Below are positions 1 through 58,260 of a stretch of DNA of 58,260 bases, one piece after another; positions within the stretch are counted from its first letter, which is position 1, and each line of letters starts with the position of its first letter. Made by a program: the position numbers and the translations under genes. Location: positions 1 to 58,260 of the forward strand of contig JBFLYA010000003.1 of assembly GCA_040757115.1 (NCBI GenBank), written 5' to 3'. The DNA comes from a bacterium (GTDB lineage: Bacteria; UBA9089; CG2-30-40-21; SBAY01). The notes below the pieces were generated by a model. The model made no database searches, had not been told where the DNA came from, and saw only the letters and a program-made list of their open reading frames with translations.

Positions 1-127
1 ACCCTGCGTTGCAGTTGACGGCGGGGGACTGTGCCGTGGTCAGAGTTTTGTGGTCTCTCAAAGTTTTATCTTGCTATCAAACTTTTGTGGTAATTCTCCC
101 CGCCGCACCTGAACTTTATCGTTAGCT
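1..127 (+). mobile_element. Integron attC site (left end cut by window edge)
   Basis: Imperfect palindrome (gcagttgacggcggggga ... tccccgccgcacctgaac) ending in core site GTTAGCT at 121-127. Same layout as the complete site at 672-802. Confidence 0.8.
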
Positions 128-159
128 AATATAAAAGAAACTCAACGGGAGGTGACAAT

Positions 160-378
160 ATGGTAATTACTATTCCATTAGATCAAATGACTACAGCAGA
201 AAAACTTCTATCAATGGAGAACATATGGGATGATCTATGCCGAAGGGCAGATGAAATCTCTTCTCCGCCCTGGCATGGGGAGGTTCTCCAGCAAAGGGAA
301 GAAAAAGTAAAGAAAGGGGTAGAGGAATTTACTGATTGGGAGAATGCCAAAGGGAAAATAAAAGAGTCTGTTTCATGA
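160..378 (+). CDS. Putative addiction-module antitoxin (TIGR02574-like)
   Basis: 72 aa with EKLLSMENIWDDL...SPPWHGEVLQQRE...FTDWE pattern; GGAGG RBS; ATGA overlap with the downstream toxin. Confidence 0.8.
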   Translation: MVITIPLDQMTTAEKLLSMENIWDDLCRRADEISSPPWHGEVLQQREEKVKKGVEEFTDWENAKGKIKESVS

Positions 379-677
379 AAATCAAAATTCTTGAATCGGC
401 ATCCCAGGATTTAATCGAAGGCTACTGGTTCTACGAAAAACAGCAAGAAGGTCTTGGTAGTTACTTTCTCGATACATTGTTTTCGGATATTGATTCACTA
501 CAGATTTATGCTGGCATTCATCCCATATATTTTGAACGATATTATCGTTCACTATCTAAACGTTTTCCCTTTGCTATTTATTATCGTATTGAACAAAGAA
601 CAGTACTGGTATATGCAGTGCTTGATTGTCGTCGAAATCCAGCATGGATAAAAGACAGATTAAAATTAAGAATCTAA
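375..677 (+). CDS. Type II toxin, RelE/ParE family
   Basis: ATG at 375. ASQDLIEGYWFYEKQ...GLGSYFLD...RFPFAIYY...VYAVLDCRRNP is typical ParE-like sequence; the stop codon lies inside the attC R'' box. Confidence 0.85.
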   Translation: MKIKILESASQDLIEGYWFYEKQQEGLGSYFLDTLFSDIDSLQIYAGIHPIYFERYYRSLSKRFPFAIYYRIEQRTVLVYAVLDCRRNPAWIKDRLKLRI

Positions 678-802
678 CCAGTCGTTGCAGCGGACGGCGG
701 GGAGCTAACTGCTTTTCAAAAGTTTGTGGTTTATCAAAGTTTTGTCTTGCTTATAAAGTTTGGTGGCGATTCTCCCCGCCGCCGCTGAACTCAGTGTTAG
801 AT
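672..802 (+). mobile_element. Integron attC site (131 bp)
   Basis: R'' ATCTAAC (672-678) is exactly complementary to R' GTTAGAT (796-802); internal arms gcagcggacggcggggag / ctccccgccgccgctgaac. Confidence 0.88.
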
Positions 803-849
803 GTAATCAAAATGCGTCATGGCGTAGAATTGCAAGGGAGGTAGATAAT

Positions 850-1060
850 ATGAAGACTTTTCCAGCGGTTGTTGAAAAGTGTCGTGAATCTGGTTTATAC
901 ATTGGCTATGTGCCAGGCTTCCCAGGTGCTTACACACAAAGCAGAAACACTGGATGAATTACAAAGAAACCTTCGCGAAGTTATTGAAATGCTGTTTGAG
1001 GACGGTGAGCCAGTAATTGAAACCAAATTTATCGGTACACAAATGGTGGCGGTTGCCTAA
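850..1060 (+). pseudogene. hicB: HicB-family antitoxin, +1 frameshift
   Basis: MKTFPAVVEKCRESGLYIGYVPGFPGAYTQ joins AETLDELQRNLREVIEML in another frame if one A is removed at ~938-940. Confidence 0.8.
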
Positions 1061-1194
1061 TGAGCAAGTATCCCATTCTTAAACCTCATGAAGTAGTATC
1101 GCTCTTGGAAACCATTGGCTTTGTGGAAGTGCGTCAAAGAGAAGAGGTTCGCATAAGCAGTATCGACATCCAGAGGGGCGGACTACAACCGTTC
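1060..1194 (+). pseudogene. hicA: HicA-family toxin, frameshifted and truncated
   Basis: MSKYPILKPHEVVSLLETIGFVEVRQR continues as GSHKQYRHPEGRTTTV after removing a tandem 5-bp duplication (AAGAG AAGAG); cut off by a repeat at ~1195. Confidence 0.8.
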
Positions 1195-1196
1195 TT

Positions 1197-1245
1197 CTCT
1201 GCAAACTCTTGCGTCTCTGCGGTAAATTACCATCTGAACAGTTAC
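1197..1245. repeat. Dispersed repeat ending CTGAACRGTTAC (GxxExxY-associated type)
   Basis: gcgtctctgcggtaaattaccatctgaacagttac; related copies at ~23771-23811, 49494-49533, 51636-51674 and inverted at 48992-49018. Confidence 0.75.
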
Positions 1246-1282
1246 CGGATTCTATAATACAAGGGAAGAAATGAACATGCAG

Positions 1283-1385
1283 AAATATTTCAATACTCAT
1301 AAGATTCAAGCAGTAGAGAGAGGCAGGTCTAAAATAAAAACCTGCCTCTCCCAACAATAAAGGGGTGAGAAAAAGGATATATTTT
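1283..1385. repeat. ~100 bp repeat with 11-bp stem hairpin (copy 1 of 3)
   Basis: Nearly identical to 16771-16873 and similar to 36690-36796; stem GAGAGGCAGGT/ACCTGCCTCTC. Confidence 0.9.
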
Positions 1386-1756
1386 CCACCTGTGCAATTA
1401 GAAATAAAGGGATAATATTTTGGGGACGCTGTCCCCAAACCCCTGCTGGGGGATTGCAATCCTAAAGTCCCCCTTTATACTGTTTGCCATAGAAGCTTAT
1501 TTGGGTTATTCTATAAGGTAGTATTGAGGGATACCTCCTAATCATTCTCTTCTGGGGGATTTTACCCCCCAGAAGAGAATGATTAAAAAGCATTCTTTCA
1601 GTATAACCTTGCAGGAATAATCAACTAAGCCTGTAGAGCAGATAGTGTATAGGGGGTTTGGGGGATGGGGCATCCCCATTGGGAAAGGGAGTTTCTCCAA
1701 TGGGGTCTGGGCAAAGCCCCAGAGCATCTTCCTTAATTTTCTACCTGCACCGGTCG
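1386..1756. mobile_element. MITE-like element with GC-rich hairpins
   Basis: Terminal inverted repeats ccacctgtgcaattagaaa / tttctacctgcaccggtcg (15/19), same family as the element at 9283-9529. Confidence 0.6.
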
Positions 1757-1792
1757 AAGATTTTGGTAAAATATTCCCATAATGAGCAAAAG

Positions 1793-1910
1793 TTAATCAG
1801 ACTCATCTGTTCTGTTTTAATATCGATGCAGGTAAGAATCTTATTGTCCTTTAGACGGGACACCATAAGAACAAAAGTTGCTATTGTTGGTCTAACGCAA
1901 GATATTTCAT
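1793..1910 (-). pseudogene. IS110-family transposase N-terminal remnant
   Basis: With frameshifts reads MKYLALDQ-SNFCSYGV-RLKDNKILTCIDIKTEQMSLIN; homologous (inverted) to 36244-36316. Confidence 0.55.
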
Positions 1911-2409
1911 GATGGGCTTCCTTTTATTTTAGATTTTGTTATATCAGTATAACATACCTGTCAATCTATTCAAGGGTGCCCGTCTTTACATATTATCAAT
2001 TTCCTATCAGTAGAAAAAGTGTAGTAATCGGGTTCATCACTACTACGGCACTCAAAAATGGCTTCATCCAGTATGGGTCTCTTTTAATTTTCCTATAAAA
2101 AAGAACCATAGCAACAAACGAATATGTGATAATTATAAAACCAAACACTGTTTTTATACCTATTCTCCCTGATAAAATTTTCGAGCTGGACCTCGGGAAA
2201 AGGAACACTCTTTATAACTCTTTATTATAGTATTTCTTTTAAATCATTCCTGTCTGTGTGTTAGCACGGCAGAACTGTAGTCTAATCAGCCTGTTATAGA
2301 AAGTTACCCCTCTGTCTCTTAGGTGATTCTTCTATTCTTTAAGACTTTTTGCCGCACCATCTTTATGTACAAGTTAGTAATATAACGACCTCTTTTGTCT
2401 CCGCAAAAG

Positions 2410-2646
2410 TTACCCACATGGACTGAGATAGGAAGTATTCAATATTAAACCATTGGAAGCACATATTTGTAAAAATTCTTCAATCTCCCTTTGTTCACCC
2501 CATAAATTAACCTGTCCATTAGAACTTACACTTACAGTGAGAATTCTTTTACCATACCTGCGCAAACAATGATTATGATTAAAGTTTTCACCCGATAATA
2601 TGTTTTTATCTCCTCTTTTTTGCTGAAAAGATTTCTGTTTTTCCAT
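2410..2646 (-). CDS. Small hypothetical protein ending -SPCG, last gene of the Ubl operon
   Basis: 78-aa ORF 50 bp after the vWA gene, GGAG RBS. Confidence 0.55.
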   Translation of the reverse strand: MEKQKSFQQKRGDKNILSGENFNHNHCLRRYGKRILTVSVSSNGQVNLWGEQREIEEFLQICASNGLILNTSYLSPCG

Positions 2647-2696
2647 TGTCATTCTCTCCAAAGTTAATCATCTTTCAAAAATAGGTATTTCCGAAT

Positions 2697-4535
2697 TTAC
2701 TTTGTTTGAATATCTTCATCATCCTCAAGTAAAAGCAACTCATGGTCTTCTTTGGAATAATTATCTTCTTCAGATGGTTGTTGAGATAGATTCAATTTAT
2801 CTGGAGAAGAAGGTGGCTGTTCCCATTGTGGAGGAACCCCACCTATCCCTGGTGGATATTGACCTGGTTGTTGCGGATAATTTACTCCCCCTATTGGTTG
2901 CTGAGGGGGCGGAGGCGGATAATATCCACCTGCTCCTGATGGAGGTGGATATTGACCTGGTTGTTGTGACCAACCTCTTCCTCGAGTTGGCTGTTGAGGT
3001 GATGAAGGATGGGAGCGGATTCCTTTAATACGAAGTCCAGAACCACTATCCTGTGGTGGAGCTATAGGTGGTTGTTGTGGTGATGGAGGTGGATAAGGGG
3101 GCCATGGATGAGGGCCACCGTATTGTGGTGGATACTGACCCGGTGGAGGAGGTGGATAGTAAACTGGTTGTTGAGGTGGTTGAGGTCCATAATAAGTTCC
3201 TGAAGGCGGAGGAGGTGGACTACCCCATTGAGGAGGGCCACTATATGGCGGTGGATATTGGTCTGGTGGAGGTGGATAATTCCTTACCTGTGGTGAGGTT
3301 GATATATAAGTAGGTTGACCATAGGATGGTCGTTCTCCGATTCCATCAGAAGAAGAAACTCCATGTCTTATAGGTCTCCGAACAGGAGGTGCTATGGGAG
3401 GTATTAATCGTTCTCTCAGTAAAGTATAGATATGGGGAAGAAAGTAAAAGAATATAATGATGCCTAACATAATTGTAAAAGTTATCAGTCTCTCAGGTAT
3501 AATTTCCTGATGAAGAATTTGCTTGCGTTTTTCAGGATCTTCTGGTAGTATTAAACCAGGAATATTAGAAAAATTAATCTTATAAGGGGCTGACTGTACA
3601 TTGTTACTAAGTTGGACCTTATATTCTACAGCATCAACCAATTTTTTCAATTCAAGATTAGTTTTAAAAACAAGTTGATACTCCTTAATAACCCCTAATT
3701 GTATATCTTGATAAATTTGAATAAGTCTATCGCTTGAAGGAGCATAGTAGTAATCACCATGAGACAAAAAAGCAAAATCTTTCAAGATATTCTCATCTAT
3801 ACCAGAATCATTTCTATATCGGGGATTTCCAAATCCTATAGTATAAATAGGAATATTTACCTCTTTAATCTTTTCACAAACTGGATTCACATCTGTCAAA
3901 CCTGTTTCCCCTTCTCTAACTCTAACATCATTCTTTCCATCAGTCAATAAAATAACTATCTGTCTCCCTCCTTGTGGTGATATAGATTCTAATGCTCTGA
4001 TTGTAGCAGAGTATAGGGCTGTGTTATAAGTTGTTGCTTGAAGAAATTCTATTTGGTTTTTCAGTTTTTCCTTATCAGAATAGAATACTATCCTAGAAAC
4101 TTCAGGTACATAACTATTAAAAGCCATTATTGCTACTTTATCGTAGTCCCGCATATTTTCAATAAAATGATAAGCTGATTCTTTAGCAGCATCTATTTTT
4201 CTCTTCCCTTGACCACTATCATTAGCCATACTTCCACTTGTATCTATTGCCAATACTGCAATCAATGGAGTATTACTTTCTCCGATAATAGTTATCTCCT
4301 CGGGAGTTCCTATGTTCTTACCATTTTCAAAAAGAGTAAAATCTTCTTTGACTAATTTTTCACTATAAGGCTTTTTCTCCTCATTAAGAACGGAGACATA
4401 AGCTTTCCCATGAGGACAGTTATCCATTTTCATTTGTCGCAAATGAACTGATGAGATTTCCTCAGCTAAACATCGATTAATCATCATAAAAAGCATCACC
4501 ATTAATATTAAACTAGTTTTCCTTCTCAAAAACAT
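2697..4535 (-). CDS. Single-pass membrane protein: signal peptide, vWA domain, TM helix, long Pro/Gln/Tyr-rich tail
   Basis: N-terminal hydrophobic signal; MIDAS motifs DTSGSM, NTALY, LLTDG; TM LITFTIMLGIIIFFYFL; tail with repeated QYPP/PPPPP. Confidence 0.88.
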   Translation of the reverse strand: MFLRRKTSLILMVMLFMMINRCLAEEISSVHLRQMKMDNCPHGKAYVSVLNEEKKPYSEKLVKEDFTLFENGKNIGTPEEITIIGESNTPLIAVLAIDTSGSMANDSGQGKRKIDAAKESAYHFIENMRDYDKVAIMAFNSYVPEVSRIVFYSDKEKLKNQIEFLQATTYNTALYSATIRALESISPQGGRQIVILLTDGKNDVRVREGETGLTDVNPVCEKIKEVNIPIYTIGFGNPRYRNDSGIDENILKDFAFLSHGDYYYAPSSDRLIQIYQDIQLGVIKEYQLVFKTNLELKKLVDAVEYKVQLSNNVQSAPYKINFSNIPGLILPEDPEKRKQILHQEIIPERLITFTIMLGIIIFFYFLPHIYTLLRERLIPPIAPPVRRPIRHGVSSSDGIGERPSYGQPTYISTSPQVRNYPPPPDQYPPPYSGPPQWGSPPPPPSGTYYGPQPPQQPVYYPPPPPGQYPPQYGGPHPWPPYPPPSPQQPPIAPPQDSGSGLRIKGIRSHPSSPQQPTRGRGWSQQPGQYPPPSGAGGYYPPPPPQQPIGGVNYPQQPGQYPPGIGGVPPQWEQPPSSPDKLNLSQQPSEEDNYSKEDHELLLLEDDEDIQTK

Positions 4536-4541
4536 CTTTCT

Positions 4542-5489
4542 TCACCTCCTAATTTGTTCTCTTGGAGGAAGATTTGAAGAATCACCTGACGAACTTCTTA
4601 CTTTCAGAAATCTAAAGCAGCTACTGCCCAAACAAATAAGGTCTCCATGTTGAAGCTGTTGCTTTCTATCAATTTTATGACCATTTACATAAGTTTCCTC
4701 TCCTTGATTTGGTAGCTCATAAGGTGAGATAAAAAACTGTCTTCCTTCCCAAGAGATTGTTGCATGAAGGGAATCAATAAGTTCATCTCCGACTATTTGA
4801 ATGTTAGCCTTTGAGGAAAATCTACCTGGGTCTCCACTACCAATAATATTTCGAGCGTCACGGTAGAGAGACTTTTTATATTGCTCGCCATACTTTGATG
4901 ATTTATTCCCTTCTACCCCTTGCAAATAAGCATCTGACCCCAAGATACAAGCAAAACTTACTCCTGAAGCAATAGATGCTCCCAGAATAGTAATTCCCCA
5001 TGCCATAGAGACAGTTGGACCAAATATGGTACCCAGAAAGTGATGTATAAAACCTCCTATCAATCCTCCAATAGCTCCACCCAGAAGTCCATTAAGTGCC
5101 CGCCGCATTGACCTCCATCTTATCGCCTCTGCTATACTTACTAAAACACCTAAGGTGGACCATCCAAACATTCTTCCAAAATATGGAATTGTATCTTTGG
5201 TTGCTTCATACAGATAGAAAAATACTACTCCACCTAAACTACCACCAATGATTCCAGTTAACGCTCCCAATAGGAAATCACCAAGACAGGTAGTAATACC
5301 TGAATCCATAATTCTTTCAAGGGCACAAACAAAAGAACCAATGAATATTCCTACCAGACAACCCACAGCAACAGCGGTAATTAGTGGAGAAAATGAAAGG
5401 TCAACTATCCAACACGAGGTAAACCAGCCCAAGAGTCCTGCCAGACAACCTGTAACTCCAAAATAGTATATACTTCTAAAAAAAGTCAT
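4542..5489 (-). CDS. Multi-TM (GxxxG-rich) protein with C-terminal FHA-like domain
   Basis: About six Gly-rich hydrophobic helices, then IIGS...SLHATISW...TYVNG...LQHGDLICLG. Confidence 0.8.
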   Translation of the reverse strand: MTFFRSIYYFGVTGCLAGLLGWFTSCWIVDLSFSPLITAVAVGCLVGIFIGSFVCALERIMDSGITTCLGDFLLGALTGIIGGSLGGVVFFYLYEATKDTIPYFGRMFGWSTLGVLVSIAEAIRWRSMRRALNGLLGGAIGGLIGGFIHHFLGTIFGPTVSMAWGITILGASIASGVSFACILGSDAYLQGVEGNKSSKYGEQYKKSLYRDARNIIGSGDPGRFSSKANIQIVGDELIDSLHATISWEGRQFFISPYELPNQGEETYVNGHKIDRKQQLQHGDLICLGSSCFRFLKVRSSSGDSSNLPPREQIRR

Positions 5490-5492
5490 CTT

Positions 5493-7499
5493 TTATACAC
5501 CTCTTATTTGTGCTTCTAATTCCCTTATTTTTTGTCTTAAGGGAGCATTAGTCTTTGTTCTTTTGACTTCTTCTATAATTTCACTCAACCATTGAGGCAT
5601 TGTAAGAGGAAGCATACTGTAAAAATTAGTTGCCTCAAGAGCCAAAAGCGATTGATAATCATAGATAAGGGGGTCATGATTTGGTTTAAAATCAGCAATA
5701 GCATTTTTCAAATGGTCTATATTTACCTTTTTGGTCTTTGCATATTCAGCCGCGCGTCTTACAATGACCTCAATAGCGGAACCAGTCAAACCTTCTGTCT
5801 CAACGGTTACAAAATCAAAGTCAATACCATCATCATATTCTATTTTTACCTTCTTTTCCATCACTTCAAAGATACTCTTTCTATCCTCCTTATCTGGGGG
5901 TAAAAGGGGTATAACCTTATCAAATCGACGAAGCATAGCCTGGTCCAGAACATCTGGTCGATTAGTTGCGGCTACCCAAATTATCTTACCTCGATTAGAA
6001 TTATCCGACATAAATGTTAATATCTTAGCAAAAATACGCTGGCTTACTCCACTATCTCGACTATCTGTCATCCGAGAACCAAAAGCTTGATCAACTTCAT
6101 CTACAAATACTACTACTGGTGACAGTGCTAGTAAAATATCAAATACCTTAGAAAGATTCCGTTCACTTTCTCCTACCCACATACTGCGTATGTCCTTCAT
6201 TTTCACTAAGTTCATCGTTGCCTCTTTAGCCAGTGCTTCTGCCAGAATAGTTTTACCAGTCCCTGGAGGACCAACTAACAAAATTCCCTTAGGAAGTAAT
6301 TCTACTATGTCTAAAAGGATATTATCGTCTTTTATCTCTTTTTTTTGCTCAAAATATCGTTTTATATCAGCCACTTTCTCCTCAAGAAATTTCTTCACAT
6401 GGTCCAAACCACCTATCGAGTCAAAGCCATGTTTTGGCTCCATCACTTCTAACAAGTTATTACTTTCTGCTTCAATAATTTCCTTCTTCTTCTCTTTCAC
6501 TAAATCATAACTTACATTAATTCCCAGAGCTTTAGCAGAGTTAAAAAGATAATCTAAATCTTTAAGGTTAAACCCTGCGGTTATTTCAGCCAGTCCTTCC
6601 AATGTAGTCCCTTCTTCTAATTTTATTTTAGGCTTAATTTCTTCTAATGCCTTCACAACCTCTTCTAAAGTGGGAATATCTTCACCTGGCACCTTTTCCT
6701 TCTCTGATGTTGAAACTTCTTCTGAAGAGGGAGAACTTTTTTCTTCTGGCATATTTTTCTTTTCAGAGGAAAGAAATCTTAGAAATGCCAATCGTGTTTT
6801 TGCATCTGGTCGATCTATTTTAATAGCCTTACAGCCATAATGAGAATAGATGTCTGGATGGACTGCACCAAGATTTGGAGTTACTAATAGAACTATGTTA
6901 CCAGTATCCTGTCTAATCTTATAGTTCGAAGCCCACCGCTGTAATGTCTCAATCAAGATAATAGCATCTTTATCTTGAGTCCCTGCAGGCAGCAATTTAT
7001 CTACATATTCGATAACGATGGCAGTGCGATGTTCCTTTTGTAACAGAAGATGTTCAAAATTAGGAAAGACTTTCTTAGGGTCTCTGAATGTTTCATCCTG
7101 GGATTGCCTAGCTTGCCTCCCAAATCCTTCAACAACTTTGCGTGACTCTGTTGAAAGGTTTTTTAGTCTTTCTTCATCAGATTTTTCTGGTTCTTCTTCC
7201 TCACCAGCACCAAAAATAGGTAGAGCAAATCGTTTAAGTATGTCTTTTTTTGGCACTAAACCCTCTGGATAGGTAATTCCAGCTGACTGGCAATAGAATA
7301 AGATAATATCATACTTTAATGCCAGTCGCATGGTTAAAAATTCACGCAAGGATAATTTACCTTTTCCTGGCACATAGATAAAATCATTCACATTAAAGTA
7401 GAGAAGAAACATATGAGAGGCATTAGCATTATAGACATTATTAAGTTCTTCCAGCCAGGCAGGAGATTCCCAATTCTCTATAATATTAGTTTCTGACAT
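5493..7499 (-). CDS. AAA+ ATPase, classical clade (Cdc48/Ycf46-like, degenerate N-terminal module plus intact C-terminal module)
   Basis: FDSIGGLD, Walker A GPPGTGKT, pore loop MWVGESE, Walker B VFVDEVD, SRH AATNRPDVLDQAMLRRFD. Confidence 0.92.
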   Translation of the reverse strand: MSETNIIENWESPAWLEELNNVYNANASHMFLLYFNVNDFIYVPGKGKLSLREFLTMRLALKYDIILFYCQSAGITYPEGLVPKKDILKRFALPIFGAGEEEEPEKSDEERLKNLSTESRKVVEGFGRQARQSQDETFRDPKKVFPNFEHLLLQKEHRTAIVIEYVDKLLPAGTQDKDAIILIETLQRWASNYKIRQDTGNIVLLVTPNLGAVHPDIYSHYGCKAIKIDRPDAKTRLAFLRFLSSEKKNMPEEKSSPSSEEVSTSEKEKVPGEDIPTLEEVVKALEEIKPKIKLEEGTTLEGLAEITAGFNLKDLDYLFNSAKALGINVSYDLVKEKKKEIIEAESNNLLEVMEPKHGFDSIGGLDHVKKFLEEKVADIKRYFEQKKEIKDDNILLDIVELLPKGILLVGPPGTGKTILAEALAKEATMNLVKMKDIRSMWVGESERNLSKVFDILLALSPVVVFVDEVDQAFGSRMTDSRDSGVSQRIFAKILTFMSDNSNRGKIIWVAATNRPDVLDQAMLRRFDKVIPLLPPDKEDRKSIFEVMEKKVKIEYDDGIDFDFVTVETEGLTGSAIEVIVRRAAEYAKTKKVNIDHLKNAIADFKPNHDPLIYDYQSLLALEATNFYSMLPLTMPQWLSEIIEEVKRTKTNAPLRQKIRELEAQIRGV

Positions 7500-7502
7500 T
7501 AA

Positions 7503-9239
7503 TTAACTCCTTTCTTTTTCTTGAGGACTAATTTGTTTAACCATAGAGGTAGGAATAGTTTCTTCTAAAAGTTCTACAAAATGTGGGGAGATACAAACTT
7601 CACCTTGGGTATCTACCTCTACAATCCCTTTACCCTCAATCGAAAAAGTTTTGATAACCTTATTTTTACCAATAGTTTCTATTTCTATCTTATCATAGCC
7701 CATTTGGTGGAGTGATAGTAATATTCTATCTACTACTATATCTTGCAAAGTTCGCTCATCTTGAATAAGTTGTGGAATTGTTCCTGTTCCTTCTTTTACG
7801 CCAGTTACCTTATAATTTAAGTATATGCCTCGATTTTTTAACTCATCAAAAAAATGCTGTAACTCGGGTAGACAGGTAGCCTGACCTGCCTCATCGGATT
7901 TAAACCCATCGAGGTCATACAAAATTTCTCCCTCCGCGGAAACATTGACCCTAAAAATTTTCTCTCCTTTTATAGCTTTGTAATATATTCGCTCTTTTAT
8001 TTCAGACTTTTCAATTTCTGTATATTTCATTATTTGAAATACCTCTTCTATCTTTTGACTAATATGTGCCTGAAGATTTTGATTGAGGGTATTAATTGCC
8101 TTTTCTTTAATCTGATTAAATTTCTCCTGAGCATATTTTGCCTGGGACAGAGCATCATCTAATCTACCAGTGCGAAACATCTCTTGAGCTTCAGCTAAAG
8201 TCTGTTTTGCTTCCTCAAAGTTGTCTTTCAAAGTAAGTCTAACAATCTCTCTAACAGATTGAAGTGACTCTTCTTCACTCTTTTCTAACATTTCTATAAT
8301 AATCTCAGCATCTTCTACAGCTTTATCAAAATCTATTTGAATCTGGTTTGTTCTTTTTTCCCAGGTTTCTTTTTCTATCCTCAACCTATTACTTAAGTTA
8401 GACAAATGTTTAGTTATATCTTCCATGTGCTGCCAAACTATCGTGTAATTCTGGTCTTTCCAATTAGTGGTTATATCTCTAATCTCATCTTCTATTCTGC
8501 TAATCTCCTGTTGATTATTAGAAGGAAAAGAACCTGCAATTGTCTCTGTTTCTAATAAATCCAACTCCGCTTTCATTATCATTTCATGAATTTTCTCTGT
8601 CTGCTGATAGTGCTGTTCCTGAAGAACATAAGCTTTCTTCATTGTCTCTTGAAGCACACTTAAGGCTTCTTCTGCAAGACTATAAGAAGATGGAAATTCT
8701 CCTCTCTCTAAATTCTCTTTTCCTCGCTGTTCAATATTAACTATCCTATCTATTGCCTCTTTTTCTACAAATGGCAATCTCTGAACTTTTTCTAACATAA
8801 AATCCACTTCTTGCCAATTCATTGAAATTATTTGTTTAGCTGTTCTTTCCTCAGCCTCCTGGCCTAAAAATTTCAATTCTTCCCTAAATTGCTTTTCTTG
8901 CTGGAGATATTTCTGTCTTCTTTGTTCAATCTCCTGTTGCTCTTTAATAGCCTGTTTATGAGTCTGAAATCGTAATTTTTTATCTTTTCCTCGCTCTTTT
9001 TTGATAACTTCTGCTTTTTTCTGATGTTCTTTAATTAATTTAGTAACTCTCTGTTTTTCTTTCTCAAGCATCTTTTTTACTTTTTCTCTTCGTTTCTGAG
9101 CTATCTCTTGAGCGGTGTTATTAACTACTTCATATAACTTACAACCACAAAAAACCAATCCTTTGGCACCATAATAAACTCCGCTTACTGCTGCCCCTAA
9201 ACAAATTCCTATTACATCTGCTCCCCCTGCACTACTCAT
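7503..9239 (-). CDS. Long coiled-coil protein with C-terminal DUF2997-like segment
   Basis: E/K/Q-rich helical body; FRVNVSAEGEILYDLDGF...TCLPELQHFFDELKNRGI near the C-terminus; AAGGAG RBS; 3 bp from the ATPase start. Confidence 0.7.
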   Translation of the reverse strand: MSSAGGADVIGICLGAAVSGVYYGAKGLVFCGCKLYEVVNNTAQEIAQKRREKVKKMLEKEKQRVTKLIKEHQKKAEVIKKERGKDKKLRFQTHKQAIKEQQEIEQRRQKYLQQEKQFREELKFLGQEAEERTAKQIISMNWQEVDFMLEKVQRLPFVEKEAIDRIVNIEQRGKENLERGEFPSSYSLAEEALSVLQETMKKAYVLQEQHYQQTEKIHEMIMKAELDLLETETIAGSFPSNNQQEISRIEDEIRDITTNWKDQNYTIVWQHMEDITKHLSNLSNRLRIEKETWEKRTNQIQIDFDKAVEDAEIIIEMLEKSEEESLQSVREIVRLTLKDNFEEAKQTLAEAQEMFRTGRLDDALSQAKYAQEKFNQIKEKAINTLNQNLQAHISQKIEEVFQIMKYTEIEKSEIKERIYYKAIKGEKIFRVNVSAEGEILYDLDGFKSDEAGQATCLPELQHFFDELKNRGIYLNYKVTGVKEGTGTIPQLIQDERTLQDIVVDRILLSLHQMGYDKIEIETIGKNKVIKTFSIEGKGIVEVDTQGEVCISPHFVELLEETIPTSMVKQISPQEKERS

Positions 9240-9282
9240 TGGTATTCTCCTTTAAACTACATCTTGATTATTCAACAAATTT

Positions 9283-9529
9283 CGACCTGTGCGGTTAGGT
9301 TCAAATAAAATGCAAGAAGCAGATATTCAATGCTACAAACAGGTCGCTCCTACGGAGCTACAAACATATTGCTTTTGCGGAATGCTACAAACAGATTGCT
9401 CCTACGGAGCTTTATTTATATTAGCTCCAGAGGAGCGGTCTGTTTGTAGAAAGATTATATCCTTACAACATAATTAGCTCCAGAGGAGCGACCTGTGTAT
9501 TCTTTTTCTCACCCTAACCGCACAGGTGG
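9283..9529. mobile_element. 247-bp MITE carrying four REP-like palindromes
   Basis: TIRs CGACCTGTGCGGTTAGG / CCTAACCGCACAGGTGG; 8-bp target duplication ACAAATTT (9275-9282, 9530-9537); internal gctcctacggagc / gctccagaggagc hairpins. Confidence 0.88.
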
Positions 9530-9536
9530 ACAAATT

Positions 9537-10127
9537 TTATAAAGCTCCTTTTGTTGCCTCTTGAGAAATCCTCATCCTGTTCTTCAAATTTTTAACTTCA
9601 TCATTTAAGTCTTTGATTTGCTTTTTCAAGTTTTCATTTTCTGTCTTCAGTTTGTTACACTCATCTACAAGTTCATTATTGACCTTCTGTAAACTCTCCT
9701 TATCTGCATTCACTTTCTTAAGTATTTCTTCTATTTCTTTTACCTTATCTGCTTTCTGGTGATTTTGTTCTTCACTTTGTTGAAGTTTTTGAGATAAGAT
9801 TTCATTCTCCTTTGCTTTTTGAGAGATTAAACCTTCCTTTTCTTTTAATCTCCGCTGAACTTCATTAAGTTCAAATTGAAGGCTATTTATTTCTTGCCTA
9901 TGTTGTGTCTGTAGTATAGTAATCTGACTATTTAAAGAACGATTTTGAGTAGTTAGATTTTTTATTTCAGCCTTATAGCGTTCTATTTCAGTATGTAATT
10001 GTCGAATCTCTTTTTCCTGTCCTCCTAATAAGAGCGATGGGGTCCTACTCATATTAGAAACAGGAGTTGGTTTTCTTTTTCTTCGTACCCGTATATCTTT
10101 TATTTTCACACTCGAACTATTTTGCAT
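9537..10127 (-). CDS. Coiled-coil protein
   Basis: 196 aa; basic N-terminus followed by continuous heptad-like sequence; GGAG RBS. Confidence 0.75.
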   Translation of the reverse strand: MQNSSSVKIKDIRVRRKRKPTPVSNMSRTPSLLLGGQEKEIRQLHTEIERYKAEIKNLTTQNRSLNSQITILQTQHRQEINSLQFELNEVQRRLKEKEGLISQKAKENEILSQKLQQSEEQNHQKADKVKEIEEILKKVNADKESLQKVNNELVDECNKLKTENENLKKQIKDLNDEVKNLKNRMRISQEATKGAL

Positions 10128-10170
10128 GTGATTATCTCCATTAAATAGAACGGCATCGTTCCACCCACAT

Positions 10171-10305
10171 TTATCCTCCTATGAAATTATCCAATTTGGT
10201 GATTGTAACCTTAGCTACCTCACTCCACTTACCCTTTCTCTCATTATAGTCAATAGCTCTAATTCTATACTCAAGGATTTTCGTCAATCTGTTACCTCTG
10301 CCCAT
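10171..10305 (-). pseudogene. 44-codon ORF paralogous to the last FN3-like strands of the JAB protein, ending -FIGG
   Basis: MGRGNRLTKILEYRIRAIDYNERKGKWSEVAKVTITKLDNFIGG; 10201-10282 is a diverged direct repeat of 10571-10652. Confidence 0.5.
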
Positions 10306-10315
10306 TCTGCCCTAC

Positions 10316-12208
10316 TCATTTGTTTTCTTCTTTCAAACCTTCATTTCTCCTTACCCCCTCTTCACCACTATCGACATTCTGTAACGACTGGTCTTCCTTA
10401 TTTACATCTGATGGATTAGACATTTCTTCTTTTTTTACACTTGGTTGAAGTGGTTGTTGAGGTGAACCCTCATCCTTTTTTACGGTTGGACCTTTTTTTT
10501 TATCTTCCTTTTCTCTCTTTCTTGTGTTTGTATTCCAATTATTTTGCTGGCCCTTCTTTCTTTCTTCTTGGATTGTAACCTTAACCACCTTACTCCACTC
10601 CCCCTTTTCATCATTACAGCCAATAGTTCTAATTTTATACATAAGGTTTTTCTTTTGTTTTGGTGACCACTCATCGCTATATTCTTTTGAATTCCACGAA
10701 TATATATCTTTTAGTTTTTTAAAATCCTCCTCTCCCACTTTTACCTGAATTTCATAATATTTAACGGAACTATCTAAATTATCATTCCATTTCAAAATCA
10801 CAATTTTGCCATCTTTTTCCAGCTCAGCGTTGAATCCCGTAGGTGCTTCTAGTTTAGGTGGTATTGGTTCCTGTGGTATTGGTGACGAAAACTCTTTCGT
10901 ATAAGATTTATCATTTTGTAACTTGAGTGTTAAAGTATATTTGTAGTCTTTTCCCGGTAAGACATCTGTATCTTTATACTGCCCATTAATTATCTCTTGA
11001 TGACTAAGGGTTAGTGATTTATCATGCTCATTAGATGATGTTCTCTTTAAAATTCCGTCTTTGATTTCTTTTTCATCTACTCCTTTCAACTCCCATTTTA
11101 CAACTAATCCATCTTTAGATAGTTCGGGGCGCAATATATCAAATATATCATTAGAGACTGGATTACTTAGATTATCCTTTTTTTCTTGAGGGAATTCAAC
11201 AGGCCGTTCACTAGGGATTTCAACAGGTTGGAACATAAGGAAGATAAGGTAGATAAAGATGACAGCCATTACAATCATTCCACACCAAAGGATTATTTCC
11301 ATCACATCCTGGAAAGTAATTTCCTCCAGAGATTCAATAAGCTCACCCCAAATTTTTTTAATTGGATTAGGTTTTTTAGGACGGTATTGAGGTTCAGTTT
11401 TCTCATTAGATTGCCGATTTTGTCCTTTTGTAGGAATATTATTAACTCTGCGAGTTGAATAGTTATCCATGCAAGGGGAATAGTCATCCAGATAAAATTC
11501 AGCTCTACATTCTGAGTCTAACCTATCATTTTCCCAGATAAAGTATCCTGCTGTCTTCTTTTTAGGTTGAATAACCAAAGCTACATGCCAGGGCTGCATA
11601 AAATTGGTTTTCGCTAACTCTCGGTCAGGAGGAGAGAGTGAGATATCGTGACTTGGATGACTATGATACCAACCCACTTGTTTAAGATGTGAATACTTCT
11701 CTTGTTGTAGGTTTTTTACCCTATTTTTTTCTTGAGGGGTAAAGACAAAGTGGTCGTATCTGGCATTGTCATACTTCATAGGAATGGCTTCCTCAATATG
11801 AACCATATATGTTTCTCTTCCCATTTTCTTTACTGGAGGAGGCACATACCCTAACAAAATTCCTCCTGTTTCATTAGGAATTTTTTCTTGAGATTGAAAA
11901 AAGATTTTTTTGTAGACCCTCTTCACACAAAAAATTTCTACTGGAGAATTGGATACCTGCCAGGGAATCGTCTCGCCACTTATCTCTGTCTCCTTACTAT
12001 TTCGTATCCCTTTTATTCGTAGATTAGTAACATTTTGGTTCTCTTTCTCTTTACCCAATTCTTTTTCTTTCTCAGGGGGAGGTGACATAGCTGATTGAGA
12101 AGATACTTGACTCTGTCTGGGAATAGAAGGTTGTATAGATCCTATTTTATGTTCCCACTGTTCTAATCTTCTTTGTAACCAATTTTCTTCCTTTTCCTTC
12201 AAGTCCAT
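10316..12208 (-). CDS. JAB/MPN+ (Mov34) metallopeptidase with TM helix and C-terminal FN3-like domains
   Basis: NETGGILLG and JAMM motif GWYHSHPSHDISLSPPD (HxH-x7-S-x2-D); TM ILWCGMIVMAVIFIYLIFLMF; YKDTDVLPGKDYKY and APTGF...VILKW...YKIRT...GEWS. Confidence 0.88.
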   Translation of the reverse strand: MDLKEKEENWLQRRLEQWEHKIGSIQPSIPRQSQVSSQSAMSPPPEKEKELGKEKENQNVTNLRIKGIRNSKETEISGETIPWQVSNSPVEIFCVKRVYKKIFFQSQEKIPNETGGILLGYVPPPVKKMGRETYMVHIEEAIPMKYDNARYDHFVFTPQEKNRVKNLQQEKYSHLKQVGWYHSHPSHDISLSPPDRELAKTNFMQPWHVALVIQPKKKTAGYFIWENDRLDSECRAEFYLDDYSPCMDNYSTRRVNNIPTKGQNRQSNEKTEPQYRPKKPNPIKKIWGELIESLEEITFQDVMEIILWCGMIVMAVIFIYLIFLMFQPVEIPSERPVEFPQEKKDNLSNPVSNDIFDILRPELSKDGLVVKWELKGVDEKEIKDGILKRTSSNEHDKSLTLSHQEIINGQYKDTDVLPGKDYKYTLTLKLQNDKSYTKEFSSPIPQEPIPPKLEAPTGFNAELEKDGKIVILKWNDNLDSSVKYYEIQVKVGEEDFKKLKDIYSWNSKEYSDEWSPKQKKNLMYKIRTIGCNDEKGEWSKVVKVTIQEERKKGQQNNWNTNTRKREKEDKKKGPTVKKDEGSPQQPLQPSVKKEEMSNPSDVNKEDQSLQNVDSGEEGVRRNEGLKEENK

Positions 12209-12218
12209 ACTTCACCTC

Positions 12219-13079
12219 TTATATTTCAAGACTTTGCTTTTTAGTAGATTTCTCTGATGAATCCTTGTGCAATACTATTTTGACCCTTTTCTCTCCTAGT
12301 TTTAAAGGAAGTGTCAGCCCTACTCTACTTAAAGGAAAGAAGTCAGGATGTTTCTCTTTATAAGCCAAATACCATTCTTTGGCTTTAAGATTCATCCTCG
12401 GGTGGTCATCATCGAGGTTTACAGACCAATATTGTATCAATTTACAACACTGGACACAGGCATAAATCAAGTTACTGTCCAGTGGATACCATTCGAAGAA
12501 TAAGCATACATCCCTTTTCTTATCCATATTGGCATTAGGATGAAAAATATCGGTTACCGCGATTACAACTGGTCGAAGAATAGGATAATCTCGTGACAAT
12601 GTTAATCTAAGAATATGTTCATCTTCCTTTATTATTGGTTCTTTCTTATCGTCTAATCCACTAATTCCCTTTATCTTCATCAAAATAATTTCAATCTCTC
12701 CTGGAGATAGCCCCTTCACTCTTAGATGTTCAGGATTAGCCGTTGCTAACCGTAATAATCCAGCCCGGTCTTCTTGAACCCGGTTCGTGTTCTCATAGGC
12801 AGCTACTTCTGATGGGTCATATACTGAAATAACACTTCCTGGTGGGACACCCATGTTTGACAAACTATTATCAAGAAAGAGCTCCTCTTGATTCCAGAAA
12901 ACAGAGTACTGAACCTCTTGTCCCTTTTCATCATAGAGACGGATAGGATATTCTGTTCCTTGAGAGGTTCTGATAAGGTCTCTCAAGACATCTATCAAAG
13001 ATGTCTCATCATCCACTTCTACACTATACTCCTGCTGACCTTTTGGTGTAGTTACTACAAAAATAAAATTATTAATCAT
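12219..13079 (-). CDS. Ubiquitin-like (beta-grasp) domain fused to E2/UBC domain
   Basis: aa 1-94 YSVEVDDETSLIDVL...LDNSLSNMGVPPGSVISV; E2 motifs DYP..RP, IFHPN(180-182), Cys192, W and MNLKAKEWY. Confidence 0.85.
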   Translation of the reverse strand: MINNFIFVVTTPKGQQEYSVEVDDETSLIDVLRDLIRTSQGTEYPIRLYDEKGQEVQYSVFWNQEELFLDNSLSNMGVPPGSVISVYDPSEVAAYENTNRVQEDRAGLLRLATANPEHLRVKGLSPGEIEIILMKIKGISGLDDKKEPIIKEDEHILRLTLSRDYPILRPVVIAVTDIFHPNANMDKKRDVCLFFEWYPLDSNLIYACVQCCKLIQYWSVNLDDDHPRMNLKAKEWYLAYKEKHPDFFPLSRVGLTLPLKLGEKRVKIVLHKDSSEKSTKKQSLEI

Positions 13080-13110
13080 TAGTGATACACCTCCTTCAGA
13101 AGATTAGACT

Positions 13111-14226
13111 TTAACTTGACTTTTGAACGGAATAAGCAGGAAAATCCTCTTCAATCTTCCCCATTTCTCTCATTAAGAAGATTATCAAGATACCATTTGT
13201 TGGCTCCAAATCCAGAAGAGTTTCCGTTTTCTTTATGCTGAGTTTTCTTTCTGCTATTCTCTTTATCAAAGCGGGATTAATTGGTAATACGCAGTAGTTA
13301 TTGCCCACCTCTTTTATTTCAGGGATAAAAACTGGTAATAAATCTACTATTGATACATCTGCTGGCAGCCGTCCTGAATATAGTTTCAACTGAGCAAACA
13401 GAAATGAAACAGCAAATACTGTAACGATAGGTCGAAGAACTAATTCTTCACAAGGAAAGATATTCTGTTCGTAGAGTCGCTTTTCGTTGTCTATCCAAAT
13501 TCTTTTCTCTGGATGAACTAACCGATAATCTGTTATTCGAGATGCCTCTCCCTTATTCCATACTTCATTTGTTAATCTTAGGAAGTCAGGATGGTTAAAT
13601 ATTTGACTTACGGGCTGAAGACAATCTACATCAATCTCCACTCCTCCTTTTTCTCCAAATGTAGTTATCTTCATTTTAATAGACATAGGGTATGCAGTAA
13701 TACTCTCCCCTTCTTCTAAAACAAATGGAGTAGGGTCTTGTGCTTGAAGTAATTGTTTTCTACCCTTAACTAAAATGAAATTATTCCACTTAACATCTTG
13801 TTGTAGATATTGATACAGAGAATAGATAGGATACCTTCCATCCGTAGGGAAATATAATGAAAATTTTTCCCCCTGCCTATCTTTGCTAGTCCAATTAAGG
13901 ATCTCAACTACATCAGGGCTTTTAATCAATAGAAGATTTTCATGATGTCCCCTTAATTGTTCAAGAGAGAGTTTTAGATTTTTAACAATACCCCAGGAAT
14001 TACGGTTGGGAGAAAAAACAGCTACATTAGTTTGCGCTTCTCTCCACTTAATTTCAGCTAAAAGTTGTGTTTTTATGTCTTTCAAAGAGGTATTTGATGG
14101 AAACCCTCTTCTTTGTCTAAAAAGTGATGGTTGACCTTGCAACAACTCAATCCACTGGCACAGTTTATCTTCTTGTATTATCTTCCAATTACCTTCATAG
14201 GTGTATATATTAGGGAATAAATTCAT
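13111..14226 (-). CDS. Probable tandem ubiquitin-like (beta-grasp) repeat protein
   Basis: Up to four ~80-aa units: FPSNTSLKDIK..LSLEQL; FPTD..LEEGESITAYP; IDVDCLQPVSQI..RLYEQNIFPCEELVL; LPADVSIVDLL..TETLLDL. AGGAGG RBS. Confidence 0.55.
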   Translation of the reverse strand: MNLFPNIYTYEGNWKIIQEDKLCQWIELLQGQPSLFRQRRGFPSNTSLKDIKTQLLAEIKWREAQTNVAVFSPNRNSWGIVKNLKLSLEQLRGHHENLLLIKSPDVVEILNWTSKDRQGEKFSLYFPTDGRYPIYSLYQYLQQDVKWNNFILVKGRKQLLQAQDPTPFVLEEGESITAYPMSIKMKITTFGEKGGVEIDVDCLQPVSQIFNHPDFLRLTNEVWNKGEASRITDYRLVHPEKRIWIDNEKRLYEQNIFPCEELVLRPIVTVFAVSFLFAQLKLYSGRLPADVSIVDLLPVFIPEIKEVGNNYCVLPINPALIKRIAERKLSIKKTETLLDLEPTNGILIIFLMREMGKIEEDFPAYSVQKSS

Positions 14227-14250
14227 TTCTTATACCTCCTCTTCTTTCCT

Positions 14251-14922
14251 TTAACTCTTCGTCTTTTTATAACTTCTGAGATTAATTTTGCACTCAGGAT
14301 TGAGGCATCTCCAGCGATTAGGTACTCCCCAACAATCTATACATAAGATAGTATCACAGTTAGGGCACTTTCTTAAGTCCAAGCTCTGTCCATCGCTTCC
14401 ACTATTTCTTCGACAGAGTGGACATATATAGTTAGGTATCAATAGAGTATTACCAAGTGCCTCTGGTATAGGTTCAAATTGAGTAGATGGAATAGCTGTT
14501 CTGACTACTTTATCTTTTTTACCATACGCTGGGAAAAATATAATCGTGAGCACCCCTATTATTACTCCTACCGCACTTGCTATTAAAATCAGAGAATGCT
14601 CATCAATGAATTTGTTTAATTCTACTTGAGAGATTTGTAGAATCAAATAAAAGAACAATAGAAAATTTCCTATTCCACAACCTATACCTTGCACTAGAAC
14701 AGTTAGAAGTCTCCACCTTTGAACCGACCTCAGTAGAAGAGCAATAACACATCCTACTACAAATTGGAGAATACCAAATACTATCCATGGAACCTTCACC
14801 CAAAAGAGTATCCCTCCTAATATTGCACCAAATAAGCTTATCACTCCTGAAACACCAAAATTTCTAATCTTATCCATATTCTGTTTTAATCTTCTCATGA
14901 ACAGATTTTTTCTCCTTTTCAT
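14251..14922 (-). CDS. Multi-TM membrane protein with C-terminal RING-like zinc finger (putative E3)
   Basis: About four TM helices, then C-x2-C-x15-C-x2-C-x4-C-x2-CW-x7-C-x4-C (aa 167-211); ATGA overlap with the E1 stop. Confidence 0.75.
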   Translation of the reverse strand: MKRRKNLFMRRLKQNMDKIRNFGVSGVISLFGAILGGILFWVKVPWIVFGILQFVVGCVIALLLRSVQRWRLLTVLVQGIGCGIGNFLLFFYLILQISQVELNKFIDEHSLILIASAVGVIIGVLTIIFFPAYGKKDKVVRTAIPSTQFEPIPEALGNTLLIPNYICPLCRRNSGSDGQSLDLRKCPNCDTILCIDCWGVPNRWRCLNPECKINLRSYKKTKS

Positions 14923-16187
14923 TCAAAATTCATAACCTCCATTTCATCACCAGTCAATTCATAGAATTTACTTATACTTTTCTTTCCATCATCTATTACT
15001 GCCTCTAAGATATCCAGTTGACGCAGTCCTCCTTGTGTTAAGGTCAAATTAAGGAAATCAACATTTTCATCTAACTCACTCACAGACTTAGCTATTTCTT
15101 GAGGTGTCCCACAATGAGAGCAACTTTGATGCTCTATAAATACATACGGGGATTGATAAACCTTCTCAGTCTTTTTGCAATTAGGACAGGAGGCAGAGAT
15201 TACCAAATCATACCAAAGACTAATTCTTGCCTTCTTACCCAAATCCTTTTTAACTTTTTCAAGTAACTCGCCAATAGTGGTAGAATTAGAGTTAAACTCT
15301 TTAACCTCAATTATATCTTTTTCTGGGATAGGGGAACGAATTTGATGAATAAGACACTTTGGGTTACGGCGACGAGTAAATACTTCCATTTTATGGTCTT
15401 GTGTATCTATGTGAATAATCTTATTCAATAATGGTGTTATTTCTTCATTATTCATTAAAATTTTAAGTCCTTCTTGTACCTGAAGAGCACCAATAAGAGA
15501 AGCCATCATAGGTGTAGAAGGGACAAATCCTCTTTTTTCAGATTCTCTCTCAATTTCAGCGCAGATAACCCCTCTGCCTGTTCCTTTTTCCAGAATCTCC
15601 TTTACCATCTCTGATGATAGAGAACAAGCATAACAAGCTCCTGCAGGAACATCAAAAACTGTTACTGCTCCCCGTAAGACATTAACATCATTTAACCCGG
15701 CATCAATCCATGGTTTTTTAACCCGGATACAGGCATCGTTTAAAATAATACGGGGCAGGCGGCTGTCAAAATCACAAAAAATAAGGTCCATTCTACGCAA
15801 TACTCCTAAACCAAGTGAAGCAATATTCCCATGAAAAGTAGCTACTTTAACATCAGGATTAACTTCCTTTATTTGCTCAGCTACTACCTCTACTTTAGAA
15901 CGGCCAATATCTCTTTGGCGAAACATTATAGACCTGGTTAAATTAGAGAGCTCTATAATTTCCTTATCAACAAGTAAAATCTTACCACAGCCAATAAGAG
16001 CTAAGTTTTTAGCCACTTCATTGCCAATGGCTCCTACTCCACCTATCAGAGCCGTACTATTCTTAACCACACCTTGTTTCCACCCGTGGATAGTTTCTAA
16101 TCTAGAATATCTTTCTTTATCCTCATCCTCTTTATCTTTTTTACTGATAGAAATTTGCTTTTTGAGTGTTTTGGGTATTATATCCAT
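14919..16187 (-). CDS. ThiF/MoeB-family E1-like adenylyltransferase with C-terminal zinc-ribbon extension
   Basis: RYSR, GGVGAIGNEVAKNLAL, ELSNLTR, GRSK, CYAC, putative catalytic Cys in VICAE, PKCLIH, CPNC/CSHC. Start placed at ATG 16187 (GAGG RBS, downstream of the promoter). Confidence 0.93.
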   Translation of the reverse strand: MDIIPKTLKKQISISKKDKEDEDKERYSRLETIHGWKQGVVKNSTALIGGVGAIGNEVAKNLALIGCGKILLVDKEIIELSNLTRSIMFRQRDIGRSKVEVVAEQIKEVNPDVKVATFHGNIASLGLGVLRRMDLIFCDFDSRLPRIILNDACIRVKKPWIDAGLNDVNVLRGAVTVFDVPAGACYACSLSSEMVKEILEKGTGRGVICAEIERESEKRGFVPSTPMMASLIGALQVQEGLKILMNNEEITPLLNKIIHIDTQDHKMEVFTRRRNPKCLIHQIRSPIPEKDIIEVKEFNSNSTTIGELLEKVKKDLGKKARISLWYDLVISASCPNCKKTEKVYQSPYVFIEHQSCSHCGTPQEIAKSVSELDENVDFLNLTLTQGGLRQLDILEAVIDDGKKSISKFYELTGDEMEVMNFE

Positions 16188-16207
16188 TTGTGCCTCATTA
16201 TGAAAAT

Positions 16208-16236
16208 ATTTTACCACAAATTTTGTCCTTTGTCAA
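16208..16236 (-). promoter_or_regulatory. Sigma-70 promoter of the Ubl operon
   Basis: TTGACA-17 bp-TAAAAT with extended -10 TG, 20 bp upstream of the E1 ATG. Confidence 0.8.
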
Positions 16237-16538
16237 CAAAAAATTCGGCTTTTTAAATCCAAAAATTAGTATCGAAAATCTGCTCGATTAGGACAAAATC
16301 ATAAAAATGGACATTGCCAATAGTGATTTTGGACACACTTATCCCACGGAAGGTAATTGAAAGGTCATAAAAGAAAGAACTAAAAAGCAGGTGAGAACTA
16401 CGACGGGTATCATCTTCCATGCCAGGAACCATTATAAAACCATCTCTTAGCCCCTGGCATATTCTTCAGGGCTTCCTCAATATCTTCTTTTTTGGGTGGT
16501 ATCTGAAAATAACGCTAATAGTGAAATTTATGCAGATT

Positions 16539-16735
16539 TGGTGTAAAAAAGAGGATAAGGAGATAAGGGCGATATGGAGATAAGATAATAGAAATAGATT
16601 GAAATTTATAGAAATAGGTAGAAATTGATTGTGGAAAACAACAAATTTCCATAAATTTCTATTAGTTTCTACTAATTTCAATTTTTTTAATAATATCTCC
16701 CTATCTCCTTAATCTCCACATCTCCTTTTCGGACA
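16539..16735. repeat. Long imperfect palindromic repeat element
   Basis: Purine-rich arm (gataaggagataagggcgatatggagat...gaaattt) mirrored by a pyrimidine-rich arm (aaatttc...atctccctatctccttaatctcc); related element at 49688-49810. Confidence 0.6.
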
Positions 16736-16805
16736 CTATTTCAACCTTTATGCTAGATTAAGACACCACCAAATATTTCAATACTCATAAGATTCAAGCA
16801 GTAGA

Positions 16806-16838
16806 GAGAGGCAGGTCTAAAATAAAAACCTGCCTCTC
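16806..16838 (-). terminator. Hairpin downstream of the surface-protein gene copy (terminator or stability element)
   Basis: 11-bp perfect stem ~35 bp after the stop codon; no clear U-tract. Confidence 0.5.
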
Positions 16839-16872
16839 CCAACAATAAAGGGGTGAGAAAAAGGACATATTT

Positions 16873-19800
16873 TTATTCCCAGAATCTACCTGTTAGTCTT
16901 AGGTAAAATCCGCTGGCTGAATAACTATCATCAAGTATCTCACCATCTTTGTATTCGATGAGGTTATATCCTAAGACAAATTTAAAGTGGCTGTTAAATC
17001 CAAAACCTAACTCTAAGATAGGATTTAGCTTATAGTCATTGGTCAAATGTTGATGTAGAATTCTATACCCGCCGGTTATATCCAACCTTTCGTTAATATT
17101 ATAAGTTAATCTACCCATTATAAGGTCAATATGAGAAATAATATCCTCTACCTCTATCCTCCTCATCGCATACTTTCCCAAAAGGCTCCATTTATTAGTT
17201 GGAACATAGATAGATTCTAAGGAAGCAATAGCACTTTTATTACTAAACTCATATTTACTCAATAAATTGAATTTATTAGTCTGAGGAGGTCTGTAGGCTA
17301 ATGCAAGTAACAGCTTTGATTCGCAAGAATCAGTTTCTGTCCCGCTATCCTCTTTTTTACTCTTCTCATAGGTATATTTCAAGTAGGTTGTTAATCCGTT
17401 AAGGAATTTCTGTTTTAAGTCTGCAATTAGTAATGCGGTGGAATCATTAACATTTCCCTCTCTGGAGTAAGAATATTTTAGAGAAGAGGTTAAGTCATTA
17501 TTAATTTTTTGGTTAAGTTCAACTTCTCCTGAAATAGTCTCCTCTTTATCCAATTCTTTCCTAATTTCGTTTTTAGCTGACAATTTTGTTTTATCAGTTG
17601 GTGTAAAGTTCACCCCAAATGAATTAGTGGTGGAATCAGTTATCTTCCCTGCACCAATCTCTTTTTCTGCATTATTTGCCGCGGAAATGACTATCTTTGG
17701 ATGTGGTGAATAATCTATTCCAATAGTAGTAGCTATGGATTTGGTCTTCGTCCCTTCGATGTAGTCAGCCTTCCAACCAAGTGCACAGGAGGTATTTAGC
17801 GATACCAATTCAAATAGCTTAGTTATTGCTCCTATGGTAAGGTGATGTTCTCTAAGAAGATGTTTGCCATGTGCCATTTTATTAGTTAAATCATATTGGA
17901 TAGAAGGTGATACCATATCATATTCTGATGTTAATTTGAGGCTAATGTCATGAGTTATCGTATCTAAATCACGATTAATAAAATTATCAGAATCTGTAAG
18001 GCTGTATTTTAATCCAAAATCATGCCTACCTATTGAACCTCTATCTCCTAAAGTAAACATCTGTTTACGGCTCTTGTGAATTTGGTTACTCACCTTATTT
18101 TCTTCTTGAAAATTTGCAAAGAATGTAGAATTATCAAGCTCCTGTTTAAACCCCAGTCCAAATATATCAGTTTTTGTCTTATTTTTCTTGGGCTCATTAG
18201 TAGTTATCTTCTTTTGAACATATAAGGCTTTATCAGTCATTAGCTTGTAATCAACTCGTGAGCCGTATTCTCGGATATCCTTTTGAGTAGTAAGATTAGT
18301 GATGTCATAAAACTCTGGTCCATACTGGTTAAAATCGTCTCTTTCTTTATCAGCAGTAGCCTCAATTTTATTAGAGAAGTTAGCTCCAATTTGATGATAA
18401 AAGGTCTTAACCTTGCATCTATCGTTTGAGTGAGAAGATAAGGTTTCTATAAAAGAGGCAGAGTTGTTAACTTTTGGATTTAATAGTTCTAAGTCTCCAT
18501 CGGTCTGGGCATATTCACCCTTAATAGTAAATTCTTTGCAGGGATTAAAAGAACTATCTAACCCATAAAGGTGGTAGTCAGTTGGAGACTGTTCCTCTTT
18601 GATATAAGTTGTACCTACTTCTAAGCTCTTATGTGGTTTTGTTACTCCACGAAACCCATAAATGGCATGTTTGTAATCTGCACCTATGGGAATATATTCA
18701 TAAATCACTACAATATAATATCTGATTCCTCCACTTTCGATTAAAGGGACAGGCTCTTCAAATATCAACCTTCCTGTATCATAATCCAGGGAATAGTCCT
18801 TATCTTTTTCTTTCTCTATAGTGGCAAAAACTTGTAAGTTTTTCTCATCCCGGGTTTGGATTTTAATCTTTTCACTTCCATCCACAATTGGGCAATGTGT
18901 AAGATAGTAAGGGCCACAAATTCCCCTCCCAGGTATATCATCCCGAGCACTAACTTGTCTTGTAGAGGCACCAAATACAGTAATCCTGGAATTGGCGATA
19001 TGTTTTTCTATCTTTGCTCCGGTAAGACTTCTATGATATGTTGATAATTTATTTTCTCCTAATGCGGTTGAATAATCGCCATAAAGAAGCTCTAAATCCT
19101 TAGATTGTAATTTTAGAAAGATAGGGTCAGAAGATGGAGTGTTATTAACGACTTTACTATCATCACCATAGATTGGATAGTAATCATCTGGATTAGCCGG
19201 AGAGGATAATTTATCCTTGCGAGTTTTCTTAGTATCAAGTGAAGTAGTAAGTTGATATTTATCTTTTAACTTAGTTTTTAAGTAAAAGGCTAAGCATCCT
19301 TTATATCTTGCACTATTTCCATACTTTTTACGAAATGCCTTTATATTTCCAGTGACCGTATCTTCTTCCATTTCAAGCTCTGCTAATCCAATAAAAACAG
19401 GCTTATCTGTGTAAGTAGCAGAGTATCTTTTATCCGCTGCCCTTAAGATACCAAAGTCTAACTTTGCCATTCCATGAGGAGAAAGATCAATAAATTGTGG
19501 CTTAGTAGTACTTAAAGAATACTCATCAGATAAGGTATTTATGTCAATCATTAGCAGGTGACGACCTGGTTTAACCGCTGGAATTGAGTATCTACCTTCA
19601 TCATCAGTAATTACACTCATCCCATTTTCCATAAGGATGCTTACATTACCAATTCCCGCCTCTCTATCTTGCTGTATCCCATCACCATTAGTATCCTCAT
19701 ATACCTTGCCAATTATAATCCCATGCTCTCTAAATACTCCATCTTTAATCCTGACTATTGCAAATACATTAGTTACTACTTTCTCCCCTTTTTCAGCAGT

Positions 19801-20252
19801 GCCCGATACCTCTGCTAAGTTCTTTTGGTCACCAGATTCAGCATCAATCCCAACTAACACCTTGTAAGTTAGTATCTTTTCTTCATTAATTGGGAAATCG
19901 CCAATCTCCCAGGTAAAAGGATTTTTACCTATCGGGTCTTTAAAGCAGTCAGAATTTAACCTACTTGTCCCTTTGATATACTTAAAATTATATGGGAATT
20001 TATCTACTATTTTAACCTGATTTATCTTCCCATAGCCAATATTCTTAACCTTGATGGTATAAGTTATTATATCACCAATCTGAGCGGTTTTATCACTTGC
20101 CGTTTTAATAACCAATAAAGAGGTATTGTGGTCAAGATAGATATCCTTTGTAAGTGTCTGTCCTGAAATCAAATGGAAGGTAGTAGAGGTCTTTGGATAA
20201 TAATAGTCTGCCCTAACTGTAAGATAGTAATATCCTGCGGCTAAATTACTAA
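16873..20252 (-). pseudogene. 5'-truncated duplicate of the large surface/outer-membrane protein gene at 36959-41254
   Basis: Colinear with 36959-40338 at constant offset 20086; homology stops at 20252; lacks the signal peptide and about the first 305 codons; frame otherwise open. Confidence 0.88.
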
Positions 20253-20259
20253 CCTGGGT

Positions 20260-20644
20260 GAGAGCGTTGCAAATGTCTTTTAGTTATGGTGCGGGTTTGG
20301 GGTGAGTTTTGAGTGATAAAAGATGCCAAAGCGATAAAAAAGAGATAATTTGCTTAGTTGACATCAAAAAGAGGAGGTGTTATATAGTTGTAAGTTCAAA
20401 AAAGAGAAAGCTTTTGTGTTTTCTGGTAATGTATCTATTTTTGCAACAACCAGGTAGCGGAAAGGCTCCACTGGAAGTAATTATGCCCCAGGTTAAAGAT
20501 ATGCCCTTTTATCGACTGGTTAATGACCCTCTGGGTTGTCTTTTGGGACTCCAAAATGTCAAGAGAAACAAAAAGATGGCAAGAAATGAGGTAAAGCAAT
20601 GCCTGGGACCATAGATATAGCCTTAAGTCCTACGCAACGCTCTC
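20260..20644. mobile_element. 385-bp element with perfect 11-bp terminal inverted repeats
   Basis: GAGAGCGTTGC (20260-20270) / GCAACGCTCTC (20634-20644); no target duplication; sits at the rearrangement junction. Confidence 0.6.
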
Positions 20645-20660
20645 TTTGGATTTTTTTCAA

Positions 20661-20776
20661 AAGAGCCGAATTTTTTGTTGACAAAGGATAAAATTTGTGG
20701 TAAAATATCTTCACAATGGGCACAAATGGATATAATACCCAAAACACTCAAAAAGCAATTTCCTATCAGTAAATGA
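20661..20776 (+). promoter_or_regulatory. Inverted copy of the E1 promoter and first codons
   Basis: Reverse complement of ~16140-16253 with few differences; TTGACA 20678-20683, TAAAAT 20701-20706; mini-ORF MDIIPKTLKKQFPISK* at 20726-20776. Confidence 0.92.
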
Positions 20777-20805
20777 GTAGTAAATTATTGTTCTGGAGAT
20801 AATTA

Positions 20806-22014
20806 ATGAATCAAGAAACGATTTTTATACAGTTTTTACATGATAAAGCACGTAATAGCATTATTTTAAATAATGGATTTTCGAATGTTTATAATGAATG
20901 TAAAAATGCGGGAGATTTTTTTTGGAGTAAACATTACTCTGAAATTTCAGCAATGGAAAAGAATTGTTTACCGATTAAGAATGGTAAAGCATATATTAGC
21001 GCCTTTTATTATGATCATTTAATGCAGTCCTATATATGGGCCAGACAATATCCTGATATTCGGTTTATAGCAGGAGGACCGGCAGTTCGGTATGCTAATT
21101 TTACCAGTCAAAATTTACCTTACAATTTAACCTTATCAAAAGGATTAGCAGAAAAAGTGATTTTTTTAAAGGACAAACCGAACAAAACTTGGGATATAGA
21201 TATACCGGTAAATTTAATCAAAGGGAAGAATATCATTCGTTTTGCATATAATATTGATCGTCGTTGCTATTGGGGAAAATGTATTTTTTGCGATGGATAT
21301 AACAAAGATTGGGAATCGCCTTTAAATAATAATATCGATAATCTCAAAATTCCTAAATTAAACGGAAATATTAATAAAATCGTCCGTCTTAACATACCAT
21401 CAATTACACCAAAATTTTTAAAAAATGAAGTTCCAAAATTACCCCGGCGTAATGATGTGATCTTTGATTTTTTTATCCGTGCAGGAAAGGAGATTTTACC
21501 GGTGATTACTCAAGTGCTTGAAGATTGCGCTAATGGCATCGGTCCTGCACCGGAGCAATTTCGCTTTGTGATCGGTGTAGAATTCCCTTCCGATAGAATG
21601 CTGCAATACATGGGGAAAGGAACTTCCAGGGCACTCTTATTGAAATTACTTTCTTTAGCAGAGCGATATAAGATTTCAGTTGGTATTCCATTCATTTTTG
21701 GTTGGAATAATCTAACTCTCAAAGATGTCCAAGAAGCAGTTGACTTTATAAAAAAAGTTGAACAAATGGAAGCTCTGGAAACCTTTAGTACAGGTTTTAC
21801 TTTAGAAATTCATCCTAATTCACCGGTTTTTAAACAATTTAAAACAAGCGAACTGATTCCGATCAGGCGTAAGATATTTAATAATGGGGAATGTAGAATC
21901 AAGCTCAACAAAGAGCAACAAGAACTGAATGAGGCGGTCAGAAGTTTTTATTTACATAGTAAAATCAATTCGTATTTATATGATAGCGAAATTGGTAATA
22001 TCAATTATGAATAA
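20806..22014 (+). CDS. Radical SAM protein, probably cobalamin-dependent class
   Basis: RFIAGGP (B12-domain-like), CYWGKCIFC, GVEFPSDRMLQYMGKG, FIFG. Confidence 0.75.
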   Translation: MNQETIFIQFLHDKARNSIILNNGFSNVYNECKNAGDFFWSKHYSEISAMEKNCLPIKNGKAYISAFYYDHLMQSYIWARQYPDIRFIAGGPAVRYANFTSQNLPYNLTLSKGLAEKVIFLKDKPNKTWDIDIPVNLIKGKNIIRFAYNIDRRCYWGKCIFCDGYNKDWESPLNNNIDNLKIPKLNGNINKIVRLNIPSITPKFLKNEVPKLPRRNDVIFDFFIRAGKEILPVITQVLEDCANGIGPAPEQFRFVIGVEFPSDRMLQYMGKGTSRALLLKLLSLAERYKISVGIPFIFGWNNLTLKDVQEAVDFIKKVEQMEALETFSTGFTLEIHPNSPVFKQFKTSELIPIRRKIFNNGECRIKLNKEQQELNEAVRSFYLHSKINSYLYDSEIGNINYE

Positions 22015-22050
22015 TTTTATATATTTGATTTTTTTATATAAGGAGAATCC

Positions 22051-22547
22051 ATGCATACCGGCAGAATAATAAAACTCGGTGATGATATAGACACCGATAT
22101 TATTATTTCAGGGAAGTATATGGTTTTTAAAACCGTCGACGAAATGGCCAAATATGCATTTTCGATATTCCGACCAGAAATTCCTTCTATAATTAAACCT
22201 GGTGATATTTTTATATGTGGTAAAATTTCGGGTGTGGGTCATCACGTGAACAAGATTCTGAGATTTTTCATTCATTAGGAGTATATTGTATTATTGCTAA
22301 ATCCTTTTCCCGTTTATTTTATCGGAATTCGATAAATAATGGATTATTAGTGATTGAAAATTTAGAGTTATATGCTGAAGTTAATGTGGGTGAAAAATTA
22401 ATAATTGATTTGCCAAACTGTAAAATAATTACGGAAACGCTAAAAGAATTTCAATTTGTAAAAATCCCTGAAAAAATATTGCAAATGATACAAAATGGTG
22501 GTCTGGTGAATTTTTATAAGAGATACAATCAGGCAGGCATTCATTAG
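22051..22547 (+). pseudogene. LeuD/HacB-like small subunit, -1 frameshift
   Basis: GDDIDTDII...; adding one A at 22222-22225 restores GKNFGCGSSREQ...AKSFSRLFYRNSINNG...GGLV. Confidence 0.85.
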
Positions 22548-22636
22548 ATTCTTCTTACTAAAAAATTTCGACCTGTGAAAGAGGAATATTTTGATCGTGG
22601 TTAGTATAAGAAGGGGGATAAGGGGATAAAGGGGAT

Positions 22637-23312
22637 ATGGAGATATCAAAAGAATATCAAGAAAATTTACTTAATGAGATAATAATTCAATGTATTATTA
22701 AGGTACACCAGACACTGGGTCCAGGTTTTCTGGAAAGTATTTACCGCAGGGCAATGGTAATTGAACTTATAAAACAGGGATTGAGAGTTGAGACAGAGAA
22801 AGAAATACTAATCTACTACGAAGGAGAAGAAATTGGGAAACACAATTTAAAACTTATAGGAATTGATATTTCGGATGAAGCTATTCATATTGCCCGAACT
22901 TCCTATCCGCATATTGAATTTTTAGCAGGAAATATTCTGGAGTTACCGTTTGGACAAAATTACTTTGATATTGTTTTTGGCAATTTTATTTTGCATTTAT
23001 TTTCATATGAATTAAGACATAAAATGCTTGAAGAATGCCATCGTGTTTTAAAACAGGATGGTATTGCAATATTAAGTGTAGCTTCGGTACATGATCCGGA
23101 TTACGGTATTGGCAGAGAGGTTGAAAAAAAATTACTTCGTTAATTCACGAGGAGTTACCAAGTTTTATTATTCAAAAGCAGCAGTATATGATGAATTTAA
23201 ACTGTTTAAATTGATTGATATTATGGATATTGAAGAGCATCATGAACATGATTTCCCTCATTCGCATAAAAGCTTTTTAATAATTGCTCAAAGAGAAGGT
23301 GTTAAAATATGA
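22637..23312 (+). pseudogene. Chimera: GxxExxY protein N-terminus fused to the C-terminal part of a class I methyltransferase (further frameshift in A-run at ~23124-23131)
   Basis: VHQTLGPGFLESIY...IGKH, then IGIDIS...LPF...FDIV...HRVLKQDG; the tail resembles the methyltransferase at 27477. Confidence 0.8.
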
Positions 23313-23454
23313 CAATAACGATGAAATTCTCACAAAATTAAAGCCCCTGAACGAGTAGACAAAAAAACCACTATCATGTATTGTTTTTGATGAAGAAAAA
23401 CGATTTAATCTCTCCAATAAAGAAGAAAAAAGAATCTTTTAGGTGAAGAGAAAT

Positions 23455-23675
23455 TAAATGCGTTGGCTGAGAACTTGGGAATAACCCAGTCGGCCGTGTT
23501 TCAACACTTAAGGGTTTTGGAAGCATCTGGGTTTGTAAAAGATGAGCGAAAGGGTTACTGGATTTATTACACCTTAAATCGTAAAGTATTAGAAAAGTGC
23601 CGACAGAGATTGAATAGAATATGTACCTGTGGTTGTTTAAACCCATTCTATTTTATCCGTGTCAATCTGTGTTAA
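23455..23675 (+). pseudogene. ArsR/SmtB-family regulator, N-terminally truncated
   Basis: NALAENLGITQSAVFQHLRVLEASGFVKDERKGYWIYYTL...CTCGC; first helices missing. Confidence 0.75.
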
Positions 23676-23690
23676 TCAGTGGCTGAACAG

Positions 23691-23759
23691 TTACTTTGAT
23701 GTCCTATGTATTCCCATGATGGCATCAATAATCTTTTCTGTGATGTGATTTATTTCCAT
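23691..23759 (-). pseudogene. GxxExxY protein N-terminal fragment
   Basis: MEINHITEKIIDAIMGIHRTSK*, lying between two CTGAACAGTTAC repeat ends. Confidence 0.6.
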
Positions 23760-23821
23760 GTCTTCTCTGTTCCTCTGCGTCTCTGCGGTGAATTACTATC
23801 TGAACAGTTACAAAAAAATCC

Positions 23822-23850
23822 TTGACTTTTACGAATAGTTATGCTAATCT
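23822..23850 (+). promoter_or_regulatory. Putative sigma-70 promoter
   Basis: TTGACT-17 bp-TAATCT with extended TG, upstream of ATG 23883. Confidence 0.55.
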
Positions 23851-23882
23851 TATTTAAACATTACATAAGGGAAAAAATAAGT

Positions 23883-25127
23883 ATGGGACTGACAATTGTA
23901 GAAAAAATTATTGCTAAAGCAGTTCATAAAGAAAGAGTAACTCCTGGAGAGATTGTTTCTGTGATTCCTGATCTTATTATGAGTAATGATGCTACAGCTC
24001 ATATTACCATTGATATCTTTAAGAAAAGAATGAATGGAGAAAAAGTAAAAGAGTCTTCAAAGGTTATTTTTGTAATTGACCATAATGTTCCTTCTAATTC
24101 TATTGATACTGCTATGGTTCATAAAAAGATGAGAGACTTTGCCAAAGAACAAGATATACTTATATACGATGGAGAAGGAATTTGTCATCAGCTACTTATT
24201 GAAAATCATATATTACCTAATCAATTTATTGTAGCTGCTGATTCCCACACTTGTAGTTATGGGGCATTAGGCGCCTTTGGAACAGGAATTGGTTCTACTG
24301 ATAACGCAGCAGTATGGAAGAGTGGGGATATTTGGATTAAGGTTCCCTCAACAATCAAGTTTGAGATTAACGGTCCATTACCAAACGGCGTTTATGCAAA
24401 AGATGTTATATTAAAAATAATATCAGATATAGGTGTAGATGGAGCTACCTATAAATGTATGGAATTTGGTGGCTCTACGATAGAAAACTTATCTGTAGAT
24501 TCAAGAATTACCTTATGTAATATGGCGGTAGAAGCAGGGGCTAAGACTGGTATTATAGCTGGCGATCAAAGGGTGCTGTCTTATCTCAATGATAGAGGGA
24601 TAGGTAAATTAGAGATGTTCAAAAGTGACCATGATGCAGAATATGACAAAGTTTATCAATATAATGGTGGAGATTTTGAACCGGTAGTAGCATGTCCGCA
24701 TAATGTAGGAAATGTCCGCCCCTTACGAGAAATTGAGGGGTTAAAGATAGATGAAGCTTTTATTGGTTCCTGTACCAATGGGCGGTTGGAGGATCTTATA
24801 ATAGCTGGAAGAATATTAGAAGGGACTAAAATCAATTCAGGGGTAAGACTAATAGTTTCGTCTGCTTCTAATAAAGTTTTTAAGCAAGCACTTAACGAAG
24901 GGTTAATAGAGACATTTATGAAGAGTGGAGCAATAGTGATGAATCCAAATTGCTCTGCTTGTTGGGGAGCCTGTCAGGGAGTATTAGCAGATGGACAGAG
25001 GCTGATTACAAGTGGCAATCGTAACTTTAAAGGAAGGGTTGGTAGTCCCAACTCTGAAATTTACTTGGCATCTCCAGCTACTGTAGCCATATCAGCAATA
25101 AATGGCAAAATCAGCCAATATGTTTAA
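23883..25127 (+). CDS. Aconitase-family dehydratase large subunit (LeuC/HacA/DmdA-like) 1
   Basis: TIVEKI, VIDH, GICHQ, DSHT, CNMAVEAG, IGSCTNGR, CSAC, NRNFKGR, YLASP. Confidence 0.93.
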   Translation: MGLTIVEKIIAKAVHKERVTPGEIVSVIPDLIMSNDATAHITIDIFKKRMNGEKVKESSKVIFVIDHNVPSNSIDTAMVHKKMRDFAKEQDILIYDGEGICHQLLIENHILPNQFIVAADSHTCSYGALGAFGTGIGSTDNAAVWKSGDIWIKVPSTIKFEINGPLPNGVYAKDVILKIISDIGVDGATYKCMEFGGSTIENLSVDSRITLCNMAVEAGAKTGIIAGDQRVLSYLNDRGIGKLEMFKSDHDAEYDKVYQYNGGDFEPVVACPHNVGNVRPLREIEGLKIDEAFIGSCTNGRLEDLIIAGRILEGTKINSGVRLIVSSASNKVFKQALNEGLIETFMKSGAIVMNPNCSACWGACQGVLADGQRLITSGNRNFKGRVGSPNSEIYLASPATVAISAINGKISQYV

Positions 25128-25142
25128 GGAGGTAGAGTAGAC

Positions 25143-25637
25143 ATGGAAAAAATTGAAGGAAGATGTTGGGTTTTCGGAGATAATATAGATACAGATGTTA
25201 TCTTTCCCACGCAATATCTCTCATTGCCAGATATTCAGAAGGCGTGTAAATATGCCTTTGAACCTATTAGACCCGAATTTTCAAAGGAAGTGAGAGAAGG
25301 AAATATTATTGTGGCCGGGAAAAATTTTGGATGTGGCTCTTCCAGAGAACAAGCTCCTGCTGTTTTGAAAGAATCAGGGATTAAAGTAATAATAGCAAGG
25401 TCTTTTGCCAGAATATTCTATCGTAATGCCATCAATTTAGGTATACCTGTGATAGAATGTGATACTATTCAGGATGTAATTAAAGAAGGGGATACATTAG
25501 AGGTTAACATTACTGATGGAGAAATAGTTCATAAAAAGACAGGTATTCTATTTAAGGCTACAAAGATTCCATCTTTTATGATAGAGATATTTAACTGTGG
25601 GGGATTGGTAGAATATATGAAACAGAGAAATAAATAA
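25143..25637 (+). CDS. Aconitase-family dehydratase small subunit (LeuD/HacB-like)
   Basis: GDNIDTDVI, NFGCGSSREQA, SFARIFYRNAINLG. Confidence 0.93.
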   Translation: MEKIEGRCWVFGDNIDTDVIFPTQYLSLPDIQKACKYAFEPIRPEFSKEVREGNIIVAGKNFGCGSSREQAPAVLKESGIKVIIARSFARIFYRNAINLGIPVIECDTIQDVIKEGDTLEVNITDGEIVHKKTGILFKATKIPSFMIEIFNCGGLVEYMKQRNK

Positions 25638-25645
25638 ACCCGGAG

Positions 25646-26899
25646 ATGAAGATGAATATAATTCAGAAAATATTGGCTAAAAAAACCCAGTTAGATAAAA
25701 TTGAACCAGGGCAATTGATAAATATGTCTATAGATATGGCGATGGTTCATGATTACTTTGCCCATTTTTGTATAGATAAATTTTATGAAATGGGGTTTTC
25801 ATCAGTCGGGAATCCTAATAAAGTTGTCTTTGTAATGGATCATGAAGTTCCTTCAGCCTCAATTGAAGAATCTGAAAATAATCGAAGGATGTATGAATTT
25901 GCAACAAAACAAGGGATAAAGAGAATACATTTCTCGGATGGTGTATCTCATCAAATTATCCATGAGTTAGGTTATATCTCACCGGGAGATATAGTAGTAG
26001 GTACTGATTCCCATACAACCACATATGGTGCCTTAGGCATATTTTCGACAGGTATTGGATATACAGAAATGGCCGCAGTCTTTGGTACTGGACAACTTTG
26101 GTTTCGGGTTCCTTCCAGCCTCAAATTCATAATTAATGGCACATTATCTAAAGGGGTTTATGCAAAAGATGTTATCTTAAAGATAATAGGAGATATAGGA
26201 GTAGATGGGGCTACCTACAAAACTATGGAATTTTCAGGTTCTACAATAAGAGATTTCTCGGTAAGTTCAAGACTTACATTATGCAACATGGTTGTAGAAG
26301 CAGGGGCTAAAAATGGCATTATTGAAGTAGATGAAAAGACTATCGAGTATCTAAAGGATAAAAGAGAGAAAAGAATTGAAATAGTGAAAAGTGATTCTGA
26401 TGTAGATTATGAAAGAATTTATCAATATAATGCTGAGGAGTTTGAACCGGTAGTAGCCTGTCCGCATAGTGTAGATAATGTAAAATCTGTAAAAAAAGTT
26501 GAAGGATTAAAAATAGATGCAGCATTTATTGGTTCCTGCACAAATGGTCGCCTGGAAGATTTAAGGATAGCTGCAAATATATTAAAAGGGAATAAAGTTT
26601 CGAAATACACAAGATTAATAGTAACTCCTGCTTCTCGAAGTATTTATCTTGAATCTATAAGAGAAGGTATTATTGATGTGCTATTAGATGCAGGAGCGAT
26701 AATTACTCATCCATCCTGTAGTTTATGTGCTGGTGCAAAATGTGGTGGTATCCTTGGAGATAGAGAACGGGTAATAAGTACCAGTAATAGGAATTTTATA
26801 GCCCGCATGGGAAGTAAAGATTCTGAAGTTTACCTTACTTCTCCAGCCACGGTTGCAATGTCAGCTATAAGTGGAAGAATTACATCACCAAGTACATAG
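25646..26899 (+). CDS. Aconitase-family dehydratase large subunit 2
   Basis: VMDH, DSHT, IGSCTNGR, CSLC, SNRNF, YLTSP. Confidence 0.93.
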   Translation: MKMNIIQKILAKKTQLDKIEPGQLINMSIDMAMVHDYFAHFCIDKFYEMGFSSVGNPNKVVFVMDHEVPSASIEESENNRRMYEFATKQGIKRIHFSDGVSHQIIHELGYISPGDIVVGTDSHTTTYGALGIFSTGIGYTEMAAVFGTGQLWFRVPSSLKFIINGTLSKGVYAKDVILKIIGDIGVDGATYKTMEFSGSTIRDFSVSSRLTLCNMVVEAGAKNGIIEVDEKTIEYLKDKREKRIEIVKSDSDVDYERIYQYNAEEFEPVVACPHSVDNVKSVKKVEGLKIDAAFIGSCTNGRLEDLRIAANILKGNKVSKYTRLIVTPASRSIYLESIREGIIDVLLDAGAIITHPSCSLCAGAKCGGILGDRERVISTSNRNFIARMGSKDSEVYLTSPATVAMSAISGRITSPST

Positions 26900-26960
26900 T
26901 AATTTTTTATCATATCTTTCCTACTCTAAAAAAATCCCTTGACTATTATTTATTGTGATT

Positions 26961-27309
26961 TTATGCTTTGTCGATATATTCGAAAAACTCTTTGATTAGA
27001 TTGAGAATATACTTTAATTCTTTGATATTCTTTTCTTTAAGCAAATAAATAATTTCATGAATCATTAACTCTTTTTCTGGTAATTCGTTTCTCTCCTTAG
27101 TTACTTCCAAAAGATACGCAGGAGTAACCCCTAATGCCTGGCTAACCCTTTGCAAACTATCCAGAGATAGATTTCTTTCTCCCCTTTCTACTGAGCCAAT
27201 ACTTCTCCAATCCAACTCTGCTTTTTCATCCAAGTCCTCTTGAGTAAGTCCTAATTGTGTTCTTAATTGTCTAACTCTGTTCCCCAGAACACGTTTTTAA
27301 TTTTAACAT
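26961..27309 (-). pseudogene. Xre-family HTH regulator with +1 frameshift after codon 5
   Basis: ATG at 27309 with AGGGG RBS; removing one A gives MLKLKRVLGNRVRQLRTQLGLTQEDLDEKAELDWRSIGSVERGERNLSL. Confidence 0.75.
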
Positions 27310-27416
27310 GTTATACCCCTTGATGAAAGTAAAAAACCTTTCCTCATTTTTACTTTGCTAATAATATACAACAAATTATTAAGGATAAATTACAGGAAAT
27401 ATATACAAAAAAATAC

Positions 27417-27445
27417 TTGACAAAATACTGCTTTAACTGTATACT
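27417..27445 (+). promoter_or_regulatory. Sigma-70 promoter
   Basis: TTGACA-17 bp-TATACT, followed by GAGGAG RBS of 27477; divergent from the Xre gene. Confidence 0.75.
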
Positions 27446-27476
27446 TGTAAAAAGTTGATTTTGAGAGGAGAAAAAA

Positions 27477-28136
27477 GTGGATATGCAAGGAAGAGACTAC
27501 TGGAATAAAAGATTTGAGGATGAAGAAAAGATTTGGGGAGAAACACCTTCAATTTCAGCGACTTATGCTGCAAAAATATTTAAAGAGAATGAAGCAAGGA
27601 CAATTCTTGTACCCGGCTGTGGTTATGGAAGAAATAGCCTCTTTTTGGCAAAAGAAGGATTTACCGTTACGGCGTTTGATTTCTCTTCAGTAGCATTAAA
27701 AACTGCAAGAGAAATTGCTACAAATATGCACATAGATAATGTTGAATATTATGAAGGGAATGCTTTAGATGAAAAGGGATATAAAGGAGTTTATGAAGGT
27801 ATCTATGTTTCTAATTTACTACATCTCTTTTTAAAAGATGATAGGGAAATACTGCTGAGAAATCTTGAAAAAGTCCTTTGCAGGAGAGGGATTATATCTC
27901 TAAATGTATTCTCACCTGAGGATAGCTCTTATGGAGAAGGAGAACTTGTAGAGGAAAATACTTATTACTCGAATGATGGACATTTCACCCACTATTTTAC
28001 CCAAGACTCACTTATGAAAGATTTTCTCAATTTCGAACTATTATCATGTGAAAAAATCAGAGAATTTGAAAATCACGGAGAAAAAAAAGAACATTCCCAT
28101 AATTTTTTATTTGCTGCATTTAGAAAATTAAACTAA
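27477..28136 (+). CDS. Class I SAM-dependent methyltransferase
   Basis: YWNKRF, ILVPGCGYGRN, VTAFDFS. Confidence 0.88.
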   Translation: MDMQGRDYWNKRFEDEEKIWGETPSISATYAAKIFKENEARTILVPGCGYGRNSLFLAKEGFTVTAFDFSSVALKTAREIATNMHIDNVEYYEGNALDEKGYKGVYEGIYVSNLLHLFLKDDREILLRNLEKVLCRRGIISLNVFSPEDSSYGEGELVEENTYYSNDGHFTHYFTQDSLMKDFLNFELLSCEKIREFENHGEKKEHSHNFLFAAFRKLN

Positions 28137-28162
28137 CATATAAAAAGAGGAGGTAGTTTAAA

Positions 28163-29251
28163 ATGTTAAGTAAAGAGAAAGGTTTTGTTCTTCAGGGATT
28201 GGACCATTTTTCAAAACAAGAAATTAAAGAGTTTTGGGAAGGATGGGAGCCTAAAAATGATAAGCCAAAAATTTTAGGTGTTGGATTAAGTTGTACCTTC
28301 AGATGTAATCTTAAGTGTGTATACTGCTATGCAGGAGATAAGGAACCACTTCCAGACGAATTGACATTAGAGGAACAAAAATCTATTATAACACAAGCTA
28401 AAAAATTAGGGGCAGAGACAGTAATAATTTGTGGAGATGCAGAGCCCTTAATGGATAAAAATCTTCTTGGAATAGTAGAACATGGGTATAGGAATGAAAT
28501 AACTTGTGTGGTTGTCTCCAATGGAATTTCACTTGGTGATGATAAATTGGCTATGAATATTCATGGGATGAAGAGTAAAGAAGTAGCTTCTACTCTTTAT
28601 AACCTTGGTTCTTCCTTGGTAATAAAAATGGAGTCCATTACTTCAGAATTGTACAATCAGATTGTAGGAGTGAAAGATGCATACCGTAAATTTATGCAGG
28701 CAGTAAATAATATAATGGAAGTAGGGTTTGGAAACGGTATAGAAAGAGAGAGTGATATTTTAACCAGAGTGTGTTTTAGTTCGGTAGTAATGGTAAACAA
28801 TATAGATGAATTGCCTGCCATGAAAGAATTTGCTAATCAAAGAAATGCTCAATATATATGCAAGTTACCGTCGTTGGTTGGACGAGCATTAGAGAACTTG
28901 GAAATGATGTTTCCAGTAAGCCGCTATGAAGAAATCAGGAGACACCTAAGCAAATTTACTGCAAAAAGAGAAACCTTGATGGTAGATACCCCTCGGTGTA
29001 TGGCTTGGCATTATGGACCGGTTATAGATATAAGAGGAGAAATAAGAGAGTGTTATACTTCTCCTTGCAATCATCAAAATAGAATAGGAAATATTAGGGA
29101 AAAATCTCTTGAGGAGTTATTAAAGAGGCGAAATACAATTTATGACATAACAATTAATGACTTTTGTCCTGTCAAAACGCGAATAAATAGGGAACTTGAA
29201 GCTAAAGGATTACATAGGATTTGGGATGTTGAATCTAAGGATCGTCTTTAA
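28163..29251 (+). CDS. Radical SAM protein with SPASM/twitch-like C-terminus
   Basis: CNLKCVYC, GDAEPL, SNG, then C...GEIREC...IGNIREKSL. Confidence 0.88.
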   Translation: MLSKEKGFVLQGLDHFSKQEIKEFWEGWEPKNDKPKILGVGLSCTFRCNLKCVYCYAGDKEPLPDELTLEEQKSIITQAKKLGAETVIICGDAEPLMDKNLLGIVEHGYRNEITCVVVSNGISLGDDKLAMNIHGMKSKEVASTLYNLGSSLVIKMESITSELYNQIVGVKDAYRKFMQAVNNIMEVGFGNGIERESDILTRVCFSSVVMVNNIDELPAMKEFANQRNAQYICKLPSLVGRALENLEMMFPVSRYEEIRRHLSKFTAKRETLMVDTPRCMAWHYGPVIDIRGEIRECYTSPCNHQNRIGNIREKSLEELLKRRNTIYDITINDFCPVKTRINRELEAKGLHRIWDVESKDRL

Positions 29252-29292
29252 TGAAGGTGATTATTTACCTCTAAAGGGAGTAAATTAAAAAG

Positions 29293-29958
29293 ATGAAAAA
29301 GGTTGGATTGTTATTATCAGGTTGTGGTGTTTTGGATGGCACAGAAATACATGAAACTGTTATAACTATATTAGCCTTACAAAGTAGAGAGTGTGTGGAG
29401 GTGAAATTTTTGGCTCCTAATATAGAACAATCTGTAGTTATGAACCATAGAAATAACAATCCATTACTCCAAGAACGAAGAAATGTTCTTATCGAATCAG
29501 CGAGAATTGCAAGAGGAGATATAAAAGATATGAAGGAACTAAACATTAAAGAAATTGATGGATTAATCATTCCGGGAGGAGCAGGAGTTATATTAAATCT
29601 TTGCACATTTGCTAATGATGGAATTAAGTGTAGAGTTAATCCAGATGTAGAAGGTTTAATTGTTCAATGTCTTGAGGCAAAAAAGCCAATAGGAGTACTT
29701 TGTATCGCCCCAGTTTTAATAGCAAAGATCCTTTCTCAAAATAATAAAAGGGCGAATTTAACAATTGGAAAAGACCCCAAAATAGCAGAGGCGATTAAAA
29801 AATTAGGTTCAACCCATATTCTTTGCGAGACAACTGATATTGTGTTTGATAAAGAAAATAATATTCTTTCTACACCCGCGTATATGTTAGGAAAGGATAT
29901 TCATGAGGTTTCCAAAGGAATTACAAAGCTCATCAATAAACTTTTAGAATTATTATAG
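29293..29958 (+). CDS. elbB: ElbB-like glyoxalase (DJ-1/PfpI family)
   Basis: LLSGCGVLDGTEIHE, RNVLIESARIARG, IIPGG, LCIAP, STPAYM. Confidence 0.88.
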   Translation: MKKVGLLLSGCGVLDGTEIHETVITILALQSRECVEVKFLAPNIEQSVVMNHRNNNPLLQERRNVLIESARIARGDIKDMKELNIKEIDGLIIPGGAGVILNLCTFANDGIKCRVNPDVEGLIVQCLEAKKPIGVLCIAPVLIAKILSQNNKRANLTIGKDPKIAEAIKKLGSTHILCETTDIVFDKENNILSTPAYMLGKDIHEVSKGITKLINKLLELL

Positions 29959-29969
29959 AGGATGAAAAA

Positions 29970-30599
29970 ATGGATACAATTATAGTTGAAAGATCATTTC
30001 ACTCTTTAGAAAAGATTATAGATGTTTTAGAAAGGGGAGGGGTAGTTATTCTTCCTTCTGAAAATGTCTATGGTTTTGCTGTTAAGGCCTTGTCCAAAGA
30101 GGCAGTAGATAGAGTATATGAACTTAAAGGGAGAGAGAAAAATAAACCTTTAGTATATTTTACATCTAAAAGAAAAGCAGAAGAATATGGTATCATAGAC
30201 GATAATGCAAAGAAAATAATAGACTTGTGGCCTGAAGGAGTAGGGATTATCGTTCCTAAAAAGGATAATGTACCTTCCTATGTAACTGCTGGTAAAGACT
30301 CAATTATGCTGGTTTGCGTAGATGAGTTTTTAGAATCATTAGCCGATAAAGCGAGTTTTCCAATTGCTGGAACTTCTGCAAACAAATCTGGTGAAAAAGA
30401 GAATATCAAATTTGATTCAGTGGACAAGATGTTTAATGGAAGGGTTTCGATGATAGTAAAAGGTGGTAAATGTAAAAGAGGACAGAGTGGTACTATCATT
30501 AATTTATCTGTAAAACCACCTACAGTACTTAGAGAAGGTCCATTTTCTACAGAGCGAATTAGAGAATTAATACCAAATATACTTGTAAGCCTTTTATAA
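29970..30599 (+). CDS. Sua5/YrdC-family (threonylcarbamoyl-AMP synthase-like) protein
   Basis: VILPSENVYG, LKGR...KPL, TSANKSG, GTII, LREG; divergent at PTET and in the middle. Confidence 0.82.
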   Translation: MDTIIVERSFHSLEKIIDVLERGGVVILPSENVYGFAVKALSKEAVDRVYELKGREKNKPLVYFTSKRKAEEYGIIDDNAKKIIDLWPEGVGIIVPKKDNVPSYVTAGKDSIMLVCVDEFLESLADKASFPIAGTSANKSGEKENIKFDSVDKMFNGRVSMIVKGGKCKRGQSGTIINLSVKPPTVLREGPFSTERIRELIPNILVSLL

Positions 30600-30632
30600 A
30601 CAGTAATCTTAATGAAAAATAAGGGTGGTAAC

Positions 30633-31364
30633 ATGTTACTTAATAATAGAAAAAATGCAAGGTTGTTTTGTTTTTTTATTTGTTTGATTATCTTTACATT
30701 TATATATCCGTTATTAAGCATAGGGGAAAATCTACCACCTAAGAATATTCATAATGTTAGGCTACAATTTCGAAAAGATATTAATGGCAATAGAATTAAT
30801 AATGAAAATAATTTTCAGGTAACTTATTTTTCAAATCTATCCCATAATTTTTTTCTCTTTGCAAATACAGAGGTTATCTATGAAGGAACAGAATATTATT
30901 CGTCCAATTCTGAGTTAAATATAAGCAGACCATTTTCCCCTTATTCTGAGTGGGGAAAAAGCCTTAGCTGGATAACTCGCCTCCAAATGGAAACTCATAA
31001 ACGCCTCTTACTAAGTTTTGGAACTCAATGGTATATTACAGATATACCATTTTTTATCAATGCCGCTAAAAAATATAAAGTAAAAGTATTTTTGCAAGTT
31101 TTCCCAATTAAATCTCATAATGAAGAAGGTACGGTTGATGTTTATCTTTATTATCAATTACCTTTGAGAGATCAGTTTGCCTACATACGGGGATATGGTC
31201 GCTATTTTTCTAAAAATAAAGAGGGTGACGATTATAAATTACTCGTCCATGATATTATCTTTCCTATTAACAATACTTGGGATGTTTATGGGAGATATTC
31301 TTATTATAATAGATTGAGAAATAATGGAGTAGGGTTGGGAATCCGATATTTATTGAGGTTTTAA
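30633..31364 (+). CDS. Hypothetical exported protein, probable outer-membrane beta-barrel
   Basis: Signal-like N-terminus; aromatic alternating strands; C-terminal GLGIRYLLRF. Confidence 0.6.
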   Translation: MLLNNRKNARLFCFFICLIIFTFIYPLLSIGENLPPKNIHNVRLQFRKDINGNRINNENNFQVTYFSNLSHNFFLFANTEVIYEGTEYYSSNSELNISRPFSPYSEWGKSLSWITRLQMETHKRLLLSFGTQWYITDIPFFINAAKKYKVKVFLQVFPIKSHNEEGTVDVYLYYQLPLRDQFAYIRGYGRYFSKNKEGDDYKLLVHDIIFPINNTWDVYGRYSYYNRLRNNGVGLGIRYLLRF

Positions 31365-31401
31365 GAAAATATCTTGCTAATATTAGAGGAGTGTTAGGAG
31401 T

Positions 31402-32565
31402 ATGATAAATCCGTTCTGGCTTTTATTATTTTTAACAGTAGTAATTAATATGGGTGTTGGTCTTATTATCCCTGTTATGCCAATATTTTTAAAAGAATTC
31501 GGGTTCTCAACAGGACATTTGTCTGTTGCCTTTTTTGCCTTGGTTTTTGCACGTTTTATAGCACAAAATGTTGGAGGACGATTAATATTGAAATTTGGAT
31601 ATTATAAGGTGTTAGGTATTTCTTTCTGCCTTTATGTAATAACGATGGGGTTATATCCTTTTGTTTTTACAAAGGACATCTTTATCTGTTTTCGGTTTTT
31701 AGAAGGAATATTTGAAGGATTTGCTGTAGTCTGCTTAACAGACTTATCAATTGAGCTCTCGAATAATAAAGACCGTGCTAAAAAGATGGGATATTTTAGT
31801 GCTGCCTTTGGGCTTGGATTCATTTTGGGTCCCAGTATAGGAGGTCTAATGTTTCAGGGTTACGGAAAGTACGGTATGTTTTGGTCAGCAGGCTTATTAG
31901 GTGCTATTGGCTTAATCGGTCTACTTATCGCCCATAAGGCTTTAAATTTAAAACATGAAGAAAAAACGACTTCAAGAAATTTCTTTGTGAATTTCAATAA
32001 AGAATCACTTTCATTGTTGCCATTTTATGGACCATATATCCTTAGAAGGGTATTATTCTTTTCGTTGCAATTACTTTTACCTTTATATCTTCATGAATAT
32101 TTCCATGTATCTCCTGGAAAGGTAGGTATCTATTTTTCTATCTCTGCTATTTTAACTACCGCATTAATGCCTTTTACAGGTCGTGTAGCGGATATCTTTT
32201 CTTGCAAAAAAATTATCATTATGTGTTTATTAATCATGGGAGGTTCAATAGCCTCTTTTGGATTTATGCCTAAACAGTCCTTCTTTCTCACAGTATTTAT
32301 TTTAGAAACCCTTGCATTTGCTTTTATGTTGCCTACGGGTATGAAAATCTTTGGAGATGTAATTTCTTCTAATTCTAACAGAGGGCAAATATTGGGATTC
32401 TTTGGAAGTCTGACGGATATTTGTACTATTATAATACCGTTTATAATACTTCCTCTTTATGACATAATGGCTAAATTACCCTGGATATTCTTAGGAGGAC
32501 TATGTGTTTTGGCAAGTATCCCGTTTTGGAAAGTCCCAGTTTTAAATTATGCTAATAATAATTAA
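31402..32565 (+). CDS. MFS transporter (drug/metabolite efflux type)
   Basis: About 12 TM helices; RFLEG, GLGFILGPSIGG (motif C), GRVADIFS. Confidence 0.9.
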   Translation: MINPFWLLLFLTVVINMGVGLIIPVMPIFLKEFGFSTGHLSVAFFALVFARFIAQNVGGRLILKFGYYKVLGISFCLYVITMGLYPFVFTKDIFICFRFLEGIFEGFAVVCLTDLSIELSNNKDRAKKMGYFSAAFGLGFILGPSIGGLMFQGYGKYGMFWSAGLLGAIGLIGLLIAHKALNLKHEEKTTSRNFFVNFNKESLSLLPFYGPYILRRVLFFSLQLLLPLYLHEYFHVSPGKVGIYFSISAILTTALMPFTGRVADIFSCKKIIIMCLLIMGGSIASFGFMPKQSFFLTVFILETLAFAFMLPTGMKIFGDVISSNSNRGQILGFFGSLTDICTIIIPFIILPLYDIMAKLPWIFLGGLCVLASIPFWKVPVLNYANNN

Positions 32566-32584
32566 GTTGATGGAGAAAAAGAAG

Positions 32585-33517
32585 ATGGAAAGAACAATAA
32601 AAAATGTGAATTTCCTTCTGGGTTGCTTTATTTTGATCACCATTTTTTTAGGTTGTTCAAATATGTCTGAAAGAAAACCCCTTGGTTCAAAATCAAATCC
32701 CATAAAATTTTATTTTACTCCATCTGGAGATGCTGAGAATATTTCACAAAATTCTATAGAGTTTGTTAAATTCTTAGAGGAGGAAACAGGATATTTTTTT
32801 AAAACCGCAGTCCCTATAAGTTATATTGCTGTAGTAGAAGCTTTCGGTACAAAAAAATGTGATATTGCCATTATTAATAGTTTTGGTTATTTGTTAGCAC
32901 ATCAACGATATGGGGTGGAAGCTTTATTAAGAATTATAAGATATGGAGAAAGTGTTTACCGTGGCCAAATTATTGCTCATGTAAATAGTGGAATTAATAA
33001 AATCAAAGATATTCATGGTAAAAAGTTTGCTTTCGTGGACCCATCTTCAACTTCTGGATACCTCTTGCCCTTAAAAATATTTAAGGAAAATCATATTCAA
33101 CCTAAGGAGACAGTATTCGCAATGAAACATGATAATGTTGTAACCATGATTTACCAGCGGCAAGTAGATGCCGGCGCTACTTTTTATAGCCCACCAACTA
33201 AAAATGGGAAGATTCGAGATGCCAGGGCACGAGTTATGACTCAATTCCCAGATGTGGCTGAAAAGATAAAAATTATTAAGATTACAGACCCTATCTCAAA
33301 TGATCCTATAGCCTTCCGAAGGGATTTACCAGAGAATATGAAACACAAGATTATCAAAGCAATATTAAAATTCATGGAAACAGAAACAGGTAAAAAAACT
33401 CTTTATAACATTTACTCAGTCGATGGTTTTATTCCAACCACAGATAAAGATTATGAAAGTCTTCGTAATTTATTAGACACTATTGGAAAGGGTGCGGAGG
33501 AATTTATTGAAAAATGA
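32585..33517 (+). CDS. phnD: Phosphate/phosphite/phosphonate ABC transporter substrate-binding lipoprotein
   Basis: Lipobox FLGC; YIAVVEA, FAFVDPSSTSGYLLP, HDNV, DKDYESLR. Confidence 0.88.
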   Translation: MERTIKNVNFLLGCFILITIFLGCSNMSERKPLGSKSNPIKFYFTPSGDAENISQNSIEFVKFLEEETGYFFKTAVPISYIAVVEAFGTKKCDIAIINSFGYLLAHQRYGVEALLRIIRYGESVYRGQIIAHVNSGINKIKDIHGKKFAFVDPSSTSGYLLPLKIFKENHIQPKETVFAMKHDNVVTMIYQRQVDAGATFYSPPTKNGKIRDARARVMTQFPDVAEKIKIIKITDPISNDPIAFRRDLPENMKHKIIKAILKFMETETGKKTLYNIYSVDGFIPTTDKDYESLRNLLDTIGKGAEEFIEK

Positions 33518-34265
33518 TAATATTTTAAAAGTAATAGATTTGCATAAAACTTATTCAAATGGAATACACGCACTTAAAGGAATAAGTTTTGAGGTAAAAA
33601 AAGGTGAATTCTTAGCTATTATAGGATTGAGTGGTTCAGGAAAATCTACACTTCTTAGATGTTTAAATCGAATTCATGAACCGACAGAAGGCAAAATTAT
33701 CTTTGATGACAAAGAGATTACTCAATTTAAAGGACAAGCACTTCGTAAGGTGCGGAGAGAGATGGGGATGATTTTTCAAGACTTCAATCTTATTGAAAGA
33801 TATTCTGTCATGACTAATGTTTTAATGGGCTATCTTGGATTTACCCAATCTTTCAAGAGTATTTTAGGAATGTGGACACCAGAAGTAAAAAAAAGAGTAA
33901 TTGAAAAATTAAAAATATTTGGTCTTGATGATAAAATTAACGATAGAGTAGATTCTCTCAGTGGAGGACAACAGCAACGAGTAGCGATAGCAAGAGCACT
34001 TATGCAAGAACCAAAGTTACTCTTAGCTGATGAACCAGTTGCCAGTTTAGACCCTGCTACATCTATCAATATTTTAGAATATATAGGAAAAATTAATAGG
34101 GAATACGGTATAACTGTTATTTGTAATATCCATTCTTTGGATCTCGTAAAATCTTATGCTTCCCGAATGATTGCTCTTAGAAAAGGTAGAATTATCTTTG
34201 AAGGGCAATCACCATTAGAAGTTGATAAGAAATGGTTTGAGGCAATTTATGGAGATAGTGGTTAA
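33507..34265 (+). CDS. phnC: Phosphonate ABC transporter ATP-binding protein
   Basis: GLSGSGKST, LSGGQQQRVAIARAL, LADEPVASLDP; TTG start with GGAGG RBS. Confidence 0.9.
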   Translation: MKNDNILKVIDLHKTYSNGIHALKGISFEVKKGEFLAIIGLSGSGKSTLLRCLNRIHEPTEGKIIFDDKEITQFKGQALRKVRREMGMIFQDFNLIERYSVMTNVLMGYLGFTQSFKSILGMWTPEVKKRVIEKLKIFGLDDKINDRVDSLSGGQQQRVAIARALMQEPKLLLADEPVASLDPATSINILEYIGKINREYGITVICNIHSLDLVKSYASRMIALRKGRIIFEGQSPLEVDKKWFEAIYGDSG

Positions 34266-34272
34266 AATTTAG

Positions 34273-35319
34273 ATGGTCAACGACAACACAGGAACAAAAA
34301 AATTAAAAAAAGAATATCTTAAAGCATTCCTTCTGGACTTTTTTTTGGTAACATATGGTATAATAATCAGTTATAGAATAATTTATATTAAACTAATAAA
34401 AGGGGTTCGGTTTCCCTCATTTCCAGAGGAGAATATAGTCTATTGTTGTGCTATTGGTATCTTATTAGCAGTGATGTGGTCTTTGACAAAGAATTCGTTA
34501 GGCAATAAGATTTGTGGTCTTATAAAAAATGGACAACAAGGAATATTTAGAAATTCTTGGAAATTTTTTGCCGGGTTTCTTATCATTTTAACATTTATTG
34601 CAGGGTGGGAGATTACTCAAATTTCGGTTTCTGATTTATTTAATTTTGATGGACTTCAAGGAGCTAAAAGGATCTTCCATGCACTTTTTCAACCTAATAC
34701 ATCCATCTTTGATCAAGTATTATTTGCAATAATTGAGACAATTTATATAGCCTTAATGTCAACATGTTTTGCCATCCCCATTGCTTTCATCTTAAGTTTT
34801 TTGGGTGCAAGGAACTTGATGAAGCAAAATAAGGTTACTTTCACTATCTATTGTCTAGTGCGAATTGTACTCAATTTTTGTCGTTCGATTGAACCTCTTA
34901 TTTGGGCAATTATATTCTCAGTCTGGGTGGGAATTGGACCTTTTGCTGGTATGCTTGCCCTTATGCTTCATTCTATTACTGCACTTGGAAAACTTTATTC
35001 TGAACAAATAGAAAGTGTTAGTGAAAGACTTATTGAAGCTATCACAGCCACAGGCGCTTCGTTTATACAAGTTATATGGTTTGCAGTTGTCCCTCAAATT
35101 ATTTTACCATTTTTATCATTTACTATCTACCGATGGGATATCAATGTAAGAATGGCAACTATCATTGGATTTGTGGGAGGAGGAGGTATTGGGACCTTAC
35201 TTATTCAGTATCAGGGACTGGCTAAATGGAATGAAGTGGGATTAATCATCATTATGATTGCAATTGTTGTATGGATATTGGATTATATTAGTGCAAAAAT
35301 TCGTGAGGCTATATATTAA
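34273..35319 (+). CDS. phnE: Phosphonate ABC transporter permease
   Basis: GPFAGMLAL, GKLYSEQIE, YRWDINVRMATIIGFVGGGGIG. Confidence 0.9.
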   Translation: MVNDNTGTKKLKKEYLKAFLLDFFLVTYGIIISYRIIYIKLIKGVRFPSFPEENIVYCCAIGILLAVMWSLTKNSLGNKICGLIKNGQQGIFRNSWKFFAGFLIILTFIAGWEITQISVSDLFNFDGLQGAKRIFHALFQPNTSIFDQVLFAIIETIYIALMSTCFAIPIAFILSFLGARNLMKQNKVTFTIYCLVRIVLNFCRSIEPLIWAIIFSVWVGIGPFAGMLALMLHSITALGKLYSEQIESVSERLIEAITATGASFIQVIWFAVVPQIILPFLSFTIYRWDINVRMATIIGFVGGGGIGTLLIQYQGLAKWNEVGLIIIMIAIVVWILDYISAKIREAIY

Positions 35320-35356
35320 AATATTTCAGAAAGATAATCAAGGGTAATTTTTTATC

Positions 35357-35385
35357 TTGACTTTCAAGTAACATTAGTGTATCTT
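35357..35385 (+). promoter_or_regulatory. Putative sigma-70 promoter
   Basis: TTGACT-17 bp-TATCTT upstream of ATG 35419. Confidence 0.5.
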
Positions 35386-35418
35386 AATAGAAGCATGAAT
35401 GTTAAAAGGAGAAAGGAT

Positions 35419-36192
35419 ATGTCAAACACAACTAAGGAGGCAGTTAAATCCCAATTCTCTAAACAAGCAGAGTTTTACTCAAGAAGTACCTCTCATTCTG
35501 AAGGGGAATCTTTAGAATTAATGGTAACGTGGGCTGAGCCAAAAACTACAGATATTGTTCTTGACATAGCTACAGGGACAGGTTTTACTGCTTTTGCCTT
35601 TAGTCCTCATGTCACAAAAGTAGTAGCTACTGATATGACTCAAGCGATGCTTGAGCAAGCAGAGAAACTCTCAAAAGAAAGGAATCTTTCAAATATTGAA
35701 TTTAAACTTGCAGAAGCAGAATCTCTTCCTTTTGGTGATAACGAATTTGATATTGTCACCTGTCGAATTGCACCTCATCACTTCTCTTCGATTGAAAAAT
35801 TCTTATCTGAAGCCAAAAGAGTAGTAAAATCTACTGGTCGAATATTAATCGCAGATACTACCTGTCCTGAAAACCTTCAAGTAGCAAAATGGCAAAATGA
35901 GGTTGAGAAACTTAGAGACCCCTCTCATGTTTATAATTACTCACTTTCAAGTTGGAATGAAATGATTGGAAAAAGTGAATTAAAGTTGGAAAAATCTACT
36001 ATAATTTTGTCTCCAATAATGTCTTTCTCAGATTGGGTAGAAAGATCAGGAAGTAATAAAAATGTCATTTTGGAACTTCGCAAGAAATTTTTAGAAGCCC
36101 CTTCTAATGTGAAGGAAATCTTTGGAATTAAAGAGGAAAATGGAGAAATCTTTTTCTACTGGAAAATAATAGTATTAAAAGCAATTAAGTAA
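35419..36192 (+). CDS. Class I SAM-dependent methyltransferase (UbiE/YcgJ-like)
   Basis: VLDIATGTG, AESLPFGDNEFDIVTCRIAPHHF, LRDPSHV. Confidence 0.9.
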   Translation: MSNTTKEAVKSQFSKQAEFYSRSTSHSEGESLELMVTWAEPKTTDIVLDIATGTGFTAFAFSPHVTKVVATDMTQAMLEQAEKLSKERNLSNIEFKLAEAESLPFGDNEFDIVTCRIAPHHFSSIEKFLSEAKRVVKSTGRILIADTTCPENLQVAKWQNEVEKLRDPSHVYNYSLSSWNEMIGKSELKLEKSTIILSPIMSFSDWVERSGSNKNVILELRKKFLEAPSNVKEIFGIKEENGEIFFYWKIIVLKAIK

Positions 36193-36243
36193 TTAAAGGT
36201 GAATGCGCTCTTGCCTGATAGGAATTTGATAATATGTAAAGAA

Positions 36244-36437
36244 GGTGTCCCGTCTATAGGACAATAAGATTCTTACCTGCATCGATATTGAAACAAGACA
36301 GATGGATCTGATTAATGCTATCCAAAGTGTTTCCGGGACGAAAACACTCGTAGTAGAAGAATCACCTTTAGCCCATTGGATAAGGAGAATCTTAAAACCT
36401 TATGTGAACAAACTTATTGTCGCAGAACCAAACTGAT
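36244..36437 (+). pseudogene. IS110-family transposase fragment
   Basis: DNKILTCIDIETRQMDLINAIQSVSGTKTLVVEESPLAHWIRRILKPYVNKLIVAEPN*; overlaps in homology with 1793-1864. Confidence 0.55.
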
Positions 36438-36796
36438 GAAGGTATTCGAGGAGAGTCTCACAAAAAGTATGGCCATTAAATGCCCAGAATTTGATTAGTC
36501 CTCCTTGTAAAATATACCCAAAATTAGATTAGCCCTGGAGGCTCAGATAGATGCATGGTATTTCTCATCTAATAAATATCAGTTGCGATTTTGAGAATTT
36601 TTAAAAAAGTATCTATGAGGTTTATTGCTAATCCCCATATCTCCTTTTCGGACACTATTTCAACCTTTATGCTAGATTAAGACACCACCAAATATTTCAA
36701 TAGTCATAAGATTCAAGCAGTGGGATTAGAAGAGGCAGGTCTAACATAAAAACCTGCCTCTCCCAACAATAAAGGGGTGAGAAAAAGGACATATTT

Positions 36797-36952
36797 GGGG
36801 GGACGGTTCACTTTTGTTTGAAATCTTGCGGTTAAAAGATGGAGTTGAAATTGGAAATTAGAAATTAGAAATTGGAGAGCGAACTGAAGACCTAATTTCC
36901 AATTTCCAATTTCTGCAAGAAATCATAGGAAACGATAAAATGAACCGTCCCC
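36797..36952. mobile_element. 156-bp MITE (filled site; empty in the duplicate at ~16867)
   Basis: TIR GGGGACGGTTCA(c)TTTT / AAAATGAACCGTCCCC flanked by ATATTT on both sides; internal GAAATTR heptamer palindrome. Confidence 0.88.
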
Positions 36953-36958
36953 ATATTT

Positions 36959-39900
36959 TTATTGCCAAAACCGCCCTGTTAGCCTTAGATAAACTCCTCT
37001 GGCTGAATAACTATCATCAGGTATCTCACCATCTTTGTATTCGATGAGGTTATATCCTAAGACAAATTTAAAGCGGCTGTTAAATCCAAAACCTAACTCT
37101 ACGATAGGATTTAGCTTATAGTCATTTGTCAAATGTTGATGTAGAATTCTATATCCGCCGGTTATATCAAACCTTTCGTTAATATTATAAGTTAATCTAC
37201 CCATTATAAGGTCAATATGAGAAATAATATCCTCTACCTCTATCCTCCTCATTGCATACTTTCCAAATAGACTCCATTTATTAGTAGGAACATAGATAGA
37301 TTCTAAGGAAGCAATAGCACTTTTATTACTAAACTCATATTTACTCAATAAATTGAATTTATTACTCTGAGTAGGTCTGTAGGCTAATGCAAGTAATAGC
37401 TTTGATTCACAAGAACCAGTCTGTGTACCTCTATCCTCTTTTTTATTCTTCTCATAGGTATATTTCAAGTAGGTTGTTAATCCGTTGTGGAATTTCTGTT
37501 TTAGGTCTGCAATTAGTAATGCGGTAGAATCATTAACACTTCCCTCTTTTGAGTAAGAATATTTTAGAGAAGAGGTTAAGTCATTATTAATTTTTTGGTT
37601 AAGTTCAACATCTCCTGAAATAGTCTCCTCTTTATCCAATTCTTTCCTAATTTCGTTTTTAGCTGACAATTTTGTTTTATCAGTTGGTGTAAAATTTACC
37701 CCAAATGAGTTAGTAGTGGAATCAGTTATCTTCCCTGCACCAATCTTTTTTTCTGCATTATTTGCAGCCGAAATGACTATCTTTGGATGTGGTGAATAAT
37801 CTATTCCAATGGTAGTAGCAATGGATTTGGTCTTCGTCCCTTCGATGTAGTCAGCCTTCCAACCAAGTGCACAGGAGGTATTTAGCGATACCGATTCAAA
37901 TAGCTTAGTTATTGCTCCTATGGTAAGGTGATGTTCTCTAAGAAGATGTTTGCCATGTGCCATTTTATTAGTTAAATCATATTGGATAGAAGGTGATATC
38001 ATATCATATTCTGATGTTAATTTGAGGCTAATGTCATGAGTTATCGTATCTAAATCACGATTAATAAAATTATCAGAATCTGTAAGGCTGTATTTTAATC
38101 CAAAATCATGCCTACCTATTGAACCTCTATCTCCTAAAGTAAACATCTGTTTACGGCTCTTGTGAATTTGGTTACTCACCTTATTTTCTTCTTGAAAATT
38201 TGCAAAGAATGTAGAATTATCAAGCTCCTGTTTAAACCCCAGTCCAAATATATCAGTTTTTGTCTTATTTTTCTTGGGCTCATTAGTAGTTATCTTCTTT
38301 TGAACATATAAGGCTTTATCAGTCATTAGCTTGTAATCAACTCGTGAGCCGTATTCTCGGATATCCTTTTGAGTAGTAAGATTAGTGATGTCATAAAACT
38401 CTGGTCCATACTGGTTAAAATCGTCTCTTTCTTTATCAGCAGTAGCCTCAATTTTATTAGAGAAGTTAGCTCCAATTTGATGATAAAAGGTCTTAACCTT
38501 GCATCTATCGTTTGAGTGAGAAGATAAGGTTTCTATAAAAGAGGCAGAGTTGTTAACTTTTGGATTTAATAGTTCTAAGTCTCCATCGGTCTGGGCATAT
38601 TCACCCTTAATAGTAAATTCTTTGCAGGGATTAAAAGAACTATCTAACCCATAAAGGTGGTAGTCAGTTGGAGACTGTTCCTCTTTGATATAAGTTGTAC
38701 CTACTTCTAAGCTCTTATGTGGTTTTGTTACTCCACGAAACCCATAAATGGCATGTTTGTAATCTGCACCTATGGGAATATATTCATAAATCACTACAAT
38801 ATAATATCTGATTCCTCCACTTTCGATTAAAGGGACAGGCTCTTCAAATATCAACCTTCCTGTATCATAATCCAGGGAATAGTCCTTATCTTTTTCTTTC
38901 TCTATAGTGGCAAAAACTTGTAAGTTTTTCTCATCCCGGGTTTGGATTTTAATCTTTTCACTTCCATCCACAATTGGGCAATGTGTAAGATAGTAAGGGC
39001 CACAAATTCCCCTCCCAGGTATATCATCCCGAGCACTAACTTGTCTTGTAGAGGCACCAAATACAGTAATCCTGGAATTGGCGATATGTTTTTCTATCTT
39101 TGCTCCGGTAAGACTTCTATGATATGTTGATAATTTATTTTCTCCTAATGCGGTTGAATAATCGCCATAAAGAAGCTCTAAATCCTTAGATTGTAATTTT
39201 AGAAAGATAGGGTCAGAAGATGGAGTGTTATTAACGACTTTACTATCATCACCATAGATTGGATAGTAATCATCTGGATTAGCCGGAGAGGATAATTTAT
39301 CCTTGCGAGTTTTCTTAGTATCAAGTGAAGTAGTAAGTTGATATTTATCTTTTAACTTAGTTTTTAAGTAAAAGGCTAAGCATCCTTTATATCTTGCACT
39401 ATTTCCATACTTTTTACGAAATGCCTTTATATTTCCAGTGACCGTATCTTCTTCCATTTCAAGCTCTGCTAATCCAATAAAAACAGGCTTATCTGTGTAA
39501 GTAGCAGAGTATCTTTTATCCGCTGCCCTTAAGATACCAAAGTCTAACTTTGCCATTCCATGAGGAGAAAGATCAATAAATTGTGGCTTAGTAGTACTTA
39601 AAGAATACTCATCAGATAAGGTATTTATGTCAATCATTAGCAGGTGACGACCTGGTTTAACCGCTGGAATTGAGTATCTACCTTCATCATCAGTAATTAC
39701 ACTCATCCCATTTTCCATAAGGATGCTTACATTACCAATTCCCGCCTCTCTATCTTGCTGTATCCCATCACCATTAGTATCCTCATATACCTTGCCAATT
39801 ATAATCCCATGCTCTCTAAATACTCCATCTTTAATCCTGACTATTGCAAATACATTAGTTACTACTTTCTCCCCTTTTTCAGCAGTGCCCGATACCTCTG

Positions 39901-41254
39901 CTAAGTTCTTTTGGTCACCAGATTCAGCATCAATCCCAACTAACACCTTGTAAGTTAGTATCTTTTCTTCATTAATTGGGAAATCGCCAATCTCCCAGGT
40001 AAAAGGATTTTTACCTATCGGGTCTTTAAAGCAGTCAGAATTTAACCTACTTGTCCCTTTGATATACTTAAAATTATATGGGAATTTATCTACTATTTTA
40101 ACCTGATTTATCTTCCCATAGCCAATATTCTTAACCTTGATGGTATAAGTTATTATATCACCAATCTGAGCGGTTTTATCACTTGCCGTTTTAATAACCA
40201 ATAAAGATGTATTGTGGTCAAGATAGATATCCTTTGTAAGTGTCTGTCCTGAAATCAAATGGAAGGTAGTAGAGGTCTTTGGATAATAATAGTCTGCCCT
40301 GGCGGTAAGATAGTAATATCCTGCGGCTAAATTACTAAAGCTATAATCACCTGTAGCATTTGATGTTGTCGAACCAACGAAATTGCCAGATGCTTCATAG
40401 ATAGAAACTACTGCATTAGCTATCACGGCACTATTCCCTGCGTCTTTTATCTTTCCCTGAATAGTACCTGTCCCGGTTGTAGTATTTGTATCTACAGTGA
40501 TTATTCCTGAGCCAATGGTAATAGAATTAATATCTTGAATCAAGTATTTATATTCATTATCAGATACAACAGTTCCAGAGCCATTTGTCCCATCCCAATT
40601 AACTGATAGTGCTCCAGAGGTTTGAGTAGCATTATTAAGTAAGGTTTTTATTACTGCATCTTCAATATCACGGATTGTCACTGTAATGGTATTATTAGAA
40701 TCGAGGTAATAATAGATAGTCGTAATATCATTTATCCCATCGCCATCTGGTGAGAATGGATTTGGCTGGACGAATGAACTCTCAAGGAAACCTGCGGTAA
40801 CACTGTAAGTAATAGTCCCATGATAATCGCCAGGGTAATCTGTCCAGTTAACTTGTAACTTATAGTCATAATCAAGGACACTACCTGCTGATGTAGTAGT
40901 ACCTCCTGAGGCTATTGTGCTTGATGTAGTGCTAAAGGAAGTCCAAACTGGATTTATAGAAGAATGGTCTGCCCATTGTAATTGACTTATAGAAATGGTT
41001 TTTGTAGCACCACTGGTTTTTATTAAATCGCCAGTAGCCTGGGCGGATAAACTCCAGTTCCCACCAGTAGAGACAACTACAATCTGCGTAGCATAAGGAA
41101 TTATACTTGATGAGTCTTTTGGACCAACATCACCAAAATTTACATTATTGCCTGAAGAGGTGATGGTGAGAATATATCCTGAAGTCTTACTTACATTCAC
41201 CAAAACACAAAATAAAATAACTATGAAAATCATTAGTTTATTAACCTTTTCCAT
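36959..41254 (-). CDS. Large exported protein: pilin-like domain, FlgD-Ig, carboxypeptidase-regulatory-like, DUF11, SdrD-B-like and C-terminal beta-barrel-like region
   Basis: Signal peptide; VNFGDV...PGDYHGTITYSV; PNPFSPDGDG...VNWDG; GTIQGKI...GDYSF; KTASDKTAQIGDIITYTIKVKN; GKVYEDTNGDG; amphipathic strands ending YLRLTGRFWQ. Confidence 0.82.
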   Translation of the reverse strand: MEKVNKLMIFIVILFCVLVNVSKTSGYILTITSSGNNVNFGDVGPKDSSSIIPYATQIVVVSTGGNWSLSAQATGDLIKTSGATKTISISQLQWADHSSINPVWTSFSTTSSTIASGGTTTSAGSVLDYDYKLQVNWTDYPGDYHGTITYSVTAGFLESSFVQPNPFSPDGDGINDITTIYYYLDSNNTITVTIRDIEDAVIKTLLNNATQTSGALSVNWDGTNGSGTVVSDNEYKYLIQDINSITIGSGIITVDTNTTTGTGTIQGKIKDAGNSAVIANAVVSIYEASGNFVGSTTSNATGDYSFSNLAAGYYYLTARADYYYPKTSTTFHLISGQTLTKDIYLDHNTSLLVIKTASDKTAQIGDIITYTIKVKNIGYGKINQVKIVDKFPYNFKYIKGTSRLNSDCFKDPIGKNPFTWEIGDFPINEEKILTYKVLVGIDAESGDQKNLAEVSGTAEKGEKVVTNVFAIVRIKDGVFREHGIIIGKVYEDTNGDGIQQDREAGIGNVSILMENGMSVITDDEGRYSIPAVKPGRHLLMIDINTLSDEYSLSTTKPQFIDLSPHGMAKLDFGILRAADKRYSATYTDKPVFIGLAELEMEEDTVTGNIKAFRKKYGNSARYKGCLAFYLKTKLKDKYQLTTSLDTKKTRKDKLSSPANPDDYYPIYGDDSKVVNNTPSSDPIFLKLQSKDLELLYGDYSTALGENKLSTYHRSLTGAKIEKHIANSRITVFGASTRQVSARDDIPGRGICGPYYLTHCPIVDGSEKIKIQTRDEKNLQVFATIEKEKDKDYSLDYDTGRLIFEEPVPLIESGGIRYYIVVIYEYIPIGADYKHAIYGFRGVTKPHKSLEVGTTYIKEEQSPTDYHLYGLDSSFNPCKEFTIKGEYAQTDGDLELLNPKVNNSASFIETLSSHSNDRCKVKTFYHQIGANFSNKIEATADKERDDFNQYGPEFYDITNLTTQKDIREYGSRVDYKLMTDKALYVQKKITTNEPKKNKTKTDIFGLGFKQELDNSTFFANFQEENKVSNQIHKSRKQMFTLGDRGSIGRHDFGLKYSLTDSDNFINRDLDTITHDISLKLTSEYDMISPSIQYDLTNKMAHGKHLLREHHLTIGAITKLFESVSLNTSCALGWKADYIEGTKTKSIATTIGIDYSPHPKIVISAANNAEKKIGAGKITDSTTNSFGVNFTPTDKTKLSAKNEIRKELDKEETISGDVELNQKINNDLTSSLKYSYSKEGSVNDSTALLIADLKQKFHNGLTTYLKYTYEKNKKEDRGTQTGSCESKLLLALAYRPTQSNKFNLLSKYEFSNKSAIASLESIYVPTNKWSLFGKYAMRRIEVEDIISHIDLIMGRLTYNINERFDITGGYRILHQHLTNDYKLNPIVELGFGFNSRFKFVLGYNLIEYKDGEIPDDSYSARGVYLRLTGRFWQ

Positions 41255-41301
41255 TTCTATCACATCCTTGTTGGGTAACTGGGTAATTAACATTCAATCA
41301 G

Positions 41302-42837
41302 TTACCTTATTACCCGAAATGAAACTTCTTGAGTAATTACCTCTTTACCTCCAATAATTAATGTTACTATTGAAAGATATTCTCCTGGCAAAAGTTTTAA
41401 TTCAGAGCTTTTACCTAAATTTTGTATCATCTCTGGTTCTAACTCTACTCGGGCAATAGGTATCTCACCTACAACATTTCTCTGGCTATCTATTATTTCA
41501 ATCATTCCCTCTACATAAATGGGAATCTTACATGTATTTTTAAATACTAATTCTGGAATAATTGGTTTGTTAGCTTGAGTAGTGGGAATATTAAACTTAA
41601 GTATCTTGCCTTCTTGAGATAGAACCTTTTTAATTACACAAAAATTCTGAGTTGCTACCTCTCTTTTGCCATCATATTCAACGCTTGCATAAGCGGTATA
41701 ACTGCCAATTGGTAGTCCTTCTTTTAACACTGCCTTTAGTTCTTTACTACTTCCTGCTGGAATAGTCTCTTTTTCGAAAAGTGTAGTTGCCATTATTTCA
41801 CCTTCTCTATTCTTAATGATTATTTCTCCAGTAGTTGTAAGATTGACATTTCCAGCATTAAACACGAACAAGGCAAAATAAATTGGTTTATTCCAAACAG
41901 CAATTGGAATAGTAAAAGAAATTATCTCAAGTTTTATTATTCCGATCTCATTTGGTCTGACTACCATAAATGGGGTGAGTAGTTCCACAGGTTCTCCATC
42001 TTCAATTTTAATATTAGATTCTGCTGTATATGTACCAACTGCTAAGTCTTTTAGTCTAAAGGGGAGTGTTATTTGATGTGAGTAATTAGGTAGGACAACT
42101 TCAGGTCTAATCTCCAGTTTAGCAATCTTCAATCCAAATGGATTTTTAATAGTTACATTTCCATGTAGTCTAAGATGTATATTACCTGTATTAACAAATC
42201 TTAGAAGGATAATAATAGGTTGCCCTGGTTTATCTTGTAGGAAACTAATATCACTAATCTTTCCTTTTCTTTTTAATTCTCCAGGAAATGTAAATGCCAA
42301 AATAACCGCACTCTTTACAGATTTATTATTTATAGGAGTAGTTTCAAAGACGATAGCTGTATAAAATCCACCTGTTATTTCTTCTGGTGTACGGAACTCT
42401 ACCTTAACTATTTTAGATTCTTTAGCATCAAGTATAAAATTAGATGGATTAACATCAATCAGTTTAGTCTCCCCCCATGGTTTGGTTATGAATAAATGAC
42501 TACCATCTAATTCCTGGCCTAATTGAGTAGGATAGACCTGAATCTGCTGAGAAAGATTAATAAGACTATAAACTCTAATAGGAAATGAATAACTCTTCCC
42601 ATAGATAGTTTTTTCGAGCATGAATGGGTCAAGTTTGATAGTTCTGGAGGCAAATTCTTGTTTTGTAGGTTGAAAGAGTCTTTCTGCAACCCTAAGAAAG
42701 ACCTCCTGAGTAGCACTTACCCCCTCGGCTATGGTAGGTTTTATAACAAGTAATAGTCCCAATATGAGGATTATAATAGGACTTTTTAGTCCTTGTTTGG
42801 ATACAATTGTATTGTTCTTCAATTTTATAATATCCAT
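41302..42837 (-). CDS. Exported multi-Ig protein, pilus-chaperone/DUF916-like (paralog of 42923-44377)
   Basis: Signal sequence; PSNFIL...GGFYTAIVF; repeated F.NTGN.....G.I.I and GxYTA units. Confidence 0.65.
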   Translation of the reverse strand: MDIIKLKNNTIVSKQGLKSPIIILILGLLLVIKPTIAEGVSATQEVFLRVAERLFQPTKQEFASRTIKLDPFMLEKTIYGKSYSFPIRVYSLINLSQQIQVYPTQLGQELDGSHLFITKPWGETKLIDVNPSNFILDAKESKIVKVEFRTPEEITGGFYTAIVFETTPINNKSVKSAVILAFTFPGELKRKGKISDISFLQDKPGQPIIILLRFVNTGNIHLRLHGNVTIKNPFGLKIAKLEIRPEVVLPNYSHQITLPFRLKDLAVGTYTAESNIKIEDGEPVELLTPFMVVRPNEIGIIKLEIISFTIPIAVWNKPIYFALFVFNAGNVNLTTTGEIIIKNREGEIMATTLFEKETIPAGSSKELKAVLKEGLPIGSYTAYASVEYDGKREVATQNFCVIKKVLSQEGKILKFNIPTTQANKPIIPELVFKNTCKIPIYVEGMIEIIDSQRNVVGEIPIARVELEPEMIQNLGKSSELKLLPGEYLSIVTLIIGGKEVITQEVSFRVIR

Positions 42838-42857
42838 TATTTCTCACCCCTATTTTG

Positions 42858-42940
42858 TGGTGGTAATTGGTTAAATGGTAACTGGTTAAATGGTAATTGG
42901 TTAAATGGTTACCAATCACCAGTTACCAATTACCAGTTAC
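42858..42940. repeat. Short tandem 7/8-mer repeats forming a palindrome (GGTAAYT / ARTTACC)
   Basis: ggtaattggttaaat repeated, then accagttaccaatt repeated; similar arrays at 44396-44451 and 45433-45490. Confidence 0.75.
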
Positions 42941-44377
42941 CAAGAATGGACTTGTTTTTGTAATCATCTTTCCATCTCCAAATATCAAAGTAGCTACTGC
43001 CTTGTATAATCCTGCAGGTAACTCTCCTTGCCAGCTTGCTCCTAACCTCTGGGTCATATCTATTTCTATCGTCTTTCTATCAATAGTTATTTGCCCAACA
43101 GTCATTCCTTGACTATTTTCCAACTCAATCATTCCCTCTACCTGGAGTGGAACATTCCCGGTATTTCTAAATAGTAATTTAGGAAGAATTAATACATTTC
43201 CAGCATTGACTTTTGGTATAGTAAGTTCAATTATTTCCCCTGCCTGGATTATCTCCTTTTCAATTACATTAATGTTAGTTGTTGCAGTTACTATTTTTTC
43301 ATCTGAATACTTAATCTTTACTGTAGCAGTATAGGTACCAATTGGCAATCCTTTAGATAGAACAGTTGTTACTTCCTTACTCCCATGCGCTATCACTTCA
43401 TTTATTTTTATTGGTACTCTTTCTATTATTTCATTTTCAAAGTCTTTCACTTCTATTTCCCCACCAATAGATAGGTTAACATTTCCACTATTGTGAAAGA
43501 GTAACTTAAAGCATAGTGGTTTATGTTGGACAACCTTTATTTGCTCGAAGGAAGCTATTTCTCCTTTTAGTATAGCAATCTCATTAGTATTAATGACCTC
43601 GAAGGTCTTTTTAGCTATTAATGACTTGCCTGCAAATGTTATATTAGACTCGGCAGTATATATTCCAACTTGTAGGTTTTCTGGTTTCCATTTAGCTATT
43701 AATTGGCGGGAGTAGGAGGGGAGTATCTTCGCTGGTTTTATAAATACCTTGTCTATTTTCTCTCCAGCCTGGTTTCTAATGACCACATATCCCTCTGGTC
43801 GTAAGTAGATATTACCTGTATTGTGAAAAGTTGATAGGATATAGATTTCTTCTCCCTGTTTGTTTTGTATTATATCAACTGATGTAATGGCAGCTTCTTT
43901 GATTGATTCTCCAGGAAGTGTTAATAGGGTTATCGCGCCTACCCGAGGGAGAGAGGCAACATGTCCCTCTCCAGAAGGTGTCAGAGGTCGCGCCTCAACA
44001 TATATTATTCCATAAAGTCCACCGCCACTATCCTTTGGTATTTGAATCTCTGCCTCTACTATACTTGATTGACCACCTGCTAACTTAATTTTAGCCGGAT
44101 TAAATTTAATCCATCTGACTAATGAAAATGGTGCATCAATATCATCTAAGGATATAGCCTCACCATCTAATTTTTGACCTAAACTGCTTGCGTATACAAA
44201 ATACTCCAATGTTTCAGGTCCAGGATTTTCAATAGTAAGTGGGATGATATGGTCATCTTCAGATACACTTCTATCAATACTGGCAGGTGTAAGAGAGATA
44301 CCAAAGGCACTTATCTCGCTTTGCCAGCCCAACAATAACAATAATAGTATTAACGCTATTCCATATTTAAACTTCAT
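42923..44377 (-). CDS. Exported multi-Ig protein, pilus-chaperone/DUF916-like
   Basis: Signal peptide; GISLTPA, WIKFNPAKIKL, GGLYGIIYV; three FxNxGN...GxYxA repeats; GGAGG RBS. Confidence 0.7.
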   Translation of the reverse strand: MKFKYGIALILLLLLLGWQSEISAFGISLTPASIDRSVSEDDHIIPLTIENPGPETLEYFVYASSLGQKLDGEAISLDDIDAPFSLVRWIKFNPAKIKLAGGQSSIVEAEIQIPKDSGGGLYGIIYVEARPLTPSGEGHVASLPRVGAITLLTLPGESIKEAAITSVDIIQNKQGEEIYILSTFHNTGNIYLRPEGYVVIRNQAGEKIDKVFIKPAKILPSYSRQLIAKWKPENLQVGIYTAESNITFAGKSLIAKKTFEVINTNEIAILKGEIASFEQIKVVQHKPLCFKLLFHNSGNVNLSIGGEIEVKDFENEIIERVPIKINEVIAHGSKEVTTVLSKGLPIGTYTATVKIKYSDEKIVTATTNINVIEKEIIQAGEIIELTIPKVNAGNVLILPKLLFRNTGNVPLQVEGMIELENSQGMTVGQITIDRKTIEIDMTQRLGASWQGELPAGLYKAVATLIFGDGKMITKTSPFLVTGNW

Positions 44378-44460
44378 TTTCCTCTACCTCCTTTATGGTA
44401 ATTGGGTAATTGGGTAATTAGGTATCCAGTTACCTAATTACCTAATTACCCACTACTACT

Positions 44461-44642
44461 CTTATCTTTACCCATAAGTTTTACTGGACAATGTTACATT
44501 CATTCACAATTCGCAATTCACCATTCACAATTCACAATTTCTTCCCTAAATCTCCTTAAAATGGTGAATGGTGAATTGTCAATTGTGAATTGTGAATTAT
44601 CACTCTTCACGGTGTCCAGTAAAAATTGTGGGACATGATTAG
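44461..44642. mobile_element. 182-bp MITE
   Basis: 30-bp TIRs (24/30) ending TTTTACTGGACA; 9-bp target duplication ACTACTACT (44452-44460, 44643-44651); internal TTCACAA/TTGTGAA heptamer palindrome. Confidence 0.85.
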
Positions 44643-44652
44643 ACTACTACTC

Positions 44653-44688
44653 TGGGCGTACAGATGTTAACCAGAATCTGTACGCCCA
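44653..44688 (-). terminator. 13-bp stem hairpin after the pilin-like gene
   Basis: TGGGCGTACAGAT / ATCTGTACGCCCA; no U-tract, so possibly an mRNA stability element. Confidence 0.6.
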
Positions 44689-44722
44689 ATGAGTTTGTGA
44701 TACAACTAACATACACCTCCTT

Positions 44723-45262
44723 TTACTCTAATGCATTTTGATAGACAGAGAAAGTGAGTACGCAGTGATGGGTTCTACCAGAGGGAAGTGCCTCGTCAGC
44801 ATAGTCAATTTGTTGCGAGTAGTCAATATAGGTTACGGTTGCCGCATTTCCGGTGTGTTCTAAATCTGAACACCCTTGTACAACAGCCTCAGTCGTCCCA
44901 ATAGTTGTAAGCACAGCCTGAGCAGTTTCTTTAGCCTTGAGCGCATACTGTAATGTTCTGGTCGTATCTGTAGCATAAGCCGCTGATGCAGTAATATACT
45001 CCTGCATAGTGGCCTTATCGCTCTTAGCCTTAATGTTGTAATCAACATTTGATTGAACAGACACCCCTTGAGCATCGTTCTTTTCGGTAGTACCAATTGG
45101 TAAAGCACCCATGTCATAACTGGCGCCTGTCAATGACATTACCAGAGTAGGAACGATTGTTGCATCAACAGTTGATGTACTGGAACCCTGAGTCGCTCCA
45201 TAGGCTATGTTAGCTATCACAAAACTTAATCCTATTGCTAATCCTATTGCTATCCGTTTCAT
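44723..45262 (-). CDS. Putative major pilin / WxL- or SCPU-like subunit
   Basis: 179 aa, signal peptide, Thr/Ala-rich; VDATIVPTLVMSL, YDMGAL, VSVQSNVDYNI, SGRTHHCVLTFSV; strong RBS. Confidence 0.6.
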   Translation of the reverse strand: MKRIAIGLAIGLSFVIANIAYGATQGSSTSTVDATIVPTLVMSLTGASYDMGALPIGTTEKNDAQGVSVQSNVDYNIKAKSDKATMQEYITASAAYATDTTRTLQYALKAKETAQAVLTTIGTTEAVVQGCSDLEHTGNAATVTYIDYSQQIDYADEALPSGRTHHCVLTFSVYQNALE

Positions 45263-46014
45263 CTTTTATCACCTCCTTTGTTCTTAGAATAGTTAGCTTG
45301 ACTACGAAAAGCAAGCTAACGAATGTGGGATTTAGGAGTTAAGAAGAAGTGAGGATTTTTATTAAAAAATTATATCCTCATCTCTAACTCCTAAATCCAT
45401 TTTTTTAAAAAATTTAACACCTCCTTTTTTTTTGGTAATTGGTAACTGGTGAATGGTAATTAGTTACCAGTTACCATTTAACCGATTACTTACTTTATAA
45501 TTTCGTGAAGCCCTATTAAGATTTTTTATGCCCTATTTAATACTCACCATTATCATATTAAGTATTACTAAAAACATTGTTAACCTTAATAACCAAATTG
45601 CTAACCATGTGCTCATTTCTTTATTATCTCCCTTGGTATATAATTGAGCGAATTTTTTCATATTGCTCAATACCACCATCTACTATTTCTCTAAATCTCC
45701 TGGCATAGTTATCAATCCAGACAAATGGATCTAAGCCAGATTCTTGAATAAGTCTAATCTGAAATGTATTTGCTTGATAAGTACTCATTGTTATCATCTC
45801 CTGATTTATTTAGTTTCTTTGATTTAAGAGATTCAACTAATTTTGTTTTATCTGTAGATGACTCTACTACTCTCTCCGCGTCATATTCTACATAATCAAT
45901 GTAATAACATTTTCGTGGGATGCCATTAATCTTTTTTATTTTAATATTCAGGTTTATCATACAAAGCTTATCCATTTTAATCATCCCCTTTTGTAACAAA
46001 TATCAGGTCTCAAA

Positions 46015-46548
46015 TTATAAAGGTATTCTCATTCTCTCATTCTTCTGTGTTAATGCCTCTTTTACATTTTGTATTAGTTCATTTAAGTCAATTGGTTTAA
46101 TCATAAATGTATAGATATTTCCGAGTGCAATTTCTGGGTCTTGTTTAAATCCTCTGTATGCGGTGGAAATAATCACTGTCAAATTTTTATCTTCATTTCT
46201 TATTCGTTTAAGGAGTTCCAGTCCATTTATATCTGGCATCTTTATGTCTAAAACTACTAAGTCTGGTCGATAATTTCTAATACACTCTAAAGCCTTTTTA
46301 CCTGTCTCTGCGGAGTAAACTACATATCCTTCTCGATATAATGTTTCCATAAATGCCATACAAATATTATGCTCATCTTCAACTACTAATACTCGCTCGA
46401 CTGACTTTGTTCCACCATTTAAATTTAATGATTGAACATTAGGGAACTCAGGCATTGTAGTTCCTGGAGGTAATTTTTGCCATACCTCAGAATGTAAATA
46501 TTCATCATAATGATTTTCATATAAAGTACCATTAATTTGCGTTATCAT
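46015..46548 (-). CDS. Stand-alone response regulator receiver with N-terminal extension
   Basis: VLVVEDE, LDIKMP, STAY, KP. Confidence 0.88.
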   Translation of the reverse strand: MITQINGTLYENHYDEYLHSEVWQKLPPGTTMPEFPNVQSLNLNGGTKSVERVLVVEDEHNICMAFMETLYREGYVVYSAETGKKALECIRNYRPDLVVLDIKMPDINGLELLKRIRNEDKNLTVIISTAYRGFKQDPEIALGNIYTFMIKPIDLNELIQNVKEALTQKNERMRIPL

Positions 46549-46562
46549 TTTAATCCACCTCC

Positions 46563-46955
46563 TTAATATAAATTACCCCAAACTTTTGGATTCATTCTTT
46601 CTCCTAATATCTCTGTTACCTTTGCCCTTAACACTTCAATATCAATTGGTTTAGTCATAAAAGCTGATATCTTACCTAATGTTATCTCTGGATCTTTTTC
46701 TAAGCCTTTGTATGCACTAATTATTATTATTGGTAATTCCTGATTCACTGTTCGTATCTTCTTTAATACTTCTAACCCATTTATACCCGGCATCTTTATA
46801 TCCATGATAAGTAAATCGGGCTGATACTCTTCAAATTTTTGTAAAATTTGCTTACCATTTTCTACTTCTAAGATTTCAAAGTCTTCACGATTAATGGTTT
46901 CTATTAATGCCCGTCTGATGAGTTTATTATCATCTCCAATTAATATCCTTTTCAT
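46563..46955 (-). CDS. Stand-alone response regulator receiver
   Basis: ILIGDD, MDIKMP, ISAY, KP. Confidence 0.9.
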   Translation of the reverse strand: MKRILIGDDNKLIRRALIETINREDFEILEVENGKQILQKFEEYQPDLLIMDIKMPGINGLEVLKKIRTVNQELPIIIISAYKGLEKDPEITLGKISAFMTKPIDIEVLRAKVTEILGERMNPKVWGNLY

Positions 46956-47332
46956 TTTATCTTCACCTCCTTTACCTCTTTTAACATCTCATTTACTTTA
47001 TTTTTCAACACATTCAGGTCTATTGGTTTGACCATAAGGGTAACTATGTTTCCCATCGCTACCTCAGGATCTTTGGCTAACTCTTTATATGCTGTAACTA
47101 TCATTACGGGTACCGAATACTGTTCTGTCCTTATCCTCTTCAACAGCTCTATTCCATCTATCTTTGGCATTTTTAAATCCAGAATTAGCAGATGAGGTTT
47201 ATATATCTTAAGGTTTTCTAATGCCCTTGCCCCATCTTCTACTGTAAATGTTAGGTATCCTTCCTGATATAATGTTTCAAGTAGTGCTCTTCTAAAATGA
47301 CTATCATCTTCTGCAACTAAAATCCGTTTCAT
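46952..47332 (-). CDS. Stand-alone response regulator receiver
   Basis: ILVAEDD, LDLKMP, VTAY, KP. Confidence 0.9.
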   Translation of the reverse strand: MKRILVAEDDSHFRRALLETLYQEGYLTFTVEDGARALENLKIYKPHLLILDLKMPKIDGIELLKRIRTEQYSVPVMIVTAYKELAKDPEVAMGNIVTLMVKPIDLNVLKNKVNEMLKEVKEVKIK

Positions 47333-47376
47333 TTTTACCTACCTCCTATCTATTTTTTACTTTCCATTAATGTAAG

Positions 47377-47394
47377 AAGCAAAAAGCATGCCAA
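47377..47394 (-). promoter_or_regulatory. Sigma-54 (-24/-12) promoter
   Basis: TTGGCATGCTTTTTGCTT (GG-N10-GC) 44 bp upstream of the first receiver gene, next to a sigma-54 activator gene. Confidence 0.8.
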
Positions 47395-47652
47395 AGTTTA
47401 AAAGAGAATAAGAATTTTTTCTTAACTAATTGACTTAACATAGGTTAGTAAGTAGGAAGGTTAATTATTTTGTAGTGGTATCAGATGGATTATTGAGGAA
47501 ATTGATACCTAGAGAGTTATTGATATAAATTAAAAATAATCTCTAAGTTATTTATTTATAGGTATTAACAAACTGGGGATTATTTTCCTCACTTTAATGT
47601 GAAAGTAGAAGGAAGAAGGCGAGAAAAAGGTTGGGGTTAAAAGTGGGGTTTG

Positions 47653-48966
47653 TTACAAGCCATATTCTTTTATTTTCTTCTGTAGGGTTTTACGGTCTAC
47701 TCCAATGGCTTTGGCGGCTTTTGTCCGATTACCGCCAACTTCCTGTAGGACTTTAATCAACAATTCCCGCTCAAGTTGTGCCTTTGCTTGATATACTGAC
47801 TCTTTAAATGATAGATTCTTCTCTTTTGCCTTAATTATATTATTTGGAATATCCTCAATATCTATTTTATCACCTTTAGCCAACACTACCATTCTTTCAA
47901 CTACATTCTCAAGTTCTCGAATATTTCCAAACCAATCATATGAAGTCAATAATTCTTGTGCCTCTTTTGTAATCCCAAGTATATTTTTATTAGTCCGAAG
48001 ATTAAATATCTTTAAAAAATGCTCTAATAAAATAGGAATGTCATCCTTTCTTTCTCGCAAAGGAGGTAAAAATATTGGGACAACATTTAGTCGATAGAAC
48101 AATTCTTCTCTATATTTTCCTTCTTTAACCGCCTTTTCTAAATCACGATTAGTAGCGGCAATAACCTTGACATCTACTTTGATAGTTTTAGTGCCTCCAA
48201 CTCGTTCAAACTCCCTTTCTTGCAACACACGCAGTAACTTAATCTGCATAGGTATATCCATCTCTCCCACCTCATCTAAAAATATAGTTCCTGTATTAGC
48301 CAGTTCAAATCTACCCAGTCGTTGGTTTATTGCCCCTGTAAATGCACCCTTTTCATGTCCAAATAATTCACTCTCTAATAGATTTTCTGGTAATGCCACA
48401 CAATTAACTGGTATAAAAGGTTTATCTTGCCGCAGACTTAATCGATGTATTGCCTTTGCCACTAACTCTTTACCTGTCCCGGTCTCGCCTCTAATCAGAA
48501 CAGTAGTATCGGTTTTAGCTACCTGGTTAATTAATTCATGTATCTCTTTTATCTTTTGACTTTTGCCAATAATCTCGTCAAACTTTGCCTCTTTTTTTAT
48601 TTCTTTATGTAGTTGAAGTGCCTTTGAAACAACTATGGTTATCTCATCTAATTCAAAAGGTTTGGTGATATAATCATAAGCCCCTTGTTTCATTGCCTCA
48701 ATTGCTGTCTTAAGAGTTCCAAAGGCAGTAATCATAATCACAATTACATCCGGGGAGATTTTCTTAGCCCTTTTTAAAAGCTCTAATCCGTCCATCTGAG
48801 GCATCTTTAAATCAGTAATTATTAATGAGAACTCCTGTATTGGTTTATTTAGTGCCTCTTGCCCATTCTTAGCAGTAGTTACTAAGTAACTCTCTTTAGT
48901 AAGAATAGTAACTAATGCATTGCGAATTTTTTCCTCATCGTCTACTACTAAAATCTTCTTCTTCAT
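47653..48966 (-). CDS. NtrC/AtoC-family sigma-54-dependent response regulator
   Basis: Receiver domain; GETGTGKE, GAFTGA, FLDEVGE; C-terminal Fis-type HTH. Confidence 0.95.
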   Translation of the reverse strand: MKKKILVVDDEEKIRNALVTILTKESYLVTTAKNGQEALNKPIQEFSLIITDLKMPQMDGLELLKRAKKISPDVIVIMITAFGTLKTAIEAMKQGAYDYITKPFELDEITIVVSKALQLHKEIKKEAKFDEIIGKSQKIKEIHELINQVAKTDTTVLIRGETGTGKELVAKAIHRLSLRQDKPFIPVNCVALPENLLESELFGHEKGAFTGAINQRLGRFELANTGTIFLDEVGEMDIPMQIKLLRVLQEREFERVGGTKTIKVDVKVIAATNRDLEKAVKEGKYREELFYRLNVVPIFLPPLRERKDDIPILLEHFLKIFNLRTNKNILGITKEAQELLTSYDWFGNIRELENVVERMVVLAKGDKIDIEDIPNNIIKAKEKNLSFKESVYQAKAQLERELLIKVLQEVGGNRTKAAKAIGVDRKTLQKKIKEYGL

Positions 48967-48991
48967 CCTGGATTATCCTTAAAAAATTATA

Positions 48992-49533
48992 GTAACCGTT
49001 CACCGCAGAGACGCAGAGAAGAAAATTAGAATCTATTCACCAGAAACAGAAATTTCTTTTTTTGTGCATTTCGGGTCTTCTGGAGTTTCGTTAATTTAAG
49101 GAGCCATTGAGGCTATCTGAATCCCTATCAATCTGTTTATTTTGCTCAAAGATGGCAAAATTAGGCTCAAAAGCCTGATGATTTTTTTGCAACTTATCCT
49201 TTGAAGTTGAGTTGATAAAAAATGTTTTACCTATTTTCTTCCCTTTGTGTCCTTTGCGTTACTACTTTGTGCCCTTTGCGATTTATCCTTTTTTAACCGC
49301 AAAGAACGCAAAGAAATCGACCGCAAAGAACGCAAAGATTAAAGGAGAAAGGAATCATAGAAAATTCACGAAACTCCAGGTCTTTCGTTGTTTATTAATC
49401 TTTTAATACTTACTTTCGACTAACTGTTTTTAAGCCTTTTTAAACACCGAAAAACGCGATAAACACGAAAAAAAGATATTTTCCTCTCTGTTTCTCTGCG
49501 TCTCTGCAGTAAAGGATTACCTGAACGGTTACA
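48992..49533. mobile_element. Composite repeat element with a nested 300-bp MITE
   Basis: Outer ends GTAACCGTTCA / TGAACGGTTAC; inner element 49080-49379 has TIR CTGGAGTTTCGT and 5-bp duplication GTCTT; related ends at ~52977-53083. Confidence 0.75.
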
Positions 49534-49593
49534 GTTTTTAAGCATAGTTGTAGGAGAACTAGGATTGGTTCAACTTCAATCCCGCGAACGGTA

Positions 49594-49878
49594 TAGTGTA
49601 GCGTTCTCTAAATACATATAATAGTTATTAACGAAAATTTCCGACCTGTACGGTTAGCAGTTCGAGAATTATCCGCAAGCGTTAGTTGGTGTAAGAAAAG
49701 GAGATAGAGAGATAGGGGAATAAGGAGATTACTACTGCCTCAGCAAGTAAATTTTCTTGATATTTTTCCATCTCCATATCCTTTATCTCCTTATCCCCCT
49801 TTCTTACACTTTTGATATATAGCCTGAACGGTTACAAAAACTTTATATTGTTATATCTACTTAGAGAACGCTACACTA
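49594..49878. mobile_element. MITE with 27-bp TIRs beginning with TA
   Basis: TAGTGTAGCGTTCTCTAAATACATATA versus the reverse complement of 49852-49878 (25/27); contains fragments of other repeat families. Confidence 0.8.
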
Positions 49879-50050
49879 GTACCGTGTTAGCTAAGTTCTT
49901 TCACAGTTTAAGGGATCTATCATTACAAAATGTGTTCCCTTCCCTTTCTCCATCATTAGAAAAAAGTGTGAGAAAATTTACTTAACATGGCAATAGGATG
50001 CTAATTGCTTATATGTCTTTGACCATACCTCTATCTTTTGCTTATTAAAT

Positions 50051-50325
50051 TTGCTCCAGAGGAGCAATCTGTTTGTAGAAAAAAATGTCCTCCCATAACA
50101 TAAAGCTCCATAGGAGCGACCTAAATTATTCAATCCATTCAAACAAATATCTTTCATCGTATTCAATTTTAAATTTTTTCAAAAACTCATTTTTTGTTCA
50201 CGGGCTTGAACAATACCTGTAATGTATTTCTGCCATTCTTCCCTATGTTGTTTGCGAATGAGATGTTATCTGCCTTTTACAGCAAATACAATTTGAATAT
50301 AAATTTGAGAATAGGTGTTTGCCAT
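50051..50325 (-). pseudogene. tnpA: IS200/IS605-family TnpA remnant with adjacent REP-like hairpins
   Basis: MANTYSQIYIQIVFAVKGR*HLIRKQHREEWQKYITGIV, internal deletion, then EFLKKFKIEYDERYLFEWIE* (50126-50325); gctccagaggagc hairpins at 50051-50122. Confidence 0.8.
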
Positions 50326-50852
50326 TTTTCAGAAAGCAAAAAATGGCTTTAAGATGGTTACTTGGGCTGTTTATTCAGCTTCACCGAGAATTTCTGTGGT
50401 TGCAAAAAAAATATTGACAATATGATTATTTTAGTATAAACTATGGTTTAGAGAAGTCAGAAGATAGATAAAAATTGGTAACTAATTACCATTCACGTAA
50501 GTGTTCAGGGGGAAATGAAGGGAAAATGGAAAAAACTGGGGAAAGGGGTAAATAGGGCTTCACAAAATTAAATAAAGAGATTAGCATGGTAGAGGCGTTC
50601 TGTTTGTAGAATGTATGAGGCAGACAAAGAAGAAATGTAAGCGTTCAGCGGTCAGCCATCAGTTGTCAACATTTAGCCACCCTGCTTTCGAGGTTTGCTA
50701 CAGGTATTTCGAAACTTTAGAGGAGTTGTTTTTGGCTACATATCCAGGTTGCTTTCTTCTTGTTAGTCGGGATCCAACAAATGGCAAACCAAAGGTGCAA
50801 TTTGATAGCGCCAGTAGAAATTATGTGATTAAAGGGTTGGAAAAAGATAAAA

Positions 50853-51551
50853 ATGAGAAAAAGGTTGTATCTAAAAAAATCGGACAGAAAGAATATAATA
50901 TCGTTTATAGCTGTTAGTTTATGTTGGCTTTATACAGGTTGTGCGGGGATACCAATAACCCCAATAGAAAATAATGAGCAAGAGATAAAATATGAGCGAT
51001 TAGGAGAACATATCATCAAGGCACATATAGATGGATATGCTAAAGATGACCTAATTATTTGTGTCCCATCTTATAATTCTAATCGTGGCAAAATTTATAT
51101 ATTTTATGGAAGAAATCTTGAGTCCAAAGGTTGTATAACATCTCCTCTCTGGGCTGATGCTACTATCGAAGGAGAAAATGAACAAGAGAGGATAGGTGAG
51201 TTTGTATTCACAGGTGACCTAAATGGAGATAAAATGGATGACTTAATTATTGGTGTCCCTTCTGCTAATTTCAATAAAGGCAAAATCTGTATATTTTATG
51301 GCGGGAATATTACTGGAAACAAGTCACTTTATTTTGCAGATACGGTTATTGAAGGTCTAAAAGAAGAGGATAGAGTAGGTGAAAATGTTACCATAGCCAA
51401 TCATCATAAGGAAAGTGACAATAATAAGAATGATTTGATAATAAGTGTACCTACTGCTGATGCTAATAAAGGTAAGATTTATATCTTTTATGGAGGAAGT
51501 ATCCCCCGATTTACAACCTCTGTATCCTCTGCTAATCTTACGATTCAATAG
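50853..51551 (+). CDS. FG-GAP/integrin-alpha repeat lipoprotein
   Basis: Lipobox-like YTGC; three DDLII.VP....GKI.IFYG repeats; GDLNGDKMDDL. Confidence 0.82.
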   Translation: MRKRLYLKKSDRKNIISFIAVSLCWLYTGCAGIPITPIENNEQEIKYERLGEHIIKAHIDGYAKDDLIICVPSYNSNRGKIYIFYGRNLESKGCITSPLWADATIEGENEQERIGEFVFTGDLNGDKMDDLIIGVPSANFNKGKICIFYGGNITGNKSLYFADTVIEGLKEEDRVGENVTIANHHKESDNNKNDLIISVPTADANKGKIYIFYGGSIPRFTTSVSSANLTIQ

Positions 51552-51670
51552 GGGAAAAGTGGAATTATAGTTATCGGTTATCAGTTATAGCATTATTACC
51601 GATTACCTGATTACCACACCACTTTCTCTCTCTTCCTGTGCGTCTCTGTGGTAAAGGACTATCTGAACGG

Positions 51671-51994
51671 TTACGGAAAAATAATCCTTCCAATCTTTAT
51701 AAGTATTTCAATCTCTTGATTTGATTTATCTTTAATTATCTCAAATAACTCCTCACTTTTTACTTCTATATTTTTAACCATTCCTTCATCTACTAAAAGA
51801 GATGCTAATGGTATTTTGAAAAAGGTAGCAATTTTAGATAATGTGTCTAATGAAGGACTGCGTAATCCTCTTTCAAGCAATCCTATATAACTATTATGTA
51901 AATTAAGTTGTTCTGCCAATTCATCCTGAGTCAGGTCATGTTCTAACCTTAACTTACGAATTCTTCTTCCAACAAGTTTATTAATTGATTCCAT
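51671..51994 (-). CDS. Xre-family HTH transcriptional regulator
   Basis: VGRRIRKLRLEHDLTQDELAEQLNLHNSYIGLLERGLRSPSL. Confidence 0.9.
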   Translation of the reverse strand: MESINKLVGRRIRKLRLEHDLTQDELAEQLNLHNSYIGLLERGLRSPSLDTLSKIATFFKIPLASLLVDEGMVKNIEVKSEELFEIIKDKSNQEIEILIKIGRIIFP

Positions 51995-52063
51995 AATTCC
52001 CTCCTGGTTTCAATAGTTTATCTTAAATTTAAAAAAAAGTTAAGAGACTGATAGAATTTTTTC

Positions 52064-52092
52064 TTGACTTTTAGAATTGTTTGTGGTATAAT
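52064..52092 (+). promoter_or_regulatory. Sigma-70 promoter divergent from the Xre gene
   Basis: TTGACT-17 bp-TATAAT with extended TG. Confidence 0.7.
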
Positions 52093-52286
52093 AAAATATA
52101 AAGGTCGATCTACTTTTGCCTAGAGGGAATGAATCTCTTAACTATCTTTATTCCTCAATCCAAAAGTAGAAAAAGATATCTCTTTCCTGACTACCATGCT
52201 GAATAAGAGAGATAAACTTTCTTGTATAGCAAAAAGTTATTGACAGGGAAAGAGAAAAAGATTAAAATGAAAGGAAGTGAAAAAAA

Positions 52287-52742
52287 ATGAAATCCTATCG
52301 CTCAATTACAGTGTTAGCAGGGTTAGTATGTATCATTATTTTCTCTACAGGATGTGGGGAGAAAAAGAAGCCTGATTTTGCTGCTATACAACTTACTTGT
52401 TCTACAGATTTCCCTAAGATTAACGAAAACGTTACTACTTACTTAAGAGTGGAAAATGTAGGAAAGGCTGGGGGACATGGACAGGTAGCAATATACGTAA
52501 TAGACAGGACGGATGGTAGCTATTTACTGAAGGTTGAAAAAAACGTGAACCTGAACAGTGGAGAACAAACGAGATTAGAAGGAACATGGCATGCTACACA
52601 CCCATGTTCAGTTTACGTAGAGGGTAAGGCTCAAGCGAATGATGATGCGAATCCTAACAATGGTAAAATAGTGAAGACCTACGATATTGGCTGCATGTCT
52701 TCGCCTGTTGTTTTTCATTTCTCACACCCCTATCTCCGCTAG
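52287..52742 (+). CDS. Lipoprotein with CARDB/Ig-like domain
   Basis: Lipobox STGC; PDF, LRVENVG, LNSGEQ...W, DANPNN. Confidence 0.7.
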   Translation: MKSYRSITVLAGLVCIIIFSTGCGEKKKPDFAAIQLTCSTDFPKINENVTTYLRVENVGKAGGHGQVAIYVIDRTDGSYLLKVEKNVNLNSGEQTRLEGTWHATHPCSVYVEGKAQANDDANPNNGKIVKTYDIGCMSSPVVFHFSHPYLR

Positions 52743-53242
52743 GAGGGATTGTTCCGTATGAGGGAGAGCTATTCACAATAGCGAATCCACCAGGAAATCA
52801 TCCCAATCCAAATCCACTTATAGGATGATGGTGTGGACTACGGTAAGTAAATGATATCAAAACAGAAATGGAGAAGAAAAGGAGAGAGGAAGAATTATAT
52901 TTTTATTTTTCCTCTCTCTTAATATTAGAGAACAAGAAAGAAAAAAGGGATGTATTAATTAATAAATTTTATCTGCTGGAGTTTCGTCAATTTATTTAAT
53001 AAAACCACATTTCGTCCTTTTCGTGCTTTCGTAGTTCTATTTTGATAAATGAGCAACTAATCTATTATAAATTCACGAAACTATACGGAAATGGAAATAA
53101 TGAAAAAGATAAAAGATAGTCTTTATTTTTGAATGGTGAGATAAAATACACTTATGCTCCTATCTCAAAATGGAATGACATAGATGTAGGCGGGATAACT
53201 GTCGTTGGTGGAATTAATTATTTATTTTAAGTGCGAGGGCAA

Positions 53243-54913
53243 ATGAAAAGGATAGTAATCTATGGGGGACTTATCTTATTTAGTTATATCTCCAGAGGAT
53301 ATACTGCACCAATTAACCTATATAATCTGGAATATAGAATTGATAAGGAATTTGATAATCAACTGGAACTGAAACCGTTACAGTTTGAAGAGAAAAGATT
53401 CTTTTTAAATATTCAACCTCTACAATCTAACCTCTGGAATGTAAAAATGGATTTTAAAGAGGGATTAGGAGACAAAATAAATGGTGAGATTTATGGTAAT
53501 TTAGATTCAAAGGGGCATATCTTAGAGGCTGAAGCAAAGTTGAAGATACAAAGGGAAAAGTTTACCTTATCTACCGCATTAGCTCATTTTAATCAAACTC
53601 CCATAATGAAAGAATCTCTATTTGGCAAAGTGAGTTTTATCTTTCTGCCTTCTTCAATGTTTGGCTTTATAAATCAGGAAGGTAAAATAAACATAGGTTG
53701 GTTTCACCTACCTTCTTTATATTCAAGATATACTTTTGGCAAAGATGGAACAGATTTGTTTGGAGTTGGCAGTATGTGGCGTTTCTATACCAGACCTTAT
53801 GAGATTACTCCTGATTTTTTATTCAAAACGGAATTAAAATTAGCTCCGCACTTATTCAGTGAACTACCAGGTAAAGATTATGATGAGAACATGCTATATG
53901 CTTTTTCTGATTTTCCCCTCTCTTATAGTCTAAATCTCAGCAAAAAATTCTCCCAAAAGTGTAAGGTAGAAATGGACTATCAAGGTGAGACGGATCTATC
54001 CTTCAGTCCATGGAGAGAAATCCCTTTAAGTCATGGAGTAATAAGCAAAATAGATTTAAAACCTACTGATGCTCTGCTTTTTCAATTATCAGCATCATAC
54101 CCTTTTGAAGTTAAAAAAATTTCTTATTTTAATTCAAATGCTTCGTTTATGTCTAAAGAAATATTAGGGAATTTAGAATTTAAAGAAAGAAATGGGTGGA
54201 ATTTCAAAGTGCTTTCAGATTATGATTACGAAAAAAATTGGTTTGAAGAGACAACATTTTCTATTTCCAAAAGATTTAATTCCTTAGATGGTGGAATATA
54301 TTATACCAATGAGAGACAATCCTCCCAGCATACAATTGGAATTTATCTTAGCACCAGTGGGAAAACCGGTTATTCCAGGTATAATCTTACCAGATACGAA
54401 GAATTTCCACCAAAGGTCTTACCTGTGTATCAACAGGAAAATATGCAATGGTTGAAAGGTAAAAGTTTTGAGGAAACAGTAGCGGCATTAGATACTCCAG
54501 AAAAGATTAGTTCATATATGGGTCAGTTCTTCAGCTATTATTCTGAGGGCAGAATTATTCCTCAAACTCCCAGAGAGACCTTTGAGAAAAAAAGGGGAGA
54601 TTGTGATGACCAGGCAAGATTTGCCAGTTATGTTTTAACTCAGCATGGTTATGAGGCTTATGTGTTTTGCTATGCTGGACGTAGAGTCGGACATGGCATT
54701 TCTGTTTATAAAGACTATAATGGAAAATGGAATGGTATCGAATATGGCGATATCTTTTATGCTCAAGCAGATAATCCTGAAGAACTTATCACTAAAATAG
54801 AGCCGGCGATGATTAGATATGTACTTTTTAAACCAGATGATAACTACGAAGTAAAGTCATACCTTCAAAGTCAAACCTTTGAAAGAATCATTAATTGGTT
54901 CTGGTCAGAGTAA
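53243..54913 (+). CDS. Exported protein: beta-strand-rich region plus C-terminal transglutaminase-like domain
   Basis: Signal peptide; QTPRETFEKKRGDCDDQA...GHGISVY...GKW. Confidence 0.7.
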   Translation: MKRIVIYGGLILFSYISRGYTAPINLYNLEYRIDKEFDNQLELKPLQFEEKRFFLNIQPLQSNLWNVKMDFKEGLGDKINGEIYGNLDSKGHILEAEAKLKIQREKFTLSTALAHFNQTPIMKESLFGKVSFIFLPSSMFGFINQEGKINIGWFHLPSLYSRYTFGKDGTDLFGVGSMWRFYTRPYEITPDFLFKTELKLAPHLFSELPGKDYDENMLYAFSDFPLSYSLNLSKKFSQKCKVEMDYQGETDLSFSPWREIPLSHGVISKIDLKPTDALLFQLSASYPFEVKKISYFNSNASFMSKEILGNLEFKERNGWNFKVLSDYDYEKNWFEETTFSISKRFNSLDGGIYYTNERQSSQHTIGIYLSTSGKTGYSRYNLTRYEEFPPKVLPVYQQENMQWLKGKSFEETVAALDTPEKISSYMGQFFSYYSEGRIIPQTPRETFEKKRGDCDDQARFASYVLTQHGYEAYVFCYAGRRVGHGISVYKDYNGKWNGIEYGDIFYAQADNPEELITKIEPAMIRYVLFKPDDNYEVKSYLQSQTFERIINWFWSE

Positions 54914-54919
54914 AAGATA

Positions 54920-56368
54920 ATGGTTAAAATTCAGGTTGTTTTAATTGTTGTAATGATTTTGATGTTCTGGCAAAAATTAGTTTTTGCCTCAGAAAATAAA
55001 AATTCTTCTACCTTAACTCTTAGCCTGAAAGACGCCATCTCTACTGCCTTACTTAATAATCAGACAATCCTTAATGATGCTAAAAGTAACTTGAAACTGG
55101 CATCTCGAAATTTAATCGCTATTCATAAACTTTATCAGCCTAAAATTAGTTTAGATATCAGCAGTCAAAGAACAACAAATGAAACAGAACTTACCTCAAC
55201 CAGACAGGATAAATATTCTACTTCATTAAACTCTACCTGGTCAAAGGTTATCTTTACCTCAGGGGTTTTAACTCTATCAGAAGGATACAATTTAAGTGAG
55301 GATAAAAACTCATCACAAAAATTCTCAACTAATCCCTATGTTTCTATAGGATTAAACCAACCACTAAGTGAAGGTGGAAAACTGCAACAAAGATTATCTC
55401 TTATAAATGCTGATGAAAATCTCAAATTAGAAAAAATGAAATATGCCTTAATAGAGGAGCAACTTACACTAAATGTTATTTGTAATTATTATCAACTCAT
55501 TAGAGCCAATCTATTGGTTAAACAAGCAGAAGAACAAGTAGCATTGTCGAAACAACTATTAAAATGGACAGAAGCAAGGTTAAAAGTAGGTCAGATTGCA
55601 GAATTAGATGTGATGAATGCTAAGGTACAATTAGCTAATGATGAAGATTTCTTAGTTCAATCTTATGAACAACGCCAAACACTACAGAGAAGTTTTCTAA
55701 GATTACTCGGATTATCTGAAGATTTGAAACTTGAACTAAGTGATGAAATAGAGGTCAAGATTTTAAATGAAAAGGTTGAGGAAAGTATTAATGCGGCGAT
55801 TGAAAATAGATTAGAGATAAAAATGGCTAAAATAAGTATTGAACAATCTAAAAGAAATATTCCTATTGCCAGAAGTACTAATAAACCTACCTTAACTATA
55901 TCAGGAAATTATAGTTGGACAAACGAATCAGAGGAATTGGAAGAAGCAATAAAAGAGCTACCTCAAAGAAATTGGCTTATCCAGACTAAATTATCATTTC
56001 CGTTTTTTGATTCAGGTTCAACTAAAAATCAGGTAAAGATAGCTGAAATAAATTACCAGAAAACTTTGAATGCCTTTGAGCAGTTAAAAAAGGATATAAT
56101 TGAAGAAATAACCCAAATACATTGGAATCTTAACAAGAATCAAAGAAGACTTGAGGTCTTAGAAGTAAATCTAAAGATTGCTCAGGATGCCAGACGGATA
56201 AGCCAATTAAAATACGAGATGGGTTTGCTTACTATTCGTGAGGTATTACAATCACAAATTACCTATTCTAATGTAAAAATTTCAATTGATGATGCCAAAA
56301 TAGATTACCTCATTAATCAAGCAAAATTATCTAAGGCAATAGGAAAACTAAAAAATGAATATCTTTAA
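54920..56368 (+). CDS. TolC-family outer membrane protein
   Basis: LSLKDAISTALLNN, LSFPFFDSG, YEMGLLT, LSKAIG. Confidence 0.9.
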   Translation: MVKIQVVLIVVMILMFWQKLVFASENKNSSTLTLSLKDAISTALLNNQTILNDAKSNLKLASRNLIAIHKLYQPKISLDISSQRTTNETELTSTRQDKYSTSLNSTWSKVIFTSGVLTLSEGYNLSEDKNSSQKFSTNPYVSIGLNQPLSEGGKLQQRLSLINADENLKLEKMKYALIEEQLTLNVICNYYQLIRANLLVKQAEEQVALSKQLLKWTEARLKVGQIAELDVMNAKVQLANDEDFLVQSYEQRQTLQRSFLRLLGLSEDLKLELSDEIEVKILNEKVEESINAAIENRLEIKMAKISIEQSKRNIPIARSTNKPTLTISGNYSWTNESEELEEAIKELPQRNWLIQTKLSFPFFDSGSTKNQVKIAEINYQKTLNAFEQLKKDIIEEITQIHWNLNKNQRRLEVLEVNLKIAQDARRISQLKYEMGLLTIREVLQSQITYSNVKISIDDAKIDYLINQAKLSKAIGKLKNEYL

Positions 56369-57533
56369 TTTGTTATTAAAATTAGTAAATTTGTTAATAA
56401 TAATTATTGTTATTCTTATTGGATATAAGTGGTGGAACCACTATGGACAGCAGACTTTCTTTCCTAATAACAGTGAGACTAAAGAGATAAAAGTAGCATC
56501 TGCAAAAAGAGGCAAGATAAAATATCAAATAGTTGCTTCTGGGAAGGTAAGCTCAGATAAGATAAAAAAGATACAAACTAAAACATCAGGAATTGTAAAA
56601 TTACTATCTTGTAAAGAAGGTGATAAGGTAAAAGCAGGAGATGTGCTTTGTATAATTAAAAGTCCAACTATCTTTGGAAATAGTAAAGAAATAGAAAAGG
56701 CATTATTTCATAAAAGAGTTAAAGTATTAGAAAACTATCTCCGTAAAACCTATAATAACAAATTAGAAGCATTAGAATCAGCCCAGATAAATTATCACTC
56801 TACCTTAGAAAAATATAGCCAATTAAAATTACTCTATCAGGAGAAGGCTATATCCAAACAAGAGCTCACAGAATCTGAAATAGCCTTTAAAAGAGCCGAA
56901 TTTCAATATCATTCAGCTAAGTTTGCATTTGAGCAAGAATTAGAACTATCAAGGGTTATAGCACCAGGTAGTGGAACTATTATATTAAATCGTGTAACAG
57001 AAGGTACAGAAGTAGAGACAGGAAGTGAGTTGTTTTTATTAGCAGATATGTCTTCTCTTATAGCTAAGGTAGTTGTAGATGAGGCTGATATAGAGAAGGT
57101 AAAAATTGGGCAGAAAGTAGAGATTAGTGGAGAGAGTTTTGCACCACTTATGTTATCTGGTGTAGTTGAGAAGATAGGTGCTTATGCTTATCAATCGGAA
57201 CGAGGTTTTCCAGGTATAGAAGTGATTTGTAGGATTAATCTTAATAAAGAAGTTGCTAAATTGCTTATATTAGAATCCTCTTGTATCGCTAAGATAATTA
57301 TTGAAGAAAAAGAAAATGCACTCTGCATTCCCTCAATTGCCCTTTTAGCGAATGAAAAAGAAACTCAAGTATTTGTAGTTGATAATTCACAGGTCCATTT
57401 AAAAAAAGTAAAGATTGGAATAATTACTCAAGATTTAGTAGAAATAACTGATGGATTAAAGGAAGGAGAGAAAGTAGTTACCATCGGGAGTTTAGACCTA
57501 CAACCTGGCGATTATGTAAAGATTAAAAAATGA
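56355..57533 (+). CDS. Efflux periplasmic adaptor (MacA-like MFP)
   Basis: N-terminal TM; KEGDKVKAGDVL, VIAPGSG, VDEADIEKVKIGQ, GLKEGEKVV. Confidence 0.9.
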   Translation: MNIFNLLLKLVNLLIIIIVILIGYKWWNHYGQQTFFPNNSETKEIKVASAKRGKIKYQIVASGKVSSDKIKKIQTKTSGIVKLLSCKEGDKVKAGDVLCIIKSPTIFGNSKEIEKALFHKRVKVLENYLRKTYNNKLEALESAQINYHSTLEKYSQLKLLYQEKAISKQELTESEIAFKRAEFQYHSAKFAFEQELELSRVIAPGSGTIILNRVTEGTEVETGSELFLLADMSSLIAKVVVDEADIEKVKIGQKVEISGESFAPLMLSGVVEKIGAYAYQSERGFPGIEVICRINLNKEVAKLLILESSCIAKIIIEEKENALCIPSIALLANEKETQVFVVDNSQVHLKKVKIGIITQDLVEITDGLKEGEKVVTIGSLDLQPGDYVKIKK

Positions 57534-58120
57534 GCTTAATAGATACAATAGAAACAGCTATTACTAATCTCAAAATTAATAAATTTCGTTCCTTTTTAAC
57601 TATATTAGGGGTAGTAATAGGTATATCGGCAATTATAATTATTTGTGCCTTAGGTGAAGGGAATCGGATTAATGTATTAAAAGAGATGGAGAAAATTGGA
57701 GCTGATTTATTATGGATAAATATAGATTCTCTAAATACGAATTCGCCTTCTATCGTTATAGGTTTTGAAGAAGAAGATTTAAAAGCTATTTTACAATTGT
57801 GCTCTAAAATCAGAGCAGTCTCTTTTGAAGAAAGCCTACATTCAGTTCCGTTTAAATATTTAAACCGAAAAACCTACTTTACCTTAAAAGGGATAAATGC
57901 TTCTTATCAAAAAATCCATCGACTTAAACTTCTCAAAGGAAGATTTATCTCTAATATAGATGAAAAAATAAAGGCAAGGATATGTATTTTAGAAGACTCA
58001 AGACATACAAAGGAAATATTCGGAATGTCTAATCCTGTTGGTAAAGAGGTATTAATCAATCAACAACCTTTCAGAATAGTTGGTGTAGTAGCATATAACC
58101 TGAAATCGGCAAGTAGTTGA
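57530..58120 (+). pseudogene. MacB/FtsX-family ABC permease, C-terminally truncated
   Basis: RSFLTILGVVIGISAII, GRFI, FRIVGV, then an early stop in unrelated purine-rich sequence; the C-terminal TM domain is absent. Confidence 0.75.
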
Positions 58121-58260
58121 GTAAAAAGGGGGGAGGGGGGAGTGGGGTAAAAAAGAAGGCTATTTTGACAAATTGGGGAGAGAATTAAGGAAAAGATGAA
58201 GGGAATTAGATAACAGATAGGATTAAGATGGGAGGGAGTCATAATTTGGGCACAATACGA

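Follow-up and report, generated by a model that had tools for sequence, protein, structure and literature searches.

A ubiquitin-like domain fused to a bacterial E2 carries alanine at the position of the terminal glycine: a candidate alanine-ended modifier

A terminal glycine is regarded as a hallmark of ubiquitin-like (Ubl) modifiers. Fusions of a Ubl to an E2 from which the Ubl is released by a JAB peptidase are already in print: Kaur et al. (eLife 2020; PMC7159879) predicted such release in tri-ligase and vWA/FtsH-type systems, and it has been shown for Bub, where a JAB-type peptidase is reported to cut BubAB on the C-terminal side of a conserved Gly and so to free BubA (bioRxiv 10.1101/2024.11.21.623953). 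The terminal residue of the fused Ubl is not discussed in the main text of the former paper (PMC7159879). In Type II Bil systems, BilA is described as being trimmed by the JAB at VAG|A (Chambers et al., bioRxiv 10.1101/2023.09.26.559546). The CD-NTases of Type II CBASS, as reported in PMC10449767, end in Gly or Ala, and the G432A substitution lowers conjugation without abolishing it, in line with the tolerance of Ala termini that the original prediction for the present locus had mentioned. A phrase search of the literature found the wording of a Ubl-E2 fusion only in the two Bub preprints, with the possibly relevant Burroughs et al. 2011 and Burroughs 2012 lying outside its coverage; a C-terminal alanine in combination with ubiquitin-like, adenylation and bacterial was found only in the Bil preprint.

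The window (the whole stretch of DNA analysed, 58,260 nt) contains on its minus strand an operon that appears to encode a membrane-associated conjugation system. In the direction of transcription, it includes a ThiF/MoeB-type E1 of 432 aa with C-terminal Cys pairs (14919..16217; Pfam ThiF, E 4.8e-46), followed by a Cys-rich membrane protein of 223 aa (14251..14922), an orphan protein of 371 aa (13111..14226), the Ubl-E2 protein (12219..13079) and a JAB/JAMM metalloprotease of 630 aa (10316..12208; Prok-JAB, E 8.2e-8; JAB, E 1.1e-5). Downstream are genes for a coiled-coil protein of 196 aa with matches of the coiled-coil type only (9537..10127), a 578-aa protein of no recognised family (7503..9239), a 668-aa AAA+ ATPase of the CDC48/FtsH/PAN kind (5493..7499; Pfam AAA, E 2.5e-35), a 315-aa FHA-domain protein (4542..5489; Pfam FHA, E 3e-9) and a 612-aa vWA-domain protein (2697..4535; Pfam VWA, E 1.5e-16). 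The 578-aa protein has no match in Pfam, NCBIfam or PADLOC, and an Atlas search with it yielded no usable lead. The AAA+ ATPase has a single active AAA domain (aa 406-530) preceded by 350 N-terminal residues without a Pfam match; its NCBIfam scores (CDC48, 1.5e-45; FtsH_fam, 3.7e-37) are both far below the cut-offs. There is no GC island around the operon.

The enzymes of the putative cascade look functional, judging by their sequence motifs. The JAB protein retains an intact JAMM motif (H182-S-H-x7-S-x2-D195), contains one transmembrane segment, at aa 299-332, as well as an extended C-terminal region, and is predicted to be both the processing and the deconjugating enzyme of the system. In the E1, the ATP-binding and Cys motifs are conserved; it contains a single ThiF match (residues 44-289), has 35-37% identity to its counterparts in the split systems and in the Fibrobacteraceae locus described below, and shares with five or six relatives the invariant residues R95, D151, C195/C198, C219 and C288. 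The 223-aa protein, with about four hydrophobic segments found in a hydropathy scan and a C-terminal CPLC..CPNC..CIDCW..C..C motif, is a possible RING-type E3; it has no Pfam RING match, and its hhalign match to the Prok-RING_1 proteins of the split systems is weak (E 0.0024, probability 12%).

The Ubl-E2 gene encodes 286 aa from an ATG preceded by GGAGG. An AlphaFold2 model built from a 95-sequence alignment (mean pLDDT 89, pTM 0.70; the single-sequence model, with pLDDT 39.7, was unusable) indicates that the protein consists of a ubiquitin-fold domain (aa 1 to about 90) and a classical UBC E2. In VIA-align comparisons, model residues 1 to about 90 fit 7mrj_B (Z 12.1, rmsd 1.4, 75/75 residues), SUMO2 (8oi3_D, Z 11.2) and ubiquitin (8q7r_U, Z 10.2), with Z scores of 10-12 to the Ubl of TINCR, SUMO, ubiquitin and ISG15, so that the beta-grasp fold on which the original prediction depended is upheld by the superposition on ubiquitin-fold chains; a phmmer search of the PDB sequences with residues 1-94 gave chance-level matches only. 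The model together with the profile alignment delimits a beta-grasp Ubl domain of residues 1-93 (12801..13079), followed by a short linker and the E2 (residues 94-286 and the stop codon; 12219..12800). Model residues from about 91 to 251 fit the UBC E2s 4ds2_B and 1zdn_A (Z 12.5), and the best Foldseek matches are all eukaryotic E2s (top match 5v0r, E 1.3e-6). The Pfam UQ_con match is weak (E 0.0033), and 25 of 28 family members match this domain. The E2 contains the HPN motif (H180-P181-N182; 12534-12542) and the catalytic Cys192 (12504-12506), with H180, N182 and C192 invariant across 28 sequences.

At the junction of the two domains (residues 86-100, VYDPSEVAAYENTNR), there is no Gly: the sequence runs ..SEV-A93-A94-YEN.., with A93 encoded by GCT (12801-12803) and A94 by GCC (12798-12800). 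The absence of the expected terminal Gly, the starting point of the original prediction, is thus borne out, with both residues 93 and 94 being Ala, and codon 94 is indeed, as had been pointed out, a single base away from GGC, as is that of A93 from a Gly codon. What has to be corrected is the position, which had been taken to be 94: ubiquitin Gly76 has its homologue in A93, not A94, as follows from the ends of stand-alone Ubls and of E2-Ubl proteins, from profile alignment and from structural superposition. The stand-alone Ubls of sister systems end in ..VVAG (3 of the 7 loci) or add a short extension after the Gly (4 of 7), the tail being visible in 7 of 11 loci and the gene lying on the opposite strand in the other 4; in the reversed-order E2-Ubl proteins (n=3), the C-terminus falls exactly at the conserved Gly. 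A profile that leaves out the window protein and its three nearest relatives aligns with residues 1-94 end to end (E 2.7e-23), its consensus '..siaGa' placing the G on A93, and VIA-align places residue 74 of ubiquitin on residue 91 of the model. A94 belongs to the column of small residues immediately after the conserved Gly.

Among 1.84 billion representative proteins, we identified 33 Ubl-E2 fusions; searches for word-based homologues of the window protein retrieved only the protein itself, and an alignment-based word search returned mainly stand-alone E2s and no further fusion. Judged by their sequences, these fusions are a small cross-phylum family with a fixed junction, Gly/Ala followed by a small residue, and with membrane-bound partners. 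The residue-93 column holds Gly in 26 fusions and Ala in 7 (6 without P0121, which falls into the same 90% cluster as P0038), with the junctions of P0111 and P0063 read with the help of a separate alignment, and the column that follows contains small residues only (A 15, S 7, G 6, T 3, V 2). In 27 aligned fusions, the residue-93 column (G 20, A 6, V 1) ranks fourth in conservation among the 94 columns of the Ubl, so that chance does not account for it. Aligning orthologues at the junction, as the original prediction proposed, shows that the Ala is real in the nearest relatives, the informative column being 93, which is mostly Gly in the family, rather than 94. Of the fusions that come from longer contigs, P0002 lies on one of 40.6 kb, P0038 on one of 54 kb and P0003 on one of 52 kb.

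The clade of the window protein (P0001, P0002, P0008 and P0011) is only 30-32% identical, and V92 and A93 are among just 12 invariant Ubl positions, along with the invariant H180, P181, N182 and C192 of the E2, whereas the linker right after A93 varies by 0-17 residues. The Ala state at position 93 requires three changes on the tree, and a single Ala clade is rejected by the AU test (p 7.2e-6, for a group named after the tree was seen). Ala thus appears, from these sequences, to have arisen at least three times.

A search for related loci gave one, of the Gly type, in a Fibrobacteraceae MAG; it returned none for P0121 in genome contigs and none for P0006 and P0011 in metagenome contigs, so that the window is the one Ala-type locus whose gene neighbourhood entered the comparison. 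A single contig of this MAG encodes a Ubl-E2 protein (..IGVG-A..), an adjoining JAB protein with a transmembrane segment and the same architecture as the window JAB, a transmembrane FHA protein (36% identity to the window FHA protein over 185 aa, E 7e-21), a vWA protein (weakly similar to that of the window, 37% over 75 aa, E 7e-5), an E1 and, after it, a 223-aa transmembrane protein rich in Cys and His. No second Ubl of the Ubl-E2 family was found in the genome of this MAG, so that the fused Ubl is the sole candidate modifier there. The source genome of the window encodes, in addition, a second complete Ubl system on another contig (C414), comprising an E1, a Prok-RING_1 protein (E 1.8e-7), a YukD-like Ubl that ends in ..VVAG (E 6.7e-13), an E2 and a JAB; these proteins are 33-37% identical to their window counterparts.

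The reading that we favour, with a probability of roughly 0.5, is that the window Ubl is a modifier released by the JAB protease that would end in Ala93. Under this scenario, the 286-aa protein would be a precursor in which a cysteine-using E2 is made with its own modifier as the N-terminal part. The JAB/JAMM protease would cut between A93 and A94, freeing a 93-residue Ubl that ends in ..P-S-E-V-A93 along with a free E2; the E1 would adenylate the carboxylate of Ala93, and the Ubl would pass via the E1 Cys and then the E2 Cys192 to target lysines, a modification that the JAB could undo. The E1, the Cys-rich membrane protein, the Ubl-E2 and the JAB would together form a membrane-associated system coupled to the AAA+, FHA and vWA proteins, in which, in the window lineage, Ala would take the place of the usual terminal Gly and serve as the terminal residue. 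Both folds, the homologous position, the conservation of the junction, the recurrence and retention of Ala and the intact catalytic motifs are directly supported; from these we infer the cleavage, its exact site, the adenylation of an Ala terminus and the conjugation. Of the three readings in the original prediction, the Ala-terminated modifier derived from a Ubl-E2 polyprotein is the one best supported, by the conserved junction, the recurrent Ala, the intact E1, E2 and JAB motifs and the Gly-type locus, with its end moved to residue 93; a non-conjugating variant, another of the three, is possible but has less in its favour.

It is somewhat unlikely that the fused Ubl has ceased to act as a modifier and stays on the E2 as a built-in module, for example one that regulates the E2 or that mediates docking to the E1, the AAA+ ATPase or the membrane partners; the E2 would then be charged with another Ubl. 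Several observations fit such a role and weigh against a modifier ending in Ala93. Most members of the family have Gly at this position (26 of 33), a strong preference, and the G432A substitution reportedly reduces conjugation of cGAS (PMC10449767). Against an Ala93 end there is also the E1 sequence, which points to no obvious enlargement of the pocket, its sole departure from five Gly-type E1s being a Gly-to-Ala change in WIDGG. Furthermore, in the AlphaFold2 model, residues 89-96 form a helix heading to the first helix of the E2 rather than a free extended tail, and confidence dips at the junction (mean pLDDT 72 for the block 91-100). Finally, the operon contains an extra candidate Ubl gene, that for the 371-aa protein, which is missing from the Gly-type Fibrobacteraceae locus, as would be expected if the fused Ubl had lost its role as a modifier (n=1). 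However, the invariance of V92-A93 at 30-32% identity, combined with the variable length of what follows, suits a recognised tail better than a linker; Ala seems to have emerged at least three times with no loss of the E2, JAB and E1 motifs, and the small residue after the site is retained.

A quite improbable alternative makes the 371-aa orphan itself the modifier, as a pro-Ubl of multiple beta-grasp domains that the JAB would trim after Gly356 (..LMREMG|KIEEDFPAYSVQKSS) and the E1 would activate, with the fused Ubl being an accessory or a second modifier. The original prediction, which took this protein for a poly-Ubl, had mentioned its VQKSS end; the end is confirmed (..YSVQKSS), but it does not disqualify the protein, because some pro-Ubls extend beyond the Gly, by up to nine residues in Type II Bil and by nine in Caldiarchaeum, and here Gly356 occupies a tail-like position (..ILIIFLMREMG356-KIEEDFPAYSVQKSS) with 15 residues after it. 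Gly356 lies 10 residues from the start of the beta5-like strand ILIIF, the same spacing as from V83 to A93, and the Atlas leads point to polyubiquitin or USP-type UBL arrays (feature score 0.84-0.86, TM 0.33-0.39), so the protein possibly consists of tandem ubiquitin-like domains. On the other hand, these scores are below 0.9 and the TM values low, the protein has no match in Pfam, NCBIfam or PADLOC, and the hhalign probability against the family Ubl profile is 0.3, so that its beta-grasp fold is no more than putative. A word-based homologue search found only the protein itself, and among 25 genomes of the phylum it occurs only in the source genome; moreover, the Fibrobacteraceae locus has no such gene. 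The 371-aa gene and the Ubl-E2 gene were also considered as one frame and this was rejected, the two being separated by a TAA stop, 31 bases and a GGAGG site. With the Ubl of the second system (..VVAG), the 371-aa protein makes two candidates for the possibility, raised in the original prediction, that the modifier is encoded elsewhere.

That the Ala codons reflect a sequencing or assembly error and the true gene has Gly (GGC in the reads, as had been suggested for codon 94) is very unlikely, even though a single-base change would turn either of them into a Gly codon, because a contig of a related strain, from another sample, keeps both codons and the three closest homologues, from other sources, read V-A-[A/S] at the same site. 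The contig, of 222 nt and depth 4.2, was assembled from run X2 of the same study, covers 12734-12955 and is 97% identical to the window, with 6 differing letters (among them those at 12783, 12853, 12854, 12858 and 12924), none of them within 12798-12803. The comparison is one of assembled contigs, not raw reads, the probable source run (X1) and run X3 having given no contig over this stretch, which carries no weight either way.

Returning to the Ala93-ended modifier, its interest lies in the rarity of such a terminus: the sole natural Ala-ended substrate in the literature cited here is the CBASS CD-NTase, which is not a beta-grasp protein. A beta-grasp Ubl with a conserved Ala, used with a eukaryote-like E2, would test how strictly E1 pockets and JAMM proteases need Gly, and whether two Ubl pathways that coexist in one cell can be kept specific by the terminal residue. 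A bolder proposal, which we consider unlikely, is that Ala is a functional, selected C-terminus of a true beta-grasp modifier in an E1-E2(Cys)-JAB cascade that evolved repeatedly from Gly, and that it may insulate the fusion system from the co-resident ..VVAG system. If so, the E1 and JAB of either system would leave the tag of the other alone, or modified proteins would withstand deconjugating enzymes of foreign or paralogous origin, and Gly, supposedly indispensable to Ubl activation and to cleavage by JAMM proteases, would be a lineage-tuned preference, not a rule. If Ala merely inactivates the tag, the domain would be a decayed or repurposed Ubl, of modest interest.

Compared with known systems, the junction resembles that of Type II Bil (10.1101/2023.09.26.559546), where the sequence is given as ..V-A-G97|A98, the cut again being followed by a small residue, and trimming by BilC, the JAB, is described as a prerequisite for the action of the E1; that Gly is reported there as universally conserved, and the window E1, with 432 aa and one ThiF match, differs from the Type II Bil pattern. 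With Type II CBASS Cap2/Cap3 (PMC10449767), the locus would share a natural C-terminus that can be Gly or Ala and a JAB that reverses conjugation; the CBASS substrate, as described, is an enzyme that lacks the beta-grasp fold, with E1 and E2 joined in one protein, whereas in the window the matches to PADLOC E1-E2 models are confined to the E1 and no CD-NTase or effector match was obtained there. As in Type I Bub (Ye et al., 10.1101/2024.11.21.623953), where the JAB/JAMM is reported to cut right after Gly, the Ubl is fused to the N-terminus of the E2. In the Bub description, however, JAB and E1 make up one protein (BubCD), which is accompanied by the DUF6527 serine protease BubE, whereas the window JAB and E1 are separate and Pfam scans found no DUF6527; furthermore, the E1 and E2 of Type I Bub (6E.1) are described as lacking the catalytic Cys and using oxyester chemistry, whereas the window E2 has HPN and Cys192, and the Gly of the junction is replaced by Ala.

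Of the features of a classical prokaryotic Ubl system, the window has an E2 with HPN and Cys, a ThiF/MoeB E1 and an intact JAB metal site; the 223-aa membrane protein is a possible counterpart of the RING-type E3, and the predicted C-terminus of the beta-grasp Ubl is Ala93 instead of Gly. The Caldiarchaeum subterraneum operon (Hennell James et al. 2017, PMC5654768), described as encoding Ub, E1, E2, a small RING finger protein and Rpn11/JAB, and the C414 locus of the source genome are alike in their MoeB-like E1, UBC E2 with HPN and Cys, and JAB; they differ in having a separate Ubl gene that ends in Gly (..VVAG in C414, ..GG plus a nine-residue propeptide reported for Caldiarchaeum) and no AAA+, FHA or vWA genes in the stretch examined. 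The general organisation is close to that described for the FtsH ternary Ubl tri-ligase system (PMC7159879), in which JAB, E1 and a RING-type E3 are encoded separately, Ubl and E2 are combined in one protein, and the module is coupled to vWA, to an AAA+ protein of the FtsH type and to several proteins of alpha-helical structure; the window shares the Ubl-E2 protein, the separate JAB and E1 and the vWA protein. Unlike that system, the window showed no MoxR among 41 of its 43 ORFs of at least 120 aa, the only match being a weak one of bpMoxR (E 0.023) to the CDC48-like protein; the Ubl starts at residue 1 with no EAD1 ahead, and Pfam scans gave no EAD1 effector or caspase-like protein. The FtsH-type protein of the ternary system is described as having two AAA+ domains, the first inactive, compared with the one active AAA domain of the window protein, whose long N-terminal region is devoid of Pfam matches. 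Conversely, the membrane-bound JAB and Cys-rich protein, the FHA protein and the 371-aa orphan set the window apart. The Ala-tailed Ubl fused to an E2 thus represents a rare, naturally occurring variation on a type of system that is already known.

The Ubl-E2 protein (P0001; 286 residues) is encoded on the minus strand at 12219..13079, with an ATG preceded by a GGAGG site. Residues 86-100, at the junction between the ubiquitin-like (Ubl) domain and the UBC E2, read VYDPSEVAAYENTNR, with codons GCT for A93 (12801-12803) and GCC for A94 (12798-12800). Thus, the original prediction that glycine is absent from this junction holds, except that the terminal position is residue 93 instead of 94.

The structure model built from the single sequence was unusable (pLDDT 39.7), and the one built on a 95-sequence alignment reached pLDDT 89 and pTM 0.70. 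When the latter model was compared with 48,161 PDB representatives using VIA-align, residues 1 to ~90 superposed, in accord with the proposed beta-grasp fold, on the TINCR Ubl (7mrj_B; Z 12.1, rmsd 1.4, 75/75 residues), SUMO2 (Z 11.2) and ubiquitin, ISG15 and Rad60-SLD2 (Z about 10-11), and UBC E2s superposed on residues ~91-251 (Z 12.5); the top Foldseek matches are eukaryotic E2s throughout. Pfam UQ_con is weak in the window protein (E 0.0033) and present in 25 of the 28 aligned relatives, with matches to the beta-grasp families YukD and Rad60-SLD in 5 and 2 of them, respectively. H180 and N182 of the HPN motif and the catalytic C192 are invariant in 28/28 sequences. Judging from the model, both halves are predicted to fold as proposed, into a ubiquitin-like domain and a UBC E2.

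A word-based search with Ubl-E2 returned nothing beyond the query, and HMMER, run exhaustively on 1.84 billion representatives, yielded 120 proteins (E <= 0.001). A profile made from the Ubl region sorted the collected proteins into 33 with the Ubl ahead of the E2, 3 in the opposite order (P0075, P0041 and P0029), and stand-alone E2s. Some relatives have a prokaryotic RING finger fused ahead of the E2; the families listed for P0125 are PF14446 and PF00179, and P0120 carries a Cys-rich N-terminal stretch in place of the Ubl.

Four independent lines of evidence concur that residue 93, not 94, matches the terminal Gly of ubiquitin. The stand-alone Ubl of split systems, whose ORF was read in 7 of the 11 loci examined (the other 4 carry it on the opposite strand), ends in ..IHPVVVAG in 3 of these 7 and continues for 6 to ~40 residues beyond that Gly in the other 4; the terminal Gly lies at +12 from the conserved Gly ahead of the final strand (G81 of the window protein), a spacing that leads to A93. 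The three reversed E2-Ubl proteins stop exactly at the conserved Gly (..VAG, ..TAG and ..LAG) and hence need no processing. A profile from which the window protein and its 3 nearest relatives were excluded covers residues 1-94 in full (E 2.7e-23), and its consensus '..siaGa' places G over A93 and 'a' over A94. Finally, ubiquitin residue 74 superposes on model residue 91, which puts G76 on A93. The column after the Gly, that of residue 94, is small in 33/33 fusions (A 15, S 7, G 6, T 3, V 2).

The terminal column, the fourth most conserved among the 94 Ubl columns in a 27-row alignment, contains Gly in 26 and Ala in 7 of the 33 fusions (P0001, P0002, P0008, P0011, P0038, P0121 and P0045, with P0121 and P0038 sharing one 90% cluster); for P0111 and P0063, the MAFFT and HMMER placements are one column apart, and an additional comparison was used to read both rows. 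Three changes are required to explain the Ala state on a maximum-likelihood tree with 36 rows, in which the window protein forms one clade with P0002, P0008 and P0011 (support 94/82). A single Ala clade is rejected by the AU test (p 7.2e-6), the group having been named after the tree was seen. Members of the window clade are 30-32% identical and share just 12 invariant Ubl positions, V92 and A93 among them; the stretch directly beyond differs in length by 0-17 residues, and H180, P181, N182 and C192 are all invariant. This combination of a fixed tail, a linker free to vary and an intact enzyme has the look of a recognised cleavage and activation site, unlike a decaying one, as far as sequence comparison indicates.

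The Ubl-E2 gene belongs to a string of ten minus-strand genes. These encode an E1 (14919-16217; ThiF E 4.8e-46); a 223-aa putative E3 (14251-14922), which has about four hydrophobic stretches and, at its C-terminus, a Cys-rich motif; a 371-aa orphan that matches no family (13111-14226); Ubl-E2 itself; a 630-aa JAB protein (10316-12208) with an intact H-x-H-x7-S-x2-D motif, one membrane segment and a long C-terminal region; a coiled-coil protein (9537-10127); a 578-aa protein without a family match (7503-9239); a CDC48/FtsH-like AAA+ ATPase (5493-7499); an FHA protein (4542-5489); and a vWA protein (2697-4535). The Cys-rich domain of the 223-aa protein is weakly similar to Prok-RING_1 proteins of split systems (hhalign E 0.0024, probability 12%). 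At E1 residue 173, the window has WIDAG where 5/5 Gly-type E1s have WIDGG, the sole departure from those five. Given that the putative E3 and the JAB are both membrane proteins, here and in a Fibrobacteraceae locus (L033 2550-3221; L029 3118-5271), and that a CDC48/FtsH-like ATPase is encoded alongside, the operon suggests tagging and extraction at the membrane.

By homology and precedent, we give a probability of roughly one half to Ubl-E2 being a precursor from which the JAB releases a modifier ending in Ala93. After a JAB cut between A93 and A94, the Ubl would be adenylated at Ala93 by the E1 and then handed via the E1 Cys and E2 Cys192 to lysines, a modification that the JAB would also undo. 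The BubCD JAB cleaves BubAB directly after a conserved Gly (bioRxiv 10.1101/2024.11.21.623953); BilA is trimmed by BilC at ..VAG|A, and one extra residue blocks the E1 (bioRxiv 10.1101/2023.09.26.559546); in Caldiarchaeum, Rpn11 removes a nine-residue propeptide (PMC5654768); and the C-terminal residue of Type II CBASS CD-NTases is Gly or Ala, with conjugation of G432A reduced but not abolished (PMC10449767). Against this reading, Gly is strongly favoured in the family, the junction is modelled, at lower confidence, as helical rather than free, and the E1 shows no evident pocket change, its one departure being WIDAG for WIDGG.

It is possible, if doubtful, that the fused Ubl remains attached as a module and the system uses another Ubl. 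When the family profiles were run over all six frames of the genome, just two Ubls and two E2s came up, those of the window fusion and of a complete, split system on contig C414 (positions as in locus L027): E1 (89-1261), Prok-RING_1 (Zn) protein (1265-1474; E 1.8e-7), YukD-like Ubl ending in ..VVAG (1495-1761; E 6.7e-13), UBC E2 (about 1994-2500) and JAB (from 3016). The split system is present in 13 of 25 species genomes of the phylum, this one counted, among which the fusion and the 371-aa protein occur in this genome only. Contig C30 additionally contains an 847-aa open frame (2857-5397, plus strand) with several weak Ubl-profile matches (whole-sequence E 0.0073; no single domain significant).

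A contig of a Fibrobacteraceae MAG encodes a Gly-type Ubl-E2 (junction ..IGVG-A-PEMS) together with a JAB that carries a membrane segment, a membrane FHA protein and a vWA protein; ~10 kb further come the genes for an E1 and then for a 223-aa membrane protein whose end is Cys/His-rich. The window proteins match these in blastp (E1 36%, 1e-80; Ubl-E2 32%, 4e-33; JAB 24%, 2e-13; FHA 36%, 7e-21; vWA 37% over 75 aa, 7e-5), so this gene set is conserved across two phyla. A second Ubl of the family was not found in this MAG, the other match being an E2 alone, and in the Gly-type locus there is no candidate modifier besides the fused Ubl. On contig C121 of the MAG (5565-7207, plus strand), a second E1 match (E 1.9e-16) lies ~600 bases upstream of a second, E2-only match (E 8e-15); the pair could be a further conjugation system, one lacking this family's Ubl.

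The window operon includes an additional candidate Ubl gene, a further point against the precursor reading; that its product, the 371-aa protein, is the modifier seems quite improbable. This protein ends in ..YSVQKSS, as originally read, and Gly356 lies at tail-like spacing after a beta5-like strand, with 15 residues beyond that could be a propeptide. A possible beta-grasp nature is suggested by Atlas leads, which point to polyubiquitin-like arrays, and no homologue against which to judge conservation was found by the word-based search, in the 25 phylum genomes or, with this query, in the Fibrobacteraceae MAG. A sequencing or assembly error in the Ala codons is very unlikely because, among the assembled contigs checked (none covering the stretch in the likely source run and one other), a 222-nt contig from a third run of the same study (12734-12955; depth 4.2) has six differences, none in codons 93-94, and the nearest homologues, from other sources, carry V-A-[A/S] tails.

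Phrase searches of the literature turned up no earlier description of a beta-grasp Ubl ending in Ala; their coverage stopped short of Burroughs et al. 2011 and 2012 and of the supplements, where priority may lie. Judged by the features described for the known systems, the window system is not Bub (its E2 works through Cys, JAB and E1 are encoded separately, and DUF6527 is absent), Bil (its E1 has a single ThiF domain) or CBASS. The closest description in print is the Ubl 'tri-ligase' that Kaur et al. 2020 (PMC7159879) describe in FtsH ternary systems, composed of a JAB, an E1, a prokaryotic RING E3 and a Ubl+E2 protein, with predicted JAB release, and coupled to vWA, FtsH-type AAA+ and alpha-helical proteins; the paper's main text does not discuss the terminal residue. 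The window has these parts, with its Cys-rich protein as a putative RING E3 and its CDC48/FtsH-like ATPase as the candidate FtsH-type member, but it lacks MoxR (41/43 ORFs scanned), an EAD1 domain and a caspase-like effector, and its JAB and Cys-rich protein are membrane-bound; for these reasons, we leave it outside those systems. Fusions of this kind were already known, and what appears to be new, from sequence comparison, is the conserved, recurrent alanine at the Gly position.

Follow-up and report, generated by a model that had tools for sequence, protein, structure and literature searches.

A probable membrane-anchored RING-type E3 encoded in a bacterial ubiquitin-like conjugation cluster

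Within the window, the 58,260-nucleotide stretch of bacterial DNA that we analysed, lies a gene for a polytopic membrane protein ending in an eight-cysteine finger. The protein is probably a membrane-anchored RING-type E3. Because the finger is RING-like and its gene sits inside a complete ubiquitin-like conjugation cluster, the protein is probably a rare, membrane-bound form of a ligase type already known from prokaryotes. The reading we favour is that of a four-helix inner-membrane protein with a cytoplasmic RING-type two-zinc cross-brace, the counterpart of the small Prok-RING_1 E3, acting by the mechanism proposed below; we put its probability at roughly 0.55. The gene and the parts of its product are as follows:

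14251..14922, minus strand: finger gene from the open-reading-frame list, 223 amino acids, encoding a four-helix membrane protein with a C-terminal eight-cysteine finger
14797..14853, minus strand: hydrophobic helix 1, residues 24-42, Kyte-Doolittle mean 2.15
14731..14787, minus strand: hydrophobic helix 2, residues 46-64, mean 2.64
14653..14709, minus strand: hydrophobic helix 3, residues 72-90, mean 1.85
14536..14592, minus strand: hydrophobic helix 4, residues 111-129, mean 2.9
14290..14424, minus strand: putative binuclear finger, Cys167 to Cys211, from the cysteine pattern, alignments and AF2 models

The eight finger cysteines (C167, C170, C186, C189, C194, C197, C206 and C211) follow the pattern C-x2-C-x15-C-x2-C-x4-C-x2-C-W-x7-C-x4-C, with Trp198 directly after the sixth ligand and Lys212 directly after the last. 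Reading frame, pattern and span are exactly those given in the earlier note. A loose regular expression for binuclear fingers, run on the 13,678 open frames of at least 60 amino acids in this genome, matches three: the finger gene, a small RING beside the other E1 of the genome and a simple repeat, CNPCSNPC. In five residue shuffles the matches number 0, 1, 0, 0 and 0, and the pattern exceeds chance. An exhaustive phmmer search of 1.84 billion representatives finds only two homologues, P0002 (E 5.9e-13, on a contig of 2.1 kb) and P0004 (E 2e-5, on one of 40.6 kb), both Logan-only singletons that carry a precomputed PF26037.1 annotation and share the architecture of transmembrane helices followed by the finger. 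At 27-28% identity to the finger protein, both keep all eight cysteines as well as Pro187, Asn188, Trp198, Trp204, Arg205 and Pro209, and an HMM of these two sequences alone retrieves the finger protein with E 1.7e-16 among 21,140 genome frames. The 555-residue repeat protein P0003 aligns in eight short stretches to residues 160-206; since the other cysteine pairs are absent, we treated the match as spurious, and none of the alignments includes it. A word-based protein search with the finger protein returns only itself among 481 candidates, and the same search with alignment A3 returns three of 8000, all known proteins. Alignment A3 has no related locus in metagenome or genome contigs, and a tblastn search of plasmids with the finger protein gives no match. 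The family amounts to three singletons among about 15 billion proteins. The link of the finger to E1 and E2 rests on one genome.

The Kyte-Doolittle scan bears out the proposal of about four transmembrane helices ahead of a C-terminal finger. The N-terminal tail before helix 1 has nine Lys or Arg and one acidic residue, the loop after helix 2 (RSVQRWR) has three and none, and the 15 residues after helix 4 have four and one, while the loop after helix 3 has one basic and three acidic residues. Basic residues thus number 9, 3 and 4 in the N-terminal tail, loop 2 and the C-terminal flank, compared with 1 and 1 in loops 1 and 3. By the positive-inside rule this distribution places both termini in the cytoplasm and therefore the finger too. 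The predicted topology is N-in/C-in with a cytoplasmic C-terminal finger, and the concern that the finger might lie outside the cytoplasm finds no support in it.

Translational coupling of the finger gene to that of E1, as proposed in the earlier note, is plausible from the way the frames overlap: the ATG of the finger gene (14922-14920) and the TGA of the E1 gene (14921-14919) share the sequence ATGA. The overlap is seen directly, and coupling is what it makes plausible. An alternative in-frame ATG lies at residue 9 (position 14898), where the public protein record P0001 (215 amino acids) starts.

The finger gene belongs to a run of ten genes, all intact and tightly spaced or overlapping, between two copies of a direct repeat:

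1283..1385, no strand assigned: left copy of a 103-nt direct repeat, 99% identical to the right copy
2697..4535, minus strand: vWA-domain protein (VWA 1.5e-16)
4542..5489, minus strand: FHA-domain protein (FHA 3e-9), hydrophobic segments 39-57, 72-90 and 165-183
5493..7499, minus strand: AAA+ ATPase of the classical CDC48/PAN/FtsH type (Pfam AAA 2.5e-35)
7503..9239, minus strand: 578-residue protein without a family, no match over cut-off
9537..10127, minus strand: 196-residue coiled-coil protein, with matches of coiled-coil type only
10316..12208, minus strand: JAB/MPN peptidase of 630 residues (Prok-JAB 8.2e-8), with a C-terminal part of about 300 residues
12219..13079, minus strand: E2 with a 92-residue N-terminal extension, HPN at 180-182 and Cys192
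13111..14226, minus strand: 371-residue protein, possibly with several ubiquitin-like domains (a lead only)
14919..16217, minus strand: E1-like adenylating enzyme of 432 residues (Pfam ThiF 4.8e-46)
16771..16873, no strand assigned: right copy of the 103-nt direct repeat, bracketing the cluster with the left copy

The same genome has a second, canonical operon, whose E1 lies on contig G000:C414 and which encodes E1, a 70-residue Prok-RING_1 protein, a YukD-like Ubl, a UQ_con E2 and a JAB peptidase. Gene order is common to the two operons. The window proteins are 37% identical to the canonical E1, 31% to the E2 (E 1e-11) and 31% to the JAB (E 2e-18), and these identities and the Pfam matches show that the operon of the finger gene contains E1, E2 and JAB. 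The canonical E2 passes the UQ_con model, and the HPN..C stretch of the window E2 aligns to UBE2G1. No related locus for the window E1 was found in genome contigs; the window E2 returns only itself among 541 in the word-based protein search and no match among plasmids by tblastn. The 371-residue protein holds the position of the canonical Ubl gene. It has no Pfam or NCBIfam match and reaches only E 0.18 against the canonical Ubl in BLASTP; its ESM Atlas features score 0.84-0.86, with structure rows that are mostly multi-ubiquitin proteins (TM 0.23-0.39). The 92-residue extension of the E2 has no family match, and neither it nor the 371-residue protein resembles the canonical Ubl or the other. 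No modifier with a C-terminal glycine was identified in the cluster. The AAA+ ATPase has one AAA domain (406-530), its only Walker A being at 410, NCBIfam matches to CDC48 (1.5e-45), PAN (9.7e-43) and FtsH (3.7e-37) that are all below their cut-offs, and 340 N-terminal residues without a family match. Hydrophobic helices occur in four of the ten proteins, among them the JAB peptidase (one helix, 305-323) and the vWA protein (an N-terminal segment and a second at 351-369).

In this layout the finger gene stands where the canonical operon has its small RING gene, directly 3' of E1 and 5' of the Ubl-position, E2 and JAB genes. The resemblance extends to the finger itself. When the three TM-finger sequences and eight small RING proteins were aligned with MAFFT without manual help, all eight ligand columns fell into register, together with a proline after ligand 3 and the tryptophan after ligand 6. 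Two of the three TM-finger members and all eight small RINGs also have a basic residue following the last ligand. The fifth ligand is Cys in the TM-finger group and His in the small RINGs, and the loops are longer in the finger protein (x15 and x7, compared with x12 and x5), the spacing being otherwise nearly the same. The best Pfam match of the finger is likewise Prok-RING_1 (PF14446; E 0.032, profile positions 5-47 of 54). The idea of a spacing like that of prokaryotic RING family 1, with Cys in place of His, is therefore borne out by alignment. Searches with family models went the other way. The finger scores 14.6 bits, under the curated gathering cut-off of 29.1 that the canonical 70-residue protein passes with 31.4 and 30.9, and the finger is missing from the output when all six frames of the genome are scanned with PF14446 at E<=1. 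An HMM of seven small-RING orthologues yields 39 frames at E<=10 without the finger protein; in the reverse direction, the HMM of the TM-finger homologues ranks the small RING protein 20th (E 5.7). Comparison of the two alignments by hhalign gives E 0.056 at a probability of about 1%, and BLASTP aligns 16 residues of the finger and the small RING protein at E 0.002. By sequence statistics, homology of the finger to Prok-RING_1 is not established. In position it is the counterpart of the small Prok-RING_1 E3, and probably so in evolution as well.

In Caldiarchaeum subterraneum the small RING protein srfp is needed for ubiquitylation in vitro, and ubiquitylation is impaired by the mutations R69A (in a conserved K/R), W58A and I30Q (PMC5654768). 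The reported top fold match of srfp in the same text is the RING of Praja-1, which also stands high for our two models of the finger (rank 2 in the first and rank 6 in the second). Trp198 had been taken in the earlier note for the E2-contacting position of RING fingers. It does correspond to the conserved tryptophan of prokaryotic small RING proteins; the wider equation is imprecise, as the non-significant alignment to the RING-H2 of EL5 has Val in that column.

The most serious competitor to the E3 reading, which we nevertheless consider unlikely, is that the finger is a binuclear treble clef that does not activate an E2 and instead tethers or regulates another membrane component, as a partner of the JAB peptidase or as a binder of modifier or substrate. 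The JAB peptidase of the operon is itself membrane-anchored, and the finger stays below the Prok-RING_1 cut-off and is missed by the family HMMs. Burroughs and colleagues reportedly noted in 2011 that some prokaryotic RING fingers work outside Ub-type pathways and that other prokaryotic treble clefs partner membrane peptidases, which counts for this alternative. Against it stand the place of the gene in the small-RING E3 slot of a collinear paralogous operon, the retention of the Trp and of the basic residue after the last ligand, and the predicted structures, for which E2-binding RING-H2 domains rank first in fold searches.

AF2 models of the finger were made from three sequences (pLDDT 67.1) and from 11 sequences (pLDDT 74.7), the alignment for the latter including small RING proteins, which may bias the model. 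RING domains of E3 ligases take ranks 1-7 for the three-sequence model (Z 3.7-4.3) and ranks 1-9 for the 11-sequence model (Z 5.9-4.1, rmsd 2.8-3.5 over 56-65 residues), with every VIA Z score below 8, values that by the tool's own scale possibly mean a common arrangement. For the 11-sequence model only four of 48,161 chains reach Z of at least 5, all four of them RING-H2 E3s; C1 domains begin only at rank 23 and PHDs at rank 42 (Z 2.9). A second structural ranking lists RING domains of E3 ligases at ranks 1-12 and no PHD in the top 50. Judged by its models, the finger comes closest to RING domains from E3 ligases, and both of them rank RING above PHD folds.

These rankings also weigh on a second alternative, in which the eight cysteines make up a pair of sequential zinc ribbons, or else a PHD- or C1-like module, without any role in conjugation, the place in the operon meaning co-transcription only. 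The spacing of ligands 3-6 (C-x2/4-C-x4-C-x2-C) also fits the consensus of PHD-like fingers. Foldseek searches of the PDB with both models give no match below E 0.3, and among their best rows, all non-significant, are TFIIH p44, zinc-ribbon ribosomal proteins and PHD fingers. Searching the PDB with the finger by sequence or by profile likewise returns nothing significant, the profile matches being a mixture of Stac3 C1 (0.013), EL5 RING-H2 (0.021) and PHDs (0.03-0.1), and P0002 and P0004 have weak Pfam matches to ZZ, PHD_NSD and IBR. All this would suit a zinc-ribbon, PHD or C1 module. In opposition to it, PHDs stand far down the structural rankings, the alignments cover 60-65 residues and hence span both zinc sites, and the predicted beta-hairpin and short helix at ligands 5-6 correspond to the RING core. 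We therefore regard such a module as improbable.

The direct repeats lie 15,488 nucleotides apart and delimit a cluster segment of about 15.5 kb that occurs in one of 25 genomes of the phylum. Between about 800 and 16500 the window has no match in the sister species other than short multi-copy repeats. A scan for promoters and terminators does not rise above shuffled sequence (53 sites, shuffle mean 48.4), and PADLOC, apart from generic E1-E2 and JAB models, names no defence system. Among sequencing runs, one DNA run (X1, perhaps the source itself) is listed as containing the sequence, and no RNA run is. One could also take the segment for a decaying or silent accessory island, with a finger gene that has no present function; this would suit the repeat flanks and the narrow distribution, but it is hardly credible when all ten genes are intact and tightly packed and ligands and helices are conserved relative to homologues only 27-28% identical.

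If the protein is a membrane-anchored RING-type E3, the mechanism we infer, with zinc binding, E2 binding, ligase activity and the identities of modifier and targets as its conjectural parts, would run as follows. The eight cysteines would bind two zinc ions in a RING-type cross-brace. E1 would activate a ubiquitin-like modifier, which would then be transferred to the E2 at Cys192. By recruiting the charged E2 to the membrane on its cytoplasmic side, the finger would lead to modification of targets close by. The membrane-anchored JAB peptidase would process or remove the modifier, and the AAA+, FHA and vWA proteins may act on the modified targets or regulate them. One may go further and picture the island as a self-contained, membrane-centred ubiquitin-like machine in which the RING E3 and the membrane JAB bracket conjugation at the inner membrane and the AAA+ ATPase extracts or unfolds tagged membrane or envelope-associated proteins, as a bacterial functional counterpart of ERAD or as membrane-surveillance immunity that tags invader proteins; this is speculative and, as it stands, rather doubtful.

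Recent literature describes bacterial E3s of the RING type as rare (PMC10557695), and only an archaeal soluble prokaryotic RING E3 is known to have been reconstituted so far (PMC5654768). If the E3 reading is true, a polytopic all-Cys RING would offer a simple prokaryotic model of how membrane RING ligases work, with an E1, an E2 and a membrane deubiquitinase of its own encoded alongside and an AAA+ ATPase gene close by, and it would bear on whether membrane-bound ubiquitylation predates eukaryotes. Since the family is extremely small, with its three singletons, the wider importance depends on whether Atlas clusters that resemble it in size and architecture, and are more numerous, are true kin. 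Atlas clusters of 237-276 residues from Acidobacteriota and Chloroflexota are candidates for membership.

Among known systems, the closest relatives of the finger by position are the Prok-RING_1 small RINGs, which stand alone as proteins of 70-96 residues, whereas the finger is fused to four transmembrane helices. Bacterial DUF2628 + Prok-RING_1 proteins, like the finger protein, join a membrane-type N-terminal region to a prokaryotic RING. In the ESM Atlas their clusters have 51-182 members, for the most part from Bacillota, and they are among the Atlas models nearest to the finger protein (TM 0.26-0.29, leads only), but have no detectable sequence similarity to it, being absent from the exhaustive phmmer search.

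The cluster as a whole resembles the "FtsH ternary" conflict systems, to which the Ubl tri-ligase module belongs (Kaur, Burroughs, Iyer, Aravind 2020, PMC7159879). The tri-ligase module described there computationally consists of E1, a prokaryotic RING E3, a Ubl-E2 fusion and JAB, together with vWA and an FtsH-type AAA+ in which an inactive N-terminal ATPase domain precedes an active C-terminal one (PMC7159879). Both have separate genes for E1, a RING-type or RING-like finger and JAB, an N-terminally extended E2, several alpha-helical proteins, a vWA protein and a classical-clade AAA+ whose N-terminal part lacks a P-loop. They differ in that the MoxR (AAA_3) gene is absent from the window contig C222, AAA_3 matches in the genome occurring only on contigs C21 and C49; that no beta-propeller, EAD1 or caspase-like effector is recognised in the window cluster; and that the window cluster has an FHA protein and hydrophobic helices in four of ten proteins. 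The available running text, figures and source data aside, makes no mention of a membrane-anchored RING (PMC7159879), and the literature texts, figures and supplements aside, describe no membrane-anchored prokaryotic RING in such operons.

The finger protein had also been proposed as a bacterial analogue of membrane E3s such as Hrd1 or MARCH. At the level of individual families this finds no support: the HRD1 RING reaches only Z 3.3 and 2.8 (ranks 22 and 44), the RING-CH of MARCH is absent from the fold-match lists of the finger, and the Hrd1 and MARCH Pfam families give no match to the finger protein at E<=10, with HMMER filters that drop most weak matches. Neither the membrane part nor the finger has a detected sequence relationship to eukaryotic membrane RING E3s, the ligands are all Cys, and the likeness in fold is to RING-H2 domains in general rather than to Hrd1 or MARCH in particular, with eukaryotic RNF13 (Z 5.2) and RMR1 (Z 4.6) among the best matches and gp78 at Z 3.7. 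In architecture the analogy stands. Hrd1, gp78, the PA-TM-RING proteins (RNF13, RMR1) and MARCH all place transmembrane helices ahead of a cytoplasmic RING-like finger, as the finger protein is predicted to do, and a further point of likeness is the Cdc48/FtsH-type AAA+ gene near the finger gene.

The finger protein gene at 14251–14922 (minus strand) is a 223-aa ORF with a C-terminal pattern of C-x2-C-x15-C-x2-C-x4-C-x2-C-W-x7-C-x4-C, running from Cys167 to Cys211 (14424–14290). ORF translation gives spacing and coordinates exactly as the earlier note had them, and its observation is confirmed as a whole. The gene's ATG (14922–14920) shares bases with the stop codon TGA (14921–14919) of E1, which lies directly upstream. 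The public protein record, P0001 (215 aa), begins at the second in-frame ATG, residue 9, so either ATG may be the true start; the first is preceded by GGAGG and the second by AGGAG, each at a distance of 13 nt. A loose regular expression for binuclear fingers matches three of the 13,678 open frames of at least 60 aa in the whole genome, namely the finger ORF, a 70-aa ORF adjoining the second E1 of this genome and a simple repeat of CNPCSNPC; the match counts in five shuffles were 0, 1, 0, 0 and 0. An exhaustive phmmer search of 1,835,955,588 representatives (E ≤ 0.001) returned four proteins including the query itself. Two of them, P0002 (204 aa, E 5.9e-13) and P0004 (232 aa, E 2e-5), share its architecture and form with it what we call the TM-finger family; the fourth, the 555-aa repeat protein P0003, was dropped as spurious. 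All eight Cys, Pro187, Asn188, Trp198, Trp204, Arg205 and Pro209 are invariant in the three sequences at an overall identity of 27–28%, and an HMM built from the P0002 and P0004 fingers alone recovers the target among 21,140 genome frames (E 1.7e-16). The rarity of the pattern, the conservation and this HMM match together show that the gene is real and under constraint. The family is tiny: word-based protein searches found no further members, every member is a singleton cluster, and the gene occurs in none of the 24 further genomes from this phylum. P0002 and P0004 each have a precomputed assignment to the Pfam accession PF26037.1, which is absent from the Pfam release used and from the searched literature; a curated family may therefore already exist in a newer release.

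The finger gene belongs to a cluster of ten genes, all on the minus strand:

Minus strand, directly upstream of the finger gene: E1 (ThiF, 4.8e-46)
14251–14922, minus strand: finger protein
Downstream of the finger gene: 371-aa protein without a family
E2 protein, 286 aa, with E2 at residues 100–245, HPN at 180–182 and Cys192
10316–12208, minus strand: JAB/MPN peptidase, 630 aa
Downstream of JAB: coiled-coil protein, then 578-aa protein
AAA+ ATPase of the classical clade (CDC48, PAN and FtsH models, 1.5e-45 to 3.7e-37, all below cut-offs)
Last two genes: FHA protein and vWA protein

Gaps from E1 through the finger, 371-aa and E2 genes to JAB are –4, 24, 31 and 10 nt, and those from the 578-aa gene through AAA+ and FHA to vWA are 3, 3 and 6 nt. 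The E2 shares 31% identity (E 1e-11) with a UQ_con-passing E2, and its HPN..C stretch can be aligned with UBE2G1. JAB has a single hydrophobic helix (residues 305–323) past its catalytic domain, and there are three hydrophobic segments in the FHA protein and two in the vWA protein; counting the finger protein as well, four of the ten products appear to be membrane proteins. The C-terminal region of JAB, about 300 aa, is without a family and has a weak SusE match (E 0.037); a membrane-spanning deubiquitinase-like JAB with a possible extracytoplasmic domain is unusual. A promoter scan of the region, taken whole, did not rise above chance. Its top sigma-70-like match, at 16208–16236 on the minus strand (11/12, extended –10 TG), overlaps the listed GTG start of E1, which may therefore start at Met residue 11 instead.

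The same genome contains a second, canonical ubiquitin-like operon:

Contig C414, 4625–8208: E1, small RING, Ubl, E2 and JAB, adjoining pdxJ-like genes

Its 70-aa protein passes Prok-RING_1 (31.4 bits against a cut-off of 29.1), its Ubl is an 89-aa YukD-like protein with Gly at the end, and its E2 is a UQ_con protein; a JAB completes the set. E1 proteins of this type match at E ≤ 1e-57 in 11 of 11 related genomes, and a small RING ORF adjoins E1 in all ten relatives with loci examined (G005 left out); the operon is thus conserved across family and order relatives. The window operon has the same gene order, with identities of 37% for E1 and 31% each for E2 and JAB. The finger gene therefore stands where the canonical operon has its small RING E3, and the 371-aa gene where it has its Ubl. 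In a MAFFT alignment of three TM-finger and eight small RING sequences, all eight ligands fall into register, as do the Pro that follows ligand 3 and the Trp that follows ligand 6; ligand 5 is Cys in the TM-finger and His in the small RING sequences, which bears out the suggested Prok-RING family 1-like spacing with Cys for His. A basic residue follows the last ligand in two of three TM-finger and all eight small RING sequences.

Four hydrophobic segments (Kyte-Doolittle mean >1.8) lie at residues 24–42, 46–64, 72–90 and 111–129 of the finger protein. The ratio of K+R to D+E is 9/1 in the N-terminal tail, 1/0, 3/0 and 1/3 in loops 1 to 3, and 4/1 in the first 15 residues past helix 4. By the positive-inside rule both termini, and therefore the finger, are predicted to be cytoplasmic; an external finger, which would have spoken against the earlier reading, is not what this prediction gives. 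We propose, with a probability of roughly 0.55, that the protein is a membrane-anchored RING-type E3. Its predicted E3 finger would recruit charged E2 to the membrane on the cytoplasmic side. The membrane JAB would carry out processing and deconjugation, and tagged targets would be acted on or regulated by the AAA+, FHA and vWA proteins. A candidate for the modifier is the 371-aa protein, by its position and by ESM Atlas leads to multi-ubiquitin proteins; no sequence similarity to a Ubl was found in it or in the N-terminal 92 aa of the E2. It is rather unlikely that the finger is not an E3 but a tether, or a partner for the membrane peptidase: a peptidase that itself appears to be membrane-bound would suit such a role, and the small RING slot points to an E3.

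Membership of Prok-RING_1 is unproven by sequence statistics. This model is the finger's top Pfam match, but at 14.6 bits (E 0.032) it stays below the 29.1 cut-off. BLASTP of the finger against the small RING aligns 16 residues (E 0.002), and hhalign of the two families gives E 0.056 with a probability near 1%. The target is absent from a six-frame genome scan with PF14446 at E ≤ 1 and from the 39 frames collected at E ≤ 10 by an HMM of seven small RING orthologues; the reciprocal TM-finger HMM places the small RING protein at rank 20 (E 5.7). PDB profile searches with the finger returned mixed C1, RING-H2, PHD and zinc-ribbon rows, none significant. These mixed rows would accommodate a non-RING zinc module, which we regard as improbable in view of the predicted fold. 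An AF2 model from the three TM-finger members only (mean pLDDT 67.1), compared with 48,161 PDB representatives, has RING E3 domains at ranks 1–7 (Ark2C, praja-1, RNF13, RNF165, RNF12, Deltex 2 and RNF38; Z 4.3–3.7). A model from an 11-sequence alignment that took in small RING proteins (pLDDT 74.7; all five models at least 61) shows, at ligands 5–6, a beta-hairpin and after it a short helix, and has RING E3 domains at ranks 1–9 (Z 5.9–4.1, rmsd 2.8–3.5 over 56–65 residues). Only four of the 48,161 chains reach Z ≥ 5, all RING-H2 E3s, and the first C1 and PHD domains stand at ranks 23 (Z 3.3) and 42 (Z 2.9). After re-ranking of Foldseek's best 558 chains, RING E3 domains fill ranks 1–12 and the top 50 contain no PHD. 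This order speaks against the counter-case of a PHD or double zinc ribbon, but all Z values are below 8 and Foldseek against the PDB gave nothing below E 0.3 for either model.

The Trp directly after ligand 6, which the earlier note placed at the E2-contacting position of RING fingers, is the sole conserved Trp of the small RING proteins. In RING-H2 domains the E2-contacting Trp lies a few residues further on, and an alignment with the EL5 RING-H2 domain (E 0.021, not significant) sets Val opposite the Trp column; the claim therefore fits prokaryotic small RINGs and, for eukaryotic ones, is not strictly valid. In the C. subterraneum small RING, ubiquitylation was impaired by W58A ("the conserved tryptophan") and by mutants of two further residues, I30, which lies between ligands 1 and 2, and the basic R69 (PMC5654768). 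We infer that these columns correspond to those of the finger, where Leu169 lies between ligands 1 and 2 and Lys212 past ligand 8. The interpretation in the earlier note is supported in part: fold ranking and operon slot speak for a RING-type finger, the Prok-RING_1 statistics do not prove it, and the resemblance to Hrd1 or MARCH is purely architectural.

G001, the sister species from the same genus (100% complete, in 770 contigs), matches window 16785–20252 at 92–98% and 40–791 at 94%, and about 800–16500 is unmatched there except for short multi-copy repeats. Direct repeats surround the cluster:

1283–1385 and 16771–16873: 103-nt direct repeat, 99% identical, spacing 15488, enclosing the whole vWA-to-E1 cluster
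36695–36797: third copy, 69%

The missing segment and the repeats fit a mobile or recombination-prone accessory island; the GC content of the cluster does not differ from its surroundings. Conflict systems usually lie on such islands, and PADLOC reported generic E1-E2 and JAB models but named no other defence family. That the cluster is a silent island is most improbable: its patchy occurrence would allow it, and the finger gene is under constraint. Short interspersed repeats of about 130–270 nt (9267–9538, 16541–16729, 20260–20777, 22560–22746 and 23652–23817) occur dozens of times in G001, often at the ends of contigs, and one copy (9398–9489) contains GCTCC...GGAGC hairpins; they may be assembly-breaking MITE- or REP-like elements. 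A 1099-aa DUF11/SdrD-B-like ORF (16873–20172) and a 1444-aa ORF (36959–41293) have near-identical 3' parts (300 nt at 95%) and both match one region of G001 contig C12 at 92%, which marks them as recent paralogues. Two adjoining aconitase-family genes (428 and 417 aa; 24231–24830 against 25997–26596, 72–77% DNA identity over about 520 nt) are a tandem duplication.

Among described systems, the FtsH ternary systems of Kaur et al. 2020 (PMC7159879) combine MoxR, vWA, an FtsH-type double AAA+ and several alpha-helical proteins with a full set of conjugation genes (E1, prokaryotic RING-type E3, Ubl-E2 fusion and JAB); a role in biological conflict is predicted for them. They share with the window cluster vWA, an AAA+ with a P-loop-less N-terminal part, helical proteins, E1, E2 (N-terminally extended in the window), JAB and a RING-like finger. 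Unlike them, the window contig has no MoxR and the cluster no recognised beta-propeller, EAD1 or caspase; an FHA protein and membrane anchors are additional here. The searched text of PMC7159879 does not mention a membrane-anchored RING. Radical SAM genes are described beside these systems (PMC7159879), and a 402-aa ORF at 20806–22014 (plus strand) has a CYWGKCIFC motif and a weak Radical_SAM match (E 0.0014, 19.2 bits against a cut-off of 29.5). The ESM Atlas leads include bacterial proteins joining DUF2628 (membrane-type) to Prok-RING_1, in clusters of 51–182 members, so the joining of a prokaryotic RING to a membrane anchor is, in itself, probably no novelty; the closest Atlas feature clusters (0.88, 0.86 and 0.83) are bacterial, of 237–276 aa, with 13% or 33% carrying Prok-RING_2 or Prok-RING_1. 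With its polytopic anchor, all-Cys ligands, membrane JAB and AAA+/FHA/vWA partners, the window cluster appears to be a variant, undescribed in the searched literature, of a known kind: a prokaryotic RING in an E1/E2/JAB operon.
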